From a virus: a stretch of 64,000 nucleotides of DNA. The translations under genes were made by a program, and so were the position numbers. Shown here piece by piece: positions 1 to 64,000 of this stretch. The DNA lies in the IMG/VR virus record IMGVR_UViG_3300049172_000080, positions 31,701 through 95,700 of that record; one strand, written 5' to 3'. How positions within the stretch are numbered: position 1 is the stretch's first letter; each line of letters begins with the position of its first letter. The notes beneath the pieces are model-generated. The model made no database searches and was not told the DNA's origin. It saw nothing but the letters and a program-made list of their open reading frames with translations.

Positions 1-74
1 TGACCGACACCACCACATCGCTCCCGGTCTACGAGCGCCGGGACATCCCCGAGCAGCACCGGCACCTGCGCACG

Positions 75-1250
75 ATGACGGAGCTGAAAGCCGACCGCCT
101 GAAGCCGGCCGAAGGGCAGCAGCCCGTGGCACTGGTCCGGGTGTACCGGCGCGGCCACGGCTGGGGCGAATTCCCCCTGTATGACCCCGCTGGTGCGGCG
201 AAGATGCGCCCGCTGTCCGCCAAGCAGCAGCGTGCCATCGAGGCCCGGCGGACCTGCCCGGAGTGCAATGAGGTGCGCGGATACGTCGTCTACATCAGGT
301 GTAACGACTGCCGGGCGAAGGCGCAGCAGGAGGCGCAGGACCGGCAGGCGCGCACCTGCGAGCGGTGCAGGCGCGAGGCCGGGGCCGCGCTGCCGAAGGA
401 CGTGCATGGCTGGCCGGCGTGCGATCCGTGCCGGATCCGCTACGCCATTTGCAAGCAACTCGCCGATGAGCGAGCGGCCGTGTGGCGCCGTACCTGCCCC
501 GGATATCCGGGCCACGACTGCACGGTGGAGACCGCGACGGATGACGAGATCACCGAAGCATGGAACGCCGGGGACTACACCGGGCCCTGGCGGTGTCCGC
601 CGTGCGGCGAGGCGTATGAGCGGTGGTACGAGGCTCAGCGCCACCAGGTCGGGGAGACGCGGGAGCGGCAGGTGGCCGGGCTGTCCGCATGGGCGCGGGA
701 CGCTCTCGCCGACCCGGCCGTGGTCGTCCTGGACACGGAGACGACCGGGCTGCACGACGGGGCACGCATCGTCGACCTGGCTGTGCTGACCGTCGGCGGG
801 GACGTCCTCGTGAACACGTTGCTCGACCCGGGCGAGCCGATCCCGGCCGAGGCGACGGACATCCACGGCATCACCGACGTGGACGTCCAGGGCCAGCCCC
901 GGTTCGGGGACGTCCTGGTGCAGCTCACCGGGGCGCTCGTCAACCGCCGGTGTCTGATCTACAACGACACGTTCGACGTCGGCCGGCTGCGCCACGAACT
1001 GACGATGCACTACCGCGAGGCCGGCCACGGCGACCCGGCTGCCTCGGCAGCCGCGTGGCTGGAGACGATGCGGTTCGAGGACGTGATGATGCCGTACTCG
1101 GACTGGTACGGGGAGTGGTCGGACTACCACGGGAACTACTGCTGGCAGCCGCTGTTCGGCGGGGACCACCGGGCCGCGTCGGACTGCCGCGCGGTGCTGG
1201 ACCGACTGCGCGAGATGGCGGCTGGGGTTGCTGACCCGGCTGAGGCATGA
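75..1250 (+). CDS. DnaQ-like (DEDDh) 3'-5' exonuclease with N-terminal multi-CxxC zinc-finger region
   Basis: C-terminal VVVLDTETTGL..DIHGITD exonuclease motifs. Several CxxC pairs upstream. The frame stays open to window position 3, so the true start may lie outside the window. Confidence 0.7.
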   Translation: MTELKADRLKPAEGQQPVALVRVYRRGHGWGEFPLYDPAGAAKMRPLSAKQQRAIEARRTCPECNEVRGYVVYIRCNDCRAKAQQEAQDRQARTCERCRREAGAALPKDVHGWPACDPCRIRYAICKQLADERAAVWRRTCPGYPGHDCTVETATDDEITEAWNAGDYTGPWRCPPCGEAYERWYEAQRHQVGETRERQVAGLSAWARDALADPAVVVLDTETTGLHDGARIVDLAVLTVGGDVLVNTLLDPGEPIPAEATDIHGITDVDVQGQPRFGDVLVQLTGALVNRRCLIYNDTFDVGRLRHELTMHYREAGHGDPAASAAAWLETMRFEDVMMPYSDWYGEWSDYHGNYCWQPLFGGDHRAASDCRAVLDRLREMAAGVADPAEA

Positions 1251-1263
1251 TTTAATCAAATCA
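1224..1263 (+). promoter_or_regulatory. Conserved phage promoter cassette (copy a)
   Basis: GGGGTTGCTG-N17-TTTAAT within palindrome TGATTTAATCAAATCA. Followed by the GACCAAGGAACGAGGA leader and the ATG at 1294. Confidence 0.6.
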
Positions 1264-1293
1264 AGAACACCGACCAAGGAACGAGGACTAGAC

Positions 1294-1581
1294 ATGGACG
1301 AAGCGCAGGCAGCGTTGGAAGGCGCGATCCGCAAAGCTGTGCCGGGGGACGGGGTGGACGCGATCGTCAACCTGATCGGCCCGCTGGTGGACGAGATTCG
1401 CCGCGACCAAGCCAAACGGGACGCTGACGTGCTGCGGCGGATGTCCGAGCGCAGCCCGAACACCACGCCGCCCCGGGGCGGCACGAACAGCCGCATGGTC
1501 TTCGGCACCGCTGCGCAGATGCTGGACCCCGACGGGGAGGGTTGGGGGCTGAACCTCCCGGACCACCTCAAGGACGCCTGA
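1294..1581 (+). CDS. hypothetical protein (95 aa)
   Basis: ATG preceded by the conserved leader GACCAAGGAACGAGGAC. Followed by a hairpin terminator. Confidence 0.6.
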   Translation: MDEAQAALEGAIRKAVPGDGVDAIVNLIGPLVDEIRRDQAKRDADVLRRMSERSPNTTPPRGGTNSRMVFGTAAQMLDPDGEGWGLNLPDHLKDA

Positions 1582-1597
1582 CCCAGACCGCAGACCG

Positions 1598-1623
1598 GCC
1601 CCGGAGTCTCGTGACTCCGGGGC
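1598..1623. terminator. Bidirectional stem-loop between convergent genes
   Basis: GCCCCGGAGTC / GACTCCGGGGC stem followed by TTCGTCG. Confidence 0.6.
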
Positions 1624-1632
1624 TTCGTCGTG

Positions 1633-2733
1633 TCACAGGAACCGGTCGACCAGGCCCTCGTATACCTTCACGGCCGCCGCCGCGTGCGTGCGCTTGAGCG
1701 CCTCGTCGTCCCGGCGACGGATGTAGCGCATCGTCGTGGAAATGTGGCTGTGGTCGGCGAACCGGCGGATATCGTCCGGCGTTGGCTTCCCGTCCTTCGA
1801 CGCCAGACCCTCGTCGTACATGTGGGTCAGCTTGCTGGCCCTCAGGACATGCGGGGTGAGGTCCCGGCCCGGCAGCACACCGGCCGCACGGCCGAGGCGG
1901 TTCAACAGCCGGTCCACGGCGTGCCGGTCCATCGGCCGGCCGCCGTCATCGAGCAGCAGGTGCCCGGAGGTGCGGCCCTCCCAGCACACCGCGCCCAGCT
2001 CGCACAGCTTCGGCGGAAGGGTGAACTTCCGGCCCTTGCCGCCCTTGCGGGTCAGGTCCAGCTTGCACTCCCCGCCGGACGGCTTCATGTGCTGCATCCC
2101 GGCCGCGCAGCACTCCGAGACGCGGCCGGCCAGCGTGTAGATGAGCACCGGCACGAGGGCCTGGCGCGGGGTCTGCGCCTGCTCCACCACAGCCTGGAAC
2201 TCAGGCACTTCGAGGATCGGCGTCATCGCCGCCTCGTCGTGCTGGTCGATCACCGGCCGGTCGTACCGGGTGATGGGGTTGATGATCTCCAGCCGGGTAC
2301 GGAACTTGGTGTACTCGATCAGCGAAGTCAGCGAGGACACCAGCCGGTTGACCCGGCGCGGCCCGAGCCCGATGTCCGTGGTCCAGGCCCTCCAGGCCGG
2401 GATGACGTCGGGGGTGATCGCCCCGAGGTACCAGGGCTCAGTACCGACCAGCTCCCGGGCGGCGCGTGCCCAGTGGCGGACGTCGTCGGCGTACTCGCGC
2501 CGGGTGCCGTCGCTCAGCCTCTCGGAGTTCAACCACCCCACCACGTGCTCGAACGTCTCGGGTGCGCACAGCTCGTGAAGCAGGTCGAGCCGGTGGACGC
2601 GCGGCCCGAGCCGGCGGTTCCTCGGGTCGCGCGGGGCGACCGTGCCCAGTTTCTCGCGCAGGCCCAGCACGGTACGCAGCGCCGCGTTCCCGTCGGCCGC
2701 GATGGTGGTGGGCTCGGTTGGAGCGAGTGTCAC
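1633..2733 (-). CDS. int: tyrosine recombinase / integrase
   Basis: AGRVSE (box I Arg), PHVLRAS (HxLR) and HSHISTTMRYI (His..Tyr) catalytic motifs. The GTG start overlaps the upstream stop (GTGA). Confidence 0.85.
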   Translation of the reverse strand: MTLAPTEPTTIAADGNAALRTVLGLREKLGTVAPRDPRNRRLGPRVHRLDLLHELCAPETFEHVVGWLNSERLSDGTRREYADDVRHWARAARELVGTEPWYLGAITPDVIPAWRAWTTDIGLGPRRVNRLVSSLTSLIEYTKFRTRLEIINPITRYDRPVIDQHDEAAMTPILEVPEFQAVVEQAQTPRQALVPVLIYTLAGRVSECCAAGMQHMKPSGGECKLDLTRKGGKGRKFTLPPKLCELGAVCWEGRTSGHLLLDDGGRPMDRHAVDRLLNRLGRAAGVLPGRDLTPHVLRASKLTHMYDEGLASKDGKPTPDDIRRFADHSHISTTMRYIRRRDDEALKRTHAAAAVKVYEGLVDRFL

Positions 2734-3203
2734 GGCGGATCCCAGATCGCCCCGCCCAAGCCAGCGGGGACAGCGCTGAATTCGCAATCGGTCCACCGAC
2801 AGACGTCCTCGGCTGCCGGGCCGTACTGGACGTACCAGGCGTGGTCGTGGAGTCTCTCGTCGCTCTCGGAAGCCTCAGCCGCCCACTCTTCGTCTGTTGT
2901 CGCCCACTCGTCCCGGTGTGCGAGCAGGATACCGAAGCCCCGGATCTGCCTATCAGGATCGCGGCGGTACGGCGTCCCGGCTTCCATGACGAGGTCACCC
3001 AACTCGGGGTCGCGCATACGTGCGTCCAGTTCGGCGACCTTCGGGGCCGGGTTGCCTACAGTCACCGCATCGCGAAGGGCGCCCGCAACGATGATCATGT
3101 GTCGACGGAGGGCGGTTGCCTTGTCGTCCAGGTCCAGCAGACCATCTCTGCGCGCGGTTCCGGAGACGCCCTCGTAGGGCTGCGGGTATCGGGTGTCGCT
3201 CAA
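2730..3203 (-). CDS. hypothetical protein (157 aa), co-transcribed with int
   Basis: TTG start preceded by the leader variant GACCACGGAATGAGGAACC. Acidic, coding-like composition. Confidence 0.55.
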   Translation of the reverse strand: MSDTRYPQPYEGVSGTARRDGLLDLDDKATALRRHMIIVAGALRDAVTVGNPAPKVAELDARMRDPELGDLVMEAGTPYRRDPDRQIRGFGILLAHRDEWATTDEEWAAEASESDERLHDHAWYVQYGPAAEDVCRWTDCEFSAVPAGLGGAIWDPP

Positions 3204-3245
3204 GGTTCCTCATTCCGTGGTCGTGAGTGTCACGGCTGATGAGCC

Positions 3246-3392
3246 CTAGTCCTGAGGCAGCGCACCGGGCGGGATCACCAGCAGCCCACCGTCCACATGA
3301 TCAGGAGCGTCGCCATAGAGCACGATCTCAATTCCGCCGTCCGTTCGTTCCAGCTCCACCGTATTCACGAGTTGTGGGTCGCGTTCGTCCAT
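3246..3392 (-). CDS. small hypothetical protein (48 aa)
   Basis: Hand-translated ATG..TAG ORF (MDERDPQLVNTVELERTDGG...). It is below the ORF-track size cutoff and has a weak RBS. Confidence 0.3.
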   Translation of the reverse strand: MDERDPQLVNTVELERTDGGIEIVLYGDAPDHVDGGLLVIPPGALPQD

Positions 3393-3493
3393 GCGCTGAG
3401 CCTACCCGGGACCATGATCACGTGGACGCAAAACACACGTTTTGCGCTTCGCCCAGAGCGATTCTGCGAGAACGACGTTCTGTGCCATCCTCC

Positions 3494-3532
3494 GGGTTGT
3501 CCTCTGCGAGATCCCATGGTTTAATTAATTCA
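3494..3532 (+). promoter_or_regulatory. Conserved phage promoter cassette (copy b)
   Basis: GGGTTGTCC-N17-TTTAAT within TGGTTTAATTAATTCA. Lies upstream of the GTG at 3580. Confidence 0.6.
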
Positions 3533-3579
3533 TCGGGCAGGATGAGCGGCCCGACTGACCAAGGAAAGAGGGACCGGCT

Positions 3580-4032
3580 GTGACTCGACGCGAGATGTCC
3601 AAGACGGAGCGCGCGGCCCGCGACGCAATGAAGCCCTACATCCGCGAGGGCCTCATCAGCCAGGGCGAGGCGAACAAGACGATCCGCGACAGCCTCGCCC
3701 TGGTGGAGAAGACCGTCCGGGACAACTACTCACCGGATCAGGCGTTCTACTACGCGGGCAAGATCGCAACGGCGCGCGAGGCGTTCGAGGCGCAGGAGAA
3801 CCCCGTGGTGCGTATCATCCTCCGGGGCAAACTGATGGGCTGGGAGATGTACGCGGCCGTCTACGTGGTGGTCCGCGAGGAGCACGGCGACACGGACGTC
3901 CCGATGGACCAGGCCGTGGAGACCATGGCCACCATCCGCGACACCGCGCGGGAGATGCGGACGGAGTCGCAGGCCTTCAAGGACATCGTCCGTGAGACCG
4001 AGCTGACGGCACCTGTGGAGGCCGCGCGATGA
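3580..4032 (+). CDS. hypothetical protein (150 aa)
   Basis: GTG start after the leader CTGACCAAGGAAAGAGGGACC. Its stop overlaps the next start (ATGA). Confidence 0.6.
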   Translation: MTRREMSKTERAARDAMKPYIREGLISQGEANKTIRDSLALVEKTVRDNYSPDQAFYYAGKIATAREAFEAQENPVVRIILRGKLMGWEMYAAVYVVVREEHGDTDVPMDQAVETMATIRDTAREMRTESQAFKDIVRETELTAPVEAAR

Positions 4033-4550
4033 CCACACCCGAACGCCGCAGGGCGGACCGTCTCCAGGAGCAGGCCGACCGGCTCACGGCCAGGGCTGAG
4101 GGGATGCGCGAGCGGGCAGACGGCATGTACGGCCGGTTCGCCGGCGGACAGCCGCTGCTCGTCGGCCACCACTCCTACCGCTCCGCCCGGCGGACGAAGA
4201 ACCGTGCGGACGCGGCGTCCGACCGGGCGCTGGCCGCGTACACCGAGGCGAAGCAGGCACAGGCCAACGCGAAGTACGCCAAGGCCAAGGCGGACGCGAA
4301 GGACTCAATAGTCGAGAAGGTGTCCGCCCGGACCCGGCCGTGGCAGCGCTCGGATTTCCGGGTGGGCGACATCGTCACCGTGCGCACCTTCGAGACCGGT
4401 CAGGACACCTACCGGGTGAAGAGGGTCAACGCCAAGACGCTGACGCTGGACGGCGGCGGAGGTGGCTGGGACGACCCCCGCCGCGAGTACGACCGAGTCC
4501 TGTCCCGCACCCGGGACGGCGTCACCATCACCGACCCGGCCGAAGTCTGA
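4029..4550 (+). CDS. DUF3560-like protein
   Basis: GQPLLVGHHSYRS motif and C-terminal DFRVGD..Y.V.RVNAKTLT motif, assigned from memory of the family. A paralogous C-terminus occurs at 35036..35482. Confidence 0.55.
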   Translation: MTTPERRRADRLQEQADRLTARAEGMRERADGMYGRFAGGQPLLVGHHSYRSARRTKNRADAASDRALAAYTEAKQAQANAKYAKAKADAKDSIVEKVSARTRPWQRSDFRVGDIVTVRTFETGQDTYRVKRVNAKTLTLDGGGGGWDDPRREYDRVLSRTRDGVTITDPAEV

Positions 4551-4551
4551 C

Positions 4552-4590
4552 GGGTTGTGCCCCTGCCCGGACCATGATTTAATTAAGTCA
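4552..4590 (+). promoter_or_regulatory. Conserved phage promoter cassette (copy c)
   Basis: GGGTTGTGC-N17-TTTAAT within TGATTTAATTAAGTCA. The -35 element overlaps the end of the preceding CDS. Confidence 0.6.
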
Positions 4591-4632
4591 TCGGGCAGGG
4601 GCCCGGCAGACCAAGGAAAGAAGGAACTGACC

Positions 4633-4995
4633 ATGAACGCCACCGCCACCCGCGCCGCCTCCTCCACCATGATCCGCATTGCCGCCGTCCTGCGTGAGCA
4701 CGAGGCGCTGCTGGCCAAGTACGGCGTGCACGGCATCGTCGGCGTCATCGCCTACATCACCGCCGACGGCTACGGCCGCCGCTACGACGCCGACAGCCCC
4801 CTGCCCGCCCTGGCCGTCCGCATCGGCCGCATCGGCTCCCACGTCGCCGGCGTCCGCCGCGTCAACCGCCGCATCGTCCAGACCCACGAGGTGAGCGAGG
4901 CCCGCATGCGCGACGGCATGCTGCTCCAGGACATCGCCAACACCCTCGACTCCCTGCGCATGGGCGGCGGGCCTGTCGGCCGCGTCAGCGCCTGA
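4633..4995 (+). CDS. hypothetical protein (120 aa)
   Basis: ATG after the leader AGACCAAGGAAAGAAGGAACTGACC. Confidence 0.6.
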   Translation: MNATATRAASSTMIRIAAVLREHEALLAKYGVHGIVGVIAYITADGYGRRYDADSPLPALAVRIGRIGSHVAGVRRVNRRIVQTHEVSEARMRDGMLLQDIANTLDSLRMGGGPVGRVSA

Positions 4996-5003
4996 CCCCA
5001 GAC

Positions 5004-5049
5004 ACGACGAAGCCCCGGGACTCCACCACAGGTCCCGGGGCTTCGTCGT
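5004..5049. terminator. Bidirectional hairpin terminator
   Basis: ACGACGAAGCCCCGGGA / TCCCGGGGCTTCGTCGT 17-bp stem. Confidence 0.7.
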
Positions 5050-5058
5050 CGTGACTCG

Positions 5059-5439
5059 TTACACGAGCCAGTGCCGGCCACCAGCCGCACCGAAGGCGCC
5101 GACGTACACCTGGTGCGTGTAGTCGCCGGACTGCCAGCGTGTGCCCGCAGTGCCCGCGATGAAGCGATGGCACGTACGTTCGATAATACGGCGTAGCTCG
5201 GGGAACTGAAGGTTCAAGAGCAGACCCGACAGCTCCACCCCTTCCGGAGCGGGCAGGGCCGCCGCGTCCTCGTCCCCGGTCGCCTCGTGCACGGCGGCCC
5301 GGATGGCCAGGACGCGGACCGCGTCGGCCATGCTCCCGGCGACGTCCGGCATCTCCGGGTCAGCCATCCACCGGCCGTGGATCTCTGCCGCGCGGCAAGC
5401 GGTCATCGTGACGTCGGACAGAGTGCTGGTGGCGGCCAT
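5059..5439 (-). CDS. hypothetical protein (126 aa)
   Basis: Coding-like composition. Divergent from the GntR gene. Confidence 0.5.
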   Translation of the reverse strand: MAATSTLSDVTMTACRAAEIHGRWMADPEMPDVAGSMADAVRVLAIRAAVHEATGDEDAAALPAPEGVELSGLLLNLQFPELRRIIERTCHRFIAGTAGTRWQSGDYTHQVYVGAFGAAGGRHWLV

Positions 5440-5488
5440 GCGGTCCTCCGTGTGTGATTTATCGAATTCATGGGCATGCCCCTGTGAG

Positions 5489-5521
5489 ACTTCCTACAGG
5501 AAGCACCCTCCTGTAGGAAGT
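5489..5521. promoter_or_regulatory. Inverted repeat, candidate GntR operator
   Basis: ACTTCCTACAGGAAG-N4-CTCCTGTAGGAAGT lies in the divergent intergenic region, 60 bp upstream of the GntR start. Confidence 0.4.
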
Positions 5522-5579
5522 TAGGGCACCGTTCCGGTACCGTCAACCACATCCGATAGGAAGACCCGAGGAGCTAAGC

Positions 5580-6257
5580 ATGGCTGGCACCGTGGCACGC
5601 ATGGTCAATTACCTGAAAGCGCGCGTTGACCTGGGAACACTGAAGCCTGGCGACCGACTGCCACCCACCACCGCACTGATGAAGCAGTTCATGATCAGCG
5701 ACAACGCGGTCTACCGGGGAATCGCGCTCTTGAAGGCCGAGGGCTACGTCACCTCCCAGCAGGGCAAGGGGGTGTTCGTCGCCGACCGCCGCCGGCTCAT
5801 CGTGGGTGAGAAGCGGATCCAGGGCATTACGCAAGCCGGTGAGACGATCAACCACAAGCGCAGCGAACGCGTGCAGGCGCCGGACTGGGTCGCCGAGTTC
5901 CTCGGGGAGGGCGAGTGCGTGAATCGCGTTCGTACCGTGAGCCGTGGGGACGCGGTCGTGCAGGCGTCGCAGTCGTGGGTGCACCTCGCGGTTGCCGACG
6001 TCGTTCCCGAGATCGATGAGCCCCAGGCCTGCGACCCGACCTGGCAAGCCGTTTACCAGGACCGCTCGGGCAACCCCGTGAAGGTGGCGTCCAAGACGGG
6101 CATCGTCCGCACCACCACGGACGAGGAGCGTGAGGAGTTCGGCCTGGACGCCGACCGGGAGGTGCTGGCCGTCCGTAGCATCTACGTCACCGGCAATACG
6201 GTGATCGGTGTCGGCGAGGCCGCGTACGCGCCGGATAACCCTTTGATCATGTCCTGA
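5580..6257 (+). CDS. GntR-family transcriptional regulator (HutC/UTRA-like)
   Basis: N-terminal winged HTH LPPTTALMKQFMISDNAVYRGIALLKAEGYVTSQQGKGVFV, plus a C-terminal effector-type domain of about 150 aa. Confidence 0.8.
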   Translation: MAGTVARMVNYLKARVDLGTLKPGDRLPPTTALMKQFMISDNAVYRGIALLKAEGYVTSQQGKGVFVADRRRLIVGEKRIQGITQAGETINHKRSERVQAPDWVAEFLGEGECVNRVRTVSRGDAVVQASQSWVHLAVADVVPEIDEPQACDPTWQAVYQDRSGNPVKVASKTGIVRTTTDEEREEFGLDADREVLAVRSIYVTGNTVIGVGEAAYAPDNPLIMS

Positions 6258-6281
6258 GAGCGCATGCGTGCCCCACCCGAG

Positions 6282-6305
6282 CCCCGGAGCCTTCACGCTC
6301 CGGGG
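6282..6305 (+). terminator. Hairpin terminator after GntR gene
   Basis: CCCCGGAGC / GCTCCGGGG stem followed by a TTTCGTTGTGT tail. Confidence 0.6.
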
Positions 6306-6320
6306 TTTCGTTGTGTCGGA

Positions 6321-6359
6321 GAGTTGCATGCATCACACAACTGTGGTTTAATTAATCCA
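6321..6359 (+). promoter_or_regulatory. Conserved phage promoter cassette (copy e)
   Basis: TTGCAT-N17-TTTAAT within TGGTTTAATTAATCCA, about 150 nt upstream of the precursor ORF. Confidence 0.55.
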
Positions 6360-6509
6360 TGATCGGCGACCCGTGGGAGCTGGTCTTCCACGGCGTGAAC
6401 ACCGGCCGGGACTGAGTTCACGTACAGCCGACCACCCGGCGGAGAGCAAGGAACCAGGAACACAGGAACGGGTCGTCAACGCGCGGCCCCACAACAGAAG
6501 GACTACGTC

Positions 6510-6779
6510 ATGAGTGCTACGGCCACTCCGTTCGCTCTTCTCGTCGAGATTCCGGCACCTCCCGTCAACCGGACTCCGGCGTACACGTACGACAAGTCCC
6601 GCCAGCTCAACGTGACGGCGGCCGGTGACGCTGTGATCGACGTCAGTTCCGTCGCGGCCCCCTCGCACACGCACAACCACAAGGGCTGGAAGAAGGACGA
6701 CGACTGGGCGTCCCCGGACGGGCTGTTCGGACCGACGTTCACGCACAACGCCTCGGGTCACAAGAAGGACGACGACTGA
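6510..6779 (+). CDS. graspetide (omega-ester/amide RiPP) precursor peptide, two core repeats
   Basis: 89 aa. The leader carries a PFALLVEI helix motif (compare microviridin PFFARFL). Two Thr/Ser...KKDDD repeats are present: SHTHNHKGWKKDDD and the C-terminal TFTHNASGHKKDDD. The ORF ends 3 nt before the ATP-grasp gene. Confidence 0.65.
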   Translation: MSATATPFALLVEIPAPPVNRTPAYTYDKSRQLNVTAAGDAVIDVSSVAAPSHTHNHKGWKKDDDWASPDGLFGPTFTHNASGHKKDDD

Positions 6780-6781
6780 TC

Positions 6782-7789
6782 ATGCCTCTCACTCCCACAG
6801 TGCTCGTCATCAGCGCACCCGATGACCTGAGTGCAGATCTCGTGATACGGCAGATCCAGGAACGTGGAGTCAGCATTCACCGCGTCAACCCCGCTGACCT
6901 CGCGCGCCCGGGTCTCCTGCGAATGACCGGCATCTCGGACGAGGAACCCCTGAGGTTCAAGATCGACGATGGTCACCGCGTCACACTCTCGCAGTCGGTC
7001 GCGTCCGTTTTCTGGTGGCACCCGGATCCACCCAGCCGCTGGGAGGAGGGAGAGTCCAGGGCCATCCTGGAGGACTTCCTTTACGGTCTCGATGACGTCC
7101 TGTGGGTCAACCACCCGCGCCGGGCCCAAGCGGCTCGGCCGGGCCCTCGGCAACTGAACATCGCGGCATCTCTGGGCTTCCGTACCCCGCCCGCGCTCTA
7201 CACCAACGACCCCGTCCAGGCTGCCGCCTTCGCCCGGGAGCAAGGCGGGCAGGTTGTGTGCAAGACACTCACTGCGCACCCTGACCGGTTCGTTCAGGCA
7301 CGGCTCACGACCGCCGAGGAGATCGAGGCCGCCGCAAACAGCGTGCGTCAGAACGTCGGCTACTTCCAGAAGCCGGTGGACAAGGTATGCGACGTCCGCT
7401 TAACCGTGGTCGGTGACCGGGCGTTCCCTTGCAGGATCACGTCCCCCGGCGCACTGGACTGGAGGGCGGTGCCTGAGACGGGCCTGGGTTTCGAGGTAGT
7501 GGGTATCAGCCTGCCCTTAAACCAGAAGGTTCAGAAACTCATGCAGGTTCTGGGTCTGGAGTACGCGGCGCTGGATTTCGCCGTCGACCAGAACGGCACC
7601 TGGTGGTTCCTGGAGGCGAACCCGGCCGGCCAGTTCGGGTTCGTGGAGGCCGCGACCGGCATGGTCATCTCACGAGCCATCTCTGATCACCTCGTGCAGA
7701 CCGCTCTGGCAACCCACGTCTACACCCCCGGCGGCGGCCACCACGCCTCTTCCGGGGCCCCGTGGCAGCGGGGTGGCGCCGACCGCTGA
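6782..7789 (+). CDS. ATP-grasp ribosomal peptide maturase (MvdC/MvdD-like)
   Basis: RimK/MvdD-type motifs: DVRLTVVGDRAF, DWR, YAALDFAVDQNGTWWFLEANPAGQFGF. Contains two in-frame TTA codons, at 7400 and 7517. Confidence 0.8.
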   Translation: MPLTPTVLVISAPDDLSADLVIRQIQERGVSIHRVNPADLARPGLLRMTGISDEEPLRFKIDDGHRVTLSQSVASVFWWHPDPPSRWEEGESRAILEDFLYGLDDVLWVNHPRRAQAARPGPRQLNIAASLGFRTPPALYTNDPVQAAAFAREQGGQVVCKTLTAHPDRFVQARLTTAEEIEAAANSVRQNVGYFQKPVDKVCDVRLTVVGDRAFPCRITSPGALDWRAVPETGLGFEVVGISLPLNQKVQKLMQVLGLEYAALDFAVDQNGTWWFLEANPAGQFGFVEAATGMVISRAISDHLVQTALATHVYTPGGGHHASSGAPWQRGGADR

Positions 7790-7807
7790 GCGCATGTGCG
7801 CCCCACC

Positions 7808-7834
7808 GGCCCCGGAGCGAAGATGCTCCGGGGC
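7808..7834 (+). terminator. Hairpin terminator after ATP-grasp gene
   Basis: GGCCCCGGAGC / GCTCCGGGGCC stem. The sequence context nearly repeats the terminator at 6282. Confidence 0.6.
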
Positions 7835-7920
7835 CTTCGTGTGTGAGTAGGCGAAATAGACCTTTCGACGTATGGTGCCCCGCGTCCCCCAGACTTCCTC
7901 GGGTCAGGGTGCACAGGGGT

Positions 7921-7958
7921 GCGTGAGCCCCGCTGGTGTGGTGGCCAGCGGGGCTCAC
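7921..7958. other. Perfect 15-bp stem-loop upstream of the 7988 gene
   Basis: CGTGAGCCCCGCTGG / CCAGCGGGGCTCACG. Could be a second terminator or a leader structure. Confidence 0.45.
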
Positions 7959-7987
7959 GTGCGAACCGCTGCCGACGGGAGAACGAG

Positions 7988-8719
7988 ATGCCCCGGGACT
8001 GGCTGCTCCGCCAGAACAGCGAACTGCGCCGTGAAGGCATATTCAACTGGAGTCTCCCGGCTTGGGCGGGCCGGCTCCCCGACGGCCGGACGTACAACAC
8101 GTGTCCCTCCGCTTCCGCCTGCGCACCGCTCTGTTACGCGCGGCAGGGGACCTACCGCTTCCCGGGCGTCCTCGCCGCGCATGAGCGCAACCTCATGATG
8201 ATTCTGGACGACCTGCCCGGCTGGGAGCGGCGGATGGAAGAGGAGCTAAACCATCCACGTTTCCGGGGCAACCACGTGCGCATCCACGACAGTGGGGATT
8301 TCCTCAGCTTGGAGTACCTGGACGCCTGGCTGCGCATCATGCGCTACGTCCCTGCGACCTCCTTCTACGCGTACACCAAGGAGATCACCCTGTTTCGCGA
8401 GAGGGTGGAACCCGATCCGCCGGCGAACTTCCACTGGTGCTACTCCCTGGGTGGTACGCAGGACCGCCTCATCGACCGCGAGCACGACCGTCACGCCGAC
8501 GTCTTCCCCGACGAAGGCGCCATCGCTGAGGCAGGGTATGCCTCACAAGAGAAGTCCGATCTTCTGGCCATCTACGGCCCGCCGAAGATGGGCATCCCCG
8601 CCAACAACATCCGCCACCTGCGCCGCCGTCAGGGCATGGCCAGCTTCGGCGACTTGCAGGAGCAGCGTGACAACCGCCGACGCGGTCCCGGCAAGCAGTA
8701 CCGCCCCGGGCGGCCGTAG
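7988..8719 (+). CDS. Cys-rich phage protein (possibly Gp88-like family)
   Basis: ATG after GGGAGAACGAG. Motifs CPSASACAPLCYARQG, IHDSGDF and YAYTKE. The family assignment is from memory only. Confidence 0.45.
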   Translation: MPRDWLLRQNSELRREGIFNWSLPAWAGRLPDGRTYNTCPSASACAPLCYARQGTYRFPGVLAAHERNLMMILDDLPGWERRMEEELNHPRFRGNHVRIHDSGDFLSLEYLDAWLRIMRYVPATSFYAYTKEITLFRERVEPDPPANFHWCYSLGGTQDRLIDREHDRHADVFPDEGAIAEAGYASQEKSDLLAIYGPPKMGIPANNIRHLRRRQGMASFGDLQEQRDNRRRGPGKQYRPGRP

Positions 8720-8794
8720 CCCGTTTGCCGTGAAAACGGCTATTCGGATGATCGCGGCTACCATGCCCTCCGATCCGAACCGGGGAGGTATGCC

Positions 8795-10651
8795 GTGCCG
8801 TGGTACGACGCATTCCGGGGGCGTGTGGCCCGGGAGCCTGCCCCGCTGCCCCAGTCGCCGCCGGAGGCGCTGACGGCCGCCGCTGCTCCGCCTCCCGGCC
8901 CCGAGACCAAGTTCCTGCGCCGCACAGAGCAGTGGCAGGAGGAGGTCTGGCGCTTCCACGACACGCTCGGCGAGTTCAATTACGGCGTCGGGTGGTTGGC
9001 CAACATGCTGTCCCGGGTGCGCCTGCGCGCCGGCCGCCTGAAGCCGGGCTCCGATGAACCGGACATCGTCACCTCCGGTACGGCCGCTGACCTGATGATG
9101 CTGTTCGGCGGAGGGGTCGCCAGTCAGTCACAGCTCATGAGGCGCCTGACCGTACAGCTCTCCCTCCCGGGCGAGGGGTACCTGGTCGGCGAGACAGTGG
9201 GCAAGACCGAACGCTGGCAGGTCCGTTCCGTCGACGAGATCCGCGTGCAGTCCGGCAAATACCAGGTGATGGACGAAGAAAGCGCCACCACCGGCCAGGA
9301 CTGGCGCGACCTCGCCGAGGATCACCACGTCGTCCGCGTCTGGCGCCCGCACGACCGGTACTACCACATGGCAGACTCCCCGGCGCGCAGCGCCCGCGAC
9401 ATCATGCGAGAGCTGGAGCTGGTCAACCGGAAGATCACGGCCGAGTACCTCTCCCGCCTGGCCTCCGCCGGACTCCTCCTGCTCCCCGATGAGCTGAGCT
9501 TCCCGGTCCGCGAGGAGTTCGCCAACGACCCGGACAATGCCAACCCGCTGATGTCCGAGTGGATCGAGATTGCCGCGACGGCGATCCAGAACCCGGGAAC
9601 CGCGTCCGCCGTGGTTCCCATTCCGCTGGTCGGTCCGGCCGAGGCGATCGACAAGGTCAAGCACGTCGACTTCACGTTGAAGATCGACGAAAAGATTATC
9701 GAGAAGCGGGACAGCGCGATCAAGCGCCTGGCAACCAAGTTGGACATGCCGGCCGACGTGCTACTGGGTCTGGGTGACGTCAACCACTGGTCTGCCTGGC
9801 AGTTGGAGGAGGGCGCTCTCAAGACGCATATCGCCCCCATCGCTGAGCTGATCTGCGACGCCCTCACGCGCGGCTATCTCCAGCCCCGGCTGGAGGCGTC
9901 CGGCGAGGATCCGGCCGCCTGGGTCGTCTGGTACGACATGAGCGAGCTGGCTCTGAGCCCGGACCGCAGCGGCAACGCGACTCTGGCCTACGACCGGATG
10001 GAGCTGGGTGGCGCCGCGTACCGGCGAGAGCTGGGGTTCGACGAGGACGACGCGCCTTCGCCCGAAGACTTGAAGGAACAGGCCCTGAAGGTCATCATCC
10101 GCACGCTGCCGTCCGGCGCCGCGTCCGCCCTCGCCCAGCTCATCAGCGAGGACGTCCCGCAGATCGTCCCCGTCTCCCCGCAGGACCCCGGGACCGCCGA
10201 GGCCGTGCAGCAAGGCGACACCCCGCCGCCGGCGAACCAGCAGCCGACCGAGGAGGGCGCGGGCCGCGCGGCGCCGCCGTCCGACGAGCCGTCGCCGACG
10301 CAGGACCGCACCGGGCCGCCCTCCCGGGACCAGCGCGCCACGGCCGAGCGGGCGCAGCTCCTCGTGCAGCAGGCCCGGACGCAGCACATGCTCCGAGTCG
10401 GTGCGGCCAACCGGTGGGACCTGCTGCATCCCGGCATCTGCGGCGAGCACGAGTACTCCTGCCCGTTCACACACGCAGTCGCCACGGCGGCCCCGTCCGT
10501 ACGGCCCGGGACGTCGGGGACGTACCTGTGCCACCTGGACGCCTTCGGCCGCCTAGTTCTCGACGGCCGTAGTCCCTACGCGGACACCGCCGCCATGATC
10601 TCCACGTCACTGGTACCGAGGGCGGTGAACGGCCATGCCCCCGCGCACTGA
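8795..10651 (+). CDS. portal protein
   Basis: 618 aa with a GTG start after GGGGAGG. Lies immediately upstream of the MuF/protease fusion and the capsid gene. Pro/Gln-rich C-terminal tail. Confidence 0.7.
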   Translation: MPWYDAFRGRVAREPAPLPQSPPEALTAAAAPPPGPETKFLRRTEQWQEEVWRFHDTLGEFNYGVGWLANMLSRVRLRAGRLKPGSDEPDIVTSGTAADLMMLFGGGVASQSQLMRRLTVQLSLPGEGYLVGETVGKTERWQVRSVDEIRVQSGKYQVMDEESATTGQDWRDLAEDHHVVRVWRPHDRYYHMADSPARSARDIMRELELVNRKITAEYLSRLASAGLLLLPDELSFPVREEFANDPDNANPLMSEWIEIAATAIQNPGTASAVVPIPLVGPAEAIDKVKHVDFTLKIDEKIIEKRDSAIKRLATKLDMPADVLLGLGDVNHWSAWQLEEGALKTHIAPIAELICDALTRGYLQPRLEASGEDPAAWVVWYDMSELALSPDRSGNATLAYDRMELGGAAYRRELGFDEDDAPSPEDLKEQALKVIIRTLPSGAASALAQLISEDVPQIVPVSPQDPGTAEAVQQGDTPPPANQQPTEEGAGRAAPPSDEPSPTQDRTGPPSRDQRATAERAQLLVQQARTQHMLRVGAANRWDLLHPGICGEHEYSCPFTHAVATAAPSVRPGTSGTYLCHLDAFGRLVLDGRSPYADTAAMISTSLVPRAVNGHAPAH

Positions 10652-13622
10652 CCACCAGCACCCGCCGCTCGTGACGGCAGCCGCCGACGGCTCGCACACG
10701 CAGGGCTGCATGATCGCCCTCATGCCGGCGGCAGAGAACGCAGAACGCTTGGCGATACCGGGCGGGGAACCGGCCGAGGAGCTGCACTGCACGCTGCGCT
10801 ATCTGGGCAAGGCAGACACGCACGGCGCTGACGCGCGCACGTCCCTCATAGAGGAGATGCGCAGGCTCAGCCGAGATCTTCCGCCGATCACGTCCAAGAT
10901 CTTCGGGGCCGCGCACTGGAACGGTAATGGCCCCGAGCCGTCATGGGTGTGGTCCGTAGGGGACCTGCCTGACGGGGTGTCTTTGAACGCCGCTCACGAG
11001 ATGGCCAACGAAGCCGTGTGGGCGACGGCCCTTGAAGTCCCCCGACCGCACAGCCCCTGGGTCGCCCACATCTGCGCCGCGTACAGCGATGACCCGGAAT
11101 TCCTCGCGGAGATGGAGCAGCGGCTCGGCGAGGTGACGTTCGACCGCATCCGGGTCAGCTTCGGTGACGAAGACCACGACATCCCGCTGACCGGCGACGC
11201 GGTGACGGCCGCCGCCGGGCCGTTGCGTCGGGAGCCGACCGAGCTGGAGATGGCTTCGCGCGTCGACTTCGCCTCCGTGCACCGCGAGTGGGAGGCGGCG
11301 ACGAACCGGGCGATGCAGTCACTGAGGTCTACGACGGCCGCCTGGCGCCTGGACCTGCGGCAGCAAATCGCCCGCGACCTCGCCGACGACGCCCTGGACT
11401 CCATCCCCGAGCTGACCCTGGACAGCCGGGCCGCCACGGCCACGCTGCTCAGCCTCATGGAGGAGTACGCGGTCAAGGCCGGTCGGGCGTGCCAGCGCGA
11501 GGCGGAGCAGCAAGGCATCGCCGTGCCGGACTGGTCACTGCCCGACGGCGGCGAAGACGCGGTCACCGCCGCGCTCACCGGGCGGCGACTGCTGACGTCC
11601 GTCGCGGAGCTGACCAGCGACCTCATGTCCGGCGCATTGCTGACGGCCGCGAAGCGGAAACTCTCCGGCCTGCTGCGCTCGAACCGGCCGACGAACCAGA
11701 TCGCTGCCGAGGTGGATCGGGAGCTGGCCACGGTCGACGACACCACCGTGCGCGCCGCCGTGGGCTCCGCGATGACGGCCGCTCAGAACGCCGGACGGTA
11801 CGCCGTGATGGAAGCCGCTCCGCTGGCGCAGTCGTACGTGGCCAGCGAGATCCTGGACCGCCGCACGTGCGAGCCGTGCAAGGACATCGACGGCCGTACC
11901 TTCACCTCCCTGGACGGCGCCGTGGCGGAGTACCCGGTCATGGGCTACCGCGACTGCACCGGCGCCCGCTACGGCAACGCCTGTCGTGGCTTCATCATCG
12001 CCGTCTGGCAGGAAGTGCGAAGCCCGGCGACTACGGCGAGCGCCGATACCCAACCGGCCGCACAGGACGCGGCGAAAGGAGATCAGTCCATGACGACCGA
12101 AGCAGCGACCGAAGCGACCGAGGCCCTGAGCAAGGGCGACCCGAACCCTGGCACGCCGAAGGACAAGCGGCTCAAGGAGAACCAGAAGGCGGCCGAGGAG
12201 AAGCAGTGCCCGCCCGGCATGGAGCTGGACGAGGAGTCTGGCGAGTGCGTGCCGGAGTCCGATGAGGAAGAGGCGGCCGGGGGCACGACGGCGCTGCGCG
12301 GCGAGCACGGCCCGGAGACCCTGGCCCACGGCGCGGCGGCTGACGCCGAGAAGGTGACCGGCCCGCCGGTCAGCGAGATGGGCGCCGGGGACACCGCGCC
12401 GTGGCGTGGCCCGCTGACCGTGGAGGGCATAGAGACCGGCGACGGCCGCGAGTTCAAGCCGGACGCACTCACCTGGGCTGATCTGCCTCTGCCGCTGCGC
12501 TGGAACAAAGAGGACTCCCACGGCGGGGAACCGCACACCGTGGCGGTCAATGTCGGCCGCATCGACAAGGTGTGGCGCGAGGACGGCGGCCTGGTCATGG
12601 GCGAGGGCGTGCTGGACCTGTCCACCGAGGACGGCCGCACCGTCCACGGCAAGATCAAGGGCCAATTCCTGCGCGGGGTGTCCGTGGACGTTGACTCCAT
12701 CAAGGACGCCGACATGGAGCTGGTGTGGCCGGCCGACCCGGACGCCGACGGCGAGGGCTCCCCGTTCGACATGCTGTTCGCGTCGCCGGAAAAGGTGGTT
12801 TTCAACCGAGGCCGCATCCGCGCGGCGACGCTGGTGGACATCCCGGCGTTCGCCGAGGCGTACATCGCGTTGCTGGACGAGGCGGGGGCCGTCGTCGCCG
12901 GCGGGGAGCCGATCGGCGCGGTGCGTGAGACGCGTGTCCGGTCGGTTCAGGCGCGCACGGTGGAGGCGCCGCTGCGTCCGCCGGCCGGCTGGTTCGCCAA
13001 CCCGGGTCTGTCCGTGCCGACGGGGATTACCGTCACGCCGGAGGGTCGGGTCTACGGGCACGCCGCGCTGTGGGGGACGTGTCACATCGGGCAGGAGGGT
13101 GTGTGCGTCACCCCGCCGCACGAGGAGTCCCACCCGTACTACATGACCGGCAACGTCTGGACGGAGGACGGCTCGTCGGTGTCCGTCGGCCAGATCACCG
13201 TCGGCACCGGGCACGCGCCACTGTCCTACGGCTACCGGGCGGCGGCTGACCATTACGACAACACCGGCGCGGCCGTGGCCGACGTCGCGGTGGGCAACGA
13301 CGCGCACGGTATCTGGGTCGCCGGGTCCATCCGCCCCAAGACCCCGGAGTCGCGCATCCACGAGCTGCGCGCGGCTGGTCAGGTGTCCGGCGACTGGCGC
13401 CGCATCGGCGGGAACCTGCGCCTGGTGGGTCTGCTCGCGGTGAACGTCCCCGGCTTCCCGGTCCCCAAGCTGAAGACGCACCTGACGTCCGGTCAGCAGC
13501 TCGCCCTCGTCGCGGCGGGTATCCCGCAGCTCAGTGAATCGCTGAGCGAGGAGGAGCTGGACCAGTGGGCTTACCGCCGCGTCCTCAAGACCCTGTCCCG
13601 ACAGGTACACGGAGAGGAGTGA
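10635..13622 (+). CDS. 2H-phosphoesterase (LigT-like) / MuF-like / capsid maturation protease fusion protein
   Basis: N-terminal LHCTLRYLG and VAHICAAY (HxT/HxC) motifs. Central MuF-type segment: RRTCEPCKDIDGRTF..GYRDCTG..CRGFII. C-terminal prohead-protease-like segment: PLRWNKEDSHGG..GHAALWGTCHIG. Confidence 0.7.
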   Translation: MPPRTDHQHPPLVTAAADGSHTQGCMIALMPAAENAERLAIPGGEPAEELHCTLRYLGKADTHGADARTSLIEEMRRLSRDLPPITSKIFGAAHWNGNGPEPSWVWSVGDLPDGVSLNAAHEMANEAVWATALEVPRPHSPWVAHICAAYSDDPEFLAEMEQRLGEVTFDRIRVSFGDEDHDIPLTGDAVTAAAGPLRREPTELEMASRVDFASVHREWEAATNRAMQSLRSTTAAWRLDLRQQIARDLADDALDSIPELTLDSRAATATLLSLMEEYAVKAGRACQREAEQQGIAVPDWSLPDGGEDAVTAALTGRRLLTSVAELTSDLMSGALLTAAKRKLSGLLRSNRPTNQIAAEVDRELATVDDTTVRAAVGSAMTAAQNAGRYAVMEAAPLAQSYVASEILDRRTCEPCKDIDGRTFTSLDGAVAEYPVMGYRDCTGARYGNACRGFIIAVWQEVRSPATTASADTQPAAQDAAKGDQSMTTEAATEATEALSKGDPNPGTPKDKRLKENQKAAEEKQCPPGMELDEESGECVPESDEEEAAGGTTALRGEHGPETLAHGAAADAEKVTGPPVSEMGAGDTAPWRGPLTVEGIETGDGREFKPDALTWADLPLPLRWNKEDSHGGEPHTVAVNVGRIDKVWREDGGLVMGEGVLDLSTEDGRTVHGKIKGQFLRGVSVDVDSIKDADMELVWPADPDADGEGSPFDMLFASPEKVVFNRGRIRAATLVDIPAFAEAYIALLDEAGAVVAGGEPIGAVRETRVRSVQARTVEAPLRPPAGWFANPGLSVPTGITVTPEGRVYGHAALWGTCHIGQEGVCVTPPHEESHPYYMTGNVWTEDGSSVSVGQITVGTGHAPLSYGYRAAADHYDNTGAAVADVAVGNDAHGIWVAGSIRPKTPESRIHELRAAGQVSGDWRRIGGNLRLVGLLAVNVPGFPVPKLKTHLTSGQQLALVAAGIPQLSESLSEEELDQWAYRRVLKTLSRQVHGEE

Positions 13623-13701
13623 TCACAATGTGTGGCTGCAACCGTCCCGCACCGCCCCCGCCGCCGCAGCCGGAACCGATCGGCGGCTGACCAGCGACAA
13701 C

Positions 13702-13743
13702 GGCCGAATCGTCAGAGTCCTTGTGACTTTTGGCGATTCGGCC
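13702..13743 (+). other. Stem-loop in the leader of the capsid gene
   Basis: GGCCGAATCG / CGATTCGGCC 10-bp stem with a loop of about 22 nt, within the 177-bp gap before the capsid gene. Confidence 0.35.
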
Positions 13744-13799
13744 GTTTGTATGTACGGTGCGCGCCGACTTGATCTCGGCAGCTTCCCACGGAGGTTTCA

Positions 13800-15590
13800 G
13801 TGCCGGAACCGGAGCTTTTCACCGCACCTGACGACCTCTCCCTGGTGGGCGAGGCCGATCTGCGCGAACTGGAGACCAACGCGGTCGGCGAGTTCGACCG
13901 CGTCAATGGCCTCCAGCACATCACGCCCGAACACATCAGCTACAGCGAACGCCTCACGCGCGACCTGGACCGCATCCGCGCCGAGCTGCGCGTGCGCGCG
14001 GTCCGCGCGGAGGAAGAGGCCGCCACCGCACAGCAGGAGGCGACGCGGCGCATGGCGCTGCTGCGTCAGTCCGTGCACGCCGGTGAGGGCGGCGGAGGCG
14101 GTGACGGAGGCGAGGGCGCCGCCCCCGTCACCGCCGGCGGCCGTGTCGACCTCGCGGCGCTGACCGAGGCCACGGCCAAGGGCGTGGCGTCGATCCTGTT
14201 CGGAGACCAGGCGCCGGAGTCCGTGCGCAAGCGCGTCGCCTCCCTGTCGCAGGTGCGTGAGCGCGCCCCGCAGGCCAAGGCACCGAACGCGCAGACCATG
14301 GCCGTGACGGCCAGCGTTGACATCCCCGGCGTGGCGGCCGGCCAGTCCATGCCGACGCTGGAGGCCCTGGGCGAGGCGTTCCGCGCCAAGGCCAAGGCAG
14401 TCCCCACCACGCAGTACGGCGATCGTGGCGCACCGCGCCACCTGGTGGCCTCGGTGCGCAACCAGTTCGACCACACCGTGGACGACCGCACCTCCGCCTC
14501 CACGGTGGAGGAGCTGTGGCACTCGATGACGCAGGCGGGCGGCAAGGCCGAGGCCCTGCTGGCCGGCGGTGGCTGGTGCGCCCCGTCGGAAGTCTCCTAC
14601 GACTTCTTCAACATCGCCGACACTCCGGTGGGTCTCGTCGACCTGCCGACCGTCGGCGTTTCCCGGGGCGGCATCCGCTTCCCCGTCTCCCCGTCCATCG
14701 GGGACGTGTTCTTCCAGAACGCGGGCAGCAACCCGGCCTCCGGGTTCGGCGGGTTCGGCGTCACCTTCTCCAACGCGAGCGACCCGTGGCTGTGGACCGA
14801 GGCCGATGACATCGCCACCGTCACCGGCTCGGTGAACAAGCCGACCCTGCGCGTGCCGTGCCCGACGTTCGATGAGGCTCGGCTGGAGGCGTACGGCATC
14901 AGCCTCACCGCCGGTAACCTCACCGACGACGCGTACCCCGAAGCCACGCAGAACTTCATCAGGTTGCTGCGGGCCGCCTACGCGCACGTCATCAACGCCC
15001 GGCTCATCTCCCTCATGGTGGCCCGGTCCACCTCGGCGATCGCTCTTGGCGGGTCGAACAAGCCGGCCGCGCAGACCCTGCTCAACGGCGTGGAGCTGGC
15101 GGCGATCGACTACCGCGCCAAGTTCGCCATGCGTGAGGACGCGGTGCTGGAGGTCGTCCTGCCGCGCTGGACGCTCGCGGTCATCCGGGCCGACCTCGCC
15201 TGGCGGACCAAGGTGGAGCGGGAGTCGGTGTCGGACGCGCAGATCACAGCCTGGTTCACGGACCGGTCGGTGCGCCCGCAGTTCGTCTCCGACTGGCAGG
15301 TGCGCGGCTCCGGCCAGTTCGGCCGCGTGGACACGAACATGACGGCGTGGCCGACGGCGGTGGACTTCATGATGTACGCCGCCGGCACCTTCCTTCACGG
15401 CAACGGCCTCCAGCTCGACCTCGGCGTCATCCGCGACAGCGTGCTGAACGCGGAAAACGATTACACGGCCCTGTGGGCGGAGGAAGCGCACCTGGTCGCC
15501 AAGGTCGGCCACGAGTCCCGCCTGTACCGGGCGACGCTCGCGGTCAACGGCTCGGGCAGCGCTGACCAGACCCTCGGTCACCAGCTCTGA
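13800..15590 (+). CDS. major capsid protein (HK97-fold) with N-terminal scaffold-like delta domain
   Basis: 596 aa with a GTG start after GGAGG. Coiled Ala/Glu/Arg-rich N-terminus. GGWCAPSE..YDF and NAENDYTALWAEE segments are typical of actinophage capsid proteins. Confidence 0.75.
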   Translation: MPEPELFTAPDDLSLVGEADLRELETNAVGEFDRVNGLQHITPEHISYSERLTRDLDRIRAELRVRAVRAEEEAATAQQEATRRMALLRQSVHAGEGGGGGDGGEGAAPVTAGGRVDLAALTEATAKGVASILFGDQAPESVRKRVASLSQVRERAPQAKAPNAQTMAVTASVDIPGVAAGQSMPTLEALGEAFRAKAKAVPTTQYGDRGAPRHLVASVRNQFDHTVDDRTSASTVEELWHSMTQAGGKAEALLAGGGWCAPSEVSYDFFNIADTPVGLVDLPTVGVSRGGIRFPVSPSIGDVFFQNAGSNPASGFGGFGVTFSNASDPWLWTEADDIATVTGSVNKPTLRVPCPTFDEARLEAYGISLTAGNLTDDAYPEATQNFIRLLRAAYAHVINARLISLMVARSTSAIALGGSNKPAAQTLLNGVELAAIDYRAKFAMREDAVLEVVLPRWTLAVIRADLAWRTKVERESVSDAQITAWFTDRSVRPQFVSDWQVRGSGQFGRVDTNMTAWPTAVDFMMYAAGTFLHGNGLQLDLGVIRDSVLNAENDYTALWAEEAHLVAKVGHESRLYRATLAVNGSGSADQTLGHQL

Positions 15591-15624
15591 GTCCTGACCG
15601 CAGCAGCAACGGGAGGAGCGTGAC

Positions 15625-16512
15625 GTGGCCGGTATCCGGGGCATAGTCGACGGGCCGGACTTCGTCGCGCTCCCGAACATCCTGTGGGACGCCGCTCAGC
15701 ACCCCGCTCCGGCGGGGCCGCACTGGCAGCAGGGCGTGACCTGGACGGACTGGTGCGGCGGCGCGCAGACGACCTACGCGGACGAGTGCATCGCCGTCAC
15801 CGGTACGGACGGTGCCGTTCCGGCCGCTCCGCCGTTGGAGCCGACGGCGAGCGGCGTGGACCGTGGGGCAACCGCCTTCACGGTGTACGCCGCGTTCGAT
15901 TGTTCGCTGATCGGCCTGCCCGACGTGGACCAGGCAGTGCAGGCGCTGGACCGCAGCGAGGCCTTCCAGGTGGGCCGCGCGTTCTGGACGGGGCAGGCTG
16001 GCGGACAGGCCACGGTGTGGCCGCACCTGGCCGCCGACGACGATCTGGACGACCCGCACGGCATTCGCCTTCAGACGGCTGCCGACACGGTGGTGGCGAC
16101 AGCCAGCGACGCGGCCACGGTAGTCGGCCGCCTGGACGGAGCACTCGCCGACCAGTACGGCGGGGAAGGCGTGGTCCACGTTCCCGTGGTCGCCCTGGCC
16201 ACTCTGACGTCCCGGGACCTTGTCCGTCAGGAAGCGAACGGGGTGCTGCGCACCCCCGGCGGGCACCGGGTCGTCGCGGCGGCCGGGTACACCGGGTCCG
16301 GCCCGGACGGCGCCGCCTCTCCGGACGGCTCGGCGTGGATCTACGCCACCGGCGCCCTGTTCGGCTACCGCTCGGACGTCGCGGTACGGGACTTCCCCGG
16401 CACGTTCGACCGGTCCAACAACACCGTCCGCAAACAGGCGTCCCGTACGTACCTCTTCGGCTGGGAGTGCGCACATCTCGCAGCCCTGATGACTCTCGGC
16501 GTACCCACGTAA
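15625..16512 (+). CDS. virion-associated hypothetical protein (295 aa)
   Basis: GTG start after GGGAGGAG. Assigned by position in the structural operon. Confidence 0.5.
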   Translation: MAGIRGIVDGPDFVALPNILWDAAQHPAPAGPHWQQGVTWTDWCGGAQTTYADECIAVTGTDGAVPAAPPLEPTASGVDRGATAFTVYAAFDCSLIGLPDVDQAVQALDRSEAFQVGRAFWTGQAGGQATVWPHLAADDDLDDPHGIRLQTAADTVVATASDAATVVGRLDGALADQYGGEGVVHVPVVALATLTSRDLVRQEANGVLRTPGGHRVVAAAGYTGSGPDGAASPDGSAWIYATGALFGYRSDVAVRDFPGTFDRSNNTVRKQASRTYLFGWECAHLAALMTLGVPT

Positions 16513-16522
16513 GGGGTGAACA

Positions 16523-17218
16523 GTGGTAGCAACCGTGGCTTCGGCCGCCACCGCGATCAAGGGCACGCACGCCCGAATCGTCCGCGTGGACGCCTGCGGC
16601 AACCCGGTCACCGGGACGGGATCCATGGTCGTCGTGACCAAGGGTTTTGTTCAGGTGCAAATGGAACCTCAGTACGAGGACGGCGAAGAGTTCTTTGAAA
16701 GGACTGCTGACGGCACTCCTTGCGTGAACCAGAAGGACGATCCTGTGCTGAAGCGAATGCAGCTCACGATCGACTTCTGTGAAATCAACACCACCGGGGT
16801 CGCGTACCTCGCGAGCGCGAGGGAGCTGACCGTCAACGGCGCCGGGGTGACCGGGACCGGCTTCGCCTTCGCGGAGGGCTCGCCGTCAAACCGGTATTCC
16901 CTGGAGGTGTGGCAGCGCGTAGCGGGGTCGGGCTCGTGCGACCCGTCCGGAGCGCAGCGCTACATCTACAACGCGTGGCCCAACGTGGGCGCCTCGCGCA
17001 TCGGCTCGTACACGGTGGAGAACGGCCGCTCCACCATGCAGGTCCTGTCCGAGACGCAGGCGGTGTCCACGACACCGGTCATCGGGTGGGGTAACGGGCC
17101 CGGGGCCACGTCGTGGCTGCCGACCGGCGAGACAGCACAGGCCGGCGAGCACTGGCTGTGGAACATCACCACTACGGCTCCGCCCGACCCGCAGGTCAAC
17201 CCGCTGACCCTGACGTGA
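16523..17218 (+). CDS. virion structural protein (possible tail tube / major tail protein)
   Basis: 231 aa, beta-rich composition. No other tail-tube candidate sits before the chaperone genes. Assignment is tentative. Confidence 0.35.
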   Translation: MVATVASAATAIKGTHARIVRVDACGNPVTGTGSMVVVTKGFVQVQMEPQYEDGEEFFERTADGTPCVNQKDDPVLKRMQLTIDFCEINTTGVAYLASARELTVNGAGVTGTGFAFAEGSPSNRYSLEVWQRVAGSGSCDPSGAQRYIYNAWPNVGASRIGSYTVENGRSTMQVLSETQAVSTTPVIGWGNGPGATSWLPTGETAQAGEHWLWNITTTAPPDPQVNPLTLT

Positions 17219-17508
17219 TCCTGACCCGCGAGCAGCACTGGGTCTGCCCCAACTGTGACCGTGCGGAGGTTACGGAGGGGGCAGACAACCGTTTCCACAC
17301 CTGTGCCGGCCTCGCCGGGCTGCTCGCCCCGATGGTCCTGGAGGGGACGCGGGTCAGCGTGAGGGCTGTGGTCCGGGAGGACTACGTAGGTAGCGAGGAC
17401 GTGCGGTACGACGGCGAGGGCCGGCCGGTGATGGCCGTGGTCACGGAGCGGGACGACGGCATGGACCGTGCAGTCTTCGCCCCCACGGCCCGAGTGACGA
17501 GGGGCTGA
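17215..17508 (+). CDS. small Cys-containing protein (97 aa)
   Basis: The GTG start overlaps the upstream stop (GTGA). CPNC...HTC putative zinc site. Confidence 0.5.
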   Translation: MILTREQHWVCPNCDRAEVTEGADNRFHTCAGLAGLLAPMVLEGTRVSVRAVVREDYVGSEDVRYDGEGRPVMAVVTERDDGMDRAVFAPTARVTRG

Positions 17509-17512
17509 ACCG

Positions 17513-17995
17513 ATGGCGTGGACGGACAGCAGGGCTTTCAGGGCGTGGATCTCGGGCCCGATGATGCAGGCCTCCGGGACCGGCTACACCGGCCTGGACA
17601 GCGACACGCTCAAGGCCGCGCTGTTCGACAACACTGTCACCCCGGACCGTGACGCGGCCGTCGCCGATACCGGATACGGAGTGGGCACCTGGACGACCGC
17701 GCGGGAAATCACCGGCGGTGCCAACTGGGCTGCGGGCGGCCGTACACTCACCGGCAAGACGGTCTCCACCCCGAGTCCCGGCGTGGTGATGTTCGACGCG
17801 GCCGACCTTGCCGCCGGTGGCACCCTCACCTTGTCCGATGCCTACGGCTGTCTCGTCTACGACGACTCCATCACCGGCGGCACGGTCGCCGACCAAGGTG
17901 TGGCCTACTTCTACTTCGGCGGCCCGCAACCGGTCGTCTCCGGCTCGTTCACTGTGGTCTGGTCCAGCAGCGGCCTGCTCCAGTTCGAGGCGTAA
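17513..17995 (+). CDS. virion-associated hypothetical protein (160 aa)
   Basis: Tightly packed within the structural operon. Confidence 0.5.
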   Translation: MAWTDSRAFRAWISGPMMQASGTGYTGLDSDTLKAALFDNTVTPDRDAAVADTGYGVGTWTTAREITGGANWAAGGRTLTGKTVSTPSPGVVMFDAADLAAGGTLTLSDAYGCLVYDDSITGGTVADQGVAYFYFGGPQPVVSGSFTVVWSSSGLLQFEA

Positions 17996-18005
17996 GGGGT
18001 CTGCC

Positions 18006-19814
18006 GTGCCTATCCCCGCAGGAGTCGAGACGGTCACCGTCACCGACGGCGGCGTGCCTCTCACCGGGCCCGACGGCACCCCGCTGGAGGGGTCCTTCAC
18101 CGTGGCCGGACCGGACCTCGCCACGGTCGCCGAGGACGACTATCTGTTCGGCGGGTCCGCGCGCCGGTGGGTGAGGGCCGGACGGTTCGACCCCCTGCCG
18201 CTCGTGGCCACGGACGCCACTGGCATAGATCCGACCGGATTCTCCTACACGATCGTTTTCACCCCGCAGTACGGCACGGCTTGGACCCGGTACTTCCAGT
18301 TGCCGAAGGCCTCACCGTCCGTCGTCCTGGCGGACATCCTCATCCCTGATCCGGTGGCCGGCTCGCACGCTGTGCTCGTGAATCCGTCCCAGGTCGTCAT
18401 CGGCCAGGACCAGGTGACTGGACTGCCGGAGGCGCTGGACGCACTGCTGCCCAGGGCCGGCGGCTCGATCACCGGGGACCTGAGCATCTCGGGACGGCTG
18501 AGCACGGCCGGGGTGCCCTTGCCGTTGATGGTGCCTGCCAGTCCTCGCCCGGCCTACCGAGAGGCTTCCTGGTCGCAGCAGTTCCAGTCGGGGCACGGTT
18601 GGACGGCCTCGGGCTCCGGCGTCGGGTCTAGCGAACCCAACGACACCACGACTTTCTGCAAGGGAACGCAGAGCTTCCGCGTGACGACGACCGGCACCGG
18701 CGCCGTGGCGAACATCCGCCGTCTGGGATCCGCGCTGCCGGACCTGACCGGAAAGGCCCTCCGGCTGACCTTCCGCGTCTCGAACACCACATACCTGAAC
18801 CAGATCAACGTTCAGGTCGGCAGCGGCACGTTGACGAACACGTTCTCGTGGCGGCTGCACACGCACTCCGCCACGGCGGAGAACCAGGTGCTCAGTGGTG
18901 AGTGGACGGTCATGACGCTGTCGTGGGCGGACGTCCGCTCGACGACCGGCACCTACTCCATCAGCGCGAACGGCGTCCCCTCCGTGACCTCCGGCTTCAC
19001 GGACCTCCTCTTCCAGGTGGTCGACAACAACACCGGCAACCCGGTCACGGCCCACCTCCAGGCCGTGGAGGTCATCCCGGACACCAAGGAGAAGTTCCCG
19101 AACGGCGTTGTCTCCGTCACCTTCGACGACTCCTACGCCAGCCAGTACACCCTCGCCCGGCCGAAGATGGACGCCCTGGGCTTCCGGGGCACCCTGTACA
19201 CGATCTGCGACGTCATCGGAACGTCGTCGTACCTGACGCTGCCCCAGCTCCAGTCCGTGCAGGGCGCCTCGGGGTGGGAAGTGGCGGGCCACGCCTATTC
19301 GGTGGCGAACCACAACGCGAAGTTCAACACCTTGACCTCGGCAGTGGTGGAGGACGACATCCGGCGCACCCGGGCGTGGATGCTCGCCAACGGCTTCCCG
19401 AGCGACAGCTTCGCCTACCCAGGTGGGTTCTTCGGCCGGACCAGCGATGGCGCGTCCATCGAGTCCCTCACCTGCCGCTACTTCTCCAGCGGGCGGGGCA
19501 TCAGCAGCGCCGACAACCTGGAGAGCTTCCCGCCCCCGACCCCGCTGCGCATGCGGTCCATCACGGGGATTGGCGCCCTTGCCGGGGCCTCGGCCCGAGG
19601 TCTCCCGGCGAACCTCACCGGCCCTGGAGGATCGCTCGACCGCTGCCAGCTCGACGGCAACTGGACCACCCTGACCTTCCACGAGATCGTCACCGGCTCG
19701 GTCACGACGACGAATCAGTGCAGCCAGACCGACTTCAACTCGATCATGGACGCCATCGCAGCGCGCGGCATCCGCGTCCTGCCGGTGGGCGACGTCCTCC
19801 GGCTCAACGCCTGA
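18006..19814 (+). CDS. structural protein with C-terminal polysaccharide deacetylase (NodB/CE4-like) domain
   Basis: GTG start after AAGGGG. C-terminal VSVTFDDSYASQ..RGTLY..GHAYS motifs. Confidence 0.6.
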   Translation: MPIPAGVETVTVTDGGVPLTGPDGTPLEGSFTVAGPDLATVAEDDYLFGGSARRWVRAGRFDPLPLVATDATGIDPTGFSYTIVFTPQYGTAWTRYFQLPKASPSVVLADILIPDPVAGSHAVLVNPSQVVIGQDQVTGLPEALDALLPRAGGSITGDLSISGRLSTAGVPLPLMVPASPRPAYREASWSQQFQSGHGWTASGSGVGSSEPNDTTTFCKGTQSFRVTTTGTGAVANIRRLGSALPDLTGKALRLTFRVSNTTYLNQINVQVGSGTLTNTFSWRLHTHSATAENQVLSGEWTVMTLSWADVRSTTGTYSISANGVPSVTSGFTDLLFQVVDNNTGNPVTAHLQAVEVIPDTKEKFPNGVVSVTFDDSYASQYTLARPKMDALGFRGTLYTICDVIGTSSYLTLPQLQSVQGASGWEVAGHAYSVANHNAKFNTLTSAVVEDDIRRTRAWMLANGFPSDSFAYPGGFFGRTSDGASIESLTCRYFSSGRGISSADNLESFPPPTPLRMRSITGIGALAGASARGLPANLTGPGGSLDRCQLDGNWTTLTFHEIVTGSVTTTNQCSQTDFNSIMDAIAARGIRVLPVGDVLRLNA

Positions 19815-19826
19815 CAGGGAGGCGCC

Positions 19827-20606
19827 GTGGCTGAGATGGGTCCGTGTGAGGACTGGCCGGTCTACTGGACGTGCGACGTATCCACCTACTCACCCGAGCT
19901 GACCGAGTACGCGGTGGCGGCCGCCACGAGGGTGCTGTGGGCGCTGTCGGGGCGCCGGTTCGGACAGTGCGAAGTGACCTGGAGGCCGTGCGCGGAGGAC
20001 TGTGGGGACTGGGCATCCATCCCGCTGTGGGGCAGGGACTGGCGCGTCGGCTACTCGATGCCGCCGTGGGACTTCTACCGCCTCCCGTACTGCTCCGGGG
20101 GCTGCTCGTCCGGCGGATGCTCCTGCACGCACATCCCGACCATTCGCCTGTCCGACACGGTGAGCCGCGTCGTGGAGGTGAAGCTGGACGGCACGCCGAT
20201 GGTCACTGGCGCCTACCGGCTGGACGGCCGTGCCCTGATGCGCACCGACGGGCACACCTGGCCGCGCTGCAACAACCTCGCCCGGGACGACGACCAGCCG
20301 GGCACCTGGTCCGTGCGGGCAGTCGTCGGTGAACCGGTGCCGGACTCCGGGCGCCTGGCGATGGGCGAGCTGGCCTGCGAGATCGCCAAGGCCGGGACCG
20401 GGGCGGACTGTCGTCTCCCGCCGGGCGTGACGCAGCTCGTCCGCCAGGGCGTCACGATCCAGTACCCGGACATGGGCCAGTTGCTCAAGGACGGCAGGAC
20501 CGGCCTGTACCTGGTGGACATGTTCCTGGCGGCTGAGAACCCCGACGGCCTGAAGCAACGCGGCCGGGTGTACGACGTCGACCGGATGCTGAGGGGGCGA
20601 CCGTGA
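19827..20606 (+). CDS. head-to-tail adaptor-like protein
   Basis: N-terminal PCEDWPVYWTCD..A.RVLWALSGRRFGQCEV..RPC pattern, recalled from actinophage adaptors. Confidence 0.5.
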   Translation: MAEMGPCEDWPVYWTCDVSTYSPELTEYAVAAATRVLWALSGRRFGQCEVTWRPCAEDCGDWASIPLWGRDWRVGYSMPPWDFYRLPYCSGGCSSGGCSCTHIPTIRLSDTVSRVVEVKLDGTPMVTGAYRLDGRALMRTDGHTWPRCNNLARDDDQPGTWSVRAVVGEPVPDSGRLAMGELACEIAKAGTGADCRLPPGVTQLVRQGVTIQYPDMGQLLKDGRTGLYLVDMFLAAENPDGLKQRGRVYDVDRMLRGRP

Positions 20607-21103
20607 TCGAAGGGAAGGCGCGCTGGTACGTCGTCGGGCAGAACCTCGTAGCCGCCGTGCGGGCCGGGCTCACGTCCAAGCCGAAGCGGGCCGGGCAGGT
20701 CCCCGGGGACATCGCCTGGGACTCGTGCGACTGCGGCGGGATGCTCGCCGTGTCGCTGTCCCGGCTGTACCTCTCGGATAACTTCCCCGAGGAGTCCGAG
20801 ACGGTCACCGGAGCCTGCCAGCCTCCGTACGAGGTCGGACAGTTCACCGTGGCCGTGGTGCGCTGCGCCCCGAACCCCGACGGCACTGAGCAGGCCCCGC
20901 CCGCCGACGAGCTGGACACGGCCGCAGGACTACTGCTCCAGGACGCCACCGAGATGCTGGACGCGGTGGCCGCTGTGCTGTGCCGCCTGAAGAACGACGA
21001 CCAGGTGCTGGACTACCTGGTGACTCCGGTGGAACCGGTCGGACCTGAGGGCGGCTGCGTGGGCGTCAATCTGACCGTGCGCGTCTGCCTGGTGAGGAGC
21101 TGA
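20603..21103 (+). CDS. head-tail connector-region protein
   Basis: Overlapping GTG start. Assigned by position. Confidence 0.45.
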   Translation: MIEGKARWYVVGQNLVAAVRAGLTSKPKRAGQVPGDIAWDSCDCGGMLAVSLSRLYLSDNFPEESETVTGACQPPYEVGQFTVAVVRCAPNPDGTEQAPPADELDTAAGLLLQDATEMLDAVAAVLCRLKNDDQVLDYLVTPVEPVGPEGGCVGVNLTVRVCLVRS

Positions 21104-21104
21104 C

Positions 21105-21470
21105 GTGCCGGCCGCACGTATCGAGATCCGGGCCGGCGGGGTCAACGAACTCCTCCTCGCCCCCGACTCGCCTGTGATGAAGGAACTCCTTCGTAAGGCC
21201 CGCCGGGTGCAGCGCAACGCCCGGCGCATGGCCCCGGGGAAGATGGGCCGCAAGGTGCGCGCCGTGGTCGTCGGGCGGCACGTGCGGGTGGAGTCCACCC
21301 ACGAGGCGACGATGTACGTCATCAAGGGCACCCGGCCGCACCAGATCCGCCCGCGCACCCGTCAGGTTCTCAAGTTCACCACCAAGCGTGGCGTCGTGTT
21401 CGCCCGCGTGGTCAACCACCCTGGCACGAAGAAGAACGACTTCCTGACCAAGGCCTTGAGGATGGGCTGA
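21105..21470 (+). CDS. HK97 gp10-like head-tail joining / tail completion protein
   Basis: 121 aa with a C-terminal NHPGTKKNDFLTKAL motif. Confidence 0.6.
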   Translation: MPAARIEIRAGGVNELLLAPDSPVMKELLRKARRVQRNARRMAPGKMGRKVRAVVVGRHVRVESTHEATMYVIKGTRPHQIRPRTRQVLKFTTKRGVVFARVVNHPGTKKNDFLTKALRMG

Positions 21471-21473
21471 GCT

Positions 21474-21809
21474 ATGGATCCATGTGTCTTCTGCGAGATA
21501 GTCGCCGGTCAGGCCCCGGCCACTGTCATTCAGGAGTGGGACGATGCGCTCGCTATCGTGCCGCTCGGCCCGGTGGCCGACGGGCACACGCTCGTCATCC
21601 CCAAGCAGCACGTCGCCGACTTCGGTGAGAACCCGGACGTGTCTGGTGCCACGATGCGCCGGGCTGCCGAACTGGCTGCGGGCGGGCAACCGATGAACGT
21701 GATCACCTCCCGGGGACGCGAGGCCACACAGTCCGTGTTTCATCTCCACCTGCACCTGATACCACGCGCCAAGAACGACGGCTTGGCTCTGCCCTGGTAT
21801 AGCGGGTAA
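21474..21809 (+). CDS. HIT-family (histidine triad) nucleotide hydrolase/transferase
   Basis: CVFCEI N-terminus and the HLHLHLIPR histidine triad. Confidence 0.85.
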   Translation: MDPCVFCEIVAGQAPATVIQEWDDALAIVPLGPVADGHTLVIPKQHVADFGENPDVSGATMRRAAELAAGGQPMNVITSRGREATQSVFHLHLHLIPRAKNDGLALPWYSG

Positions 21810-21826
21810 CACGCTCCGGAACGATC

Positions 21827-22288
21827 ATGGTGCGCTCTGGGCTTACCGTGCGCGCCATGACCGAGATCAGGGACTTCACGAAGGCGCGGAGGGACATCTC
21901 CTTCCGCGTGGACGACGACATGTTCCACGCCGCGCGCGGTGTCCCGGCTGACGTGCTGCTGGACTTCGCCACGGAGTTCTCCAGCATGGAGACGAGCGCG
22001 ACCATCGACCAGCAGCTCAAGGCCTTCCGCTCGATGCTGGAGGTCGTGCTGCTGCCGGAGTCGCTGAAGCGGTTCAACGAGCGGATGCGCGACCGCGAGA
22101 ACCCCATCGAGATCGACCAGGTAGAGGACATCGTCACCTGGCTTATGGAGCAGTACGGGCTCCGCCCTACCGAACCGTCCTCGGCCTCGCCCTCTGGGCC
22201 CTCCAGCCCGGGACCTGGCACTACCTCGACGGTCAGTACACCGGCCGAGGTGTCGATATCCGCCAGCTCCCCGTCGATCGCTTCCTGA
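21827..22288 (+). CDS. tail assembly chaperone (upstream frame)
   Basis: Lies directly before the tape measure gene. Acidic, with a Ser/Thr/Pro-rich C-terminus. An alternative start is the ATG at 21857. Confidence 0.6.
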   Translation: MVRSGLTVRAMTEIRDFTKARRDISFRVDDDMFHAARGVPADVLLDFATEFSSMETSATIDQQLKAFRSMLEVVLLPESLKRFNERMRDRENPIEIDQVEDIVTWLMEQYGLRPTEPSSASPSGPSSPGPGTTSTVSTPAEVSISASSPSIAS

Positions 22289-22512
22289 ACCTCGTCTACT
22301 ACGAGATGAGCCAGCGAGCGGAGCCGCGCGAAGGCGAACCGGAGAACGCCGCACAGCAGCGGCTGGACTCCGAGCTGGAGGTGCGCCTGTGGCGTACCCC
22401 AGGCCAGGCCGAGCCCAAGCCGGTGGAGCTGGAAGAGGGCGCGCCCTGGTGGTGGCACGGCGACGAGGACGCAAGTCAGCAGTTCCTCGCCGCACGAGGG
22501 GTGGTGCTGTAG
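22201..22512 (+). CDS. tail assembly chaperone, -1 frameshift extension
   Basis: The -1 frame is open from before 22141 to 22512 (..VDRFLNLVYYEM..). A candidate slippery heptamer C_CCG_GGA sits at 22207-22213. The frame ends 1 nt before the tape measure ATG. Confidence 0.45.
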   Translation, partial: LQPGTWHYLDGQYTGRGVDIRQLPVDRFLNLVYYEMSQRAEPREGEPENAAQQRLDSELEVRLWRTPGQAEPKPVELEEGAPWWWHGDEDASQQFLAARGVVL

Positions 22513-25500
22513 ATGGCCGTCGGCACGCTGATCGGAGTCGGGTTCGTCCGTATCGACGCCGACACATCTCCGGCCATGAAGGCGGTACAGGGGCTGGGGC
22601 GGATCGGCTCGCACGCCCTCGCCAGTGCCTTCACGCCGGTGACGGCAGCCGTGGCGGCCGGGGTCGGCGCCCTGACGGCCACCCTGGCCTCTGCCGGCGC
22701 GGCGGGCGGCGCGTTCGCGGCGGCCGTCGTCCCGCAGTTCCAGAAGATCACCGAGGCCAGTCAGAAGCTGAAGACTGCGGAGGACGCCGAGGAGAAGGCG
22801 ACCGTCGCCAAGGCGCATGCCCAGAAGCTGGCCCGGGAAATGGGTGTCAAGTACGGCCAGCAGATCCAGATTTCCTCCGGCATGTCGGAGGAGGCCAAGA
22901 CCAAGGCGCAGGAGTACAACAAGGCGTTGAGCGAGGTCACCACCTCCACCAACGCCGCGCGCAAGTCGCAGGCCATCTACGACGAGAAGATGAAGGCGAT
23001 GTCCCCGGCCACCCGGGACACAGCCAACGCGTACCAGAACCTCAAGGACGCCGTAGAGGACTGGTCCGACTCTTTGTCGTCGACCACGATGCCGATCTTC
23101 ACGACGGGTCTGAACAAGATCCGGGAAATGCTGCCGAAGCTGACCCCGTTCGTGAAGACCGGTGCCCAGGAAATCCGTGGGTTCCTGTCGTCGTTCGGGG
23201 AGGGCCAGGCCGGCCGGGTCTTCTCCGAGTTCGGTAAGAACCTCCAGGCGAACGCCGGTTCCGCGCTGGGCGGTCTGCTGACCTCCATCAAGAACATCAC
23301 CGTCGGCGTCGTCGGCATGATCAACGCTTTCATGCCGGTGCAGAAGGACATGTCCGGCGGCATGGTGGAGCTGACGCAGCGTTTCGCCGACTTCGGCGCG
23401 AACCTCGGCAAGAGCGAGGGGTTCGCGACGTTCATGGAGCAGGCGCGCGGGGCTATCCCGCCGATCAAGGAGTTTGTCTCAGCTCTCGGCGACGTCGCCT
23501 CCGCAGCAGGCCCCCTGGGCGGCATCGGACTGCTGGTGCTCCAGGTCTTTTCGCAGATCGTGGCTGCGACGCCCACACCGGTGCTGCGGTTGCTCATTCC
23601 GGCGATCCTCGCCGTCAACGCCGGGATGAAGCTGTACGCCATCTACCAGTCGGCCTCGGCTGCGGCTACGTGGGCCTTCAGCACGTCGGTCGTGGCGAGC
23701 AACGGGGCCGTGGCCAGCAGCCGTGCGGCTCTGCTCCTTTTCCGGATCCAGCAGGCCGCATACGCCGTGAGTACGGCCGCGTCCACCGCAGCCACGTGGC
23801 TGTTCACCACATCGGTCACCACGTCCAGCGGCGCGGTGTACGCCAGCCGGGCCGCGCTGATCGCACACCGGATCGTCACGCTGGCATCTGCCGCAGCCAC
23901 CGGGATAGCCACAGCGGCCACCTGGGCGTTCAGTGCCGCGATGGCCGTCGCCACCTCTCCCATTACGCTGGTGATCGCCGCGTTGGTCGCCCTCGGCGTG
24001 GGGCTCTTCCTGTTGTGGAAGAAGTCGGAGACTTTCCGCAACATCGTCAAGGGCGCCCTGAGCGGCGTGGCCAGCGCGGCAAAGGCCGTCGGAGCCTGGT
24101 TCGCCGGACCCTTCGTCAACTTCTTCACCGGGGCCTGGAACGGGCTGAACAACCGAGTGTTCCAGCCGATCGGCCGGTTCTTCACGCAGACCCTGCCCGG
24201 AGCCGCCGCGATCGTGCGGGACCGTGTCACCGGGGCGTGGAACAGCCTGCGCGACCGGGTGACCGTAGCCTACGCGGCGGTCCGTGACCGGGTGCTGGCG
24301 CCCATCGGCCGGTTCTTCACCCAGACCATCCCCGGCTGGGCGCTGACCGTGGCCAGCCGGGTGACCGGATCCTGGAACGGCCTGCGGGATCGGCTCGTCG
24401 GGGTCTACGGGTCCGTGCGCAACCGGGTGTTCTCGCCCATCGGCAACTTCTTCACCCGGACCATCCCCGGCTGGGCGAGTACCGTGCGCTCGCGTGTGAG
24501 CGGCGCCTGGTCCGGGCTGTTGGACCGGCTCGTCGGGGTCTACAACTCGATACGCAACCGGGTGTTCTCACCCATCGGGAACTTCTTCACCAAGACCATC
24601 CCGAACTGGGCGAAGACCTTGCGCGACCGCGTGAAGAGCTACTTCTCCGCAATGCGTGACGGCATCGGCACCATCTGGAACGGCATCAAGTCCAAGACCA
24701 AGGCGCCCATCAACTGGGTGCTGGACAAGGTGTGGAACAAGGGGATCTACAAAATCTGGGGGAAGATCGCCGGCTGGGTCGGGCTGGAGAACAGCCTGAA
24801 AGAGATCAAACTGCTGGCGGCCGGCGGCACGGTCGGTCGGGCCACCCCGGGTGTCTTCAACAAGCCAACCGCGATCGTCGGCGAGGGCAACCCGAGGTAT
24901 CCGGAATTCGTGATCCCCACCGACCCCAAGTACGCCACGCGGGCACGGGGCCTGTGGGAGGCGGCCGGGGCGCACTTCTACGCGGACGGCGGCATCCTCG
25001 GCTCCATCAAGGGCGCCGTCGGCTCCGTGCTCGATACAGGCAAGAACCTGAGCAAGACGGCCCTGAGCTTCCTGTCCGACCCGGTCGACAAGGCCAAGGA
25101 CATGCTGATGGGCCCGCTGAAGAACATGACGCGGGCCATCGGCTCCAGCTCATGGGCGAAGATGGCCGCCCGGCTGCCGCGCATGGCCGTGGACGGCCTG
25201 CTCAAGGCCGTGACGTCCGTGGGCTCCGACCTGCTCGGCATCGGCGGATCCGGCGGCCCGGTGGACATCGGCGGCTCAGGTGTGAAGCGCTGGACCGGCG
25301 TCGTGCGCCAGGCCCTCGGCCTCGTCGGCCAGCCGCTGTCCCTGACGAACACGACGCTGCGCCGCATGAACCAGGAGTCCGGCGGCAACCCCAGGGCCGT
25401 CAACCTCTGGGACATCAACGCCAAGCGCGGCTATCCGTCGGTCGGTCTCATGCAGGTCATCCGGCCTACCTTCCAGTCCCACGCCGGCCGGTTCCGCAAG

Positions 25501-25890
25501 ACGGGGCCGTTCATGTACGGCACGTCCATCAACCCGCTGGCCAACGTCTACGCGAGCATGCGTTACGCGTTGTCGGCGTACGGCAGCCTGTCCCGCGCCT
25601 ACAACCGGCCCGGCGGGTACGCGGGCGGCACCGATGGTGCGACCAATGGATGGCATTGGGTCGGGGAGATGGGGCCGGAGCTGCTGAAGCTGCCCGCCGG
25701 TGCCCGGGTGCGCAGCCACCGCGCGTCGGTACGCCAGGCCGTCACCGCGTCCCCGTCCGTGATCCACCTGACCGTGGAGAACCACGGCGTGATCGGCAGC
25801 CGGCAGGAGACGCTGGACTGGCTGACCCACGCACTGGACCAACTCGACCGCCTCAACCGGCTGCCCCGTGCGGCGAGGAGGGCCGGATAG
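22513..25890 (+). CDS. tape measure protein with lytic transglycosylase (SLT) domain
   Basis: 1125 aa with Ala-rich helical and TM segments and internal tandem repeats. SLT motif ESGGNPRAVN..GLMQVI. Confidence 0.85.
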   Translation: MAVGTLIGVGFVRIDADTSPAMKAVQGLGRIGSHALASAFTPVTAAVAAGVGALTATLASAGAAGGAFAAAVVPQFQKITEASQKLKTAEDAEEKATVAKAHAQKLAREMGVKYGQQIQISSGMSEEAKTKAQEYNKALSEVTTSTNAARKSQAIYDEKMKAMSPATRDTANAYQNLKDAVEDWSDSLSSTTMPIFTTGLNKIREMLPKLTPFVKTGAQEIRGFLSSFGEGQAGRVFSEFGKNLQANAGSALGGLLTSIKNITVGVVGMINAFMPVQKDMSGGMVELTQRFADFGANLGKSEGFATFMEQARGAIPPIKEFVSALGDVASAAGPLGGIGLLVLQVFSQIVAATPTPVLRLLIPAILAVNAGMKLYAIYQSASAAATWAFSTSVVASNGAVASSRAALLLFRIQQAAYAVSTAASTAATWLFTTSVTTSSGAVYASRAALIAHRIVTLASAAATGIATAATWAFSAAMAVATSPITLVIAALVALGVGLFLLWKKSETFRNIVKGALSGVASAAKAVGAWFAGPFVNFFTGAWNGLNNRVFQPIGRFFTQTLPGAAAIVRDRVTGAWNSLRDRVTVAYAAVRDRVLAPIGRFFTQTIPGWALTVASRVTGSWNGLRDRLVGVYGSVRNRVFSPIGNFFTRTIPGWASTVRSRVSGAWSGLLDRLVGVYNSIRNRVFSPIGNFFTKTIPNWAKTLRDRVKSYFSAMRDGIGTIWNGIKSKTKAPINWVLDKVWNKGIYKIWGKIAGWVGLENSLKEIKLLAAGGTVGRATPGVFNKPTAIVGEGNPRYPEFVIPTDPKYATRARGLWEAAGAHFYADGGILGSIKGAVGSVLDTGKNLSKTALSFLSDPVDKAKDMLMGPLKNMTRAIGSSSWAKMAARLPRMAVDGLLKAVTSVGSDLLGIGGSGGPVDIGGSGVKRWTGVVRQALGLVGQPLSLTNTTLRRMNQESGGNPRAVNLWDINAKRGYPSVGLMQVIRPTFQSHAGRFRKTGPFMYGTSINPLANVYASMRYALSAYGSLSRAYNRPGGYAGGTDGATNGWHWVGEMGPELLKLPAGARVRSHRASVRQAVTASPSVIHLTVENHGVIGSRQETLDWLTHALDQLDRLNRLPRAARRAG
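24154..24693 (+). repeat. Four tandem 135-bp (45-aa) repeats inside the tape measure gene
   Basis: Units R(V)(F/L)xPIG(R/N)FFT(Q/R/K)TIPGWA..RV(T/S)G(A/S)W.GL.DR start at 24154, 24289, 24424 and 24559. Confidence 0.8.
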
Positions 25891-28800
25891 ATGGCAGTCG
25901 CCTTCCGCTCCATCGGCACCCGGCTCAAGGTCGACATGACCTCCGCGCCGAACCCGCAGACCGTCACCATGCCGCCGGGCCACGCCTCCGGGGACCTGCT
26001 GCTGCTGTTCCTCGTCTACGACAACAACGTGGCCCCGACGACCGAGCCCGGAGGCTGGACGCTGCTCGGTACGGCCAGTGCGGGGCAGTCGCTCCCGGGC
26101 GCGACCGCGTCCCAGGTACAGACGCGCGTGTACTACCGCGTGGCCACCGGGGCCACTCCCGGCGCCTCATTCTCGTTCTCGAAAGCAGCGTGGCCCACGG
26201 GGAGCCCGTTCGTCCTCGCTTTCGCGGCCGCCTACAGCGGGGTAGACCCGGCGGGCCCGATAGAGAAGTGGGGTGCGACCGGGACGGCGAACACAGCCGC
26301 GACGCAGGCGCACCCGCAGCTCACCACCGTGGCCAGCGGGGACTGGCTGCTCACCTTCCGCTCGGGCTCCGCCTGGCAGGCCCGCACGGTGACCGCCTCG
26401 GGTGGCACGAACACCGAGCGGGTGGACGACGTCGACGGCTTCGGCGAGCTGTTCGCCGCGCTGTACGACTCCGGGGCCGATCTCACCCCGGGGACGCAGA
26501 CGCAGCGCTCCACCACCTCTGCCGGCGGGGACGCCATCTGCCAGGGCGGCTCCACCATGTGGTCGCTGGCGCTGAAGCCGGTCACGGCCGCCGCCGTCAC
26601 CGTTGCGCTGCCCGGCACCGCCACCGTGTCCGCCACGGCCTACAACCCCACCGTGGTCACCGCTCCAGGCGGGTGGGATCTGTGCGGCGCCGAGGGGTTG
26701 CCGTCGTACTCCTTCCGCGTGGACTGGAACGCGGACGGCTCGTTCACCGACTCGGACTCTGCCGGGGACGCGTACGCGGCCGACACCTTCGGCCGGACGG
26801 TGGCCAGCGGCTGGGGTACGGCAGACACCGGGCAGTCCTGGACCGTCAACGGCGGCTCGGCGTCCGACTACTCCGTGGGCTCCGGGGCCGGCCGGCACTC
26901 GTGCTCTTCGCGGTCCGTGTCGCGGTTCAGCTTCCTGCCGGGCGCCGCGCCAGGTGCGGACATGGACGTCTCCGTCACCGTGTCCACCGACCAAACGGCT
27001 GTCGGCGGCTCGTTCCTGGCGTTCCTGCTGGCCCGGTTCACCGACACGTCCAACGCGTACATGGCCCGCCTGGACTTCAAGGCGACTCAGGGCATGGCGC
27101 TCATCATCCGTAAGCGGGTCGCCGGGGTGGAGACGGAGCTGGCCACCTTCACGCTGCCGTTCCCGCACACGGCGTCCGCGCTGTACCGGCTCCGGCTGCG
27201 CACGCTGGGCCCGTACATCCATGCCAAGTGCTGGCCGGACGGGGAGACGGAGCCGGCCTGGCAGGTGGCGGCGGAGGACTCCGCGCTGACCTCCGGATCC
27301 GGCGCCGGGGTGCGCACGTTCGTCGAAGGGACCACCACCAACACGCTGCCCGTCGGCTACGCGTTCGACGACTTCCAGGTGCGCGAGACCCTGGACCTGG
27401 AGGACGTCACCGACGACATCATCAGCGACATCTCGGTGAGCTACGGCCGGGACCAGGACCGCCAGCTCAGCCCGGCCGCTGTCGGCTCGGCGTCGTTCAC
27501 CCTGAACAACATCAGCGAGCGGCACAGCCCGGAGAACGCGGCGGGCCCGCTGTACGGGGACCTGGACCCGGCGAGGGCGATGCGAGGGGAGGTGACGTTC
27601 AACGGGCAGACGCACGCGCTGTTCAACGGCCGCATCGACGACTACACGGTGCACGCCGACTTTGCCGACCGCACAGCGGAGTTCACGTTCCTGGACGGGC
27701 TGAACGACCTCTCCGGCATCAAGCTCTCCACCGGCGTGTACAGCGCGCTGCGCACCGGGGAGCTGATCAACACGATCCTGGACCTGGTCGGGTGGACGGC
27801 CGCACGGGACATCGACCCCGGCGCCACGGTGGTGCGCTACTGGTGGGCGGAGGGCGCGGACGCCTTCAGTGCCATCACCGACCTGGTGAAATCAGAGGGC
27901 CCGCCTGCGGTCGCCTACGTCGCCCCGGACGGCCGGTTCGTCTTCCGCGACAGGCATCACCGGCTACTGCGCACGCAGTCGCGCGAGATCCGGGCGACGT
28001 TCACCGGTGGCCGGCTCGGGGACTGTGCGGCGGGCGCACCGCCGTCGGGCTACGACTTCACCAAGCCGTTCGTCTACTCGCACGGCTGGCGCGACATCGT
28101 CAACGCCGTCACGTTCGATGTGGAGGAGCGGACACCGTCGGCGACGCTGGAGGCGGTGTGGACGGATGAGTCCACCTACACGTTGAGCGCGGGGCAGTCT
28201 CTGGAGCTGGAGGTAACGACCTCCGACCCGTTCGTCGACGCGGCTCCGATGGTGGGCGGCCAGGACATCATTTACAGCGCCCCGGGCGCGGCGTGGGTGG
28301 ACAGGGTGCTGAGCCGGACCTCAGGCGCCTCGGCCACGCTGACGCTGCGGGCCGTGGGCGGCCCGGCGACCATCACCTACATACAGCTTCGCGCCCGGCC
28401 GCTAGCGGTGAACCGCACGGTGAAAATATCGCTGACAGACCCGGGCTCGATCACGCGGCACGGTGAGCGGTCCTACCCCGACGGTGCGCCGTGGGCGGGC
28501 CCGGCAGACGCGGAGGCCATCGCGAATATGGTCCTGCTGCACTACGGCAGGCGCCGGCCCACCGTGCAGATCCGGGTGGCCAGTTCGGACCCGGCGCACC
28601 TCATGCAGGTACTCCAGCGCACCGTCAGCGACCGCATCCGCATCGTCAACGAGGAGATGGGGCTGGATGGGGACTTCTTCGTGGAGCGGGTGACGCACAC
28701 GATCCAGCGTCTCGGCCGGCCGGGCCGCGCCCCGGTGCACTCGGTGGTGCTCGGGTGCGAGCGGGACCTGGTGGCGCCTTCGAACGCGTTCACGTTCGAC

Positions 28801-28923
28801 GTGCGCGGCGCCGGGTTCGACCAAGGCGTATTCGACCTGACGGTGGCGGACAGCCCGGACGAGGTGTTCGTGTTCGACGACCCGGTGCAGGGTCGGCTCG
28901 ACTACGGCCGACTCGGGACCTGA
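25891..28923 (+). CDS. minor tail protein (1010 aa)
   Basis: Large ORF immediately after the tape measure gene. Confidence 0.65.
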   Translation: MAVAFRSIGTRLKVDMTSAPNPQTVTMPPGHASGDLLLLFLVYDNNVAPTTEPGGWTLLGTASAGQSLPGATASQVQTRVYYRVATGATPGASFSFSKAAWPTGSPFVLAFAAAYSGVDPAGPIEKWGATGTANTAATQAHPQLTTVASGDWLLTFRSGSAWQARTVTASGGTNTERVDDVDGFGELFAALYDSGADLTPGTQTQRSTTSAGGDAICQGGSTMWSLALKPVTAAAVTVALPGTATVSATAYNPTVVTAPGGWDLCGAEGLPSYSFRVDWNADGSFTDSDSAGDAYAADTFGRTVASGWGTADTGQSWTVNGGSASDYSVGSGAGRHSCSSRSVSRFSFLPGAAPGADMDVSVTVSTDQTAVGGSFLAFLLARFTDTSNAYMARLDFKATQGMALIIRKRVAGVETELATFTLPFPHTASALYRLRLRTLGPYIHAKCWPDGETEPAWQVAAEDSALTSGSGAGVRTFVEGTTTNTLPVGYAFDDFQVRETLDLEDVTDDIISDISVSYGRDQDRQLSPAAVGSASFTLNNISERHSPENAAGPLYGDLDPARAMRGEVTFNGQTHALFNGRIDDYTVHADFADRTAEFTFLDGLNDLSGIKLSTGVYSALRTGELINTILDLVGWTAARDIDPGATVVRYWWAEGADAFSAITDLVKSEGPPAVAYVAPDGRFVFRDRHHRLLRTQSREIRATFTGGRLGDCAAGAPPSGYDFTKPFVYSHGWRDIVNAVTFDVEERTPSATLEAVWTDESTYTLSAGQSLELEVTTSDPFVDAAPMVGGQDIIYSAPGAAWVDRVLSRTSGASATLTLRAVGGPATITYIQLRARPLAVNRTVKISLTDPGSITRHGERSYPDGAPWAGPADAEAIANMVLLHYGRRRPTVQIRVASSDPAHLMQVLQRTVSDRIRIVNEEMGLDGDFFVERVTHTIQRLGRPGRAPVHSVVLGCERDLVAPSNAFTFDVRGAGFDQGVFDLTVADSPDEVFVFDDPVQGRLDYGRLGT

Positions 28924-28934
28924 GGGAGGCAGCG

Positions 28935-29321
28935 ATGGGGATGGAAGTACCGCGTGAGCGGGCGCAGGTGGCCCGTGCGTACGTCTACAGCGGAGAGTGG
29001 GTGGCCGACTGCCCCCGGCCCGGCGCACAGCCGGGACAGGCGGGCTGCGGCAACGTCGAGTTCCTGTACCGGCCTGCTCGTATCGGCGGGCCCCGGGACG
29101 TGCCGGTCGACTTCTACCTGTGCTCGCACTGCGGCATGCAGGCGCCCATCGTCTGGCCCGACGACCGGCACGCACTCCTCGCCGTGCTGATGCGCCGCCC
29201 GGTGTCCGAGACGCGCAACTGGTACCCGGCCGATCACCCCGTGGCGATCCGGTTCCGCATCCCGCACGGGCAGAGCGTGCGCGATCTTGAGGACGAGAAC
29301 GAGGTCCACGGTGTGCGCTGA
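28935..29321 (+). CDS. hypothetical Cys-rich protein (128 aa)
   Basis: ATG after GGGAGG. Cys residues at CPRPG..CGN and CSHC. Confidence 0.5.
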   Translation: MGMEVPRERAQVARAYVYSGEWVADCPRPGAQPGQAGCGNVEFLYRPARIGGPRDVPVDFYLCSHCGMQAPIVWPDDRHALLAVLMRRPVSETRNWYPADHPVAIRFRIPHGQSVRDLEDENEVHGVR

Positions 29322-29395
29322 CAGACCCCCAGAAACGTTAGGCCCGATAACGGTTAAGACCGAAAATCCGCAGGTGAGAGGTAAGAACAAGATCC

Positions 29396-29410
29396 GGTAC
29401 CGTCGGTACC
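29396..29410. promoter_or_regulatory. Palindrome GGTACCGTCGGTACC (site 1 of 2)
   Basis: Lies in the 204-bp lower-GC gap between tail genes. Confidence 0.45.
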
Positions 29411-29465
29411 CTCTTAGTCGGTTAACCGTGAAATTGACTCCCCCTATACGTAAACAGGAGCACAC

Positions 29466-29480
29466 GGTACCGCCGGTACC
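29466..29480. promoter_or_regulatory. Palindrome GGTACCGCCGGTACC (site 2 of 2)
   Basis: Same 15-bp palindrome, 70 bp downstream of site 1 and 46 bp before the ATG at 29526. Confidence 0.45.
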
Positions 29481-29525
29481 GAAACTGATTCGTTTCGTTA
29501 ACGTGGCTCGGGAGGTGGCCTGACG

Positions 29526-30068
29526 ATGGCCTGGAGCGCACCTATGACCGCTGTCGCCGGAGCGACCTTCACGGCGGCGGCCTTCAATCAGTTCGTCCGC
29601 GACAACCTGCTGGAGACCGCACCCGCCAAGGCGACCGCCGCGTCCCAGCTCTTCGTGTCCACGGGCCCGAACGCGATCACCACCCGCGTGCCGACGCAGG
29701 CCTCGGTCACCACCAACCAGTCGACGTCCTCGTCCACGTTCACGGACCTGGCTACCGTCGGCCCCCGGGTGACCGTGGAGACCGGCACCATCGCGTTCTG
29801 CTGGTTCGGGGCCAGCCAGGCCCACAGCGCCACCGACAACGAGACCGCGTGCAGTGTGGCCGTCTCCGGGGCGTCCACCGTGGCCGCGTCCAATGCCTGG
29901 CAGCACTCCACCGACGGCGTCACCGCCGGCAACTACGTGCGCGGCACCAGCTTCCACATCTTCACCGGCCTGACCCCCGGGGTGAACGTCTTCACCATGA
30001 AGTACCGGCTCGGGGTGTCGGGCACCGCCTCGTTCAAGGACCGCGAACTCGGCGTACTGCCGCTGTAA
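29526..30068 (+). CDS. minor tail protein, paralog A
   Basis: MAWSAPMTAVAGATFTAAAFNQFVRDNLLETAPAKA N-terminus. Paralog of 30084..30620. Confidence 0.6.
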   Translation: MAWSAPMTAVAGATFTAAAFNQFVRDNLLETAPAKATAASQLFVSTGPNAITTRVPTQASVTTNQSTSSSTFTDLATVGPRVTVETGTIAFCWFGASQAHSATDNETACSVAVSGASTVAASNAWQHSTDGVTAGNYVRGTSFHIFTGLTPGVNVFTMKYRLGVSGTASFKDRELGVLPL

Positions 30069-30083
30069 GGAGGGAGACGAACC

Positions 30084-30620
30084 ATGGCCTGGAACGCCCC
30101 CATGACCGCCATCGCCGGCAGCGTCTTCACCGCCGCGCAGTTCAACCAGTTCATCCGCGACAACCTCGCCGAGACCGCGCCTGCCAAGGCCGTCACGCCC
30201 GGCGGGTACTTCGTCACCACGGCTACCAACCAGATCGCCGAGCGCATCGGCCAGGCAGCAACCCAGTTGGCCAACGACACCACGACCTCCACGTCCTACG
30301 GGGACCTGGACACCACGTCGGGACCATCCCTGACCGTGACCACCGGCAACTGCGCCCTCGTCATCATCTCCGCCTCGTTGAGCAACTCGGCGAACGTATC
30401 CGCGCGCATGGCGTACGAGGTGAGCGGGGCGTCGTCCCTCGCTGCTGCGGACAACCGGGGTATCGCCACCTTCGGAGTGGCCGGCGTGGGCATCGTCGCC
30501 TCGAACATGATTTTCCACAGCGATCTGACGGCGGGCTCCAACACGTTCGCCGCGAAGTACCGCGTGGCCGGCGGAACGGGTTCCTTCACGTCCCGCCGTA
30601 TCACCGTCCTGCCCTTCTAG
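30084..30620 (+). CDS. minor tail protein, paralog B
   Basis: MAWNAPMTAIAGSVFTAAQFNQFIRDNLAETAPAKA N-terminus. Same length class and a similar C-terminus (KYR..G.G..SF..R...VLP). Confidence 0.6.
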   Translation: MAWNAPMTAIAGSVFTAAQFNQFIRDNLAETAPAKAVTPGGYFVTTATNQIAERIGQAATQLANDTTTSTSYGDLDTTSGPSLTVTTGNCALVIISASLSNSANVSARMAYEVSGASSLAAADNRGIATFGVAGVGIVASNMIFHSDLTAGSNTFAAKYRVAGGTGSFTSRRITVLPF

Positions 30621-30628
30621 GAGGCCCC

Positions 30629-31108
30629 GTGCCCGCCGGATACGTCACCGTTAAGGTGTACTACGAGTACGACGCCGGTACCTGGTACGCCTCCGGCGAC
30701 CAGCCCGAGGCGCGTGCCCGGCCGCTGGCGGCCACCAACCGCGCAGCCGCCGAGACCGAGGCGACGACGGAACTCACTGCGCGCGGCCTGAGCCTCGTGG
30801 GCGCCTGGACCTATCAGGGCAACGACGAGGCGGGGTCCCGCGCCGTGTTCGCTCGCGCAGGCTCCAGCGACGCGGTGAAGTCCCTCCTCGCGCTGTTCTG
30901 GACCACCCACAAGGAGCTGCTGGCCAAGCTGGGCGTCAACGTCCCTGCACTGCCCGCCGCCCAGCGCGCCCTGCTCTTCAGCCAGGACGTCATGCTGGTC
31001 GGGCTGGTGCGGACCCTGGTGGACAGGGGCGACCTCACGGAGGACGACATCGCCGCCGCGTGCAGCTCTGTCCAGGCCGCAGACTTCTCCTGGCTGACGG
31101 GTCTGTGA
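30629..31108 (+). CDS. hypothetical protein (159 aa)
   Basis: GTG start after GGAGG. The stop overlaps the next ATG (TGATG). Confidence 0.5.
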   Translation: MPAGYVTVKVYYEYDAGTWYASGDQPEARARPLAATNRAAAETEATTELTARGLSLVGAWTYQGNDEAGSRAVFARAGSSDAVKSLLALFWTTHKELLAKLGVNVPALPAAQRALLFSQDVMLVGLVRTLVDRGDLTEDDIAAACSSVQAADFSWLTGL

Positions 31109-31428
31109 TGGACGGCTTCAGTGCGTTCCTCACCCCGACGCTGGGCGCCGGCGGAATCGTCCTACTCGTCGTGCTCATGGTCCTGCGGGGGACGCTGGTA
31201 CCCCGCTCCACCGTGGACATGATGCGCGAGGACAGCAACCGTCAGGTGGAGCTGTGGAAGGCCCTTGCCGAGGGCAGGCAAGGGCTCATCGAGATTCAGC
31301 AGGCGCAGCTCGACATGCTGATGGGCACCGCCGAGACCACTGAACGCGTGCTGAACGCCGTCTCCGAAGCGGCACGCGACAACCGGGGAGGTGGTGGCCG
31401 TGCCCTGGCTCAGTCGCCGCAGGAGTGA
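31108..31428 (+). CDS. single-pass membrane protein (lysis-cassette candidate)
   Basis: N-terminal TM segment LGAGGIVLLVVLMVL followed by a coiled region. Confidence 0.5.
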   Translation: MDGFSAFLTPTLGAGGIVLLVVLMVLRGTLVPRSTVDMMREDSNRQVELWKALAEGRQGLIEIQQAQLDMLMGTAETTERVLNAVSEAARDNRGGGGRALAQSPQE

Positions 31429-31621
31429 GGCGGGCCGCGAACAGGCGGCCGAGGAGGTGCAGACCGTCCAGGAGGCGCTCCAGTCCCTCGAACAGGACAT
31501 CGCTCGGGCGCACGCTCGTACGGCGGTGATTTCGGAGATTTCGCGTACTCTGCGGCGGCTGGGCGAACGAAATCACTTTGCCCCGATGATCAAAGATGCG
31601 CTTGGGGGCAAGTTCAGATGA
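31391..31621 (+). CDS. hypothetical protein (about 76 aa)
   Basis: Several GTG start candidates after GGGGAGG. Start is uncertain. Confidence 0.4.
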   Translation: MVAVPWLSRRRSEAGREQAAEEVQTVQEALQSLEQDIARAHARTAVISEISRTLRRLGERNHFAPMIKDALGGKFR

Positions 31622-31938
31622 CGTCAGGGGAGATGGTGAACGTCTGGGGCAGCGCGATCGCTCTTGTCGGGTGCCTGTCCTTCGTCGCCGTCTACACCCT
31701 GCTCGCCCGATGGTGGCGGACGCTCGTCGGCCGGCTGCTCGTCATCAAGGCTCTGGCCATTGCGGCGTTCATGGCCATCTCCATCTGCGTCACCGCGTTC
31801 GGGGTCGACGCGGAGGCCCTGCGCACGCTGCGGGGCATCCTCGCCGCGCTGTTCGGAGTGCTGATGCTGTATCAGGCGTGGCTCGTAGGCCACACGCAGA
31901 TCAAGGGGGCCCGCCGTGGCGGCACCGATGAACCCTGA
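31618..31938 (+). CDS. multi-pass membrane protein, holin-like
   Basis: Three or four hydrophobic segments. Overlaps the endolysin start. Confidence 0.55.
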   Translation: MTSGEMVNVWGSAIALVGCLSFVAVYTLLARWWRTLVGRLLVIKALAIAAFMAISICVTAFGVDAEALRTLRGILAALFGVLMLYQAWLVGHTQIKGARRGGTDEP

Positions 31939-32887
31939 CACCTTCATACGCATCTTCCGCGAGGAGGGCGTGCGGATCTCCGAGTACCCGGGCTGGCGCA
32001 CCCGGGAGCGCGACGACGAGACCGGCCTGGTCTTCGGCCCGGTGCGGATGATCCTCAACCACCACACCGCTGGGAGGAACTCCCGCGACATCGTCGCCCG
32101 GGACGGCGTACCCGGCCTGCCCCCGCCGCTCGCGCACATCCACCTCGCCAAGGACGGCGTCGCCACGATGTGCAGCGACGGCCGCGCGAACCACGCCGGG
32201 CCGATGGCCGTCAACGCCTACCAGAGTTTCCGCGACGAGCAGGCCGTCCACCCGGCTCCGTCCAAGGCCTCGGGCACCATCGACGGCAACGACGTCAGCT
32301 ACGGCATCGAGACCGAGAACCTCGGCGACGGCCGGGACGTCTACCCGCGCGCCCAGTACGACGCCTGGGTGCGCGTCAACGCCGCCATCTGCCGTCACTA
32401 CGGCTGGTCCGCCGAGTCGGTCGGCTGCCACAAGGAGACGTCGGTGGAGGGCAAGCCGGACCCGCGCGGCCCCGTGGAGGGCTACGGCAGCCGGGGCCGG
32501 TTCGAGTTCACCCCCAAGCAATTCCGCGCGGACGTGGCCGAGCGGCTGCGCCACGAGCGCACCTGGACTCCCGGAGAGGACGACGACATGGCACTGACGA
32601 GCGCGGACATCGAGAAGGTCGCGGACGCGGTGGTGAAGAAGCTGCTCGCCGGAGGCGGGGTGCTGGAGGGTGGCGACGTCCGGAAGATCTTCACCACGGA
32701 CGACGTCCTCACCGCCCCGGCAGATGCCTCTGACTACGCGACCAACAAGCACTGGACGTTTGCCACGCACGTGCAGTCCACCACGGCGGCGGTGCGTGAG
32801 ATCCGGGCTCAGTCCCGGTCCAACGGGTCCCAGCTCACCGAGCTGAAGCGGGCCGTGGACGCCATCAAGACCAAGCTGGGGGCGTGA
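31916..32887 (+). CDS. endolysin, N-acetylmuramoyl-L-alanine amidase (PGRP/amidase_2-like)
   Basis: NHHTAG, YGIETEN and GCHKE zinc-amidase motifs. An alternative start is the ATG at 31928. Confidence 0.8.
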   Translation: MAAPMNPDTFIRIFREEGVRISEYPGWRTRERDDETGLVFGPVRMILNHHTAGRNSRDIVARDGVPGLPPPLAHIHLAKDGVATMCSDGRANHAGPMAVNAYQSFRDEQAVHPAPSKASGTIDGNDVSYGIETENLGDGRDVYPRAQYDAWVRVNAAICRHYGWSAESVGCHKETSVEGKPDPRGPVEGYGSRGRFEFTPKQFRADVAERLRHERTWTPGEDDDMALTSADIEKVADAVVKKLLAGGGVLEGGDVRKIFTTDDVLTAPADASDYATNKHWTFATHVQSTTAAVREIRAQSRSNGSQLTELKRAVDAIKTKLGA

Positions 32888-32891
32888 CCGC

Positions 32892-33119
32892 ATGTCGCAG
32901 GACGCAAGGATGCGCGCGGTCATCGACGAGGCTGTGGCCCGCGCCACCGAGCCGCTGAAGAAGCGCGTGGAGGAGCTGAGCGCCCGTCTCGCGGCCGTGG
33001 AGGACTCCAGCGGCCCGAGCCCTACCCCTGAGCAGAAGCGGGCGCCTGCGGGCCGTACAGCCAGGGCCAGGGGGTCGGCGGACGGCAAGGCCGAGGACAC
33101 CCCCAAGACCGGGCAGTAG
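32892..33119 (+). CDS. hypothetical protein (75 aa)
   Basis: Coiled N-terminus and a basic tail. Confidence 0.45.
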   Translation: MSQDARMRAVIDEAVARATEPLKKRVEELSARLAAVEDSSGPSPTPEQKRAPAGRTARARGSADGKAEDTPKTGQ

Positions 33120-33160
33120 TCCGGCAGTAGGCCCAAGGACCAGGGAACGGAGACCGAGGA

Positions 33161-34219
33161 ATGCGCGTCGTCACCTACCCGGCCGACACCGGCGGCTGCG
33201 GCTACTTCCGGATCATCTGGGCGGCGGAGCTGCTCGCGGCCGCCGGGCGCGATGTGGAGATCCGGCCGCCTGCCGACCGGGGACTGAAGTTGAAGATCGG
33301 GGCGGACAACCACGTGGAGGACGTCCTGGACGTGGACGACGTGGACGTCCTCGTCTTCCAGCGGCTCACGCACCGGTGGATGGCGGAGGCGGTGCCGCTG
33401 CTGCGCGCCCGGGGCATAGCCGTCGTCGTGGACGTGGACGACGACCTGTCCACCGTGCACCCTCGCAACCCGGCCTACGCCTCGATGCACCCGAGGAACC
33501 CCGGTCACCACTCCTGGCAGCACCTGGCAGCGGCGTGCCGGGACGCCACGCTGGTGACCGTGTCCACCCCGGCGCTGCTGGAGCGCTACGCCCGGCACGG
33601 CCGAGGTCACGTCGTTTACAACCATCTGCCCGACTCCTACTACGACGTGCCGCGCGTGGATCGCGACACCATCGGCTGGCCGGCGGCCCTGGCGAGCCAC
33701 CCTGATGACCCGGCTGTGGTCGGCGGCGCCGTCGCGCGGCTGGTGTCAGAGGGCGCAGACTTCCGCGTGGTCGGCGACCCGACCGGCGCCGGCGCCGCGT
33801 TCGGTCTGACCCTGGATCCCCAAGGACACACGGGCGTTGACGTGGCGGGCTGGCCGGCGGCCGTATCGGGAGACCTCGGCATAGGGATTGCGCCACTGGC
33901 AGATACCCGGTTCAACATGGCCAAGTCCTGGCTGAAACCGCTGGAGCTGAGTGCGCTCGGGGTGCCTTGGGTGGCCTCGCCCCGGGCGGAGTACATCAGG
34001 CTGCACAAGCGGGGCGCAGGCGTCCTCGCCGACACACCACGACGCTGGTACCGGGAACTGAAACGCCTGGTCGACTCGCCGGCCCTGCGCGAGGAGCGAG
34101 CGGAGGCCGGCCGGGCGGTGGCCGAGGGTCTGCGGCTGTCGAGCAACGCGTGGCGGTGGTGGGAGGCGTGGGAGAGGGCGCGCGATACGCAGAGTGCGTC
34201 CAAGGCGTACGCGGCGTGA
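33161..34219 (+). CDS. GT-B-fold glycosyltransferase-like protein
   Basis: C-terminal FNMAKSWLKPLELSALGVPWVASPRAEY segment resembles the GT1/GT4 nucleotide-sugar binding region. Confidence 0.55.
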   Translation: MRVVTYPADTGGCGYFRIIWAAELLAAAGRDVEIRPPADRGLKLKIGADNHVEDVLDVDDVDVLVFQRLTHRWMAEAVPLLRARGIAVVVDVDDDLSTVHPRNPAYASMHPRNPGHHSWQHLAAACRDATLVTVSTPALLERYARHGRGHVVYNHLPDSYYDVPRVDRDTIGWPAALASHPDDPAVVGGAVARLVSEGADFRVVGDPTGAGAAFGLTLDPQGHTGVDVAGWPAAVSGDLGIGIAPLADTRFNMAKSWLKPLELSALGVPWVASPRAEYIRLHKRGAGVLADTPRRWYRELKRLVDSPALREERAEAGRAVAEGLRLSSNAWRWWEAWERARDTQSASKAYAA

Positions 34220-34256
34220 TCTGAACGCCCCGGGAAGCAAAGATATGAACCAATAA

Positions 34257-34292
34257 GGCCGGGCGGCCACTCACTGAGTGGGCCGCCCGGCC
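34257..34292. terminator. Convergent-junction hairpin 1
   Basis: GGCCGGGCGGCCACTCA / TGAGTGGGCCGCCCGGCC. Confidence 0.7.
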
Positions 34293-34308
34293 ATTACGTT
34301 GTCCATCA

Positions 34309-34347
34309 CTGACGGCCCTCCCCGTCGACAGCGGGGAGGGCCGTCAG
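34309..34347. terminator. Convergent-junction hairpin 2
   Basis: CTGACGGCCCTCCCCG / CGGGGAGGGCCGTCAG, a perfect 16-bp stem. Confidence 0.7.
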
Positions 34348-34757
34348 GCTATGGCACGCACATTGGTGCGCGTGCGGGGCTGCGCGGCCGACTCCCGCAG
34401 CCACGACAGACCGCAAGCCAGGCACAGCGCGTCGTGGCTGTCCGCCATGTTGACGACCCGGGTGGAGCCGCACGACGGGGACGGGCACTTGGCCCTGTCC
34501 TTCTTGGCCTTGAGCCGCCGACGCTCTGCCGTGTCGGTCCCGCCCCAATACCCGCGCAGGTTGTATGTAAGCGCGTACCGGAGGCACGTCCCCCAAACGG
34601 GGCACAGGTTGCAGTACTTGCGCGAGGCCTCCAGGCCTTCGGCGTCTTCCTTGTCGGGAACGAACGTCTCCATCGGGAGACCGTTGCACAGTGCGTCGTC
34701 CTGCCAGCGCACCTCGGAAGCGGCGTAGCCGCTACCGCTGTTCGATCGCTGTATCAC
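34344..34757 (-). CDS. WhiB-like (Wbl) Fe-S transcription factor with C-terminal zinc-ribbon extension
   Basis: C-X23-CNLC-X5-C plus a GYWGGT turn. Additional CPSPSC...CLAC motif. GTG start after GAGGAG. Confidence 0.8.
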   Translation of the reverse strand: MIQRSNSGSGYAASEVRWQDDALCNGLPMETFVPDKEDAEGLEASRKYCNLCPVWGTCLRYALTYNLRGYWGGTDTAERRRLKAKKDRAKCPSPSCGSTRVVNMADSHDALCLACGLSWLRESAAQPRTRTNVRAIA

Positions 34758-35035
34758 CTATCGACTCCTCGGACGCAGGGACACCTCTAGGGTTGAATCA
34801 TTGCTGTGTGCACCCGTGTTCGGAACAGCACACACGTGAATAATCGCGACCCTCGCTCAAAGTAATAGACACGTTTCCGATTGTGAGTTGTCGCAGCTCA
34901 GAGGGGGCCACCTCCACCAATCGTCCACAGCCTGAGGGTGGATCCACCAACTGGGCATATTCCCAACGGAGTTACCGCCGGTATAACGAGAGCCTCCCAC
35001 GACCGACGGGGGAGAGAGGCTCTCGTCTAAACCGG

Positions 35036-35482
35036 TCAGTCACCCGGTCCGTGCCTGAGGCAAGCGTTTTCATTCGCGCCTTCCCGGGCCATCTCGTCGA
35101 CGCTCCGCCGCCCCGTCAGGTCGTCGGTGTAGGCCAGCGTCCACGTCCGGCCGGTTCCGGAGACAGCCGGGACCGTCAGACTCTTGGCGTTGACCCTCAA
35201 CACCTCGTACCAAACACCCCGGTACTGGACGAAGTCCCCTTTACGGAAATCCGCGCGGGTCCAGATTTTGAAGCCCTGAGCCTCGGCCCTGGTGACGATC
35301 GCCCCCAGGTGCTCGATCTGGCCCTCCAGCTCTGCAAGCTGCCGGTCCAGCTCCTGCGCGTAGTCGGACCCCGGAGTGCACCGACTGCGGGAGCGCTGCA
35401 CGCGCCGCCGATCGGCTTCCAGCTTCACTATGCGCCGCAGGGCCTCAACGGCTCTAACTGTCGTGTCTCTGCCCGTGCCCAT
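35036..35482 (-). CDS. hypothetical protein, C-terminus paralogous to 4029..4550
   Basis: DFRKGDFV..YEVLRVNAKSLTV motif. Preceded by the conserved leader. Confidence 0.55.
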   Translation of the reverse strand: MGTGRDTTVRAVEALRRIVKLEADRRRVQRSRSRCTPGSDYAQELDRQLAELEGQIEHLGAIVTRAEAQGFKIWTRADFRKGDFVQYRGVWYEVLRVNAKSLTVPAVSGTGRTWTLAYTDDLTGRRSVDEMAREGANENACLRHGPGD

Positions 35483-35632
35483 GAAGGGCCCCCTTGTTCC
35501 TTGGTCTGGAGTTGCGAGTGCCCCGCCCAGGGGGGAGTGGGCGGGGCACAGTCGACGTGACCCGGCAGGGGGTGGGCCACGTCGTACGGCACGGAGTGTG
35601 CCAGTGGGTACGTCAATCGCCGAACGGCCTCG

Positions 35633-36076
35633 TCAGGCCGTCAGCTCGCGCCGCGTCCAGCCCTCGGCGTCAGTCCGGCGCAGCCACTCCGCCGCAGCGG
35701 CCCGGCCTTCGGGGGTGAGCATCACGACGGAGCCGTACGCCTTGCCGCGCGGGCCTGCCTGCACCCGGGCCGTCCCGAAGGGCAGCAGGCAGTCCAGCCT
35801 GGCCCAGGTGCGCGTGAACCAGACGATGGCGTACTCGTCGCCGGAGATGTCCATGCGCTTGCCGTACAGAGTGCCCGGGAGGTCCCCGAGTGCGGCCGGC
35901 TGCGCCTCACCGGCGAACCAAGCGGCGAGCGGGAGGATCCACGACGGGTCCAGGACGACACCGTTGTGCCCGCCGGGGGTGATGAACTGAACCGTCATCA
36001 CCAGCGTGCCGTCGTGGCCCGGGTCGAACCGCAGAGCCGTTCCCCGCACGGTGCCGGGGATCTCGAATGCGTCCAT
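35633..36076 (-). CDS. hypothetical protein (147 aa)
   Basis: ATG after CTGACCAAGGAAGG. Confidence 0.55.
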   Translation of the reverse strand: MDAFEIPGTVRGTALRFDPGHDGTLVMTVQFITPGGHNGVVLDPSWILPLAAWFAGEAQPAALGDLPGTLYGKRMDISGDEYAIVWFTRTWARLDCLLPFGTARVQAGPRGKAYGSVVMLTPEGRAAAAEWLRRTDAEGWTRRELTA

Positions 36077-36220
36077 GTGGTGCCTTCCTTGGTCAGCGGT
36101 GCGGTGCAGGGGGTGGGTGCTCCCGGCCGGTCACGATCCGGCACTTCCGCCTTGAGAGGGCGATGGACATCCGTTATCCCACGGGAGCGGGTTGGGACCG
36201 AACGGTCCCGAACAGCGTGG

Positions 36221-36511
36221 TCAGTCGACGATCTCGACGCCGGGCCAGTAGGCGACGATGCCGAGCCCCATCGAGTCGGTGCGGGTGAGCCGGGCCAGGC
36301 GCATCGCGTCGTCTGCCCGGTCGTCCTCGGTCATCGACACGGCGAGCGCCACGAGGAACTCCGTCAGCTTGCCGGTGCTGGGCAGCGTCACGGCTGCGCA
36401 CGTACCGGACCCCATGCCCTGGCCGTTGTACGTCGGGCGGATGCTGTACTCGTCCTCCCAGATTTCGGCCGTCTCGGCGGCGCCCTGGACCTCACGGCGG
36501 GTGATCTTCAT
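36221..36511 (-). CDS. hypothetical protein (96 aa)
   Basis: ATG after GGGACGAGGAACCGACC. Promoter copy f lies upstream. Confidence 0.55.
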   Translation of the reverse strand: MKITRREVQGAAETAEIWEDEYSIRPTYNGQGMGSGTCAAVTLPSTGKLTEFLVALAVSMTEDDRADDAMRLARLTRTDSMGLGIVAYWPGVEIVD

Positions 36512-36558
36512 GGTCGGTTCCTCGTCCCTTGGGTGGTTCAGCCGGCGTCCCCGGCTGA

Positions 36559-36598
36559 TGACTTAATTAAATCACAGCGCCCCAGGGCGGACAACCCC
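36559..36598 (-). promoter_or_regulatory. Conserved phage promoter cassette (copy f)
   Basis: Minus-sense GGGGTTGTCC-N17-TTTAAT. Palindrome TGACTTAATTAAATCA. Confidence 0.6.
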
Positions 36599-36623
36599 GG
36601 GGCGCGGATTTGTTGAACCTTCG

Positions 36624-36896
36624 TCAGTTGAGTGCGGCCATGCGGTGCTGCTCTTCCACGCCGATCCGGGCGACGGTCCGCAGGGTCTCTCCCTCGGCAC
36701 AGTCCGGCCGGTCGTCGCGGCGGCAGTCGGCACAGGCGGCGATGTGCGTCGGGTAGTCGGAGAACGCGCCGTAATACGGCAGCGTCTCCACCAGCTTTAT
36801 TTCGGAGGTGCCGAGGCTGTCCAGGCTCGTCTGCCCCTCCGCCTCGGCGGCGTCCCGTATGTCGTCCAGGGTCCAGCCCACCCACATTGTGCGCAT
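36624..36896 (-). CDS. hypothetical protein (90 aa)
   Basis: ATG after CTGACCAAGGAAACGAGGAATCGACC. Confidence 0.55.
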   Translation of the reverse strand: MRTMWVGWTLDDIRDAAEAEGQTSLDSLGTSEIKLVETLPYYGAFSDYPTHIAACADCRRDDRPDCAEGETLRTVARIGVEEQHRMAALN

Positions 36897-36939
36897 GGTC
36901 GATTCCTCGTTTCCTTGGTCAGCCCCGGTCCAACCGGGG

Positions 36940-36978
36940 TGATTTGATTAAATCATAGGGTGTTGGGCGAGACAATAC
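36940..36978 (-). promoter_or_regulatory. Conserved phage promoter cassette (copy g), in the divergent region with parA
   Basis: Minus-sense TTGTCT-N17-TTTAAT. Palindrome TGATTTGATTAAATCA. Confidence 0.6.
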
Positions 36979-37015
36979 GTAGGTACACACCGGGCGCCCG
37001 ATAAGCTCCGGCGTC

Positions 37016-37810
37016 ATGGATGCATCCACCACCACGCGCATCATCGCAATCACGAACCAGAAGGGCGGCGTGGGCAAGACCGCCACGACCGTCGGCACCG
37101 CCGGAGCCCTCGCCGAGATGGGCCACCACGTCCTCATCGTCGACCTGGACCCACAGGGCCACCTCACCAACGCGGTCAAGCTGCCGAAGGCGCCCTCCGG
37201 CCCCGGCGCCGCGAACCTCTACCGCGCGCTCATCGGCGAGTACACAGACGGCGTCGCCGGTCTGGTCGTCACCCACTCCGAGCCCGCAGGCCGCATCGAC
37301 GTCATCCCGAACGCGCTCGAAATGTTCATGGCCGTCCGGGATATCGACAAGACCAAAGCTCGCGAGCACCGCCTGGCGCGGCTGCTGGCACCTGCGCGGG
37401 GCGTCTACGACTTCGTCCTCATCGACGCCCCTCCGTCCCTGGACATCCTCACGGACAACGCATTGACGGCCGCCGACGGCGTGCTGGTCCCGGTCCAGGC
37501 CGAGGACTCCAGCCTGGACGCGCTCAGCCTGCTGCTCCCGCAGATCGAAGCTGTCGACGTAGACCTGCGAGACAAGCCGCTGGAGCTATACGGCATGGTC
37601 GTCAACCTGCTGCGCCGGCCGGTGACCAAGCTCGCCGAGTCTGTCCTGGACGAGCTGAAGAAGCTGGAGGGTCTGCCCATCATCGCCACCGTGCCGCAGT
37701 CCGTCACCATCACCGAGGCGTGGCGGTACGGACGGACGACGGTGGCATATGCGCCCGACTCCGAGCACGCCGAGGCGTACCGCACCATCGCCAGGGCGGT
37801 GAGCCGGTGA
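37016..37810 (+). CDS. parA: ParA-family partition ATPase
   Basis: Deviant Walker A NQKGGVGKTATT. DLDPQ and IDAPPSL motifs. Confidence 0.85.
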   Translation: MDASTTTRIIAITNQKGGVGKTATTVGTAGALAEMGHHVLIVDLDPQGHLTNAVKLPKAPSGPGAANLYRALIGEYTDGVAGLVVTHSEPAGRIDVIPNALEMFMAVRDIDKTKAREHRLARLLAPARGVYDFVLIDAPPSLDILTDNALTAADGVLVPVQAEDSSLDALSLLLPQIEAVDVDLRDKPLELYGMVVNLLRRPVTKLAESVLDELKKLEGLPIIATVPQSVTITEAWRYGRTTVAYAPDSEHAEAYRTIARAVSR

Positions 37811-38646
37811 GCCCCAAGGAACTTCCCTCGCCGGTGCAGGGTGACGCACTGAGGGCCGTTCTCAGGACTCGGCACGTCGGCGCGGAGAAACCCAGCGACA
37901 GCACTGCGGAGCCCGCGAAGGCCGTAGCCGTGGTGGATCCGTTCGCCCCGAAGCCGCTGGACCCCGCCACCGTCACAGGCACTGCCGAGCAGCGCCTGGC
38001 CGTGTACGAGGCTGCCATCGACGGGGCGAAGGAGACCGCAGGCAACTCCATCAAAGCCGCTCGCGCCCGGTTCGTCGTGGAGGCCGGGACGGCCCTGCGC
38101 GCGATCCGCGACGAGGACGGCGGACTCTACAAGGGCTCCTACGAGACGTTCGAGGACTACGTCACCAAGCGCTGGGACATGGACCGCTCCCGCGCCTATC
38201 AGCTCATCGACGCGGTTCCGGCCATGCTCACGATGTCTAAAATTTTCGACACGGCGCCGGTCGAGTCTCAGGCCCGTGCCGTGATCCCAGTCCTGGAGAG
38301 TCACGGCGAGGCGGCCGTGCAGGAGATCGTCGCGTCCATCCGGACGGCCGGGGAGAAGGTCACGGCGAAGACCATCACGGACGCCGGGCGGCGCCTCGGC
38401 TACATCCCCGAGCAGCCGTCGGCCGACGAGGACGCGAAACCGGCAGCCCCCGCGACGGAGCACACGCCCGAACAGGCCCTGGCTATCATCCGGCTGGAGA
38501 AGGGACTGTCCGCGCTGCGCGTCGCGCACAAGGCCCTGCGCGGCACGGTGGTTCCCGATGCCCTCGCCGCCGATCACGAACGCGGCCTGGAGCTGGCCAA
38601 GCAGGTGGCGTCCCTCGCCGCGAAGATCGGCCGGCTCACGCCGTGA
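37807..38646 (+). CDS. ParB-analogue, HTH centromere-binding protein candidate
   Basis: GTGA overlap with parA. Contains the ..FEDYVTKRWDMDRSRAYQLIDA HTH. No clear ParB N-terminal nuclease-like box was seen. Confidence 0.55.
   Translation: MSPKELPSPVQGDALRAVLRTRHVGAEKPSDSTAEPAKAVAVVDPFAPKPLDPATVTGTAEQRLAVYEAAIDGAKETAGNSIKAARARFVVEAGTALRAIRDEDGGLYKGSYETFEDYVTKRWDMDRSRAYQLIDAVPAMLTMSKIFDTAPVESQARAVIPVLESHGEAAVQEIVASIRTAGEKVTAKTITDAGRRLGYIPEQPSADEDAKPAAPATEHTPEQALAIIRLEKGLSALRVAHKALRGTVVPDALAADHERGLELAKQVASLAAKIGRLTP
38234..38255. promoter_or_regulatory. parS-like AT-centred palindrome (copy 1, inside the parB-like gene)
   Basis: TGTCTAAAATTTTCGACACGGC. The core GTGTCTAAAA/TTTTCGACAC is an imperfect 20-bp palindrome. 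Confidence 0.5.
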
Positions 38647-38654
38647 CGGACACG

Positions 38655-38690
38655 ACGAAGCCCCGGGGCCAGGACGGCTCCGGGGCTTCG
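38655..38690. terminator. Bidirectional hairpin terminator
   Basis: CGAAGCCCCGG / CCGGGGCTTCG. Confidence 0.65.
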
Positions 38691-38708
38691 GGCTGTACGG
38701 GGTCAGAG

Positions 38709-38942
38709 TCACGCGGTTGGGTCGGTGGTCCCAGTCCAGTCGCTGTGCCTGAAGTTCCGGCTTCCAGGGTGCTTGCGCTTCAAGTATTCGACGGCTCCGT
38801 CGATGAGACTCTGCCTCTTGTCATCGGGGTCGTCTGCTGCGCACACGAGGTCGTGCGTCACAGTCCATGAGTAGTGATCACCAGTGACGGTGCAACTCAG
38901 CCTCCTGGGTGGCTGCACTGCTGTCTCGTATGTGTTGCGCAT
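38709..38942 (-). CDS. hypothetical protein (77 aa)
   Basis: ATG after CTGACCAGAACGAGGAACA. Confidence 0.5.
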   Translation of the reverse strand: MRNTYETAVQPPRRLSCTVTGDHYSWTVTHDLVCAADDPDDKRQSLIDGAVEYLKRKHPGSRNFRHSDWTGTTDPTA

Positions 38943-38957
38943 TGTTCCTCGTTCTGG

Positions 38958-39179
38958 TCAGAGTCCTGCGATGATGCGGGCCGCGTTGTGGTCGGTGCAG
39001 TGTCCGTGCTCACCGGCCCAGTCGGCAACGTCCAGCGGCCAGCGCTTGTCGAAGTAGCCGATGACGACGACCGCGCCCTCCTGGCGGACGGTGTGGACCT
39101 CGTCGCCGGGCCGGGTGGCCTCCTCGATGACGGCCTTCGCGTGCTCCTCGTCCAGGCAGACGAGTCGGGTCTCGGGCAT
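38958..39179 (-). CDS. hypothetical protein (73 aa)
   Basis: ATG after CTGACCAAGGAAGAGAGGAACCGTC. Confidence 0.5.
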   Translation of the reverse strand: MPETRLVCLDEEHAKAVIEEATRPGDEVHTVRQEGAVVVIGYFDKRWPLDVADWAGEHGHCTDHNAARIIAGL

Positions 39180-39200
39180 GACGGTTCCTCTCTTCCTTGG

Positions 39201-39488
39201 TCAGCGGCGCGGTGGGTGGCAGGTAGGACAGGCGTCCGCGTTGGGCATGTTGAGGACCCCGTGGGCTGCGCGAGTGGCAGCGGCCCACGGGTGGTAGCCG
39301 CCCTCGTGCTCGCGGAACGGTGCGAGCCACGCCATGTCATCGGCCACCCGGTCGAGCCAGTCCCCGAGGGGTGCCGTGTAGAACTTGCGCCCCGGGTCCA
39401 GGTTCGGATCCGGCTCGCGCATCCGATCAGCGGCCTGCTGGAGGTGTCGGGCTGCGGGCCACCTGGTCCGGGTAGCTGCCACGGTCAC
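39201..39488 (-). CDS. hypothetical protein (95 aa)
   Basis: The GTG start overlaps the upstream stop (GTGA). Only this part of the 238-aa track ORF looks coding. Confidence 0.5.
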   Translation of the reverse strand: MTVAATRTRWPAARHLQQAADRMREPDPNLDPGRKFYTAPLGDWLDRVADDMAWLAPFREHEGGYHPWAAATRAAHGVLNMPNADACPTCHPPRR

Positions 39489-40303
39489 TCCTCCCCGGCG
39501 AGCAGCTTGAGCGACTCGACGGCCGCGTAATCCACAGCCGCGAACTCGTCGCCCTCGAACGCCATCTTGTCCCCGACCAGCTCCAGGGCGTAGCGCAGCA
39601 TCGCGCGCTCGGCGGAGTTCAGCCCCGGCCGGACCCCTGTCGACGTCACGTGGACCAGCGACTTGGTGTGGCTGGGTGTACCGAGCTGCTCCCGGCCGGC
39701 GCACCACGAACACCCCTCCACGATCAGCCCGTCGTGCTCCGTGTCGTGCAGCGCCTTCACGTGCGTGCACGGGGTGAGGGAGACGGGCGGGCCAGTCTTC
39801 TCCGGGGCCTGGTCCGCCCGGATCTGCTGAGCCAGCTCGTCGAGACCGGTGGGCCGCCACGCGGGGTCCTCGACAGTCACCTCGTCGGCAATCCGCCGTA
39901 CCTCGGCCGTGGCCCACCGGGCTCCTTCGCAGAAGTCGGCGGTGCTCCCCGCCGTCTGCGGGAGGTCTTCCGAGTCGACCAACTCAGCCGTGCGGTGCAG
40001 GATGCGCGACACCAGGCCGACGGAGTCCGCGTCGTCCTCGGGGGCCGGGACGTAGCGGTACCAGCCGAGCCGGTCCATGTCCGCGCTGTCGACGAACCGG
40101 CCGCGCATCGCGGGCTCGGGCACGAACCACGGCCCGTTGCCGGGGTCGTAGAACGCGAACAGGCGCCGGTCCGGAGATAGGCGGAACTCCCATCCCTCCG
40201 GCACGGGTGGGCGGTTGGACGGAGAGCTGTCGATGTTGTGACCAAGGGCTTCACGGATCTCCCTCATGGTCATTGCGCGGCCGGTGGGCCGAGAGTCGGT
40301 CAT
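39485..40303 (-). CDS. hypothetical protein (272 aa)
   Basis: ATG (MTDSRPTG) after GACCATGGAAACGAGGAGCG. Confidence 0.55.
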   Translation of the reverse strand: MTDSRPTGRAMTMREIREALGHNIDSSPSNRPPVPEGWEFRLSPDRRLFAFYDPGNGPWFVPEPAMRGRFVDSADMDRLGWYRYVPAPEDDADSVGLVSRILHRTAELVDSEDLPQTAGSTADFCEGARWATAEVRRIADEVTVEDPAWRPTGLDELAQQIRADQAPEKTGPPVSLTPCTHVKALHDTEHDGLIVEGCSWCAGREQLGTPSHTKSLVHVTSTGVRPGLNSAERAMLRYALELVGDKMAFEGDEFAAVDYAAVESLKLLAGEE

Positions 40304-40338
40304 CGCTCCTCGTTTCCATGGTCGTCGTCTGCCTGCTG

Positions 40339-40436
40339 TGGTGGGCCCGCCCGGAGTCGAACCGGGGGCCTCGCAGAGCGCGTGGGAACCGACCAAGGTT
40401 CGCGCTCGGATGCGAGGCTGCCGCGCTACGGGGCCC
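40339..40436 (-). ncRNA. tRNA-like element (98 nt, non-canonical)
   Basis: Minus-sense GGGCCC(C)G...CCCGG-TTCGACT-CCGGG-CGGGCCC-A-CCA. It has a canonical T-arm, a 6/7-bp acceptor stem, a discriminator and an encoded CCA. The middle is aberrant: G at position 33 in the best anticodon-loop reading and a variable region of about 26 nt. Confidence 0.45.
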
Positions 40437-40500
40437 TCGTGCCGCAGGCCGGTGAGCCTGCGAGCGGTGCCGGGATCACGGCTCCCGGCCGGCCGTCGTG

Positions 40501-41388
40501 CTACAGGTTCCAATCAGCGGCAGGGTCCGGGTCAGAAACGGTCTCCCGACCGGACAGGTTCGCCGATGGCGCGGCGCTCTGCCCCGCCACCCGCGCCGCG
40601 TTGGCCATGTCGGCGTCGGTCTGCTGCGTGCCACCGCCGTTGACCAACAAGTAGAACCGGGCTTCGTCGGCTACGGTGGCGCAGTCCTTGGCCTCGGCGA
40701 CCATGAGGCCGAAGCGGCTGCGGGTGAACCGCTGGCCGACGTCGGTGAGGCCGTTGTGGCGGACGTACGGGCCGTCCTCAGTGTCCTCAGTCGTCTCCAC
40801 GAACTTGGCCGGGACCCAGGAGGCCGGGATGGCGAACTCGCTGCGGAACCACATGAGCGCCGTGGTCAACCGCTGCTTGCCGTCGATGACGGCCCACATG
40901 CCCTTGCCCGTCTCGTACGGGTCGGGGTTGCCGGCCCGGCGCCACGCCTCATTGCCCCGGTCTGCCAGGGTGACGACGTGGGTGGGCAGGCCGCGCAGCC
41001 AGGACTCCACGAGCGCGATGCGTTGGTCCAGCGTCCACACGCTGCCGCGCTGGTAAGGCGGGTCCAGCAGCAGGGCGCCGTCGTTGATGAGGTCCACCAG
41101 GCCCTTGGCCTCGCGGTAGGACGGGTTCAGGCTGGTGTGTTCCAGCGGGGCGGCGGTCTGCCGGGTCATGGCCGGTTCCTCGTTTCCGTGATCGTCGTTC
41201 CAGGGTGTGCCGTCTGGGTTTTCGGGGCGGCAGGACCGGGCCGCGTAGCGGACGTCCACGATGTCCTCCCACGGCTCCGGGTCACGCGGCCGGCGGGGGT
41301 CCCAGCGGACCGAGTCTCCCCACACTGTCCGGATCACTGCCCCGCGCTTCTGCGCGCGGAGCAGGTCCCGGGTCGTCCAGGCGGCCAT
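40501..41388 (-). CDS. DUF262 (ParB-like/GmrSD N-terminal type) domain protein
   Basis: DPPYQRGSVW and VIDGKQRLTT motifs. The ATG at 41388 overlaps the upstream stop. An internal in-frame leader plus ATG occurs at 41169. Confidence 0.6.
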   Translation of the reverse strand: MAAWTTRDLLRAQKRGAVIRTVWGDSVRWDPRRPRDPEPWEDIVDVRYAARSCRPENPDGTPWNDDHGNEEPAMTRQTAAPLEHTSLNPSYREAKGLVDLINDGALLLDPPYQRGSVWTLDQRIALVESWLRGLPTHVVTLADRGNEAWRRAGNPDPYETGKGMWAVIDGKQRLTTALMWFRSEFAIPASWVPAKFVETTEDTEDGPYVRHNGLTDVGQRFTRSRFGLMVAEAKDCATVADEARFYLLVNGGGTQQTDADMANAARVAGQSAAPSANLSGRETVSDPDPAADWNL

Positions 41389-41615
41389 CAGAGGGCGGTG
41401 ACGGTGAACTTGCCGCAGTCCACTTCGTTGTCGTCGATGAGTCGGCCGCCCAGCATGTCGTCGTTCAGGTCACCACCGATGGTTCCCCGGCTGACGTGGT
41501 TGACGTACCAGGCGAGTTCCTGGATCAGCTCGTCACGGTCGTCCGCCGTGATGATGGCGGGCTTCGCGTTGAAGTCCTGGCCGACGGGGGCGAAGTCGAC
41601 GCGGTACGTGGTCAT
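41388..41615 (-). CDS. hypothetical protein (75 aa)
   Basis: ATG after GGAAACGAGGAACCGACC. Promoter copy h lies upstream. Confidence 0.55.
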   Translation of the reverse strand: MTTYRVDFAPVGQDFNAKPAIITADDRDELIQELAWYVNHVSRGTIGGDLNDDMLGGRLIDDNEVDCGKFTVTAL

Positions 41616-41653
41616 GGTCGGTTCCTCGTTTCCGGCCGGTCTGTCCGGCTCAC

Positions 41654-41693
41654 TGATTTAATTAAATCAGAAAGTCCCGGGGCACACAACCCC
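41654..41693 (-). promoter_or_regulatory. Conserved phage promoter cassette (copy h)
   Basis: Minus-sense GGGGTTGTGT-N17-TTTAAT. Perfect palindrome TGATTTAATTAAATCA. The -35 element lies inside the hairpin GTCCCGGGG..CCCCGGGAC. Confidence 0.65.
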
Positions 41694-41726
41694 GGGACTC
41701 GATTCGATTCCTTGGTCAGCGGTAGG

Positions 41727-41927
41727 TCAGGACGTGGCGGCCGAGACGTCCAGTTTCCGCAGCCCGAGGTACAGGCCCCGGTCCAGGCCGTTGGAGTAGG
41801 TCCGCTGCACGATGACGAGGGCCCGGTCATACGGCACGCCGAGGCGGGTCAGCTCGGATATCGCCGCGTCGTTCTGGTCCTGCGCGGCAGTGAACCCGGG
41901 GTCGGCGATGCGGTCCTGCTTCGTCAC
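41727..41927 (-). CDS. hypothetical protein (66 aa)
   Basis: GTG start after GAGAGGACGACCGACC. Confidence 0.5.
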   Translation of the reverse strand: MTKQDRIADPGFTAAQDQNDAAISELTRLGVPYDRALVIVQRTYSNGLDRGLYLGLRKLDVSAATS

Positions 41928-42052
41928 GGTCGGTCGTCCTCTCTGGGGCCCCGTCGGCCGGCACGGATCATACGGCCGGAGCGGGGAATCGCTTCCTTGA
42001 TTCCTTGGTCAGATGGTGCAGGACCCCGGCCGCCGCGCCGGGGTCCGGTGAG

Positions 42053-42187
42053 TCAGGCGTCCTTGTCGGGCCGGTACTCATGGGGGCCCGGCCGGGCGAA
42101 CAGGTACCCGCACAGGTCACAGTCGCCGCTGTGGTGTTCCTTCTCCGGGTGCCCGCACTCGGCACACGGCAGCTTTCGGGTCTTCAT
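42053..42187 (-). CDS. small zinc-ribbon protein (44 aa)
   Basis: MKTRKLPCAECGH..GDCDLCG. ATG after GACCAGGAAACGAGGAACCGACT. Confidence 0.45.
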   Translation of the reverse strand: MKTRKLPCAECGHPEKEHHSGDCDLCGYLFARPGPHEYRPDKDA

Positions 42188-42239
42188 AGTCGGTTCCTCG
42201 TTTCCTGGTCTACGGTCCGTCCTGGTGACCAGTTCTGCG

Positions 42240-42431
42240 TCAGACGTTACGGGTGGAGGCCCGGCGCTCGGCGCGGTCGGCGACCCAGCGGGAGAACTCA
42301 CTTCCCGACTCGACACCGACGATCCCGGTGGTCCGGCCGGTGTCGGGGTCACTGGTGATCTCCACGCCATTGCCCTCGCGGAGCTGCTGAACGATGTACT
42401 CGGCGTTGCTGTCGGTCACTGTGTTCTGCAC
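42240..42431 (-). CDS. hypothetical protein (63 aa)
   Basis: GTG start after GACCAAGGAATGAGGAACCGGCC. Confidence 0.5.
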   Translation of the reverse strand: MQNTVTDSNAEYIVQQLREGNGVEITSDPDTGRTTGIVGVESGSEFSRWVADRAERRASTRNV

Positions 42432-42492
42432 GGCCGGTTCCTCATTCCTTGGTCTGCGGTCCGTCTGTCCGGGACGCCGGCTGGTGTCCCGA

Positions 42493-42532
42493 TGAATTAA
42501 TTAAACCATGGGTTGGGGCGAGACACAACCCC
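42493..42532 (-). promoter_or_regulatory. Conserved phage promoter cassette (copy i)
   Basis: Minus-sense GGGGTTGTGT-N17-TTTAAT. Palindrome TGAATTAATTAAACCA. Confidence 0.6.
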
Positions 42533-42540
42533 GGACACGA

Positions 42541-42575
42541 CGAAGCCCCGGGCCGTAGGAGGCTCCGGGGCTTCG
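42541..42575. terminator. Hairpin terminator (CACGACGAAGCCCCGG family)
   Basis: CGAAGCCCCGG / CCGGGGCTTCG. Confidence 0.65.
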
Positions 42576-42595
42576 CTGCTGTGCGTCTCAGGTCG

Positions 42596-43111
42596 TCAGC
42601 GCGGGCTGTGCTTCCGCGCGAACTCGGCGGCGGCGTCCAGCAGGCCGCGCACCTCGTCCCAGGTGCGTCCCCGCTTCTTCACCCACGGCGTGCTTTGCGC
42701 GGACGGGAAACCGGTGTAGGCACACACCATGGCGTTCAGGACCCGGTCAGCCACTGTCTGGGTGTCGGTGTCGCCGGACGTGTGAGTCACTTCGTACATC
42801 GCCTCCGTCAGGGTCATCGGGCCCGGGGCCGCGACGGCGGACCGCAGGAAGCGCAGCCCGGCCAGCAGCAGCGCCTTGACCGACATCGATTCGTCGACCT
42901 CGGAGAGCTGCGGGTCCTCGGGGCAGTTGCGCGCCCAGCCGCGCACCGCAAGCATCGTGGAGACGTCCTCGATGTACTCGGACACGCCATGGCCGGTCAC
43001 GGGCTCCCCGGACCGTCCGGTCCAGAAGCCTTCGGAGGCGGTGTACTCGGAGGCCCTGTCCGTGACGTCGGCGGAGCTGAAGCTACGGGCAGGGGTGGTG
43101 GTGTCGGTCAT
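42596..43111 (-). CDS. hypothetical protein (171 aa)
   Basis: ATG after GACCAAGGAATGAGGAACCGCC. Confidence 0.55.
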   Translation of the reverse strand: MTDTTTPARSFSSADVTDRASEYTASEGFWTGRSGEPVTGHGVSEYIEDVSTMLAVRGWARNCPEDPQLSEVDESMSVKALLLAGLRFLRSAVAAPGPMTLTEAMYEVTHTSGDTDTQTVADRVLNAMVCAYTGFPSAQSTPWVKKRGRTWDEVRGLLDAAAEFARKHSPR

Positions 43112-43146
43112 GGCGGTTCCTCATTCCTTGGTCTGATCGAGCACAA

Positions 43147-43185
43147 TGGATTAACTAAACCAAGATCCAGGGGTGTGCGCAAGAC
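43147..43185 (-). promoter_or_regulatory. Conserved phage promoter cassette (copy j)
   Basis: Minus-sense TTGCGC-N17-TTTAGT. Palindrome TGGATTAACTAAACCA. Confidence 0.55.
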
Positions 43186-43192
43186 CGCACGA

Positions 43193-43227
43193 CGAAGCCC
43201 CGGGCCGCGTACGGCTCCAGGGCTTCG
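43193..43227. terminator. Hairpin terminator (same family, imperfect)
   Basis: CGAAGCCCCGG / CCAGGGCTTCG. Confidence 0.55.
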
Positions 43228-43246
43228 CTGCTGTGCTGTCGGATCG

Positions 43247-44230
43247 TCAGGCCGCCAGCACCTCCTCGCGCTCCCCGATGCCCGACGCGGCCCGGACGGC
43301 CGCGAGGGCCAGGGCCTTAGGAACGGCGTTGCCAACCTGGAGGTACTGCTGCCCGGACTTCCCCTGGAAAACGAGGCCCGGCCGGAACCCCTGAAGCGCG
43401 GCGCACTCAGCCACGGTCGGCCGCAGGTGTTTGCACGGCTCGTCCGGGTCGTCGTGGTCCCGGCCGCACAGAGGCATGCGGTCCTGCCAGGCGCTGGTGC
43501 CCATGGCCCGTCGCATCGCCTGCCGGGAACCGTTGCCGAACGGCTCCGCCCCGCCGGTGTAGACCCCGCCGCCGGTGACCGCCGGGGACGGGCGCCGGGT
43601 GTACCCCCAGCCGATGACATCCGCCATGGCGACGAGCGGCGGCTGCCCGGGCCCGCCGTGCGTCGGCGCGGGCAGGGCCACCTCCCGCACCCGGGAGGCG
43701 AGCAGGATGGCACGGGGCCGATTCTGCCCGGCACCGTGCCGCTCAGCGTGCAGGACGCCGGCCGCCGTGCTGTAGCCCCAGCCGTCCAGGATCTCCGCCA
43801 CGTGCGCCCACACGGGGAGCACGGCGTCGACCTGCTCCAGGACCACCCACTGGGGGCGCAGAGCGTACAGCCATCGCACGGGCTCGGCGGTCAGGATGGA
43901 CCTGGGGTCCAGGCACCCGGCCCCGTGCACCGTGCGGGTGTCCCGGCCCTGGGCCAAGTCGTCGATTGCCTCGTGGACCAGTGGCAGATCAGTAAGCCCC
44001 AGTTTCCGGCCGGACTTCCCGAACGGCGGGCAGGGCGGCCCACCCACCAGTGCCTCGGTACCGGCGGACGAGTCCACGGGGTACTCGGTGACGTCGCACT
44101 GAGTGGTCCAGTGCTTCGCCATCTTGCGCGTTGCGCACGTAGCCGGGTCCATCTCGAACCCCCGGCTCTGCATCCCGAGACTGCGCAGGACTTCGCTGAA
44201 GCCGATGCCGGCGAATATCTCCGTGATCAT
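43247..44230 (-). CDS. DNA (cytosine-5) methyltransferase
   Basis: Motif I IFAGIGF, motif IV GGPPCPPFG, and QVGNAVP. ATGA overlap with the upstream gene. Confidence 0.85.
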   Translation of the reverse strand: MITEIFAGIGFSEVLRSLGMQSRGFEMDPATCATRKMAKHWTTQCDVTEYPVDSSAGTEALVGGPPCPPFGKSGRKLGLTDLPLVHEAIDDLAQGRDTRTVHGAGCLDPRSILTAEPVRWLYALRPQWVVLEQVDAVLPVWAHVAEILDGWGYSTAAGVLHAERHGAGQNRPRAILLASRVREVALPAPTHGGPGQPPLVAMADVIGWGYTRRPSPAVTGGGVYTGGAEPFGNGSRQAMRRAMGTSAWQDRMPLCGRDHDDPDEPCKHLRPTVAECAALQGFRPGLVFQGKSGQQYLQVGNAVPKALALAAVRAASGIGEREEVLAA

Positions 44231-44724
44231 TCCTCGTCCTCCAGCTCGTCGTCGGCGGTGCCGCCGTTCCAGCACCGCGCGCAGTACCAGCCGGACGTCA
44301 CCGGCCCGCGCTGGGACTTCAGCCCGGGGTGGGTCTCCTGCGTCACCTCGAACAGCCGCTCCGTGCCGTGGCTGCACGCCTCGCACCGCAGGACGGCGAT
44401 GGACTGGTGGACCAAGCCGCGCCGGCGCAGCTCGTCGCGCAGGGCCCGTGTGTAGGCGTAGACCTCTCGCTCGGCCGCTTGGTCGGGCAGCCTGCCGATC
44501 ACCTCGGCGAGCTGGTACCGACGCAGCAACTGGTCGGCGGTCACGCGCTTCCAGTGGGCGCCGCCGAGACCGGAGTACCGCCGGGCTGCCTGCCTCAGCG
44601 CGTCGAACTCCTCAGCCGTCGGGGCGACGTAGCCCTCCGGCGGCCAGACCTTCACGCGGGGCGCGTAGCCACCGGACTGCTTCGCCTTCAGCCGGGCCCG
44701 GGGCGACAGAGTGTCGACTGCCAT
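44227..44724 (-). CDS. hypothetical zinc-ribbon protein (165 aa)
   Basis: CEAC...CARC pairs and an acidic tail. Confidence 0.55.
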   Translation of the reverse strand: MAVDTLSPRARLKAKQSGGYAPRVKVWPPEGYVAPTAEEFDALRQAARRYSGLGGAHWKRVTADQLLRRYQLAEVIGRLPDQAAEREVYAYTRALRDELRRRGLVHQSIAVLRCEACSHGTERLFEVTQETHPGLKSQRGPVTSGWYCARCWNGGTADDELEDEE

Positions 44725-44727
44725 GGG

Positions 44728-45183
44728 TCACCGGTCCCGCTTGACGGAGTGGAGGGTGAACTGCCAGTTGGCGCGCGGGCCGTGCTCCGTCCGGACCTTC
44801 TGGAGCGCCAGGTACCGGGCCTCCAGCTCCGTACGTGCGTTGACGAACACCGGCACCAGCTCGTCGCCGCTGCCGTCGGCCGCCACGGCCTTGTGCTTAA
44901 GCGTGACGGTCCACCGGCGGTAGACGACGTGGCGCGGGAAGACCTGCGACGGCCGGTACCGCCGGGTCTGGTTCTCGCCTTCCGGGGCGCAGCGCATGTG
45001 CAGGCCGTCGGTGCGGACGTAGACGGCCGGGAACTCGATCTCGTTGCCGCCCTCGTCGAACGTGCGGATGGTCACCGGCTGTCCGGGGGTCGCCTGGCCG
45101 GGGCGCAGGTGGACCAGTCCGGGACGGACGCTGGACTGCCGGGCGGGCCGGCGTACCGGCCTCTCCACCGAGTAGCTGGTCAT
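44728..45183 (-). CDS. hypothetical protein (151 aa)
   Basis: ATG after GACCAAGGAACCAGGAAAGTAGGACCC. Confidence 0.55.
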   Translation of the reverse strand: MTSYSVERPVRRPARQSSVRPGLVHLRPGQATPGQPVTIRTFDEGGNEIEFPAVYVRTDGLHMRCAPEGENQTRRYRPSQVFPRHVVYRRWTVTLKHKAVAADGSGDELVPVFVNARTELEARYLALQKVRTEHGPRANWQFTLHSVKRDR

Positions 45184-45226
45184 GGGGTCCTACTTTCCTG
45201 GTTCCTTGGTCTACGACCTAACCGAT

Positions 45227-45270
45227 CGATTTAGCTAAATCATACCTGTGCCCCGGGGTGAGGACAACCC
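45227..45270 (-). promoter_or_regulatory. Conserved phage promoter cassette (copy k, 22-nt spacer variant)
   Basis: Minus-sense GGGGTTGTCC-N22-TTTAGC. Palindrome CGATTTAGCTAAATCA. Confidence 0.5.
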
Positions 45271-45299
45271 CGGGGCACAGATTCAGCGGTGACGCCTGG

Positions 45300-45515
45300 T
45301 CAGCGTCGGGCGGTCCGACGCCGTTGGGCGAGCAGACTGACCGGCAATCCGATGACGACCGGGCCCAACAGCAGTGCGGTGCAGGCGACGACCAGACGGG
45401 AAGTGCTGAGCCCGGACGAGGGGTGTGAGAGAACGACGGCGGTGAACACGGCGAACCCCGCGACGAAGCCGAGGATAGGTCCGCCGTAGGCGAGGAGCGT
45501 GAAGCTGCGGGACAT
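45300..45515 (-). CDS. small membrane protein (71 aa)
   Basis: Two hydrophobic segments. ATG after GGAGGAACCGACC. Confidence 0.5.
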   Translation of the reverse strand: MSRSFTLLAYGGPILGFVAGFAVFTAVVLSHPSSGLSTSRLVVACTALLLGPVVIGLPVSLLAQRRRTARR

Positions 45516-45575
45516 GGTCGGTTCCTCCAGGGTCAACAGGCGAAGGCCCCGCCGGGTGGCGGGGCCGGGGGTCGG

Positions 45576-45731
45576 TCAGTCCTCGTCCGGGACGTGCACG
45601 CGGAAGCTGTCGGAGGCCATGTCCATCTTCACCTCGGCCTGGCCGCCGGCGTCCCGGATCTCCTGAGCTTTCTCGTCGGCTGGCCGGGAGCCGTAGCGGT
45701 GGCTGACGGGAGACGTGAACGCAATACCCAT
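45576..45731 (-). CDS. small hypothetical protein (51 aa)
   Basis: Hand-translated (MGIAFTSPVSHRYG..). ATG after GACCAAGGAATGAGGAATCGATC. Confidence 0.35.
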   Translation of the reverse strand: MGIAFTSPVSHRYGSRPADEKAQEIRDAGGQAEVKMDMASDSFRVHVPDED

Positions 45732-45815
45732 GATCGATTCCTCATTCCTTGGTCGGTGAGGCTGAGCCGCCTCGGGGACGCCACCGGCGCGGTGCCGATG
45801 ACGTTCACGTGAGGC

Positions 45816-46103
45816 TCAGACGGCCGACGTGCCGGGGCCGGTAGGCGGCTTCGCGCTGGAGGTGCGCATCCACTCGCGGTAGTCGTCCCTGACCATGCCG
45901 TCTCCGTCCGGCCGGTTCAGCGCCGTGGCTGCCGCATTGGCGAGCTGCGCGTGCACCAGGGCCTCGGTCAGGTCCGCCATGCGGCGGGCCAGGCGCTCAT
46001 CGGTGGAGAGGTGAGCCTTCCATCCGGTGTCCGCGTCCATCCACGTACCGGCTTGCTGCGTGAGCTGCTCGGCCTCGCGGTAGTGCTCGGGTCCGGTAGC
46101 CAT
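45816..46103 (-). CDS. hypothetical protein (95 aa)
   Basis: ATG after AAGGAGAACCGACACG. Confidence 0.5.
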   Translation of the reverse strand: MATGPEHYREAEQLTQQAGTWMDADTGWKAHLSTDERLARRMADLTEALVHAQLANAAATALNRPDGDGMVRDDYREWMRTSSAKPPTGPGTSAV

Positions 46104-46193
46104 CGTGTCGGTTCTCCTTGTGTCTCGGGTCAGAGGCTGAGCTGCCTCACAGGGGCCACGGTCGGACGTCCCGTCCGCGACCCCGAGCGGTGC

Positions 46194-46511
46194 TCAGACG
46201 CTGGTGGGATAGGTGAACCAGTGGCCGGTGGCCTTGGTGTGCTCGCCCACGGCGAGGCCGCATCCAATCGCGCAGGCCGGCTCGACGGGCTCGGGCGTGG
46301 GCGCCTTCTGGTCGTCCGGGAGGGCGGTCCACTCCAGGTCCACGATGCCGTCGATGATCTCGTCTTTGCGCCACGACTCCAGCGGGTTGGCGCTCCAGAC
46401 GTGGCCCATCCGGCGGTACAGCGCGCACAGTTCGGCCTTGCGCATCTTGCCGAGTTCTTGCCCCCGGCGGAGCCAGTGCTGGTGCTTCGTTTCCGGGCCC
46501 GGGTTGCTCAT
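46194..46511 (-). CDS. hypothetical protein (105 aa)
   Basis: ATG after AGAGAGGAACCGACACG. Confidence 0.5.
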   Translation of the reverse strand: MSNPGPETKHQHWLRRGQELGKMRKAELCALYRRMGHVWSANPLESWRKDEIIDGIVDLEWTALPDDQKAPTPEPVEPACAIGCGLAVGEHTKATGHWFTYPTSV

Positions 46512-46572
46512 CGTGTCGGTTCCTCTCTGCTCGGGCCGGGGCCGTCGACCGGCGGCCCCGGGTTGGACTGTG

Positions 46573-46995
46573 TCAGGCGTTGACCAGCTCGCGCGCCGGG
46601 ACGGCGACGGCCGGGCGGACCGTCTGGCGGACGGTCACCGGGGCGCCGTGCGCGAGGACCATGAGCACGACGGCTGCGCGAAATTCCGCCTTGCGCGGCT
46701 TGTAGTTGCGCAGGAGCACCTGGACCTGGGCGGAGGTGAAGTGGTTCACCTTGCGCAGCCGGGCCGCGCGGCCGTCGGTGGTGCAGTGCGTGCGGGCGAC
46801 CTTGACGGGCTCCATCCCGATCCGCTTGGCCACGGAGCGCAGGCCGTTCGCCACACCGGCCGCCGTTCCGGCATCCACACCGGCGGCGATGGCGTGCGTC
46901 GCGAGGCTGCGGCCCTTGCGCAGGGACCGGGCGAAGCGGGTGGCGGCGGCGCGCTGGGCGACGATCTGGCGGCGGAGGCGGGAGGTCTTCGTCAT
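46573..46995 (-). CDS. hypothetical basic protein (140 aa)
   Basis: ATG after GACCAAGGAAAGCAGGGACCGACC. Confidence 0.5.
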   Translation of the reverse strand: MTKTSRLRRQIVAQRAAATRFARSLRKGRSLATHAIAAGVDAGTAAGVANGLRSVAKRIGMEPVKVARTHCTTDGRAARLRKVNHFTSAQVQVLLRNYKPRKAEFRAAVVLMVLAHGAPVTVRQTVRPAVAVPARELVNA

Positions 46996-47047
46996 GGTCG
47001 GTCCCTGCTTTCCTTGGTCCGTCGTTCCGGCCGGTCGGCCGTTCCGA

Positions 47048-47087
47048 TGGATTAACTAAATCATAGCTGTCGGGCGGGCACAACCCC
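47048..47087 (-). promoter_or_regulatory. Conserved phage promoter cassette (copy l)
   Basis: Minus-sense GGGGTTGTGC-N17-TTTAGT. Palindrome TGGATTAACTAAATCA. Confidence 0.6.
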
Positions 47088-47097
47088 GGACGCGAAA

Positions 47098-47127
47098 GAG
47101 CCCCGACCCAGTTGTGGGTCGGGGCTC
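47098..47127. terminator. Hairpin terminator
   Basis: GAGCCCCGACCCA / TGGGTCGGGGCTC. Confidence 0.6.
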
Positions 47128-47142
47128 ATACGGCGAGGCCAG

Positions 47143-47751
47143 TCAGTGGTCGACGCGCGCCCAGGCGGGCGCCGCCGGCTCGTGCTCGCGGTAGCCGATC
47201 ACCCGGTCCAGCAGGGGCCACAGCCGGGTGTCCCGGCCCCACACGGGGTCGATGACTGCCAGGGCGACACCGTGGCGCGTCAGCTCCCGGCGGACCTCAC
47301 GCCCGATGCAGGGCAGCTCCGCGTGGCGCTGGAGGCGCCGTGGACGGCCGCCGAAACCCGTGTGCGCCTCGTCGCCCCAGCGGGTCACCGTGAGGCCGTG
47401 ACGCGGGCCTATGGACCGCCCCGGGCCGTACGCGGTGACGATGAGTCCGGCGCCCCGGGCCCGGCGGATGAGCGGGCCGAGGAGCGGGTTCCGGCAGGAG
47501 ATCCAGCCTTCCACGGCGGCTCGCTGCTCCCAGGGTCGGCCGTCGTACGCCGTGCCGGTCTCGCCGGGCTGCGAGCAGGTAGTCACCCAGCCGCGTCGGT
47601 TCAGCCGGGCGAGGACCGGCACCAGGTGCGCGGTCTCCTCGTCGGGGCCAGCCGAGCAGCCGGGCTGCGTGGCGATGCGCCCCTCCAGCCAGCCAGCCAT
47701 CGCCGCGCCGAGTTCGTCGACGCTGCGGACGTCACGCCAGATGCGGTCCAC
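47143..47751 (-). CDS. hypothetical protein (202 aa)
   Basis: GTG start 2 nt after the upstream stop. Trp/Arg-rich conserved-looking core. Confidence 0.5.
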   Translation of the reverse strand: MDRIWRDVRSVDELGAAMAGWLEGRIATQPGCSAGPDEETAHLVPVLARLNRRGWVTTCSQPGETGTAYDGRPWEQRAAVEGWISCRNPLLGPLIRRARGAGLIVTAYGPGRSIGPRHGLTVTRWGDEAHTGFGGRPRRLQRHAELPCIGREVRRELTRHGVALAVIDPVWGRDTRLWPLLDRVIGYREHEPAAPAWARVDH

Positions 47752-47753
47752 GG

Positions 47754-48047
47754 TCAGCCTGCCTCGATGGCGTCGGAGAAGTCCAGGAACCGGCGCCCCG
47801 TGAGGTACCGCACGATGGCCTTGTTGTAGCGGCGGGTGACGGCCGGGGTGAGTTCGGTCTGACCCCCGTCGGCGGTCTTTCCGTTGGGTGCGAGGACGAT
47901 CCGGCTGCCTTCGGTCTCGGAGGCGTCGACCCAGACCGGCACCGTGCGCTGCCACCAGGCCAGCGGACGCGGGAAAGGCGCTGCGCCCTGGCGGACAAGG
48001 TCCACGTCGATACGGATCTTCGTTTGGTCGATGACGATGCGGTCCAT
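47754..48047 (-). CDS. hypothetical protein (97 aa)
   Basis: ATG (MDRIVIDQ) after CTGACCAAGGAACTGAGGAAGCGAGGGGTC. Confidence 0.5.
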   Translation of the reverse strand: MDRIVIDQTKIRIDVDLVRQGAAPFPRPLAWWQRTVPVWVDASETEGSRIVLAPNGKTADGGQTELTPAVTRRYNKAIVRYLTGRRFLDFSDAIEAG

Positions 48048-48062
48048 GACCCCTCGCTTCCT

Positions 48063-48113
48063 CAGTTCCTTGGTCAGGGTGGTGCAGGGCCCCGGAATCG
48101 CCAACCGGCTCCG
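48063..48113 (-). repeat. 51-bp direct repeat, copy A (class-2 upstream element)
   Basis: 49 of 51 nt identical to 48389-48439. Minus-sense CGGAGCCGGTTGGCGATTCCGGGGCCCTGCACCACCCTGACCAAGGAACTG. Confidence 0.7.
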
Positions 48114-48126
48114 GGGCCCGGGATGG

Positions 48127-48372
48127 TCAGCGCAGGTACGGGAGCGGGTCCATCGCGTCGCCGTCAGTCCACACCCACGTGTCGAACTTCTCCTCGCCCA
48201 TGCGCTCCCCCAGCTCGTCCATCAGCCAGCCCCGCGTCATGGCGAGTTCCTCGCTCATCGGCACCGTCTCGGTAAGCAGCCACGTCACGCTCAGGGCCTC
48301 GTTCGTGAGACGGCTCAGCTTTTCCCGTGCGGCGGCTTCCAGTCGCTGGCCCTCGGGCGTCTTGGCTCGCAT
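48127..48372 (-). CDS. hypothetical protein (81 aa)
   Basis: ATG after CTGACCACGGAACTGAGGAATCGAGGAAGCC. Confidence 0.5.
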   Translation of the reverse strand: MRAKTPEGQRLEAAAREKLSRLTNEALSVTWLLTETVPMSEELAMTRGWLMDELGERMGEEKFDTWVWTDGDAMDPLPYLR

Positions 48373-48388
48373 GGCTTCCTCGATTCCT

Positions 48389-48439
48389 CAGTTCCGTGGT
48401 CAGGGTGGTGCAGGGCCCCGGAATCGCCAACCGACTCCG
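48389..48439 (-). repeat. 51-bp direct repeat, copy B
   Basis: See copy A. Same position relative to the downstream gene start. Confidence 0.7.
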
Positions 48440-48452
48440 AGGCCTGGGGTGG

Positions 48453-48689
48453 TCAAGCCCGGCTCGGGCACTTGTGCGGCAGTCGGGCGAGCACGTAGTA
48501 CCGGGGCTGCGGGTTCTCGCGCGTGGCGTATCGACCGCACTTCAGCACGTCGGCCAGATACCACTTGCCGGTCTTGGCGGACTGCTTCCACGCGAGTTTG
48601 TCGTCCGCACACCGCTTGCAGGTGACCAACCGGCCGGTGACCTCCGCTGCGTTGTTCGGTGGCTGTCCGTCAGCGGTGAAGTGCTCCAT
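48453..48689 (-). CDS. hypothetical protein (78 aa)
   Basis: ATG after GAGGAGACGCAGCC. Contains CKRC..C Cys residues. Confidence 0.5.
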   Translation of the reverse strand: MEHFTADGQPPNNAAEVTGRLVTCKRCADDKLAWKQSAKTGKWYLADVLKCGRYATRENPQPRYYVLARLPHKCPSRA

Positions 48690-48715
48690 GGCTGCGTCTC
48701 CTCGGTCGGCGTCTA

Positions 48716-48756
48716 TGACTTAATTAAATCATAGGTCTGCCGACGGGACAACCCCC
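48716..48756 (-). promoter_or_regulatory. Conserved phage promoter cassette (copy m)
   Basis: Minus-sense GGGGGTTGTCC-N17-TTTAAT. Palindrome TGACTTAATTAAATCA. Confidence 0.6.
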
Positions 48757-48795
48757 AGACGCGCCGGAGCCCGGGACCGCAGGGCCCCGGGCTCC

Positions 48796-48818
48796 GTGTC
48801 TAAAATTTTCGACACGGC
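48796..48818. promoter_or_regulatory. parS-like AT-centred palindrome (copy 2, intergenic)
   Basis: GTGTCTAAAATTTTCGACACGGC, 22 nt identical to 38234-38255. Preceded by the hairpin GGAGCCCGGG..CCCGGGCTCC. Confidence 0.5.
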
Positions 48819-48820
48819 CG

Positions 48821-49051
48821 TCAGGCACGGTCCACGCGGAATGCGTAGCCGGACGACTCGTGCTTCAGCGTTTCGCCCAGCGCCTGCCGGACCAGGCCTG
48901 CCGCGAAGGTCCGGGCCTCGCCGCGCGGCACGCGGGAGTTGTCCATCAGGCAGTACGCGATGGCGACCTCCACCTCGCGCAGCGTGCGCAGGGCCGTCGG
49001 GTTGGTCCGCTCGGTGCCGTCGGGGAGTGTGCGGGTCAGGGAGTACTGCAT
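48821..49051 (-). CDS. hypothetical protein (76 aa)
   Basis: ATG after GACCAAGGAATCGAGGAACCCCTG. Confidence 0.5.
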   Translation of the reverse strand: MQYSLTRTLPDGTERTNPTALRTLREVEVAIAYCLMDNSRVPRGEARTFAAGLVRQALGETLKHESSGYAFRVDRA

Positions 49052-49096
49052 CAGGGGTTCCTCGATTCCTTGGTCTCCGGTGGAAGGCTGGCCCGG

Positions 49097-49384
49097 TTAC
49101 CGGAACCAGCCGCGCTTCTTCTTCGGGGCAGCTTCGGCCTCGGCTTTGTTCGCGGTCTCTCGCAGCCCCCGGCCCCGACCACGGAGCCGATCGGCCTCCC
49201 GCTGCGCACGGGCCGCCTTCGCCGGGTCGCTGTAGTCACGGCCCTGGCGTCCGTAGACGTCGGCCGTCATCTGCTGCCGCTCCGCTTCCTGCTCGGCGCT
49301 ATATGCCATCTGCCGCAGGGCGGGGGCTTGCCGGGCGGCGTACTGCTGCTCCGGCGTCTGCATGTCCTTGAACTTCCGGCCCAT
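49097..49384 (-). CDS. hypothetical basic protein (95 aa)
   Basis: ATG after GACCAAGGAATCGAGGAAGCG. Confidence 0.5.
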   Translation of the reverse strand: MGRKFKDMQTPEQQYAARQAPALRQMAYSAEQEAERQQMTADVYGRQGRDYSDPAKAARAQREADRLRGRGRGLRETANKAEAEAAPKKKRGWFR

Positions 49385-49417
49385 CGCTTCCTCGATTCCT
49401 TGGTCGGTCGTACGGGT

Positions 49418-49843
49418 CTAGTCCTCGCGCTCCCAGGTGGTTCCGCAATCGTCGTCGTGGTCCTCATCGTGACCCGGTTCGAGCTGGCAGAACACCTCGG
49501 AGCCAACGGAGTTGTGGTTCATCTCGTCGCACACCGGGCCGGTACGGCGCGGGCTGTCGGCGATCGAGTCGATGAGGCGTTCCCGAGCCTCTCGGGCCCG
49601 GCGCGTCTCCCAGCCCTTGCGGGCGCCTGCGGCGCGGTTGGCGCGCGTCACGGGGTCGTTGCGGCGAGCCTCTCGCAGGAGCGCACGGGCGGCGCGCCGC
49701 TGGTCTGCCATCTGCTGAGCGGCGGCCCCGAGAGCGGAGAACAGATCACCCACGGCGTCGCTCCGTCGCGCCGGGTCGTGCATGGCGCGGTCGAGATTCC
49801 GCGCGGCCTGCTCGACGTCCATCGGTTCCGATTGGGCGCTCAC
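49418..49843 (-). CDS. hypothetical protein (141 aa)
   Basis: The GTG start overlaps the upstream stop (GTGA). C-terminal Cys/His/Asp-rich segment. Confidence 0.5.
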   Translation of the reverse strand: MSAQSEPMDVEQAARNLDRAMHDPARRSDAVGDLFSALGAAAQQMADQRRAARALLREARRNDPVTRANRAAGARKGWETRRAREARERLIDSIADSPRRTGPVCDEMNHNSVGSEVFCQLEPGHDEDHDDDCGTTWERED

Positions 49844-50427
49844 CGCGATGCCGTCCCCTCCACGGCCAGCAGGCCCCGGATCTTGTTGGCCACGCGGTAC
49901 AGCTCTTCGTTCTCGCGCTCGGGCTTTTCGTGCGGCCAGGCCTCGTCGTCGATGGCCTCGCCCGCGCGGTCGAGCACGTCCTGCTGGTGGGCCGTGGCCC
50001 ACGCGTTCGCTTCCTCCGGGTTCAGGCCGATGGCTCGCAGGCCCCGGATGACGGCCGCGTGCATCGCAGCTGGGTCGTGCTTGGCGTATGCATCGAGGTG
50101 CGCGGGCAGGGCCGGCGCCGGGACAGGCCAGCCACCCATGCCGGTGCGGCGGTCCGCGTCGGGGCTGTCGACGTCGGCCGGGCGGTTGGCCTCCACGATC
50201 CGGCGCATCCACTCGGGCATCTCCATGGCGGGCGGGAAGTGCTCCGCCGCGTTGTGGAACTCCACGGTGATGTCCACGCGGGCCGCGCCCCGGCTGAGGC
50301 CGTAGTGGATGCGCAGGCCCACCGGCTTACGGCGCCCGCCCGTGGCGGTCTTCATCGGCTCCGCGTCGGTGAGGTCCACGCGGACCTCGTGACTGATCTC
50401 CCGGACACTCGCCTTCGGCTCGTTCAT
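49840..50427 (-). CDS. hypothetical protein (195 aa)
   Basis: ATG after CTGACCACGGAAACGAGGAACCT. Confidence 0.55.
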   Translation of the reverse strand: MNEPKASVREISHEVRVDLTDAEPMKTATGGRRKPVGLRIHYGLSRGAARVDITVEFHNAAEHFPPAMEMPEWMRRIVEANRPADVDSPDADRRTGMGGWPVPAPALPAHLDAYAKHDPAAMHAAVIRGLRAIGLNPEEANAWATAHQQDVLDRAGEAIDDEAWPHEKPERENEELYRVANKIRGLLAVEGTASR

Positions 50428-50446
50428 AGGTTCCTCGTTTCCGTGG

Positions 50447-50776
50447 TCAGCCTGCGTTGCTCAGGTACTCGGCGAGGTCGCGCTGCATGCCGTCCCAGAC
50501 GGCTAGGGCGAACTCCGCCGCGATGACGCTGCGGCCGTCGTGGTTGGCGTGCGCCCGGTCGAGCCGCCGCTGGAAGGCGTCCGTGATGGCCTGCGCGCTG
50601 AGCCCGTCCCGCGTGCGCAGGTAGGACAGCGTGCGGGTGGTGACCAGGAAGCCGTCCGTGGCCATGCCCTTGGCGACCTCGGGCTCCATGTCGCCGCTCA
50701 TCACCTTGCGCATCAGGTACGCGTCGGCTTCCTCGTGCGCGTGCGCCAGCAGCGGCCGGGGGTTCGTGTCCGTCAT
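50447..50776 (-). CDS. hypothetical protein (109 aa)
   Basis: ATG after GACCAAGGAACGAGGGACCC. Confidence 0.55.
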   Translation of the reverse strand: MTDTNPRPLLAHAHEEADAYLMRKVMSGDMEPEVAKGMATDGFLVTTRTLSYLRTRDGLSAQAITDAFQRRLDRAHANHDGRSVIAAEFALAVWDGMQRDLAEYLSNAG

Positions 50777-50831
50777 GGGTCCCTCGTTCCTTGGTCGGGC
50801 CCGGGAGCCGCTCGGCTCCCGGGCCAGCGGA

Positions 50832-51281
50832 TCACTGGTTCGCTGCGTCCCAGATGGCGCGGCCTACGGTGCCCGGCCTCCGGCTCGCGAGAGCGTGCTG
50901 CGTGGGGCCGAAGGTCTCGCCGTTGCGCTCGGACCAGTAGCAGATGTACGCCTCGGGGACCCAGGACACGGCGCCCGGAGTCCGGGGCTGGGCTGGGGTG
51001 ACGGCGCCGACGATGTACCGCTTGCCCTTGACGGTAGCGATCCGGCGTCCCTTGGCGTCCGTCTCGGCGGGCTGCGCGGCCGGGGCGTCGACCAGGGTCA
51101 TGCGGACGTGCCGGCCGTCGCGGTAGGCGATCCAGTGCGCCGTACGGCCCGAGGACATCTCGCGGACGTCGCGCTTGCCGTCCATCATCGCGTGGTTGAC
51201 CTCGGCCATGGCTTCGCGGACGGAGACGTGGGTGACGGTGCCGTTCTCGGTCCGCTCGTAGACCTTGGCCTGTGCGCTCAT
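50832..51281 (-). CDS. hypothetical protein (149 aa)
   Basis: ATG (MSAQAKV) after GACCAAGGAAAGCAGGACATC. Confidence 0.55.
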   Translation of the reverse strand: MSAQAKVYERTENGTVTHVSVREAMAEVNHAMMDGKRDVREMSSGRTAHWIAYRDGRHVRMTLVDAPAAQPAETDAKGRRIATVKGKRYIVGAVTPAQPRTPGAVSWVPEAYICYWSERNGETFGPTQHALASRRPGTVGRAIWDAANQ

Positions 51282-51314
51282 GATGTCCTGCTTTCCTTGG
51301 TCGGTCCTTCTCGA

Positions 51315-51354
51315 TGACTTAATTAAATCATAGCTCCGGGGGAGGCACAACCCC
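51315..51354 (-). promoter_or_regulatory. Conserved phage promoter cassette (copy n)
   Basis: Minus-sense GGGGTTGTGC-N17-TTTAAT. Palindrome TGACTTAATTAAATCA. Confidence 0.6.
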
Positions 51355-51359
51355 TGACG

Positions 51360-52256
51360 TCAGATCACGTTCAGTGCCCGCAGGACCCCGTCCATGAGGT
51401 CCACGCGCGGCTCGTAGAACCGCCGCATCCGCGTTGGGTCGCCGACGCGGTACGCCACGCCGGCCGGCTTGTCGGCCAGCGGCTTGATCTCCGGGCTGTA
51501 CTCGGCGACGTCGGCCATCATCCGCGCCAGCTCCAGGAACGACGTCGCCCGGCCGGTGCAGAGGTTCACCGGGTCCTCGGTGCCCGACTCGGCGACGGCG
51601 AGCGCCCCGGCCACGAGGTCGTCCACGTGGATCCAGTCGCGTACCTGCTCGCCGGTGCCCCATACCTCCAGCGGATCCTCCCGTCGGCGCACCCGCTCCA
51701 GGATCGCCCGGAACGGGTACGTGTCGTCCTGGTCCTTGCCGTAGCCGGAGAACGGCCGGACCACGGTGACCGGGACGCCAGTCTCGCGGAGGCGGGCGGC
51801 GAGGAGTTCGCCGGTCACCTTGGACCAGCCGTACACCTGGTCCGGCATGCCTACGGTGACCGCCAAATAGACGTCGTCCTCCCGCAGAGTCTCCTTGCTC
51901 CACACCCCGGTCTGGTACGCCGCTGGGTACGCCGCGCTGCTGCTGAAGTACAGCACCCGGCCCGGCCGCGCGACGGCCGCCCACCGGAACATCTCCGCGT
52001 CGATGCTCAGCGACTCCGCCGTGGCGAGCGGGTCGCCGTCGATCGTCGCCCGGCCACCGACCACGGCCGCGCAGTGTACGACCAGGTCCCAGTGCGGCAT
52101 GGTCCGCAGCCGGACGTCCTCGTCGAACAGGCGCCTGCAATCCTGGCTCCGGGCGGTCTTCGTGTCGCAACCCACGACCTGGTACCCCCGGCGCCGCAGC
52201 TCGTCGGCGAAGTGCCGCCCGAGGAACCCCCGGTCACCTGTGATCAGCGCACGCAT
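51360..52256 (-). CDS. NAD-dependent sugar epimerase/dehydratase (SDR family)
   Basis: ITGDRGFLG Rossmann motif and YGWSK catalytic YxxxK. ATG after AGGAGG. Confidence 0.8.
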   Translation of the reverse strand: MRALITGDRGFLGRHFADELRRRGYQVVGCDTKTARSQDCRRLFDEDVRLRTMPHWDLVVHCAAVVGGRATIDGDPLATAESLSIDAEMFRWAAVARPGRVLYFSSSAAYPAAYQTGVWSKETLREDDVYLAVTVGMPDQVYGWSKVTGELLAARLRETGVPVTVVRPFSGYGKDQDDTYPFRAILERVRRREDPLEVWGTGEQVRDWIHVDDLVAGALAVAESGTEDPVNLCTGRATSFLELARMMADVAEYSPEIKPLADKPAGVAYRVGDPTRMRRFYEPRVDLMDGVLRALNVI

Positions 52257-52393
52257 GCCGGACCTCCTACCAGGCTCATGACTGCGAAGACGACGGCGAA
52301 GGCGGACAGCCACACCGGCGCGGTTTCCTTGAGGATCAGCCAGGCGGTGACGAGGACGTCCCACAGACCCCGGATCGGGAACAGGATCACCAC
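52244..52393 (-). CDS. possible small membrane protein (49 aa)
   Basis: The GTG start overlaps the stop of the GT2 gene. One or two hydrophobic segments. Weak support. Confidence 0.3.
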   Translation of the reverse strand: MVILFPIRGLWDVLVTAWLILKETAPVWLSAFAVVFAVMSLVGGPACVR

Positions 52394-52986
52394 AGGTCCC
52401 GCCTCCCGCTGGTGTTCGCCCCGTGCCAGTGCCAGGTCCAAGTCCGGCAGTTGAGGTGCTCGAACCTCGCGCCTCGCTCCAGCAGCGCGCCCCAGGTCCC
52501 CCAGTCGTCGCACGGGTTGTCCGGCGGCCCCTTGGGCCGGAAGCCACCGACGTCCCGCAGCAACTCCGTACGGACCAGGACCGTGATCGGGATGTAGTTC
52601 TCCCCGCGCAGCGCCTCGCGGTTGAATGGCTGGCCCTCACGGTGCGGCCACGGGTCGAACCCGCCCGGGACCGTGAACCACGGGTAGACGAGGTCGGCCC
52701 CGGTGACCCGTGCATGCGCCATCAAGTTTCCGACGTGGGTGGGACCCCACTCGTCATCGTCGTCCAGCAGCGCGGTCCACTCTGTCCCGACTCCTGCCAG
52801 GGCCTGGTTGCGGTTGACGGACGAGCCGAGCCGTTCGGTGTCTATGCTCACGCTGATCGCGTCGACCGGCAGGGTCTGGCTCATCACGCTCGCCAGCGCG
52901 CGGTGCAGCTTGCCGTCGGCCACCCAGGGCGGTATCGCCGGGATGACGGCCGTGACGCCGGGCCTCACCGGGCCACCGCCAGCCAC
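52387..52986 (-). CDS. glycosyltransferase family 2 (paralog of 62952..63605)
   Basis: VTAVIPAIP, LLDDDDEW (DxD) and FEHLNCRTWTWHWHGANTSGR. An alternative GTG start at 52968 overlaps the upstream stop. Confidence 0.75.
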   Translation of the reverse strand: MAGGGPVRPGVTAVIPAIPPWVADGKLHRALASVMSQTLPVDAISVSIDTERLGSSVNRNQALAGVGTEWTALLDDDDEWGPTHVGNLMAHARVTGADLVYPWFTVPGGFDPWPHREGQPFNREALRGENYIPITVLVRTELLRDVGGFRPKGPPDNPCDDWGTWGALLERGARFEHLNCRTWTWHWHGANTSGRRDLW

Positions 52987-53597
52987 ATCTGGTAGCGGTA
53001 CGCACCCGGCATGTCCCGGGTCGACTCCGGCCGCAGCGTGCGCTGGTCGAGCGGCTCCCAGCCGGTCGCGTGCAGCATGTCGTAGACGTCCGTCACGTCC
53101 CAGCTCCAGTAGTGCTCCAGGTTCCCGGAGTCGGCCGACTCCGCCACCGGCGTGCTGAGGAACAGATACCGGCTGACCGAGGTAAGCCGGGCCAGCAGGT
53201 CGTCCGGGTCGTCCACGTGCTCCAGCGTCTCGGACAGGATGAACAGGTCCACCGGCTCCAGGTGCGCCAGGCTGTCCGGCAGCGCGGCGGCCCCGATCGT
53301 CTCCAGCACCCGTGCCTTACAGCTCACGGCGGCCGACGTCGGTACCCCGTTGAGGTCGCCGAGCACAGCCCGGGTCAGGTGACGGCTGATCATGTTGAGC
53401 AGCGCCCCGTCACCGCAGGACAGATCGGCCGCCGAGCGTATCTGGCTGGCGTACCGCTCAATCATGTCGGCGGAGGCCTTGACCCGCTCCACGTGGTCCG
53501 CCCAGCAGTCATGCCGGTACCCGTCGGGATACACCTGGGCGTAGTAGGCCGCCTCGTCGGCGGCCGACCGGGACTCACGAAGCCGTATGCGTGTCAT
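52965..53597 (-). CDS. class I SAM-dependent methyltransferase
   Basis: Motif I ADLSCGDGALLN. Acidic post-I residue. Confidence 0.75.
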   Translation of the reverse strand: MTRIRLRESRSAADEAAYYAQVYPDGYRHDCWADHVERVKASADMIERYASQIRSAADLSCGDGALLNMISRHLTRAVLGDLNGVPTSAAVSCKARVLETIGAAALPDSLAHLEPVDLFILSETLEHVDDPDDLLARLTSVSRYLFLSTPVAESADSGNLEHYWSWDVTDVYDMLHATGWEPLDQRTLRPESTRDMPGAYRYQMWLAVAR

Positions 53598-54339
53598 GGC
53601 TGTACTCCTCTCGCACGCGACGAAGAGCAGCCGCGAAGCCCTCGCCGTCCCGGAACCCCATCCACGCCAGGCGGTCGGCCACGTCGGCCTCGGGGGCGTT
53701 GACCGCCGCGTACCGCTCGTCCATGGGCGTCTTGCCGGCCGCCGGGTGGATGTGCTCGATGACGACGTCCGGCAGGTAGGTCAGCCCGCCGAGCTGCGTG
53801 CCGAGGTCCAGCCAGAAGTTATCGACGTACAGGTGCCGCAGCACCGGCGGCGCCATGTACCCCAGCGTCCGCACCACCCGGGACGGGAGGAAGGCGGCCG
53901 TCGGCAGCCGCTCGCCCTGGAACAGGTCGTTGCCGTAGACCATGCGGGGCCAGGGGGAGTTCAGCGCGCCGAGGACGTGCGCGTCCCAGCCTGCCGTGCG
54001 CGGCAGGTGGTCGTCGCCCATGAACCCCAGCGCGTCGTACTCACCAGCGAGCCGGCCCGCGATCGTGTTGAGGGAGGCGACCATGCCGCGCCCGCCCTCG
54101 CCCTCGTACACCGTGAGGTGGTCGATTTCGCCGACGCCCGCGCGTTCCCAGTAGCCCTGTAGTTCTGGGTCGTCGTGGTCGACGACGAAGACGAGAACCG
54201 CGTTCAGAGATTCGGTGTCGCGGAATGCCTGCTGAAGCCGGGCTGCGTTCTGGGGTCGTCCTCGCGTGGGGACGATGACCGCGAGGGGTTCCGTGGTCTG
54301 CGTCATGCGGCGGACCGTACCGAGGATTCGCCGAATCAC
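53575..54339 (-). CDS. glycosyltransferase (GT2-like)
   Basis: LAVIVPTRGRP and VVDHDDPE. An alternative start is the ATG at 54306. Confidence 0.6.
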   Translation of the reverse strand: MIRRILGTVRRMTQTTEPLAVIVPTRGRPQNAARLQQAFRDTESLNAVLVFVVDHDDPELQGYWERAGVGEIDHLTVYEGEGGRGMVASLNTIAGRLAGEYDALGFMGDDHLPRTAGWDAHVLGALNSPWPRMVYGNDLFQGERLPTAAFLPSRVVRTLGYMAPPVLRHLYVDNFWLDLGTQLGGLTYLPDVVIEHIHPAAGKTPMDERYAAVNAPEADVADRLAWMGFRDGEGFAAALRRVREEYSHDTHTAS

Positions 54340-54374
54340 CGCACGCTCACTTCGTTCGCGGGCTCCCGGGCACG

Positions 54375-54409
54375 ACGAAGCCCCGGGCCGTGAGGGCTCC
54401 GGGGCTTCG
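54375..54409. terminator. Hairpin terminator (CACGACGAAGCCCCGG family)
   Basis: CGAAGCCCCGG / CCGGGGCTTCG. Confidence 0.65.
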
Positions 54410-54420
54410 GTAAGCAGACG

Positions 54421-54897
54421 TCAGACGGCCGCGATGATGAGCGCGACGACGAACAGCCAAAAGTGATGGAACGACTGATCAAGCGCATAGGCCCCAGTTC
54501 CGAGAGTCGGGGCGTACGCGCCATCGGCCGTCACGGGGTGGAACTCGTGAGCCGGGGTGCCAAGGGTGTGGAACTCCGCCTTCCCGCAGACCCGGGCGAG
54601 GCCGGCCAGCGTGTGCCGGCGGTCCGCCCAGTAGTGTGTCCCTGCGTCCAGGCCAAGGCCGACGACCACGCCGAGGGCGTTCACCTCCAGGCCGAGCACG
54701 GCCACGGCGACGAGCAGAAGAAGAGCTTTGGTCACGGTGAGGCCGAGGACGTGCCGGCCGCAGGCGATGTACCCGGTGCGGCTGCGCTCACCCTTGCGGT
54801 CCGCCTGCCACGATGTCTGCACCCAGTGGTCCCCGACGGAATGCGCGACGAACAGGGCCGCGAAGACGGCGGCGAAGGTACCTGCTGTGTCGGTCAT
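54421..54897 (-). CDS. DUF3307-like integral membrane protein
   Basis: AHSVGDHWVQT motif and multiple TM segments. Confidence 0.55.
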   Translation of the reverse strand: MTDTAGTFAAVFAALFVAHSVGDHWVQTSWQADRKGERSRTGYIACGRHVLGLTVTKALLLLVAVAVLGLEVNALGVVVGLGLDAGTHYWADRRHTLAGLARVCGKAEFHTLGTPAHEFHPVTADGAYAPTLGTGAYALDQSFHHFWLFVVALIIAAV

Positions 54898-54983
54898 GAT
54901 CTTGTGATTCCTCGTCCCTTGGTCGACGAAGCCCCAGAGCGGGGCTGGAGAGCTGACGGTCAGCGGGCGGCGCAGGTCCAGGG

Positions 54984-55658
54984 TCAGGTGAAGTCACAGG
55001 TGGGGGAGTGCGTGCCGTTCGGCAGCCCGGCAAGGGCGGCCACTTCGTCGCCGTCCAGGCGGAGCCGAGATGCCAGTGCACTGGCAACGGAGAGGATGCG
55101 GGTCCAGTGCTCGCTGAGGAAGTGGTCGGCGAGGTCGTGGACGACGACGTAGTCCTGTCCGGTGCCGAAGCCGATGTGCGGGTTGTCCCGCAGCAGGGCC
55201 GTGCGATCCCCGTATGCGCCCATCTCGACGCCGGCCGCGAGCGTGGATGTCCATAACCCGCTCTCGCGCAGCCACCGATCCTCAGCGCGTTCGCCGGCTC
55301 CGATGAAGACCGCGTGAGCTGTGCCACTGGGGAGGTTGCACCCCCGGACCTGTCCGCTCACGGTTCCCTGGTCGGACGGCTCATGGGTGCGGAGTTCAGC
55401 GGTGGTCATAATGCGAGCGTCGTGGATGTACCCGCCGCCGGCCAGGACGGCGACCGCATGGGCGGCTTCGTGGATGGCGCGTAGAACGTCCCGCTGTCCG
55501 TACGTGAGGGAGCCTAAGTACGCGTCGCTGTTCGGGCCGTAGTCGGGCGCGTAGTTCCGCGTGGGGTAGGGCTCACGGTTGATCAGGATGTCGTCGTGCC
55601 AGATGACCTCGGCCGGGGGCGTCCAGGTGACGGCGCTCGGGTCGACGGTGCTGGTCAT
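54984..55658 (-). CDS. putative zinc metalloprotease (HExxH)
   Basis: A single IHEAAHAV motif. Otherwise unassigned. Confidence 0.45.
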   Translation of the reverse strand: MTSTVDPSAVTWTPPAEVIWHDDILINREPYPTRNYAPDYGPNSDAYLGSLTYGQRDVLRAIHEAAHAVAVLAGGGYIHDARIMTTAELRTHEPSDQGTVSGQVRGCNLPSGTAHAVFIGAGERAEDRWLRESGLWTSTLAAGVEMGAYGDRTALLRDNPHIGFGTGQDYVVVHDLADHFLSEHWTRILSVASALASRLRLDGDEVAALAGLPNGTHSPTCDFT

Positions 55659-55689
55659 CGCTTCCTCGTTCCGTGGTCGGCGGGGTGGG

Positions 55690-55917
55690 TCAGCGTCGGA
55701 CGTAGGAACCCGTGGCGTCGTCGTACCGGATGTACGCCTTACGGGCCTCCAGCGCGTTAGCGATCTCGGGCACGTTGGCCGGGTTGACGGTGCCCACGAA
55801 GCCGCGCCACGAGAACACAGCGGCCTGCTGTCCGTCCAGGGTCACCTTGCTGATGCGCTGGCCCCAGAGCTGGAACCGCTCGTTGGTTCCGAGGTGAACC
55901 ACGATCTTCTTAGCCAT
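55690..55917 (-). CDS. hypothetical protein (75 aa)
   Basis: ATG (MAKKIVVHL) after GGGAGAAGAG. Confidence 0.5.
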   Translation of the reverse strand: MAKKIVVHLGTNERFQLWGQRISKVTLDGQQAAVFSWRGFVGTVNPANVPEIANALEARKAYIRYDDATGSYVRR

Positions 55918-55955
55918 CTCTTCTCCCACGGTCCACCGCCAGGGCTGTTCCCGAC

Positions 55956-55995
55956 TGATTTAATTAAACCATCAGTCCGGCGACCGCGCAACCCC
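55956..55995 (-). promoter_or_regulatory. Conserved phage promoter cassette (copy o)
   Basis: Minus-sense GGGGTTGCGC-N17-TTTAAT. Palindrome TGATTTAATTAAACCA. Confidence 0.6.
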
Positions 55996-56059
55996 TCAAC
56001 GCAAAGAACCCCGGCCCTCGTCGGGTCCGGGGTTCTCCGGGTCGGCGGTGCCATGAGCC

Positions 56060-56473
56060 TCACCGCCTCTTGTGCTTGCCCTTGTTCAGCGCCTCCGCTG
56101 CCTTGGCCCGCGCTTCCACGGCCCCGGTCTGCGAGTTGATGATGTGCGCGACCACCAGGCCGAGCACGATCACTGCCGCCAGGACGGCCACGACGACGAC
56201 GGCCACCATGGCGAACACCAGCGCGCACAGCGTCAGGACGACGCAGGACAGCAGCGCGGCGTACAGCCACGGGATCACCTTCTCCGCCACCGTCTTCTCC
56301 GGGCCCTGGTGCACGATCGCCCCGGCAGGGACGGCCGGCTCCGGGGCCGCGTAGTGGTGGTGCACGTGGACGTGGACTCCGCCGTCGGCTGCCTGCTGCG
56401 CAGCCGTCGGGTTGGCCTTCAGGTACTCCAGCAGCTCGCCGGGGACGGGGGCACGCCTCCGCTCTATCTCCAT
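56060..56473 (-). CDS. membrane protein (137 aa)
   Basis: Two long hydrophobic segments. Leader GACCTAGGAATCAAGGAATCTGACC. Confidence 0.5.
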   Translation of the reverse strand: MEIERRRAPVPGELLEYLKANPTAAQQAADGGVHVHVHHHYAAPEPAVPAGAIVHQGPEKTVAEKVIPWLYAALLSCVVLTLCALVFAMVAVVVVAVLAAVIVLGLVVAHIINSQTGAVEARAKAAEALNKGKHKRR

Positions 56474-56568
56474 GGTCAGATTCCTTGATTCCTAGGTCAT
56501 GGGCCCCGGAGGAGGCCCCGAATTAGTTGTACCACGGCGGGGCCTGGGCGAATCTGCCCGTGCACGAC

Positions 56569-56600
56569 GAAGCCCCGGCGCCCTCGCGGCCCGGGGCTTC
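56569..56600. terminator. Hairpin terminator (same family)
   Basis: GAAGCCCCGG / CCGGGGCTTC. Confidence 0.6.
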
Positions 56601-56617
56601 AGGGTCGGGCGGTACGA

Positions 56618-56803
56618 TCAGCGGTGGTCCTTCCACTCGAAGAACAGGATGCAGACACCGATCGCAAGGAGGGCCCCACCAACCTCGCCGAGTGCCACGT
56701 GCATCGGAGTGGGCGCGAAACCCAGGGCCCCGAGGGCCACGGCGAGCACAACAACTCCAGCCGCCGCCAGAGTCAGGCCCGATACGGTCCAGCTTGTACG
56801 CAT
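56618..56803 (-). CDS. small membrane protein (61 aa)
   Basis: Two TM segments. ATG after GACCAAGGAACGAGGAAGTC. Confidence 0.45.
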   Translation of the reverse strand: MRTSWTVSGLTLAAAGVVVLAVALGALGFAPTPMHVALGEVGGALLAIGVCILFFEWKDHR

Positions 56804-56834
56804 GACTTCCTCGTTCCTTGGTCGGTGGTTCAGT

Positions 56835-56874
56835 TGGATTAACTAAACCATCTCCCCGGCGACCGCACAACCCC
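56835..56874 (-). promoter_or_regulatory. Conserved phage promoter cassette (copy p)
   Basis: Minus-sense GGGGTTGTGC-N17-TTTAGT. Palindrome TGGATTAACTAAACCA. Confidence 0.6.
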
Positions 56875-56879
56875 GCCGG

Positions 56880-57275
56880 TCAGTACGTGAAGGCGTAGCC
56901 CACCCCGTCCGGGGTCTTCTCCTTGACCAGGTCACCGCCTTTCACCCGGTCGTCCAACCACTGGTACACCCACGGGCGGGACCGCCCGGTGATCTCCATC
57001 AGTTCCTTGAAGTCCTGGAAGGTCACCCGCTTCACCCCCTTTCGCCGCAGGACGACCAGCCGCTGGTGCGCCACGTCGTCTGCCTCCTTCGGGCTCATCC
57101 CGGGCGACGGGGGAGCCGGGAGTTCGATCACTCCGGAGTCTCCACGCAGCCCGTCGAAGACGAAGCCCATTGCCTCCTCGGCGACGGCCAGGCCGCACCG
57201 CGCGCACAGGGCGACGGTCTTGGTGAAGGCGGCGGGAACACCGCAGCCGATGCAGGTCTTCTGTTCCTTGGTCAT
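56880..57275 (-). CDS. zinc-ribbon + winged-helix DNA-binding protein
   Basis: CIGC..CARC N-terminus. The C-terminal RSRPWVYQWLDDRVKGGDLVKE..GYAF segment resembles the wHTH tail of the FtsK-like protein. Confidence 0.5.
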   Translation of the reverse strand: MTKEQKTCIGCGVPAAFTKTVALCARCGLAVAEEAMGFVFDGLRGDSGVIELPAPPSPGMSPKEADDVAHQRLVVLRRKGVKRVTFQDFKELMEITGRSRPWVYQWLDDRVKGGDLVKEKTPDGVGYAFTY

Positions 57276-57361
57276 CCGTCAGTCTTCCTCGTGTCATCGG
57301 TCGTTGTCCGCGCCGGCCGGGCCGAGCGGGAGAGAACCTGAGGCTGGATCGCTCGGGGCCT

Positions 57362-57470
57362 CGTCAGAGCCTCTGTCAGACCCGTGTAAGCACCCGAGCC
57401 ACCGAACAGTCAGAGCTTGTCTGCTGACGTGTCAGAGGCGTCACCGGGGCCCGTCAGCAATGCGTCAGGG
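57362..57470. repeat. GTCAG(AG) short-repeat cluster in the promoter region
   Basis: About nine GTCAG/CTGAC units in about 110 bp, including GTCAGAG three times. Confidence 0.5.
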
Positions 57471-57501
57471 CGGGCACCCCTGACATAGGGTGCCCGCCCT
57501 G
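57466..57501 (-). terminator. Perfect 14-bp hairpin downstream of the FtsK-like gene
   Basis: CAGGGCGGGCACCC / GGGTGCCCGCCCTG. Confidence 0.7.
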
Positions 57502-57519
57502 AGAGAGCGCCAATCGGCC

Positions 57520-59514
57520 TTACCCGACGGCCGCGAGACTCCCGAAATCGATCTCGTACAGGGCTGCCATGTTGGGCGGAGTGACCCTCTTCAGCAGACC
57601 CTCGTCCGCCAGGCTTTCGACCTCCGCGTAGACCCAGCCACGGGGCCAGCCGGTCAGCTCGGGGAGGTCCATCAGATCCTCCACGCTGACGTTCTGCTGG
57701 CCGGACTGGCGCAGGATCTCCAGCCGGTTCAGCAGCTCCGCCCGCGCGTCCGCCTCGGACATCCGCGATGTCGCCGGAGCTGCGAACGTCACCTCGGCGC
57801 CGCGCGGCGCGGCCAGCGGTTCGCTCGTGTCGATGCCGTCGTCGCTGACTGTGTTCAGATCGCTGACCTGCGCAAAGTCAGTGTCCACGTCGTCCTCCAG
57901 GGTTGCCTCCACGGCCGCCGAGGCTGCCTCGTCCTGCTGCTCGTCCACGACGCCCTCGGCGAGGATGCGGTAGCTGCCCGCGTCCAGCTCCGCCCAGTAC
58001 GGCCGGGTGACCTGGATCATCTCCGCGCGGTCGGCCGCCTTCACGCGCGGCGCCCGGCCGTCAGCCGACCAATGGATCCTGTCCGTGCCCGTGACCTCGG
58101 CATACAGCGAACCGGGGGAGTTGTTGGCCCACTTGGTCGGGTCGGCCCCGGCCTCCAGGGTCTCCGCCTCCAGGGAGTACTTCGCGTCCTGGAACTCCTT
58201 CTGCCCGTGGGCCAGGGACTGAGCGAAATGACCCCTGGTCTCCCGACTGATCTTGTTGTGCGGCATGGTCTGCATCGACGCGCAGAAGTGCACGCCGACT
58301 GACCTCAGCTTGCGCAGCGCCTCGTCGGCCTCATCGTCCACCACCATCATCACGTCGGCAGCCTCCTCGATGTCCACGAAGATCGCCGGGATGCCGTGCA
58401 GCGTGTACATCTCCGGCACCCACTGCTTGTAGCCGACCTTGCCGTCTGCCCTGGTCAGCGTGCCGAACAGGCCCGCGCGGTACTCGATGAGCGGGATGAG
58501 GTTCCGCACGAGCTGCTCGGTGGTCTCGCGGGTCTTCGCGGCCAGGCCCAACACCTCCTCGATGTCGCCGAACGACTGCCGGAACTTGGCCGGGTCGCCG
58601 ACCACGGGGACCACGTCAGTGCGCTCGCGCATCTGGAGAATCGCCGTGCAGATGGTCTCCGTCTTGCCCGCGCCGGTCATGCCGGTGCACTTCGTGTGGG
58701 CCAGTGGCCTGGGGTTTTCGTCGTCGTCGGAGCCGACGATCCACCAGTCGATGTCCGTGCCGTCGGTGCGCGGACCGAGCCAGATCGGGTAGTCAGCGAT
58801 GGACTTGCCGAGGTGGCGCGGGCCCGTCCAGATGACCGGCTTGGCCGCGTCCTGAGCGCGGGTGAACGTCACGTCCACCTGACCCTCGTGACCTGCGACT
58901 TTGAGCACCTTGACCTGGTCGGCACCGACCCCGGCGACGGCCGCGATCTGCTCCCGGGCGTCCTGCGCCTCCTTCGCCGTGGTCGGGGCGTCCAGGTGTA
59001 CACGGGCGCGCAGCTCCTGCTCGGACTCCGTGACCTTGCCGACCCGGGCGTCCTTGAACGCACGCACCTTGGCCAGCAGACCGTCGTTTCCGCTGGTCTC
59101 CGGCGACTTGTCGGAGTCCCTCACGCCCGACAGAGCGGCATGCCGGACGCACCAGGCGACCGACAGGACCAGACCGCCGATCGACCAGGCCTTGAAGACG
59201 TCGGCCTGCCAAGGCCGGATGGTGATGGCGAAGAGTTCCCAGGTCAGGACGGCGATGACGAACACCGTGACCATGGTCCGGGTCTCCTGGCGGCGCACCG
59301 CCCAGGTCGACCAGGTCACGTACGCGAGGTACGCGAACCCGAGGGCGAGAAAGGACATCCACAGCGGGCTGTCCCCGATGACGAAGTGGAGTACCAGGGC
59401 GAGCGGCCAGGCCGCCCCCGTGATGGCCCACGGCAGGACGTACGAGGTGATGCGCTCGGGCACCCTGAACAGGGCGTATCCACGCACGCGGTGATTGTTC
59501 GACACGTCGTCCAC
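57520..59514 (-). CDS. FtsK/SpoIIIE/TraB-like dsDNA translocase (membrane-anchored, C-terminal wHTH)
   Basis: Four N-terminal TM segments. Walker A GMTGAGKTE and Walker B IFVDIEEA. C-terminal GWPRGWVYAEVESLADEGLLKRV. GTG start at 59514, just after the upstream stop. Confidence 0.85.
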   Translation of the reverse strand: MDDVSNNHRVRGYALFRVPERITSYVLPWAITGAAWPLALVLHFVIGDSPLWMSFLALGFAYLAYVTWSTWAVRRQETRTMVTVFVIAVLTWELFAITIRPWQADVFKAWSIGGLVLSVAWCVRHAALSGVRDSDKSPETSGNDGLLAKVRAFKDARVGKVTESEQELRARVHLDAPTTAKEAQDAREQIAAVAGVGADQVKVLKVAGHEGQVDVTFTRAQDAAKPVIWTGPRHLGKSIADYPIWLGPRTDGTDIDWWIVGSDDDENPRPLAHTKCTGMTGAGKTETICTAILQMRERTDVVPVVGDPAKFRQSFGDIEEVLGLAAKTRETTEQLVRNLIPLIEYRAGLFGTLTRADGKVGYKQWVPEMYTLHGIPAIFVDIEEAADVMMVVDDEADEALRKLRSVGVHFCASMQTMPHNKISRETRGHFAQSLAHGQKEFQDAKYSLEAETLEAGADPTKWANNSPGSLYAEVTGTDRIHWSADGRAPRVKAADRAEMIQVTRPYWAELDAGSYRILAEGVVDEQQDEAASAAVEATLEDDVDTDFAQVSDLNTVSDDGIDTSEPLAAPRGAEVTFAAPATSRMSEADARAELLNRLEILRQSGQQNVSVEDLMDLPELTGWPRGWVYAEVESLADEGLLKRVTPPNMAALYEIDFGSLAAVG

Positions 59515-59519
59515 CGCCC

Positions 59520-60089
59520 CTACACCACGTTGAAGCCGCCACGGCGGCCCCCAGGACGGTGAACACTGCGGTCTGACTCCAGCTCGCCCATGAAACCGTC
59601 GAACCGGCGCCACGCCTTGACCGCACTCTGAGCCCCACCAGCACACGCGTTGGCCATGTGGTCGAGATCCTTGCCGATCAGACGCAGCGTGTTGGCCAGG
59701 CTGGCACGCTGCATGGGGTTCATCCACCCTTCGTGGGCCTGCTTCACCTGCGCCCGCGCAGCGGCCTTGAGCTGGCCTTCTGCCAGCTTCGCGCTGACGG
59801 CGAGGTAGTTGAGAATGGCCCGGTACGCCTCGCAGAAGGCGTGCAGGTCGTCCTGGTTGCTCAGCTCCATCGACCCGATGGACTGGGCGAGTTGAGCGAT
59901 GCCCTGCCCGCGCGGGCCGCCCGGCCGGGACGGCTTGTGACCTGCGGCTTTGGAGCTGCCGCCGTTCGACGGGAGCGGGTTGCCCTGACCGTCCAGGCCT
60001 CGCTTGTGGAGCTGGTCGTTGGTCTGTCCGTTGGCCCGGCCCGAAGCGCTGAACGGGTTGTCGACGTGGTTCTGTCCGATACGACTCAT
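59520..60089 (-). CDS. hypothetical protein (189 aa)
   Basis: Gly/Asn-rich N-terminus and a helical C-terminus. Leader AGGAATCAGGAAGAGGAATCAGGA. Confidence 0.55.
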   Translation of the reverse strand: MSRIGQNHVDNPFSASGRANGQTNDQLHKRGLDGQGNPLPSNGGSSKAAGHKPSRPGGPRGQGIAQLAQSIGSMELSNQDDLHAFCEAYRAILNYLAVSAKLAEGQLKAAARAQVKQAHEGWMNPMQRASLANTLRLIGKDLDHMANACAGGAQSAVKAWRRFDGFMGELESDRSVHRPGGRRGGFNVV

Positions 60090-60127
60090 TCCTGATTCCT
60101 CTTCCTGATTCCTGGTTCCGAAGGCGA

Positions 60128-60160
60128 AAGCCCTACCGAGGTTGTCCCCGGTAGGGCTTT
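60128..60160 (-). terminator. Hairpin downstream of the 60207 gene
   Basis: AAAGCCCTACCG / CGGTAGGGCTTT 12-bp stem. Confidence 0.6.
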
Positions 60161-60206
60161 ACCTAAATCAAGAGTCTCGCGACCGGTCGCCGACCGCAAG
60201 GCCGTT

Positions 60207-61430
60207 CTACGCCTCCTTGGGGAAGGTCCGTTGAATCGCCTTGCGCAGGCTCTCCGACTTCGGGCCGCCCGACTTCGTGTCCCCGTGTCCCGGCAGGGTC
60301 GGGACAATCGCGCGGATCTCGTTCTTGCTGTGTCCCGTCTCGTACAGAAAGCGGACGATGCCGGTCAGGTTGTCCCGGACGTCATCCGGGACATCGACGA
60401 GGGTCTGTCCCTCGCCCTGGGACACGGCCGGCTCGGCCGGGACAATCTCCGGCAGCTTGTCCAGGGACACCCGGACGGTGGGACGCGGCCGGGACATCGT
60501 CGCCGGGACAGCGGAGCGGGAGCGGGACATCGTCGCCGGGACAGCCGGCTCGGGCGCCGGGACAACGTCCTGCGGGACACGGGACATGTCCCGCTGCGGG
60601 ACAACGAGGGCCGGGACATCGGCCGTGTCCCGGGGGACAGCCGTCTCTCGGGACACGATCGCCGGGACATCGCTCTGTCCCGTGTCCCCGTCGAGCGGGA
60701 CAGCCGGGGCCGGGACAAGGGACAACGACCAGTCGTGCCGCGCGCCGATGTTGGCGAGCGCCTTGACCGACTTGCGCCGGACGACGCGGGCGACGATGGT
60801 GGCCTCCGCCTGCGCGGCCTCCTCCTCGTTCAGTCCGTGACGGGCCGCGTCGATCTGCTTCGCGAGACGGCCCACCAGGCGGGTGTGCTTGCGCTTGCCG
60901 GGCTTGGCGGCTGCCAGACGGTCCGCCAGGTCCACAGCCTTGTCGGCAGCGCGGCTGCGGGCGATGGCGGCAGAGTTGGCGCCCCGCCGGCCGATGCCCA
61001 GGAAGGCCGTCAGACGCTCCTTCAGCTCACGCAGGGCGGAGGCGAGCAGGCCGTCCGACTTGGCGCCTGACATGCGGAGTTCCAAGCCCAGCAGCAGGTG
61101 CAGAAGCACAGCCAGCAGCACCGGGCCGAGGACGACTCGCACCGGGCCGCCGACGCTGCCCGAGACCGTGAAGGCGGGGATGCCCTGCACCAACACGGCC
61201 GCATAGGCGAGGTACGCGGGGCCCTTGGTCCGGGTGGCCCAGGCGTAGACCGTGAGGGCGACGATGGCCGCCTCGGCCACGCCGCACAGGACCATGCGCT
61301 CCTCGTCGTTGGTGATCTGGAGCGCAGTCTCCATGAAGCGGTAGCTGGTGTCGGCGGACATGGCCAGAGCCAGTGCGGCCGGGACAAGCAGGCCGTAGGT
61401 GGCTGCCTGTGCGCGGGACATGCGGGACAT
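60207..61430 (-). CDS. DUF2637-like membrane protein with Val-Pro-rich repeat region
   Basis: Four N-terminal TM segments. Central basic helix. VP(A) dipeptides recur about 12 times and AVPATMSR occurs twice. Two tandem leader copies lie upstream. Confidence 0.6.
   Translation of the reverse strand: MSRMSRAQAATYGLLVPAALALAMSADTSYRFMETALQITNDEERMVLCGVAEAAIVALTVYAWATRTKGPAYLAYAAVLVQGIPAFTVSGSVGGPVRVVLGPVLLAVLLHLLLGLELRMSGAKSDGLLASALRELKERLTAFLGIGRRGANSAAIARSRAADKAVDLADRLAAAKPGKRKHTRLVGRLAKQIDAARHGLNEEEAAQAEATIVARVVRRKSVKALANIGARHDWSLSLVPAPAVPLDGDTGQSDVPAIVSRETAVPRDTADVPALVVPQRDMSRVPQDVVPAPEPAVPATMSRSRSAVPATMSRPRPTVRVSLDKLPEIVPAEPAVSQGEGQTLVDVPDDVRDNLTGIVRFLYETGHSKNEIRAIVPTLPGHGDTKSGGPKSESLRKAIQRTFPKEA
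60279..60730. repeat. CGGGACA/TGTCCCG heptamer array embedded in coding sequence
   Basis: About 20 GGGACA and about 9 TGTCCC in 450 bp. Includes the palindrome GGGACATGTCCC and a 23-bp tandem CGGGACATCGTCGCCGGGACAGC present twice. Confidence 0.85.
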
Positions 61431-61472
61431 GGTCTGTCCTCTCTTCCTTGGTCACGATTCCTTGGTCGGTGC

Positions 61473-61508
61473 TGATTTCCTTAAATCATCGTACACGCTA
61501 CCTGTCCC
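61473..61508 (-). promoter_or_regulatory. Conserved promoter cassette variant (copy q)
   Basis: Palindrome variant TGATTTCCTTAAATCA. The -35 position is occupied by a GGGACA repeat unit. Confidence 0.5.
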
Positions 61509-61768
61509 GTTGTCCCGTGTCCCGGCAGACCTTTGTCCCGGGACATGTCCCGGAGGGGACATGGACTGTTGTCCCGCCGTCATGTCCCAGCCTTGGTGTC
61601 CCGTTGTCCCGTCCGATAGGGACACCCCCTGCGTCCCGATGTCCCTCTGTCCCAGCGTCCGATGTCCCGGGACACGACGAAGCCCCCACGGTCTGTCCCG
61701 TGGGGGCCGTTGTCCCTCTGTCCAGTTGTCCCTCTGTCCCGTTGTCCCGTCAGATGCTGTCCCTGTCC
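61501..61768. repeat. Intergenic TGTCCC(G) array
   Basis: 18 TGTCCC plus 4 GGGACA in 268 bp. Two perfect TGTCCCGGGACA palindromes, at 61534 and about 61662. Confidence 0.9.
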
Positions 61769-62211
61769 GGAGCCCGGAGGATCACGTACTGGCCCGGACG
61801 ATCGGAAACCGGCTTCAGCACACCCTCGTCGGTGAGGCTCTTCAGCTCGCCTACGATCCAGGACCGGCTCTGACGGATCTCCGCGAAGCTGGCCGCGTCC
61901 ACCGTTCGCGCCTCCGCGTCCGGCTCCTCGTGCATCCAGCAGATGAGATTGCGCAGAGCCTTCCGGCTCGTCTCGACGCGCTCCTCAGCTTCCCGGCGTT
62001 CCCGGGCCGCCCGGCGCTCCAGCACCTCGTAGTGCGCCTGCTCGTCGCGAGTGAGCCGGGTCAGCTCCTCGGCCCACGCTGAGGCGAGTGCCCGTCCCCG
62101 GAAGTCCATCGCACCGATGTGCTCCCGCGCAGCCTCGGGGTCGTCGCGGGTGATCGCGTTCAGGGCGCTGAGGGCGCGGTCCTCTGGACCGACGACAGTC
62201 TGCTTGGTCAT
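61750..62211 (-). CDS. winged-helix protein (153 aa)
   Basis: ATG (MTKQTVVG) after GACCAAGGAACGAGGAACC. C-terminal SRSWIVGELKSLTDEGVLKPV resembles the FtsK-like tail. Confidence 0.5.
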   Translation of the reverse strand: MTKQTVVGPEDRALSALNAITRDDPEAAREHIGAMDFRGRALASAWAEELTRLTRDEQAHYEVLERRAARERREAEERVETSRKALRNLICWMHEEPDAEARTVDAASFAEIRQSRSWIVGELKSLTDEGVLKPVSDRPGQYVILRAPDRDSI

Positions 62212-62235
62212 GGTTCCTCGTTCCTTGGTCACCGA

Positions 62236-62280
62236 TGATTTCCTTAAATCATCCTACCCGGGTCGGCTCGGCACAACCCC
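62236..62280 (-). promoter_or_regulatory. Conserved promoter cassette variant (copy r, 22-nt spacer)
   Basis: Palindrome TGATTTCCTTAAATCA. Minus-sense GGGGTTGTGC lies 22 nt upstream of TTTAAG. Confidence 0.5.
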
Positions 62281-62445
62281 GGGACACGACAAAGCCCCTG
62301 CGGTGTGTCCCGCAGGGGCTCGCTGTCTTCTGTCCCTTCGTCAGGTGTCCCACCCGTCGGGGACATCGCAGGGACGGAACGGGTCAGGGCCCCTGTCCGC
62401 GTGGGGACGGAAAGGGTCTGCGCTCTCCGTACCGGCTGCGGTGTC
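62281..62445. repeat. Third, looser TGTCCC/GGGACA cluster
   Basis: About eight units spanning a hairpin terminator and the 3' end of the 62341 gene. Confidence 0.6.
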
Positions 62446-62673
62446 CCGGATGTCGTTCTCCGTGACGATCTCGCTGAACCAGAAGTTGGTGATCTCGATA
62501 CCTGCGAGCGGGACACCTTGCGACTGGGACAGTTCTTGTACGGCTGCCGCGCGAAGCCGCACCTCATCACACCGGCCCACCGAATAGGCCGTCCCGTCCA
62601 GCAGGTGTTTCTGGCCCTTGATTGTGGCCTCGCCGCCATAGACATAGCCGAATTTCGTCACCCGCCGGGTCAC
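62341..62673 (-). CDS. hypothetical protein (110 aa)
   Basis: The GTG start overlaps the upstream stop (GTGA). Confidence 0.45.
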   Translation of the reverse strand: MTRRVTKFGYVYGGEATIKGQKHLLDGTAYSVGRCDEVRLRAAAVQELSQSQGVPLAGIEITNFWFSEIVTENDIRDTAAGTESADPFRPHADRGPDPFRPCDVPDGWDT

Positions 62674-62930
62674 CGCAGGTACTCCGAGCGGGGGCTTACA
62701 GACCATGCACGAGGGCCCGGCTGGTGTACGGGGTGCAGTACCCCAATGCCCTCAAGGACGATTAGATGGTCCTCCAGCCATGCGCCCGGCCGGCCCGCGT
62801 GCCGGGCAACGCCGGGAAAGTCCTGGGTGGTGAACGTCCTCACGCCCCGTGCGGTCAAGTAGCTGATGCGGGCCCGTACTGCGTCGGCAAGTGTGGGGGG
62901 TGGTCCGGTCGTGACTGTGGTGGTCGGCAC
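62670..62930 (-). CDS. hypothetical protein with wHTH-like C-terminus (86 aa)
   Basis: GTG start. The RPGAWLEDHLIVLEGIGVLHPV segment parallels the other wHTH tails. Confidence 0.45.
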   Translation of the reverse strand: MPTTTVTTGPPPTLADAVRARISYLTARGVRTFTTQDFPGVARHAGRPGAWLEDHLIVLEGIGVLHPVHQPGPRAWSVSPRSEYLR

Positions 62931-62951
62931 GACACCTCTCCTCTTCCGTGT

Positions 62952-63605
62952 TCAGATGTCCGCTCGGGCGAGCCCTCGCCCGGCGGTATTTCCACGGTGC
63001 ACGTGCCAGACCCAAGTCCGAGCGTTCAGGTGCTCGAATGTGGCCCCGTCGTCCAGCAGGCGTACCAAATAGTCCTCGTCTTCGCCACGGTAGCGGCGCC
63101 CCAGGCCATCTGTCGTCACGTTCTGGCCAGGACGGAACCCACCGATTTTGCGGACTGACTCCGTCCGCACAAGGTGCGTCATCGGGATGAATGACCCAAG
63201 TCGGCGCAAATGGGCTTCCTGCTCAGGACCGAAGCGCACGCCCCAGGGGAGCCTCCACTGGCCCTGTACCGACACGGCTGTGGGGTCCTCGCCCCCACGC
63301 ACCACAGGCGCCGGGTACACCAGGTCCGGCCGCTCCGGGGACTGCTCCATCACGCGCATGCAGGCCATGAGGTGATTCGGCCGCATTTCGTCGTCGTCGT
63401 CCAGCCAGGCCACCACGTCAGCCGTGACCCGCTCCAGAGCGCGGTTGCGGGCCTGGTCCGCCCCGGTGCGCAGTGAGTCGCGTTCGACGACGACCTGATC
63501 CGGTCGCCGTCGCTGCGCCCGGACCGACGCCAGAGCGCGCTCCAGCATCGCCTCACGGCCGGGGATGGTCGGTATGACGACGGCAACGCTCATGCGGTTA
63601 CGCAT
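62952..63605 (-). CDS. glycosyltransferase family 2 (paralog of 52387..52986)
   Basis: VAVVIPTIPGRE, LDDDDEM and FEHLNARTWVWHVHRGNTAGR. An alternative start is the ATG at 63593. Confidence 0.7.
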   Translation of the reverse strand: MRNRMSVAVVIPTIPGREAMLERALASVRAQRRRPDQVVVERDSLRTGADQARNRALERVTADVVAWLDDDDEMRPNHLMACMRVMEQSPERPDLVYPAPVVRGGEDPTAVSVQGQWRLPWGVRFGPEQEAHLRRLGSFIPMTHLVRTESVRKIGGFRPGQNVTTDGLGRRYRGEDEDYLVRLLDDGATFEHLNARTWVWHVHRGNTAGRGLARADI

Positions 63606-63819
63606 CAGTCCACTTCTTCCAGGTCCACGGCCACGTAGCTGTCGCCTTGGTTGCGGTGCGGAACGCGTCCCAGAACCCGGTCACGTTCCGCAGGACGTTG
63701 GGGAGCCCTTGTGACCGAGCCAGGCTGGCGACGGTGGTCAGCAGCAGGCCGAAGGCGCCAGCGAAGAGGTAGACCGACGGGACGATGACGACTGCGTACG
63801 CGATTGTCAGGCCGGGCAT
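63598..63819 (-). CDS. small membrane protein (73 aa)
   Basis: Two hydrophobic segments. Confidence 0.45.
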   Translation of the reverse strand: MPGLTIAYAVVIVPSVYLFAGAFGLLLTTVASLARSQGLPNVLRNVTGFWDAFRTATKATATWPWTWKKWTDA

Positions 63820-63989
63820 CGGGGTGTCTCCTCTCCGTCGGCCGGCGGACTCCAGCGCATCGCGTCCCCGCTGCCGGTGATCACACGTGGCGTCACGCTG
63901 CCGAACTCATAAGGGGCGCGACGCGCACGTTCCCAGCTCCGGCCGAATTCACGAAACGCCGCTCCGGCTTCCGCCAGCCTCATTTGCAC
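63807..63989 (-). CDS. hypothetical protein (60 aa)
   Basis: ORF near the window edge. Weak support. Confidence 0.3.
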   Translation of the reverse strand: MQMRLAEAGAAFREFGRSWERARRAPYEFGSVTPRVITGSGDAMRWSPPADGEETPRCPA

Positions 63990-64000
63990 GGCCGGGGCCG

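Follow-up and report, generated by a model that had tools for sequence, protein, structure and literature searches.

Previously Described 2H Enzymes and Head-Protein Fusions

Fusions of 2H phosphoesterase domains to phage head proteins are common, and published work has considered what they probably mean, with a prediction dating from 2017. Iyer et al. (2017, PMC5512222; 2022, PMC9503650) predicted that 2H-MuF and 2H-portal fusions are packaged and injected, where they would counter nucleotide signaling or act on RNA. Both papers are comparative-genomic predictions, and the carriage of effector domains by MuF-type proteins, which the preliminary description of this locus also invoked, is a recognized theme in them (PMC5512222, PMC9503650). 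The 2017 paper favored a Usb1-like RNase role, parallel to the fusions of RNases (PBECR) with MuF and portal proteins, and reported that the 2H version found in polyvalent proteins is never associated with RNA ligases (PMC5512222). Other MuF-anchored systems comprise polymorphic toxins and MuF-VIP2/Alt ADP-ribosyltransferase fusions (PMC7302621).

Among the individual 2H enzymes, LigT/ThpR (1iuh, 5h7e, 5ldm, 4qak) is a free cytoplasmic enzyme. The anti-CBASS protein Acb1 has the 2H fold, as the preliminary description had said, with an HxT/HxT tetrad (Hobbs et al., 2022, PMC9117128). Its cleavage reaction is metal-independent and proceeds via a cyclic phosphate intermediate, and the FBB1 Acb1 carries a C-terminal lid and the base-stacking aromatics Y12, W74, F107, and W147 (PMC9117128). 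Acb1 is small (140–165 aa), compact, and encoded on its own, with no known head-protein fusion.

The locus analyzed here encodes a 2H domain of the family found in the 2H polyvalent proteins of Iyer et al.; members of this family are carried by MuF, portal, or protease head proteins, often together with ADP-ribosyltransferase or NUDIX domains. As in the MuF-VIP2/Alt-type fusions, a MuF-like module and an enzymatic effector share one polypeptide; the effector is usually C-terminal of MuF in those fusions, whereas here the 2H domain is N-terminal and the protease/assembly part C-terminal. For this Streptomyces clade we add a conserved H-x-C variant, a precise deletion between repeats, quantified selection, and candidate flanking protease sites.

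Gene Organization of the Locus

The window is a stretch of 64,000 nucleotides from an IMG/VR virus record (IMGVR_UViG_3300049172_000080, positions 31,701 to 95,700), for which no DNA-level match was found among the phage records searched. The open reading frame (ORF) listing places a gene for a 995-aa head-assembly polyprotein at 10635..13622 (+ strand, as for all features below). It is located within the head-morphogenesis block, with the portal protein gene (8795..10651; phrog_776, E = 1e-131) directly upstream and the major head protein gene (13800..15590; phrog_777, E = 6e-123) directly downstream. Its first 17 nt are shared with the end of the portal gene, and a Shine-Dalgarno-like GAGGG lies 11 nt 5′ of the ATG. 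The modules follow each other in the order 2H, linker, MuF-like, acidic linker, S78-like, and conserved C-terminal module. The 2H domain is carried by a Streptomyces phage head-assembly protein and is predicted to be translated within a 2H-MuF-protease polyprotein of the late head operon, in the interval between portal and capsid genes.

An identical copy of the 995-aa ORF was found on Logan contig SRR35509215_4518, and the portal-fusion-capsid synteny is also present in L006/JGI, L007, L012, and L013. Of the 120 best homologues, 109 likewise have an undivided ORF that begins with the 2H domain. The phage also encodes a tRNA-Glu and a tRNA-Ser.

Fold and Catalytic Motifs of the 2H Domain

By profile comparison and structural modeling, the N-terminal domain (aa 23–186; 10701..11192) is a genuine 2H phosphoesterase, with a resemblance far above chance. 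The preliminary description had placed a 2H domain with a LigT/Acb1 fold at 10707–11174 (aa 25–180), inside these borders. The domain matches phrog_2659 (‘RNA ligase’, E = 8e-31) and phrog_14859 (E = 4e-8), and structure prediction, which had been proposed as a check, returned the bilobed alpha+beta fold that defines the superfamily (AF2; mean pLDDT 88.4, pTM 0.82, with pLDDT 90–98 across aa 21–180). In a Foldseek search of the PDB, each of the top 50 matches was a 2H enzyme (E down to 2e-6, probability 1.00, TM up to 0.64), and the BFVD matches are 2H proteins as well (TMq up to 0.72). The window sequence alone stays below the curated Pfam cut-offs (LigT_PEase, PF02834, 17–18 bits against 23.3; 2_5_RNA_ligase2, PF13563, 14–15 bits against 27); the relatives recovered by the family profile carry precomputed PF13563, PF02834, or PF10469 matches.

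The LigT half of the earlier fold label is borne out, while the nearness to Acb1 is not. Both profile and model place the domain nearer to LigT/ThpR, Usb1, and cyclic phosphodiesterases (CPDases) than to Acb1. LigT/ThpR provides the best profile and fold matches, having in common with the domain a size of about 175–185 aa and two H-x-T motifs, the second in a Cys variant here; one difference is the fusion of the window domain to virion assembly modules. Searches with the family profile recover solved LigT/CPDase sequences at E = 1e-11 (1iuh) and E = 7e-11 (5h7e), and Foldseek ranks 1–9 include 5ldm, 5v1m, 5h7e, and 1iuh. Acb1 (T4/FBB1; 7t26, 7t27) is likewise phage-encoded with a 2H fold and is among the fold matches, but only at ranks 13–36 (TM 0.37–0.59), and the profile comparison gives a partial match to 7t26 (E = 3.8e-4, profile positions 84–157) and E = 0.01 for 9q2g, too partial and weak for a significant full-length relationship.

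The domain falls far short of the LigT/ThpR equivalog itself, scoring 12.7 bits against TIGR02258, where the cut-off is 65.7. The LigT signature is H-x-T-L-x-R, with an Arg following motif 2. This Arg is absent from the window domain, in which motif 2 continues as H-I-C-A-A-Y; the Tyr at +5 is near-invariant across the phage family.

In the 2H superfamily, the active-site cleft is lined by two strands that face each other, each with an H-x-T/S motif; both motifs are found here, the second with a Cys. Motif 1 is H51-C52-T53 (AEELH51CT53LRYL; 10785..10793) and motif 2 is H145-I146-C147 (PWVAH145IC147AAYS, Cys replacing the usual Thr/Ser; 11067..11075), both exactly where the preliminary description had located them (LHCTLRYLG and VAHICAAY). 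Across 138 family representatives with at most 50% pairwise identity, the motif 1 residues are kept in 137 (His) and 138 (Thr) sequences and the motif 2 His in all 138, while position 147 is Thr in 112, Cys in 25, and Ala in one. The Cys sequences form one clade (the nearest neighbor is also Cys for 23 of the 25), which is deep and extends to 37% identity. Among 109 close homologues, 108 have a Cys at position 147 and 106 the complete HxT/HxC pair. The Cys had earlier been taken to make activity uncertain; this conservation and the depth of the clade argue instead, at the sequence level, for a functional residue and against decay. The 2H cassette is under purifying selection (dN/dS = 0.22–0.49).

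MuF-Like, Probable Protease, and C-Terminal Modules

The MuF/SPP1-gp7-like minor capsid module spans aa ~281–470 (11475..12044), with the Pfam match at aa 355–428. The preliminary description had called the carrier a MuF/protease virion protein. For MuF, the window scores remain below the curated cut-offs (PF04233, 24.4 bits, E = 5e-5, cut-off 29.6; TIGR01641, 23.6 bits, E = 5e-5, cut-off 39.65), but the label gains support from P0062, a homologue with 74% identity for which a PF04233 match is precomputed. Phrog_595 is matched at E = 6e-9, and the corresponding proteins of phages TurkishDelight and TP1604 reach 39–43 bits with PF04233.

The module at aa 586–770 (12390..12944) is highly conserved (mean identity 82% among 107 homologues; dN/dS = 0.04–0.16) and is modeled with a pLDDT of mostly 70–93. 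It is probably an HK97/S78-like prohead serine protease, judged from its candidate catalytic residues (H630/H634, and S683 in GVSVDVDS) and a set of weak similarities. TIGR01543 gives 13.7 bits over aa 634–692 (E = 0.054, cut-off 59), there is no Pfam match for aa 586–770, and Foldseek yields E-values of 0.05 or worse, with the KSHV protease at rank 2 (probability 0.84) and T4 gp21 at rank 16. In hhalign, the alignment is confined to the Ser-motif region, pairing FLRGVSVDVDS with that of the S78 module in P0037, at low probability.

The conserved C-terminal module (aa 783–965; 12981..13529; phrog_18402, E = 5e-68) corresponds by homology to a module that Gordonia phage proteins carry at their N-terminus under the name ‘head maturation protease’, with a BLAST identity of 47–48% to Tiamoceli gp18 (aa 21–197) and EMoore gp13 (aa 18–203). 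Its AF2 model is poor (pLDDT 20–40). The protease label of the window protein is based on the PHROG annotation (phrog_18402) together with the weak S78-like signals.

A Dispensable Cassette Between Direct Repeats

The 2H domain is bordered by two direct repeats of 16 nt that are identical at 15 of 16 positions: GTGACGGCAGCCGCCG at the N-terminal edge (10671..10686), coding for V13-T-A-A-A, and GTGACGGCCGCCGCCG at the C-terminal edge (11202..11217), coding for V190-T-A-A-A. Both were delimited by BLAST against the metagenomic phage L006 (protein P0045), which is 98% identical with unchanged synteny and lacks exactly 531 bp (177 codons). The BLAST pieces overlap by exactly the direct repeat, so that in L006 the two repeats are joined and the cassette is gone. 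The cassette is missing from the distant homologue P0157 too, with the same boundary. The 2H domain is therefore a discrete, dispensable cassette, and head structure does not need it, since a near-identical phage is wholly without it.

The repeats encode a VTA motif, which is preserved on either side of the cassette and, in related capsid proteins, where the scaffold-like N-terminus ends. A motif scan located VTA[GS] in the major head protein at aa 110 and 169. Five out of 10 VTA[AGS] occurrences fall in the fusion and capsid proteins, which make up 11% of the residues, an enrichment. We consider VTA[AGS] a candidate prohead-protease processing site, a proposal to be read with the shortness of the motif and its common residues in mind.

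Distribution and Domain Order in the Family

The family comprises at least 2,364 clusters (50% identity) at E ≤ 1e-30. Among sequenced actinophages, 406 phage records carry the 2H domain, always within or adjoining the head-morphogenesis block. The position of the cassette varies across the 138 representatives, being N-terminal in 70, internal in 47, C-terminal in eight, and stand-alone in 13. The SEA-PHAGES genes (among them TurkishDelight gp15, YDN12, TP1604 gp11, Tiamoceli gp18, EMoore gp13, and Bxz1 gp93) carry cassettes that are 30–50% identical, labeled ‘RNA ligase’, ‘head maturation protease’, or ‘capsid maturation protease and MuF-like fusion protein’; these are internal or stand-alone, in contrast to the N-terminal cassette of the window. 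In TurkishDelight gp15 and TP1604 gp11, the cassette is flanked by MuF and protease. In the Gordonia phage proteins Tiamoceli gp18 and EMoore gp13 it follows the protease module; MuF is a separate gene in these phages, and the module joined to 2H is the one annotated as protease. Bxz1 gp93 is a stand-alone cassette adjoining the portal region.

The 66 multidomain members have diverse Pfam partners: Phage_Mu_F (seven), portal (three), prohead proteases (seven; S78_2, ClpP, SDH), ADP-ribosyltransferases (nine), Zeta toxin (one), and NUDIX (one). At least four prohead-protease types are fused to 2H, namely the window module, S78 (P0037), S78_2/XkdF (P0041 and three representatives), and ClpP/SDH. 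In close relatives with split genes, 2H and MuF remain together, and an ADP-ribosyltransferase has been added at the C-terminus, by analogy a classical injected-effector architecture. Polyvalent proteins combine at least two enzymatic or effector domains in a variable make-up; the window fusion, with its 2H and protease-annotated modules and its permuted relatives, matches this class by its predicted domain content.

Proposed Function

The 2H cassette is probably a cargo enzyme that the phage can do without, directed against host RNA or the nucleotides of immune signaling. The explanation that we favor tentatively, and which taken as a whole has somewhat less than an even chance of being right, is a virion-packaged, injected 2H enzyme with immune nucleotides as the likeliest target, followed by RNA. 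It builds directly on the fold, the conservation of the catalytic residues, the purifying selection, the modular and dispensable nature of the cassette, and the head proteins that invariably accompany it.

From these we infer packaging, processing, ejection, and substrate as follows. The N-terminal 164 residues would form an active 2H phosphoesterase that works without metal and relies on two His motifs for acid/base catalysis, part of what appears to be a large phage-specific clade that rides as optional cargo on head-assembly proteins. Entry of the polyprotein into the procapsid would be due to the MuF and protease modules; there the prohead protease may cleave the VTA-type sites flanking the cassette and leave the 2H enzyme, about 20 kDa in size, free in the head. 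This enzyme would go with the DNA into the next host cell; an unassembled late pool may also work in the producing cell. In the host, it would cut a ribose-linked phosphodiester or a 2′,3′-cyclic phosphate, most likely in an immune signaling nucleotide (CBASS, type III CRISPR, or 2′-5′-linked signals) and otherwise in RNA ends or RNA. An anti-signaling role is plausible, with Acb1 as a 2H precedent, and was proposed earlier by Iyer et al., with an RNase or RNA-end alternative. Literature searches found no virion proteomics or activity assay of any family member. The sub-threshold MuF and protease scores of the window and the poor modeling of the C-terminal half also weigh against the favored explanation.

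A bolder version is doubtful: a cassette bounded by VTA|A/G prohead-protease sites is exchanged horizontally, freed in the capsid, and injected, and destroys immune nucleotide signals before phage gene expression, the Cys of the Streptomyces clade reflecting a changed substrate or redox-tuned activity. If true, no earlier enzyme delivered by virions would have been shown to destroy the nucleotide signals of host immunity. Timing weighs against the favored explanation itself: CBASS acts late in infection (PMC12991175), so that an enzyme arriving together with the DNA does not obviously come at the stage that matters.

The same timing favors an RNA-directed enzyme, because a preformed injected protein suits early RNase defenses better than late CBASS signaling. 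Here, a LigT/ThpR- or Usb1-like enzyme acts early after injection, either healing 2′,3′-cyclic-phosphate ends (toxin or anticodon RNase damage; tRNA or mRNA rescue) or serving as a metal-independent RNase on host RNA. We regard this alternative as possible, though rather unlikely. The nearest characterized relatives count against immune nucleotides as the target: they are the RNA 2′,3′-CPDases (LigT/ThpR) and the RNA exonuclease Usb1, which give the best sequence and fold matches (1iuh, 5h7e, 5ldm, 5v1m), and since these and not Acb1 are the closest, an RNA substrate is at least as favored as a signaling nucleotide. The annotation of the family, the two phage tRNA genes, and the preference of Iyer et al. 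(2017, PMC5512222) for a Usb1-like RNase point the same way. Against it stand the replaced motif 2 Arg, the low TIGR02258 score, and the lack of any association with RNA ligases reported in that study. In addition, the 30 largest ORFs of the window include no RNA ligase, RtcB, or polynucleotide kinase (PNK), a result that also speaks for the favored explanation. The window takes in all but about 29 kb of the probable 93-kb element, and a partner for RNA repair may lie in that remainder.

Prohead proteases activate CBASS (CD-NTases) late in infection (Hobbs and Kranzusch, 2026, PMC12991175), which raises the alternative of a late countermeasure in the producing cell, with 2H neutralizing the CBASS alarm raised by the co-made prohead protease and packaging being incidental. 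The fusion of 2H to several protease types, and the Gordonia arrangement with MuF encoded separately, would fit. Nevertheless we find it improbable, as capsid targeting explains the protease fusions equally, the split genes of the window clade keep 2H with MuF and ADP-ribosyltransferase and not with the protease, and there is no evidence of Streptomyces CBASS sensing these proteases. A non-catalytic or vestigial 2H domain, acting as a structural, scaffolding, or nucleic-acid-binding head module with the Cys marking lost activity, could draw on the departure of motif 2 from H-x-T/S and on single-sequence scores below the Pfam and NCBIfam cut-offs, but is very improbable given the (near-)invariant His residues and T53, the deeply conserved Cys147, a dN/dS below 0.5, and a near-identical phage that does entirely without the domain.

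If the favored packaged and injected 2H enzyme is indeed packaged and active, actinobacterial phages would carry a ready-made enzyme against RNA-based or nucleotide-signal defenses, and the Acb1 idea would be extended to a pre-loaded, injected form. The natural 98% identical variant without the cassette, the mutable residues H51, H145, and C147, and the candidate cleavage sites offer an experimental handle. In public genomes, the fusion is routinely given the name ‘RNA ligase’ or ‘2′-5′ RNA ligase’ by genome annotators.

The N-terminal 2H phosphoesterase domain

The window belongs to a siphovirus-like, temperate element whose host is of the Streptomyces type, and it encodes, between its portal (8795-10651) and capsid genes, a fusion protein of 995 aa (10635-13622, plus strand) that starts with a 2H domain. 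GAGGG precedes the ATG at 10635 by 11 nt, and the last 17 nt of the portal gene, stop codon included, are shared with the ORF. An alternative GTG start at V13 was rejected because no GAGGG-like sequence precedes it, while the ATG has one; the N-terminus MPPRTDHQHPP, kept in close homologues and in a deletion variant, also counts against the GTG.

Taken alone, the domain scores below the curated cut-offs of Pfam LigT_PEase (17-18 bits) and 2_5_RNA_ligase2 (14-15), and with 12.7 bits against TIGR02258 it falls outside the LigT equivalog definition. A phmmer search with the single domain against the sequences of PDB structures found nothing, and a word-indexed homologue search gave 12 matches, mostly fragments; wider retrieval of homologues needed a mixed alignment including phage sequences. 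The domain does match phrog_2659 (E=8e-31) and phrog_14859 (E=4e-8). A family profile built from the window domain and 36 relatives matched solved LigT/CPDase structures among the PDB sequences (1iuh, E=1e-11; 5h7e, E=7e-11; 1vdx, E=1e-9; E. coli LigT, E=6e-7), with weaker matches to AKAP7-like proteins, MHV ns2, and Acb1 (7t26, E=4e-4).

The 2H fold, proposed from the sequence in the preliminary description with structure prediction as a suggested check, was borne out by AlphaFold2. The model based on the family alignment has a mean pLDDT of 88.4 and a pTM of 0.82, with a well-defined core at aa 21-184, and each of the top 50 PDB structures in the Foldseek ranking is a 2H enzyme. They include E. 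coli LigT, human Usb1, the CPDase of D. radiodurans, TT0787 of T. thermophilus and a plant CPDase, as well as AKAP18, rotavirus VP3, Acb1, and a poxvirus cGAMP phosphodiesterase. When compared with predicted viral structures, the model is closest to actinobacteriophage proteins annotated as ‘RNA ligase’ or ‘capsid morphogenesis’ (TMq up to 0.72), and proteins labeled Acb1 first appear at rank 23. The assignment to the 2H fold is therefore solid on the PHROG, profile, AlphaFold2, and Foldseek evidence, despite the low single-sequence scores. Among characterized proteins, RNA cyclic phosphodiesterases of the LigT type are closer to the domain than Acb1, which is indeed a 2H-fold enzyme, as had been stated, and carries an HxT/HxT tetrad (Hobbs et al., 2022; PMC9117128).

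Catalytic residues and selection

Both motifs, LH51CT53LRYLG and VAH145IC147AAY, were found exactly where they had been described. An exhaustive search of 1.84 billion cluster representatives with the family profile gave 2,364 clusters with E<=1e-30, rising to 5,471 with E<=1e-10. Among the best 138 representatives (<=50% mutual identity), T53 and H145 are invariant (138/138 each) and H51 is present in 137/138, while position 147 is occupied by T in 112, by C in 25, and by A in one. The Cys forms group essentially into a single clade that extends to 37% identity with the window domain, and 23 of the 25 have another Cys form as nearest neighbor. The HxT/HxC combination is found in 106 of 109 near-full-length homologues of the window protein. 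Given these counts and the depth of the clade, C147 is a conserved residue and does not mark a loss of activity, which speaks against the earlier doubt.

In a codon comparison of five genes (the window gene and four homologues, loci L008-L011, for which DNA was fetched), the 2H cassette had a dN/dS of 0.22-0.49; the values were 0.12-0.39 in the MuF part and 0.04-0.16 in both C-terminal modules. The cassette is thus under purifying selection, yet evolves faster than the assembly modules. Its dS (10701-11192) is 0.55-1.09 versus 0.2-0.55 in the remainder of the same gene, which suggests recombinational exchange of the cassette among related phages. Judged from the sequences, the catalytic core is intact and under selection, and the domain is predicted to be active.

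Carrier modules of the fusion protein

The remainder of the protein had been labeled MuF/protease. As to the MuF part of this label, aa ~281-470 give sub-threshold MuF/SPP1-gp7 matches in the window protein (PF04233 and TIGR01641, both E=5e-5), and a 74%-identical homologue (P0062) has a precomputed PF04233 match. The most conserved part of the protein is aa 586-770 (mean identity 82%), which may weakly be assigned to an HK97/S78-type prohead protease. TIGR01543 aligns with aa 634-692 at E=0.054, and hhalign pairs FLRGVSVDVDS, with low probability, with the S78 serine-motif region of the relative P0037. The AlphaFold2 model of aa 575-995 is poor (mean pLDDT 52, and 20-40 over the last 230 residues); Foldseek ranked the KSHV protease second and T4 gp21 sixteenth, both with E > 0.05, and returned no match at E<=0.001. 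Against PDB sequences, phmmer with the C-terminal 415 aa had no hits, and the profile of the middle domain gave chance-level matches to AbiEii toxins only. For these reasons the protease assignment stays weak. Gordonia phage proteins carry a homologue of aa 783-965 as their N-terminal ‘head maturation protease’ module (phrog_18402, E=5e-68; 47-48% identity).

Placement of the cassette across phages

The 2H cassette is present in 406 actinophage records; megablast of the fusion gene itself found no counterpart in 50,697 phage records. The Streptomyces phages TurkishDelight (aa 287-489) and TP1604 (aa 265-435) carry the cassette between the MuF and protease modules. In the Gordonia phages Tiamoceli and EMoore it follows the protease-annotated module (aa ~413-579) and MuF is a separate gene, and gp93 of Bxz1 is a stand-alone 2H protein encoded near the portal gene. 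Among the best 138 representatives, the cassette is N-terminal in 70, internal in 47, C-terminal in eight, and alone in 13. The Pfam partners in the 66 multidomain members are MuF (7), portal (3), prohead proteases of three kinds (7), ADP-ribosyltransferases (9), Zeta toxin (1), and NUDIX (1). The cassette is shuffled among head proteins, always linked to head assembly and with partners of the injected-effector type. The window protein and its relatives thus fit the pattern of a ‘polyvalent protein’ or MuF-anchored effector.

In some close relatives the gene is split (L012, 2909-5008 and 5001-6650; L013, 2942-5008 and 5001-6644). The upstream gene encodes a 2H-MuF-ADP-ribosyltransferase fusion (PF03496); a second gene, overlapping it by 8 nt, encodes the protease/assembly part as a protein of 547-549 aa.

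A natural deletion of the cassette

The best homologue of aa 201-995 (P0045, 818 aa, 98% identity) has no cassette. Its N-terminus, MPPRTDHQHPPLVTAAAGPLRRE..., is that of the window protein minus 177 residues. Its gene lies on a metagenomic contig of 29.5 kb (JGI 3300041965) with the gene order of the window (exonuclease, integrase, GP88, portal, fusion gene, 596-aa capsid protein, 295-aa protein), and also on an NCBI contig of 3.7 kb (L006, WUUC01015437.1); both records are probably from one sample and are counted as a single observation. In the window, the cassette is flanked by a direct repeat of 16 nt, GTGACGGCAGCCGCCG at 10671-10686 and GTGACGGCCGCCGCCG at 11202-11217, which are identical at 15 of 16 positions. 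The pieces of the alignment with L006 join within this repeat (L006 795-810), with an in-frame loss of 531 bp. An assembly artifact is an unlikely source of the deletion given the span of the 16-nt repeat and the 29.5-kb syntenic contig.

A much more distant homologue of 1240 aa (P0157) lacks the cassette at the same boundary. This protein also has a precomputed intein match (PF14890) in its middle. Eleven of the 120 best homologues show no 2H match, eight of them being protease-only genes. The borders of the cassette lie at about aa 13-17 and aa 190-194. As a natural domain-deletion variant exists, the 2H module is not required for head assembly; the cassette is a discrete, dispensable accessory module.

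Proposed delivery and substrate

The MuF and protease modules would take the polyprotein into the procapsid, where it would be processed, and the freed 2H enzyme would then leave the head together with the DNA. The motif VTA[AGS] is enriched in the fusion (aa 13, 190, and 310) and in the capsid protein (aa 110 and 169), which together hold five of the ten occurrences in the 14,729 residues of window ORFs. The C-terminal border of the cassette, V-T-A-A-A-G-P-L-R-R, is conserved in homologues, and in the capsid proteins of TP1604 and EMoore (L002, L004) the scaffold-like N-terminus ends in a similar VTA[SA]G. These positions are suggestive of a candidate cleavage motif for the prohead protease.

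A packaged and injected 2H enzyme is a reasonable but unproven reading that has been published before as a prediction. Iyer et al. (2017; PMC5512222) reported 2H domains within polyvalent proteins, including 2H-MuF and 2H-portal fusions. They pointed out that RNA ligases are never found in association with these versions, and proposed either an Usb1-like RNase or degradation of the 2'-5' oligoadenylate or cyclic nucleotides of defense systems. Iyer et al. (2022; PMC9503650) linked 2H-MuF/portal fusions to head packaging and injection, countering (oligo)nucleotide immune signaling. We found no experimental test in the literature of any 2H domain linked to a head protein, and, in papers on Rhodococcus phage E3 and on Gordonia, Microbacterium, and Arthrobacter phages consulted for virion proteomics, no statement on the 2H protein in virions. 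In existing genome annotations such proteins are called ‘RNA ligase’ or ‘2'-5' RNA ligase’. The fusion type is thus already known from computational work, to which we add the conserved H-x-C clade, a precise natural deletion, selection figures, and candidate cleavage sites.

The substrate may be host immune nucleotides, for which the precedent of Acb1 and the effector-type fusion partners argue, as does the absence of RNA ligase, PNK, and RtcB among the 30 largest ORFs of the window. It may also be RNA: RNA CPDases and Usb1 are the closest relatives, the phage has tRNAs (tRNA-Glu(CTC), 36116-36188, and tRNA-Ser(CGA), 40339-40435, both on the minus strand in the non-structural arm), and an enzyme present from entry onward fits early RNase-type defenses better than late CBASS. 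A link of the 2H domain to the protease itself, conceivable as prohead proteases trigger CBASS (PMC12991175), is weakened within the clade of the window by the split-gene relatives, which keep 2H with MuF.

Genome context

The window has a high G+C content (65-72%). A gene for a GP88-family protein with a Cys-rich motif (7919-8716, plus strand; phrog_1392, with PF17338 in syntenic homologues) lies just 5' of the portal gene, and the fusion gene is followed by those for the major head protein (13800-15590), the tape measure protein (22513-25887), and the endolysin (31916-32884). The tail region also encodes a 668-aa protein with a tail-fiber-like N-terminus and a polysaccharide deacetylase domain (17808-19811, plus strand; PF01522) and a 1010-aa protein matching a PHROG annotated as ‘phosphodiesterase’ (25891-28920, plus strand; phrog_24476, E=3e-29).

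The element carries genes for a tyrosine integrase (1636-2796, minus strand) and for a ParA-like partition protein (37016-37807), and may persist as a phage-plasmid. Contigs bearing homologues in Streptomyces assemblies cluster at ~89-102 kb, to be compared with 93.6 kb for phage TurkishDelight. Four glycosyltransferase-like genes (33161-34216, plus strand; 52390-52986, 53578-54339, and 62955-63605, minus strand) and a C5 cytosine DNA methylase gene (43250-44386, minus strand) may indicate modification of the virion or of the DNA.

Follow-up and report, generated by a model that had tools for sequence, protein, structure and literature searches.

In the 64-kb stretch of viral DNA analysed here (64,000 nucleotides, hereafter the window), two copies of a short AT-centred dyad are very probably the parS sites at which a partition system of the ParA-ParT-parS (ParATS) type would act to stabilise a Streptomyces phage-plasmid of ~95 kb as an extrachromosomal prophage. 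An earlier sequence-only reading had proposed the two copies as partition sites, and we found support for this proposal in the ParT homology of the neighbouring protein, in the positional match to a validated parS, and in the conservation of the sites in phage-plasmids. A CTP-independent ParA-ParT partition system with an in-gene parS has recently been described and is thus already known; what is new is a ParATS system on a phage-plasmid, a conserved second, extragenic candidate parS 10.5 kb from the first, and an embedded site on a family-wide codon scaffold. The features are listed in Table 1.

Table 1. Partition genes, candidate parS sites and the adjoining hairpin in the window
Feature	Position	Strand	Description
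parA	37016..37810	+	Walker-type partition ATPase, 264 aa, without N-terminal HTH extension
parT-like gene	37807..38646	+	ParB-like centromere-binding protein by homology, 279 aa, without CTPase domain
parS-1 (candidate)	38233..38252	.	ATGTCTAAAATTTTCGACAC, 18-bp core 38234-38251, in parT codons 143-149
parS-2 (candidate)	48796..48815	.	GTGTCTAAAATTTTCGACAC, 18-bp core 48797-48814, intergenic; PWM 38.3 bits
G+C-rich hairpin	48763..48795	-	13-bp stem abutting parS-2

The repeated dyad and its copy number

The identical 22-nt repeat noted in the sequence-only reading is exact (TGTCTAAAATTTTCGACACGGC, + strand, 38234-38255 and 48797-48818), and its recurrence by chance, already judged very unlikely there, was expected 0 times in 100 dinucleotide-preserving shuffles. 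The 20-bp dyad with one mismatch that had been claimed stands for copy 2 (48796-48815, GTGTCTAAAA/TTTTCGACAC) but not for copy 1, where an A instead of a G at the outermost position (ATGTCT...) shortens the dyad to 18 bp, again with one mismatch. The functional unit is a dyad of 18-20 bp, and the last 2-3 shared bases beyond it are probably a fortuitous flank; the ..GGC identity past the dyad is not kept in relatives. GC content across the window was 0.65-0.72, in line with the roughly 70% previously given. A scan for further copies, which had been suggested as a check, was made with a PWM built from 13 site variants. In the 64-kb window it detected these two sites and no others, with scores of 38.5 and 38.3 bits against per-64-kb null maxima that had a mean of 4.3 and a peak of 14.3 bits; ~32 kb of the replicon lies outside the window.

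The parA-parT operon

SCP2 is a plasmid of S. coelicolor, and its ParATS system was described by Sukhoverkov et al. (PNAS 2025, PMC12260392). The window parA product matched Pfam AAA_31 (2.5e-41), CbiA (2.3e-20) and a ParA-like PHROG (6e-50), and was similar to SCP2 ParA (BLASTP E 8e-19, 34% identity); GC3 of the gene was 0.90. Its stop codon overlaps the parT start by 4 nt (GTGA), the parT frame runs uninterrupted over the full length seen in homologs, and a parT homolog lies directly downstream of parA in 11/11 replicons first examined.

The 279-aa protein had no match in Pfam, PHROG, NCBIfam or PDB, and neither ParB_N/ParBc nor any other Pfam domain was found in it or in 30 relatives, even at E<=5. 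It is, however, a homolog of SCP2 ParT (BLASTP E 5e-15; the alignment spans 125 aa at 38% identity and takes in helix alpha2 as well as the HTH domain), and the HMM of its family scored SCP2 ParT at 73.6 bits. The "ParA/ParB-like pair" of the sequence-only reading is therefore a partition pair, as homologs of SCP2 ParA and ParT, but does not include a canonical ParB, since the CTPase/ParB_N domain is absent, and the system is assigned to ParATS rather than ParABS. A canonical ParB (type Ia or chromosomal ParABS, ParB_N CTPase with GxxR) was rejected on the lack of a Pfam/NCBIfam domain and on a PDB profile search that returned no ParB, and type Ib partition (small RHH protein, repeat arrays) on the length of 279 aa and the all-helical fold with an HTH. 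No repeat array was found around the par operon.

The AF2 model of the protein (mean pLDDT 77) is all-helical with a short N-terminal region, in which residues 1-7 and 27-41 have pLDDT <50 and helix H11-24 falls in 10-residue blocks averaging 58 and 48. The long helices 60-105 average 75-91 (middle blocks 82 and 75), followed by the HTH (H115-123/H127-146, predicted layout 115-146), a linker (207-216, pLDDT <50) and the C-terminal helices H221-277. This predicted architecture matches the published description of ParT (PMC12260392). A Foldseek search of the model against PDB, ParB middle domains included, gave nothing significant (best E 1.9), and matches in BFVD were weak (E 2e-3 and above). 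The N-terminal peptide is MSPKELPSP, with one basic residue in the first five, against MSRRSLALPS in ParT, a similar pattern; in SCP2 ParT the positively charged N-terminal peptide (SRR) is needed to interact with ParA, and the first three residues of MSRR are essential (PMC12260392).

The embedded candidate site, parS-1

The first copy is read in frame as ATG TCT AAA ATT TTC GAC ACG (MSKIFDT, residues 143-149) on the codon scaffold TCN-NNA-ATT-NNN-GAN, and follows the predicted HTH, so that its placement in the coding sequence just after the HTH was borne out. In SCP2, ChIP-seq and BLI placed parS at an 18-bp inverted repeat within the parT gene, and the validated sequence is TGTCTCCAATTGGAGACA (SI oligos, PMC12260392). 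We located it at SCP2 3566-3583, on the codons GTG TCT CCA ATT GGA GAC ATC (VSPIGDI), and the VSPIGDI columns align with MSKIFDT, that is, SCP2 parS and copy 1 stand at exactly aligned codons. Moreover, TGTCTAAAATTTTCGACA (38234-38251) is identical to TGTCTCCAATTGGAGACA at 13 of 18 bases, including the arms TGTCT...GACA.

The three consecutive codons TCT-AAA-ATT are all rare, and for the given peptide this choice has a probability of about 9e-5. Another window gene offers a natural control, in which the peptide SKIF (10890-10907) is written with the ordinary codons TCC-AAG-ATC-TTC; in a relative the equivalent is TCG-AAA-ATT-TTC, which makes a third site there. In addition, the replicon L082 carries a compensatory G..C to C..G change in the site, with F changed to L in the protein. 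Rare codons, compensatory changes and the SKIF control show that parS-1 is under DNA-level selection. Among non-redundant relatives with S-x-I-y-[DE], the residues (x,y) are reverse-complement-coding pairs in 63/65 (shuffle expectation 15 +/- 3.2), and this rule was verified on DNA for SCP2, L018, L019, L024, L082, L086, L087 and L090. The scaffold recurs family-wide, and in these 63 relatives the Ile is flanked by the residue pairs that base complementarity dictates. The in-gene site is kept in all related phage-plasmids sampled except L081, which lacks the in-gene core; therefore parS-1 is not indispensable.

The extragenic candidate site, parS-2

Along the direction of - strand transcription, parS-2 lies 5 nt past the stop codon of a 76-aa gene (48821-49051, -) and is immediately followed by the hairpin (RNA fold of 48740-48830(-): -53.9 kcal/mol, z -3.8). 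A simple terminator scan did not call the hairpin because it has no T-tract; it probably terminates the transcription unit that lies upstream on the - strand, and belongs to the context outside the dyad. Copy 2 had been described as intergenic and just after a terminator: it is intergenic, but since the local genes are on the - strand, transcription reaches it before the hairpin, and only on the + strand does the hairpin come first. In 10/10 related genomes sampled, the homologous 76-aa gene is followed at 0-220 bp by a parS-2 copy, with different flanks.

The replicon and its relatives

The window carries genes for portal, major capsid, tape measure and a tyrosine recombinase together with parA, and belongs to a Streptomyces phage-plasmid of ~95 kb. 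The closest annotated relative, plasmid pS1D4-14.2 (98.8 kb), has the same layout and carries three sites. Both window sites are kept at syntenic positions in about 10 related phage-plasmids of ~92-98 kb, and no exact dyads were found elsewhere in the contigs of these genomes. An AT-centred palindrome lies in the par operon or <=400 bp from it in 11/11 replicons with a homolog, and in 5 of these 11 no other occurs within 28-41 kb. Its location across the family varies (upstream, internal, 3' end, downstream, distant); in L022, for example, the same core as in the window (GTGTCGAAAATTTTCGACAC) is found upstream of parA, at a distance of about 70 bp.

Comparison with known partition systems

The window system shares with SCP2 ParATS a homologous protein without a CTPase domain and with the same predicted architecture, parA directly upstream, and an 18-bp inverted-repeat site in the protein's own gene at aligned codons. 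SCP2 ParT neither bridged nor condensed DNA in vitro (PMC12260392). The two differ in replicon (a 31-kb conjugative plasmid in SCP2, a ~95-kb phage-plasmid here), in the conserved second, extragenic candidate parS present here, in the N-terminal peptide (MSPKE here, MSRR in SCP2 ParT), and in specificity class, with an AAAATTTT core and residues K/F here and an CCAATTGG core and residues P/G in SCP2.

Canonical parS is a 16-bp site of TGTTNCACGTGAAACA type, whereas the candidate sites of the window are 18 bp with an AT centre. With canonical type-I ParABS (Spo0J/ParB, SCP1 ParB1) the window system shares the Walker ParA, a centromere-binding protein with an HTH, and a palindromic parS, which may lie in the gene of that protein, as parS1 lies inside parB1 in SCP1 (PMC13245405), and it would also share loading at parS followed by spreading. 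Unlike canonical ParB, the window protein has no detectable ParB_N/CTPase, and any spreading would be CTP-independent, as with ParT.

According to the account in PMC7205306 (citing Ravin & Lane 1999), the linear plasmid-prophage N15 has SopAB centromere sites, IR1-4, dispersed among phage genes, and thus resembles the window replicon as a plasmid-prophage with several single scattered palindromes and no single tandem array. It differs in having a canonical SopB/ParB, a proteobacterial host and four sites, none of them placed in sopB in that account, whereas the window has two, one of which lies inside the gene of the (by homology) binding protein. KorB of the IncP plasmid RK2, as summarised in PMC12260392 (ref. 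30 therein), belongs to the ParB family and acts as a sliding clamp and as a global repressor at dispersed operators; here too a ParB-like protein is combined with several dispersed palindromes per replicon, and partition could be coupled to silencing, but KorB is a ParB of the CTPase kind, and no more than two sites occur in the window.

Proposed mechanism and alternative explanations

For the window system we infer binding, sliding, ParA activation and a stabilising effect from the homology to SCP2 ParT, as follows. A dimer of the 279-aa protein would read the 18-bp inverted repeat TGTC(T/G)AAAATTTTCGACA with the HTH in its middle domain, each subunit contacting one half-site, and binding at parS would close an N-terminal gate made of the long helix. 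The ParT clamp would then slide off parS onto the adjoining DNA without CTP, and repeated loading would build up a high local ParT concentration, in which the basic N-terminal peptides may stimulate the ParA ATPase and drive segregation by a Brownian ratchet. With parS-2 as a second loading site 10.5 kb off, the zone coated by ParT may be larger or better reinforced on this replicon, which is three times as large as SCP2.

It is conceivable, though rather doubtful, that ParT loaded from both sites coats the ~10.5 kb of - strand early genes, so that one protein would segregate the prophage and, in a KorB-like manner, also silence or insulate part of the lytic/early programme; plasmid partition would then be coupled to the maintenance of lysogeny. 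On this reading, the in-parT site on a fixed codon scaffold would moreover lock protein and centromere together while specificity diverges. We consider it improbable that the role of ParT at the dyads is mainly transcriptional, as a KorB-like clamp/repressor or roadblock that silences or insulates, in the prophage state, the 10.5 kb of - strand early genes between the sites, with partition secondary or exerted through other sites. parS-2 does lie exactly on the border of a transcription unit, after the stop codon and ahead of the hairpin and of the next promoter-associated TTAATTAA site, the L017 and L023 plasmids have five dispersed intergenic palindrome copies each, like KorB operators, ParT-like proteins often have no adjoining ParA (PMC12260392), and the cited account of N15 (PMC7205306) gives a precedent for centromere sites among phage genes. 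However, the parT homolog is translationally coupled to ParA in 11/11 replicons first examined, the partition role of ParT has been validated genetically in SCP2, and the in-gene dyad, 1.2 kb past the promoter, would be a poor operator. Further, the parA promoter region carries a general TTAATTAA-type site and not the dyad, and the variable position of the site suits a position-independent centromere better than an operator.

Binding of the dyad by another factor (a prophage repressor, an Lsr2-type AT-binding nucleoid protein or another HTH protein of host or phage), with an incidental link to par, is very unlikely. The AAAATTTT centre in 69% G+C DNA would draw Lsr2-like proteins, Lsr2 is encoded on some related plasmids, and the window encodes other DNA-binding proteins such as a GntR/UTRA regulator (5580-6257). 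Yet the conserved dyad positions include the G+C-containing arms GTGTC/GACAC, and other palindromes of the family have only a 4-bp AT centre (CCAATTGG) and are plasmid-specific, yet always tied to a parT homolog. Moreover, the operators of a repressor are better sought among the abundant TTAATTAA palindromes, and ParT binds the homologous SCP2 site in vivo and in vitro (PMC12260392).

Hardly any weight can be given to recombination sites (att, dif or lox-like) of the tyrosine recombinase (1633-2796) or to insertion scars with target duplication, even though the copies are directly repeated at a spacing of 10.5 kb, the arms of the dyad are inverted about an AT-rich centre and the replicon encodes a recombinase. 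Across about 10 diverged genomes both copies hold the same internal places and no loss of the 10.5-kb segment was seen, the parT frame is intact, and a conventional plasmid has just one copy, which goes with parAT rather than with a recombinase gene. A tyrosine-recombinase core site was rejected on the two stable internal copies, the distance of 35-47 kb from the recombinase gene, and the symmetric AAAATTTT centre, which gives no directionality.

Finally, the view that the dyads have no DNA-level function, copy 1 following from MSKIFDT and copy 2 being a chance or gene-converted duplicate, could appeal to the nearly invariant peptide MSKIFDTAPVES in the close family, but is refuted by the rare codons of copy 1, by the common codons used for SKIF elsewhere, by the conservation of the non-coding copy 2 in 10 genomes, and by the reverse-complement rule for the Ile-flanking pairs, which no protein-level constraint predicts.

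The repeated dyad in the window

The 22-mer TGTCTAAAATTTTCGACACGGC, which the sequence-only reading had reported as repeated and had proposed, for its AT-centred dyad, as the partition site of a ParA/ParB-like pair, indeed occurs in two exact copies, with none expected in shuffled sequences. The dyad of 20 bp with one mismatch described there holds for the intergenic copy, parS-2 (GTGTCTAAAA/TTTTCGACAC), but that of the copy inside the parT-like gene, parS-1, is 18 bp, because this copy begins with A. Past the dyad, the identity of the two copies (..GGC) does not extend to relatives and is most likely a chance match. A PWM made from 13 site variants gave the copies 38.5 and 38.3 bits and, when the 64-kb window was scanned for further copies, only these two stood out and no third locus exceeded the null median. 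No parS array adjoining the par operon was found in the window, and parS-2 lies where a transcription unit ends, flanked by a stop codon and a strong hairpin. The predicted cognate site of the 279-aa product of the parT-like gene is, as in the window, TGTCTAAAATTTTCGACA. A 191-aa ORF whose product opens with MSKIFDTA owes that start solely to the sequence that parS-2 shares with parS-1; it is antisense to the real 76-aa gene, is spurious and should not be annotated.

Features of the window and related loci (L0xx, fetched relative loci; window coordinates unless a locus is named)
Feature	Location	Strand or arm	Remarks
tyrosine recombinase	1633-2796	-	PHROG/Pfam scans
GntR/UTRA regulator	5580-6257
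portal	8795-10651	+ arm	PHROG/Pfam scans
995-aa protein	10635-13622	+	structural region
major capsid protein	13800-15590	+ arm	PHROG/Pfam scans
tape measure	22513-25890	+ arm	PHROG/Pfam scans
parA	37016-37810	central	AAA_31, 2.5e-41
279-aa parT-like ORF	37807-38646		directly after parA, overlapping
22-mer TGTCTAAAATTTTCGACACGGC	38234-38255, 48797-48818		exact copies
GmrSD_N protein, 295 aa	40501-41388	-	between both parS sites
191-aa ORF	48796-49371	+	spurious
76-aa gene	48821-49051
TGAYTTAATTAARTCA sites, first eight	1248-1263, 3517-3532, 4575-4590, 6344-6359, 36559-36574, 36940-36955, 41654-41669, 42493-42508
TGAYTTAATTAARTCA sites, last seven	45227-45242, 47048-47063, 48716-48731, 51315-51330, 55956-55971, 61473-61488, 62236-62251
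third dyad of pS1D4-14.2	L003 6712-6731 (record 56712-56731)		in large gene next to portal
both dyads of L080	10409-10428, 20422-20441
par palindrome, upstream of parA	L017, L020, L022, L023
par palindrome, in gene	window, L001, L018, L019, L024		residues ~131-143
par palindrome, gene 3' end	L021
par palindrome, just 3' of gene	L016
GTCGCCAATTGGCGAC copies, L017	7700, 19622, 22473, 23621, 25759
GTCGCCAATTGGCGAC copies, L023	5342, 19116, 21937, 23094, 25273

Assignment to the ParT family

The 279-aa protein had no match in Pfam, PHROGs, NCBIfam, PDB sequence profiles or PDB by Foldseek, and its BFVD structure matches were weak; the family was assigned by a literature lead to ParT, followed by a direct membership test against plasmid SCP2 (AL645771). 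SCP2.04c was renamed ParT (Sukhoverkov et al., PNAS 2025; PMC12260392); it is ParB-like but has no CTPase domain, and of the ParB-like partition proteins described it alone spreads from parS without CTP. In that report, which listed 41 sequence and 71 structural homologs, ParT gave a ChIP-seq peak on parT, bound an 18-bp inverted repeat within the gene (KD 680 nM), left parS by diffusion to accumulate on closed DNA without NTP, and activated ParA through its N-terminal peptide; according to the SI oligonucleotides, parS of SCP2 is (CG)TGTCTCCAATTGGAGACA(TC) (PMC12260392).

We found that the window protein and ParT are 38% identical over 125 residues (BLASTP E 5e-15), with MSKIFDT opposite VSPIGDI, that ParT scores 73.6 bits with the family HMM, and that homology extends to the two ParA proteins (E 8e-19). 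The AF2 model has the architecture published for ParT (low-confidence first helix, helices 60-105, HTH, linker and C-terminal helices), and ParT G87 is not conserved in the family of the window protein. The validated parS, at SCP2 3566-3583, reads GTG TCT CCA ATT GGA GAC ATC, with the same codon scaffold as the window and 13/18 bases like its dyad. The ParT homology and the aligned validated parS support the proposal that the two dyads are partition sites, as parS of a ParA-ParT-parS (ParATS) system; the supposed ParB, in turn, is ParT and not a canonical ParB. A centromere inside its partition gene, which had been called a known arrangement, is established in Streptomyces plasmids by parS within parB1 of SCP1 (2026 paper, PMC13245405), and likewise by SCP2 parS inside parT (PMC12260392). 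Phage-plasmids of the pZL12/pSLE1 type carry a canonical ParB and therefore a different system (PMC4487206).

SCP2 also holds a second parS-like palindrome, GTCCCCAATTGGGGAC (14885-14900), 11.3 kb from the validated parS, a spacing that resembles that of the two sites in the window; it lies in frame in SCP2.15c (ACG TCC CCA ATT GGG GAC, TSPIGD), which showed no ParT homology by HMM. Elsewhere in the ParT-domain superfamily, some members carry fused methyltransferase domains that act on DNA, Dam and N6_N4_Mtase (P0143, P0189, P0210, P0223, P0187), suggesting that the ParT domain also serves outside partition, as a module that targets DNA at specific sites; P0187 has a ParB_N match below threshold (E 1.9e-4, 21.9 bits vs a cut-off of 26.3).

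Selection on the dyad as DNA

Copy 1 encodes M-S-K-I-F-D-T through TCT-AAA-ATT, three rare codons running (replicon usage 4.8%, 7.8% and 6.3%), a string with P about 9e-5 given the peptide. The gene of the 995-aa protein provides a natural control: the window has T-S-K-I-F-G as TCC-AAG-ATC-TTC (10890-10907) without a site, whereas plasmid pS1D4-14.2 has V-S-K-I-F-G at the homologous place as TCG-AAA-ATT-TTC, and it is these purely synonymous codons that create its third dyad, GTGTCGAAAATTTTCGGCAT. Silent changes seem to have created or removed a parS here. Among about 10 related phage-plasmids, the in-gene dyad is kept in every covering locus except L081, where the core is lost, and the second dyad stands 0-220 bp 3' of the 76-aa gene's homolog in 10/10 sampled genomes, with differing flanks; when IMG/VR was scanned for the exact pattern, related phage-plasmid contigs had the dyad at those two places only. 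The variant of L082, GTGTCCAAAATTTTGGAC, swaps G..C to C..G, with symmetry kept and F changed to L in the protein. L080 has the same C to G change in its two copies (TGTGGA...), which turns S-K of ParT into W-R, so that both sites appear to have changed in concert with the protein. These comparisons indicate that the dyad is under selection at the DNA level.

Palindromes at the par operons of distant homologs

By tblastn, homologs of the 279-aa protein were found on 65 plasmid records (26-40% identity), directly 3' of a ParA gene in 9/9 further conventional plasmids fetched. An AT-centred palindrome of 16-24 bp was present in the par operon or <=400 bp from it in 11/11 replicons, and in 5 of the 11 it was the sole such palindrome in 28-41 kb. 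In L022 the core of the window, GTGTCGAAAATTTTCGACAC, precedes parA by about 70 bp; the site is common to both, the putative recognition helix being rather different. A site that stays with the par operon but not at a fixed position is better explained as a cis-acting centromere than as an operator, and a mainly regulatory, KorB-like role of the same protein-site pair is in our view improbable. Binding of the dyad by another factor, such as Lsr2 or a repressor, is less probable still, since the G+C arms are conserved and CCAATTGG-type sites occur in other family members. A recombination site is very improbable, the direct copies being internal and stable, and attachment sites or an insertion scar were rejected (both copies at conserved internal positions, parT full-length).

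Two conjugative Streptomyces plasmids with ParT homologs (L017 and L023) each hold five dispersed GTCGCCAATTGGCGAC copies, one just 5' of parA and none in the gene, a distribution reminiscent of KorB operators.

A codon scaffold for embedded parS

The embedded palindromes occupy the same alignment columns, about 13 residues past the conserved Tyr of the putative recognition helix, and all five codon rows have the scaffold TCN-NNA-ATT-NNN-GAN (Ser-x-Ile-y-Asp/Glu): TCT AAA ATT TTC GAC in the window, TCC AAA ATT TTG GAC in L082, TCA GAA ATT TCT GAC in L018, TCC ACA ATT GTG GAA in L019 and TCC CCA ATT GGG GAT in L024. Palindrome complementarity makes the y codon comp(x2)comp(x1)N, which predicts K/F-L, E/S, T/V, P/G, A/A, G/P and Q/C-W as the allowed x/y pairs. 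An exhaustive profile search yielded 9,482 clusters (50% identity) with a ParT-like domain (E<=1e-3), of which the best 150 representatives were used for the scaffold test. The scaffold columns were gap-free in 145 of them and 65 carried the scaffold, 63/65 with an allowed pair (shuffled 15.0 +/- 3.2, maximum 28 in 10,000 shuffles); among the remaining 80 rows, 50/80 had an allowed pair flanking a central codon that is a single mutation from ATT. The scaffold was found at the DNA level in Actinomadura (CTGTCCCCAATTGGGGACAG), in another Streptomyces plasmid (L090) and in the Bacteroidota plasmid pEMTOL01 of 34% G+C (TTTGTCGGAAATTTCCGACAAA), and the cyanobacterial plasmid of Anabaena has an odd-centred version. 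A purely protein-driven origin of the dyad is refuted by the rare codons, the conserved non-coding copy, the SKIF control and the 63/65 pairs.

Judged from these alignments, the codon scaffold of embedded parS is fixed in Actinomycetota and Bacteroidota, one cyanobacterial plasmid having the odd-centred variant, and we therefore predict that the central specificity bases of parS can be read from two residues of ParT itself (K/F, K/L, E/S, T/V, P/G, A/A, G/P, Q/C). Neither the main text of two papers nor a term search of the ParT supplement gave this scaffold-based reading, which may have been noted elsewhere. The scaffold is a clear case of a protein sequence constrained by its own binding site, and the 9,482 clusters provide predicted orthogonal ParT-parS pairs ready for use in incompatibility studies and DNA-labelling tools.

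The phage-plasmid clade

Gene calling by GC3 and PHROG/Pfam scans gave the window the layout of a tailed phage, with a long - strand arm of small genes. No match was found in phage records by megablast and tblastn; among annotated relatives the nearest, with an identical layout, is plasmid pS1D4-14.2 (98.8 kb) from Streptomyces sp. S1D4-14, and many of the 77 close clusters of the 279-aa protein lie on contigs of 89-102 kb (window's contig, 95.7 kb). The window is therefore a member of a Streptomyces phage-plasmid clade (~92-98 kb). ParATS on such phage-plasmids is new, a context absent from the neighbourhood data of PMC12260392. Further additions are a second parS, extragenic and conserved (pS1D4-14.2 has three sites), in a two-site layout that the clade keeps, a new specificity class with the AAAATTTT core, and the family-wide codon scaffold that makes the central bases readable.

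By homology with SCP2 ParT, dimers of the 279-aa protein would load at both dyads, shut their N-terminal gate, slide to adjoining DNA and accumulate there, and their N-terminal peptides would stimulate ParA, which would then segregate the prophage-plasmid; most simply, parS-2 would be a second site for loading, the replicon being three times as large as SCP2.

The GmrSD_N (DUF262-type) domain of the 295-aa protein (3.4e-14), which has homologs in related phage-plasmids, may mark a defence or anti-modified-DNA nuclease module of the prophage. The 995-aa protein has an N-terminal RNA-ligase-like segment (phrog_2659, 2.6e-29), and it also has regions matching PHROGs with portal-protein and head-maturation-protease annotations, an unusual fusion.

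A second palindrome family, AT-rich TGAYTTAATTAARTCA, has 15 sites in the window at <=3 mismatches (0 expected), mostly 40-75 bp 5' of start codons and including the parA promoter region; pS1D4-14.2 holds about 12 of this type. The TTAATTAA palindromes were rejected as the centromere, being promoter-proximal (15 sites) and, in other plasmids, showing no association with parT homologs, and the TGAYTTAATTAARTCA sites are probably prophage repressor operators or a phage promoter element. Three of them flank the GntR/UTRA regulator, which we name, speculatively, as a candidate binder.
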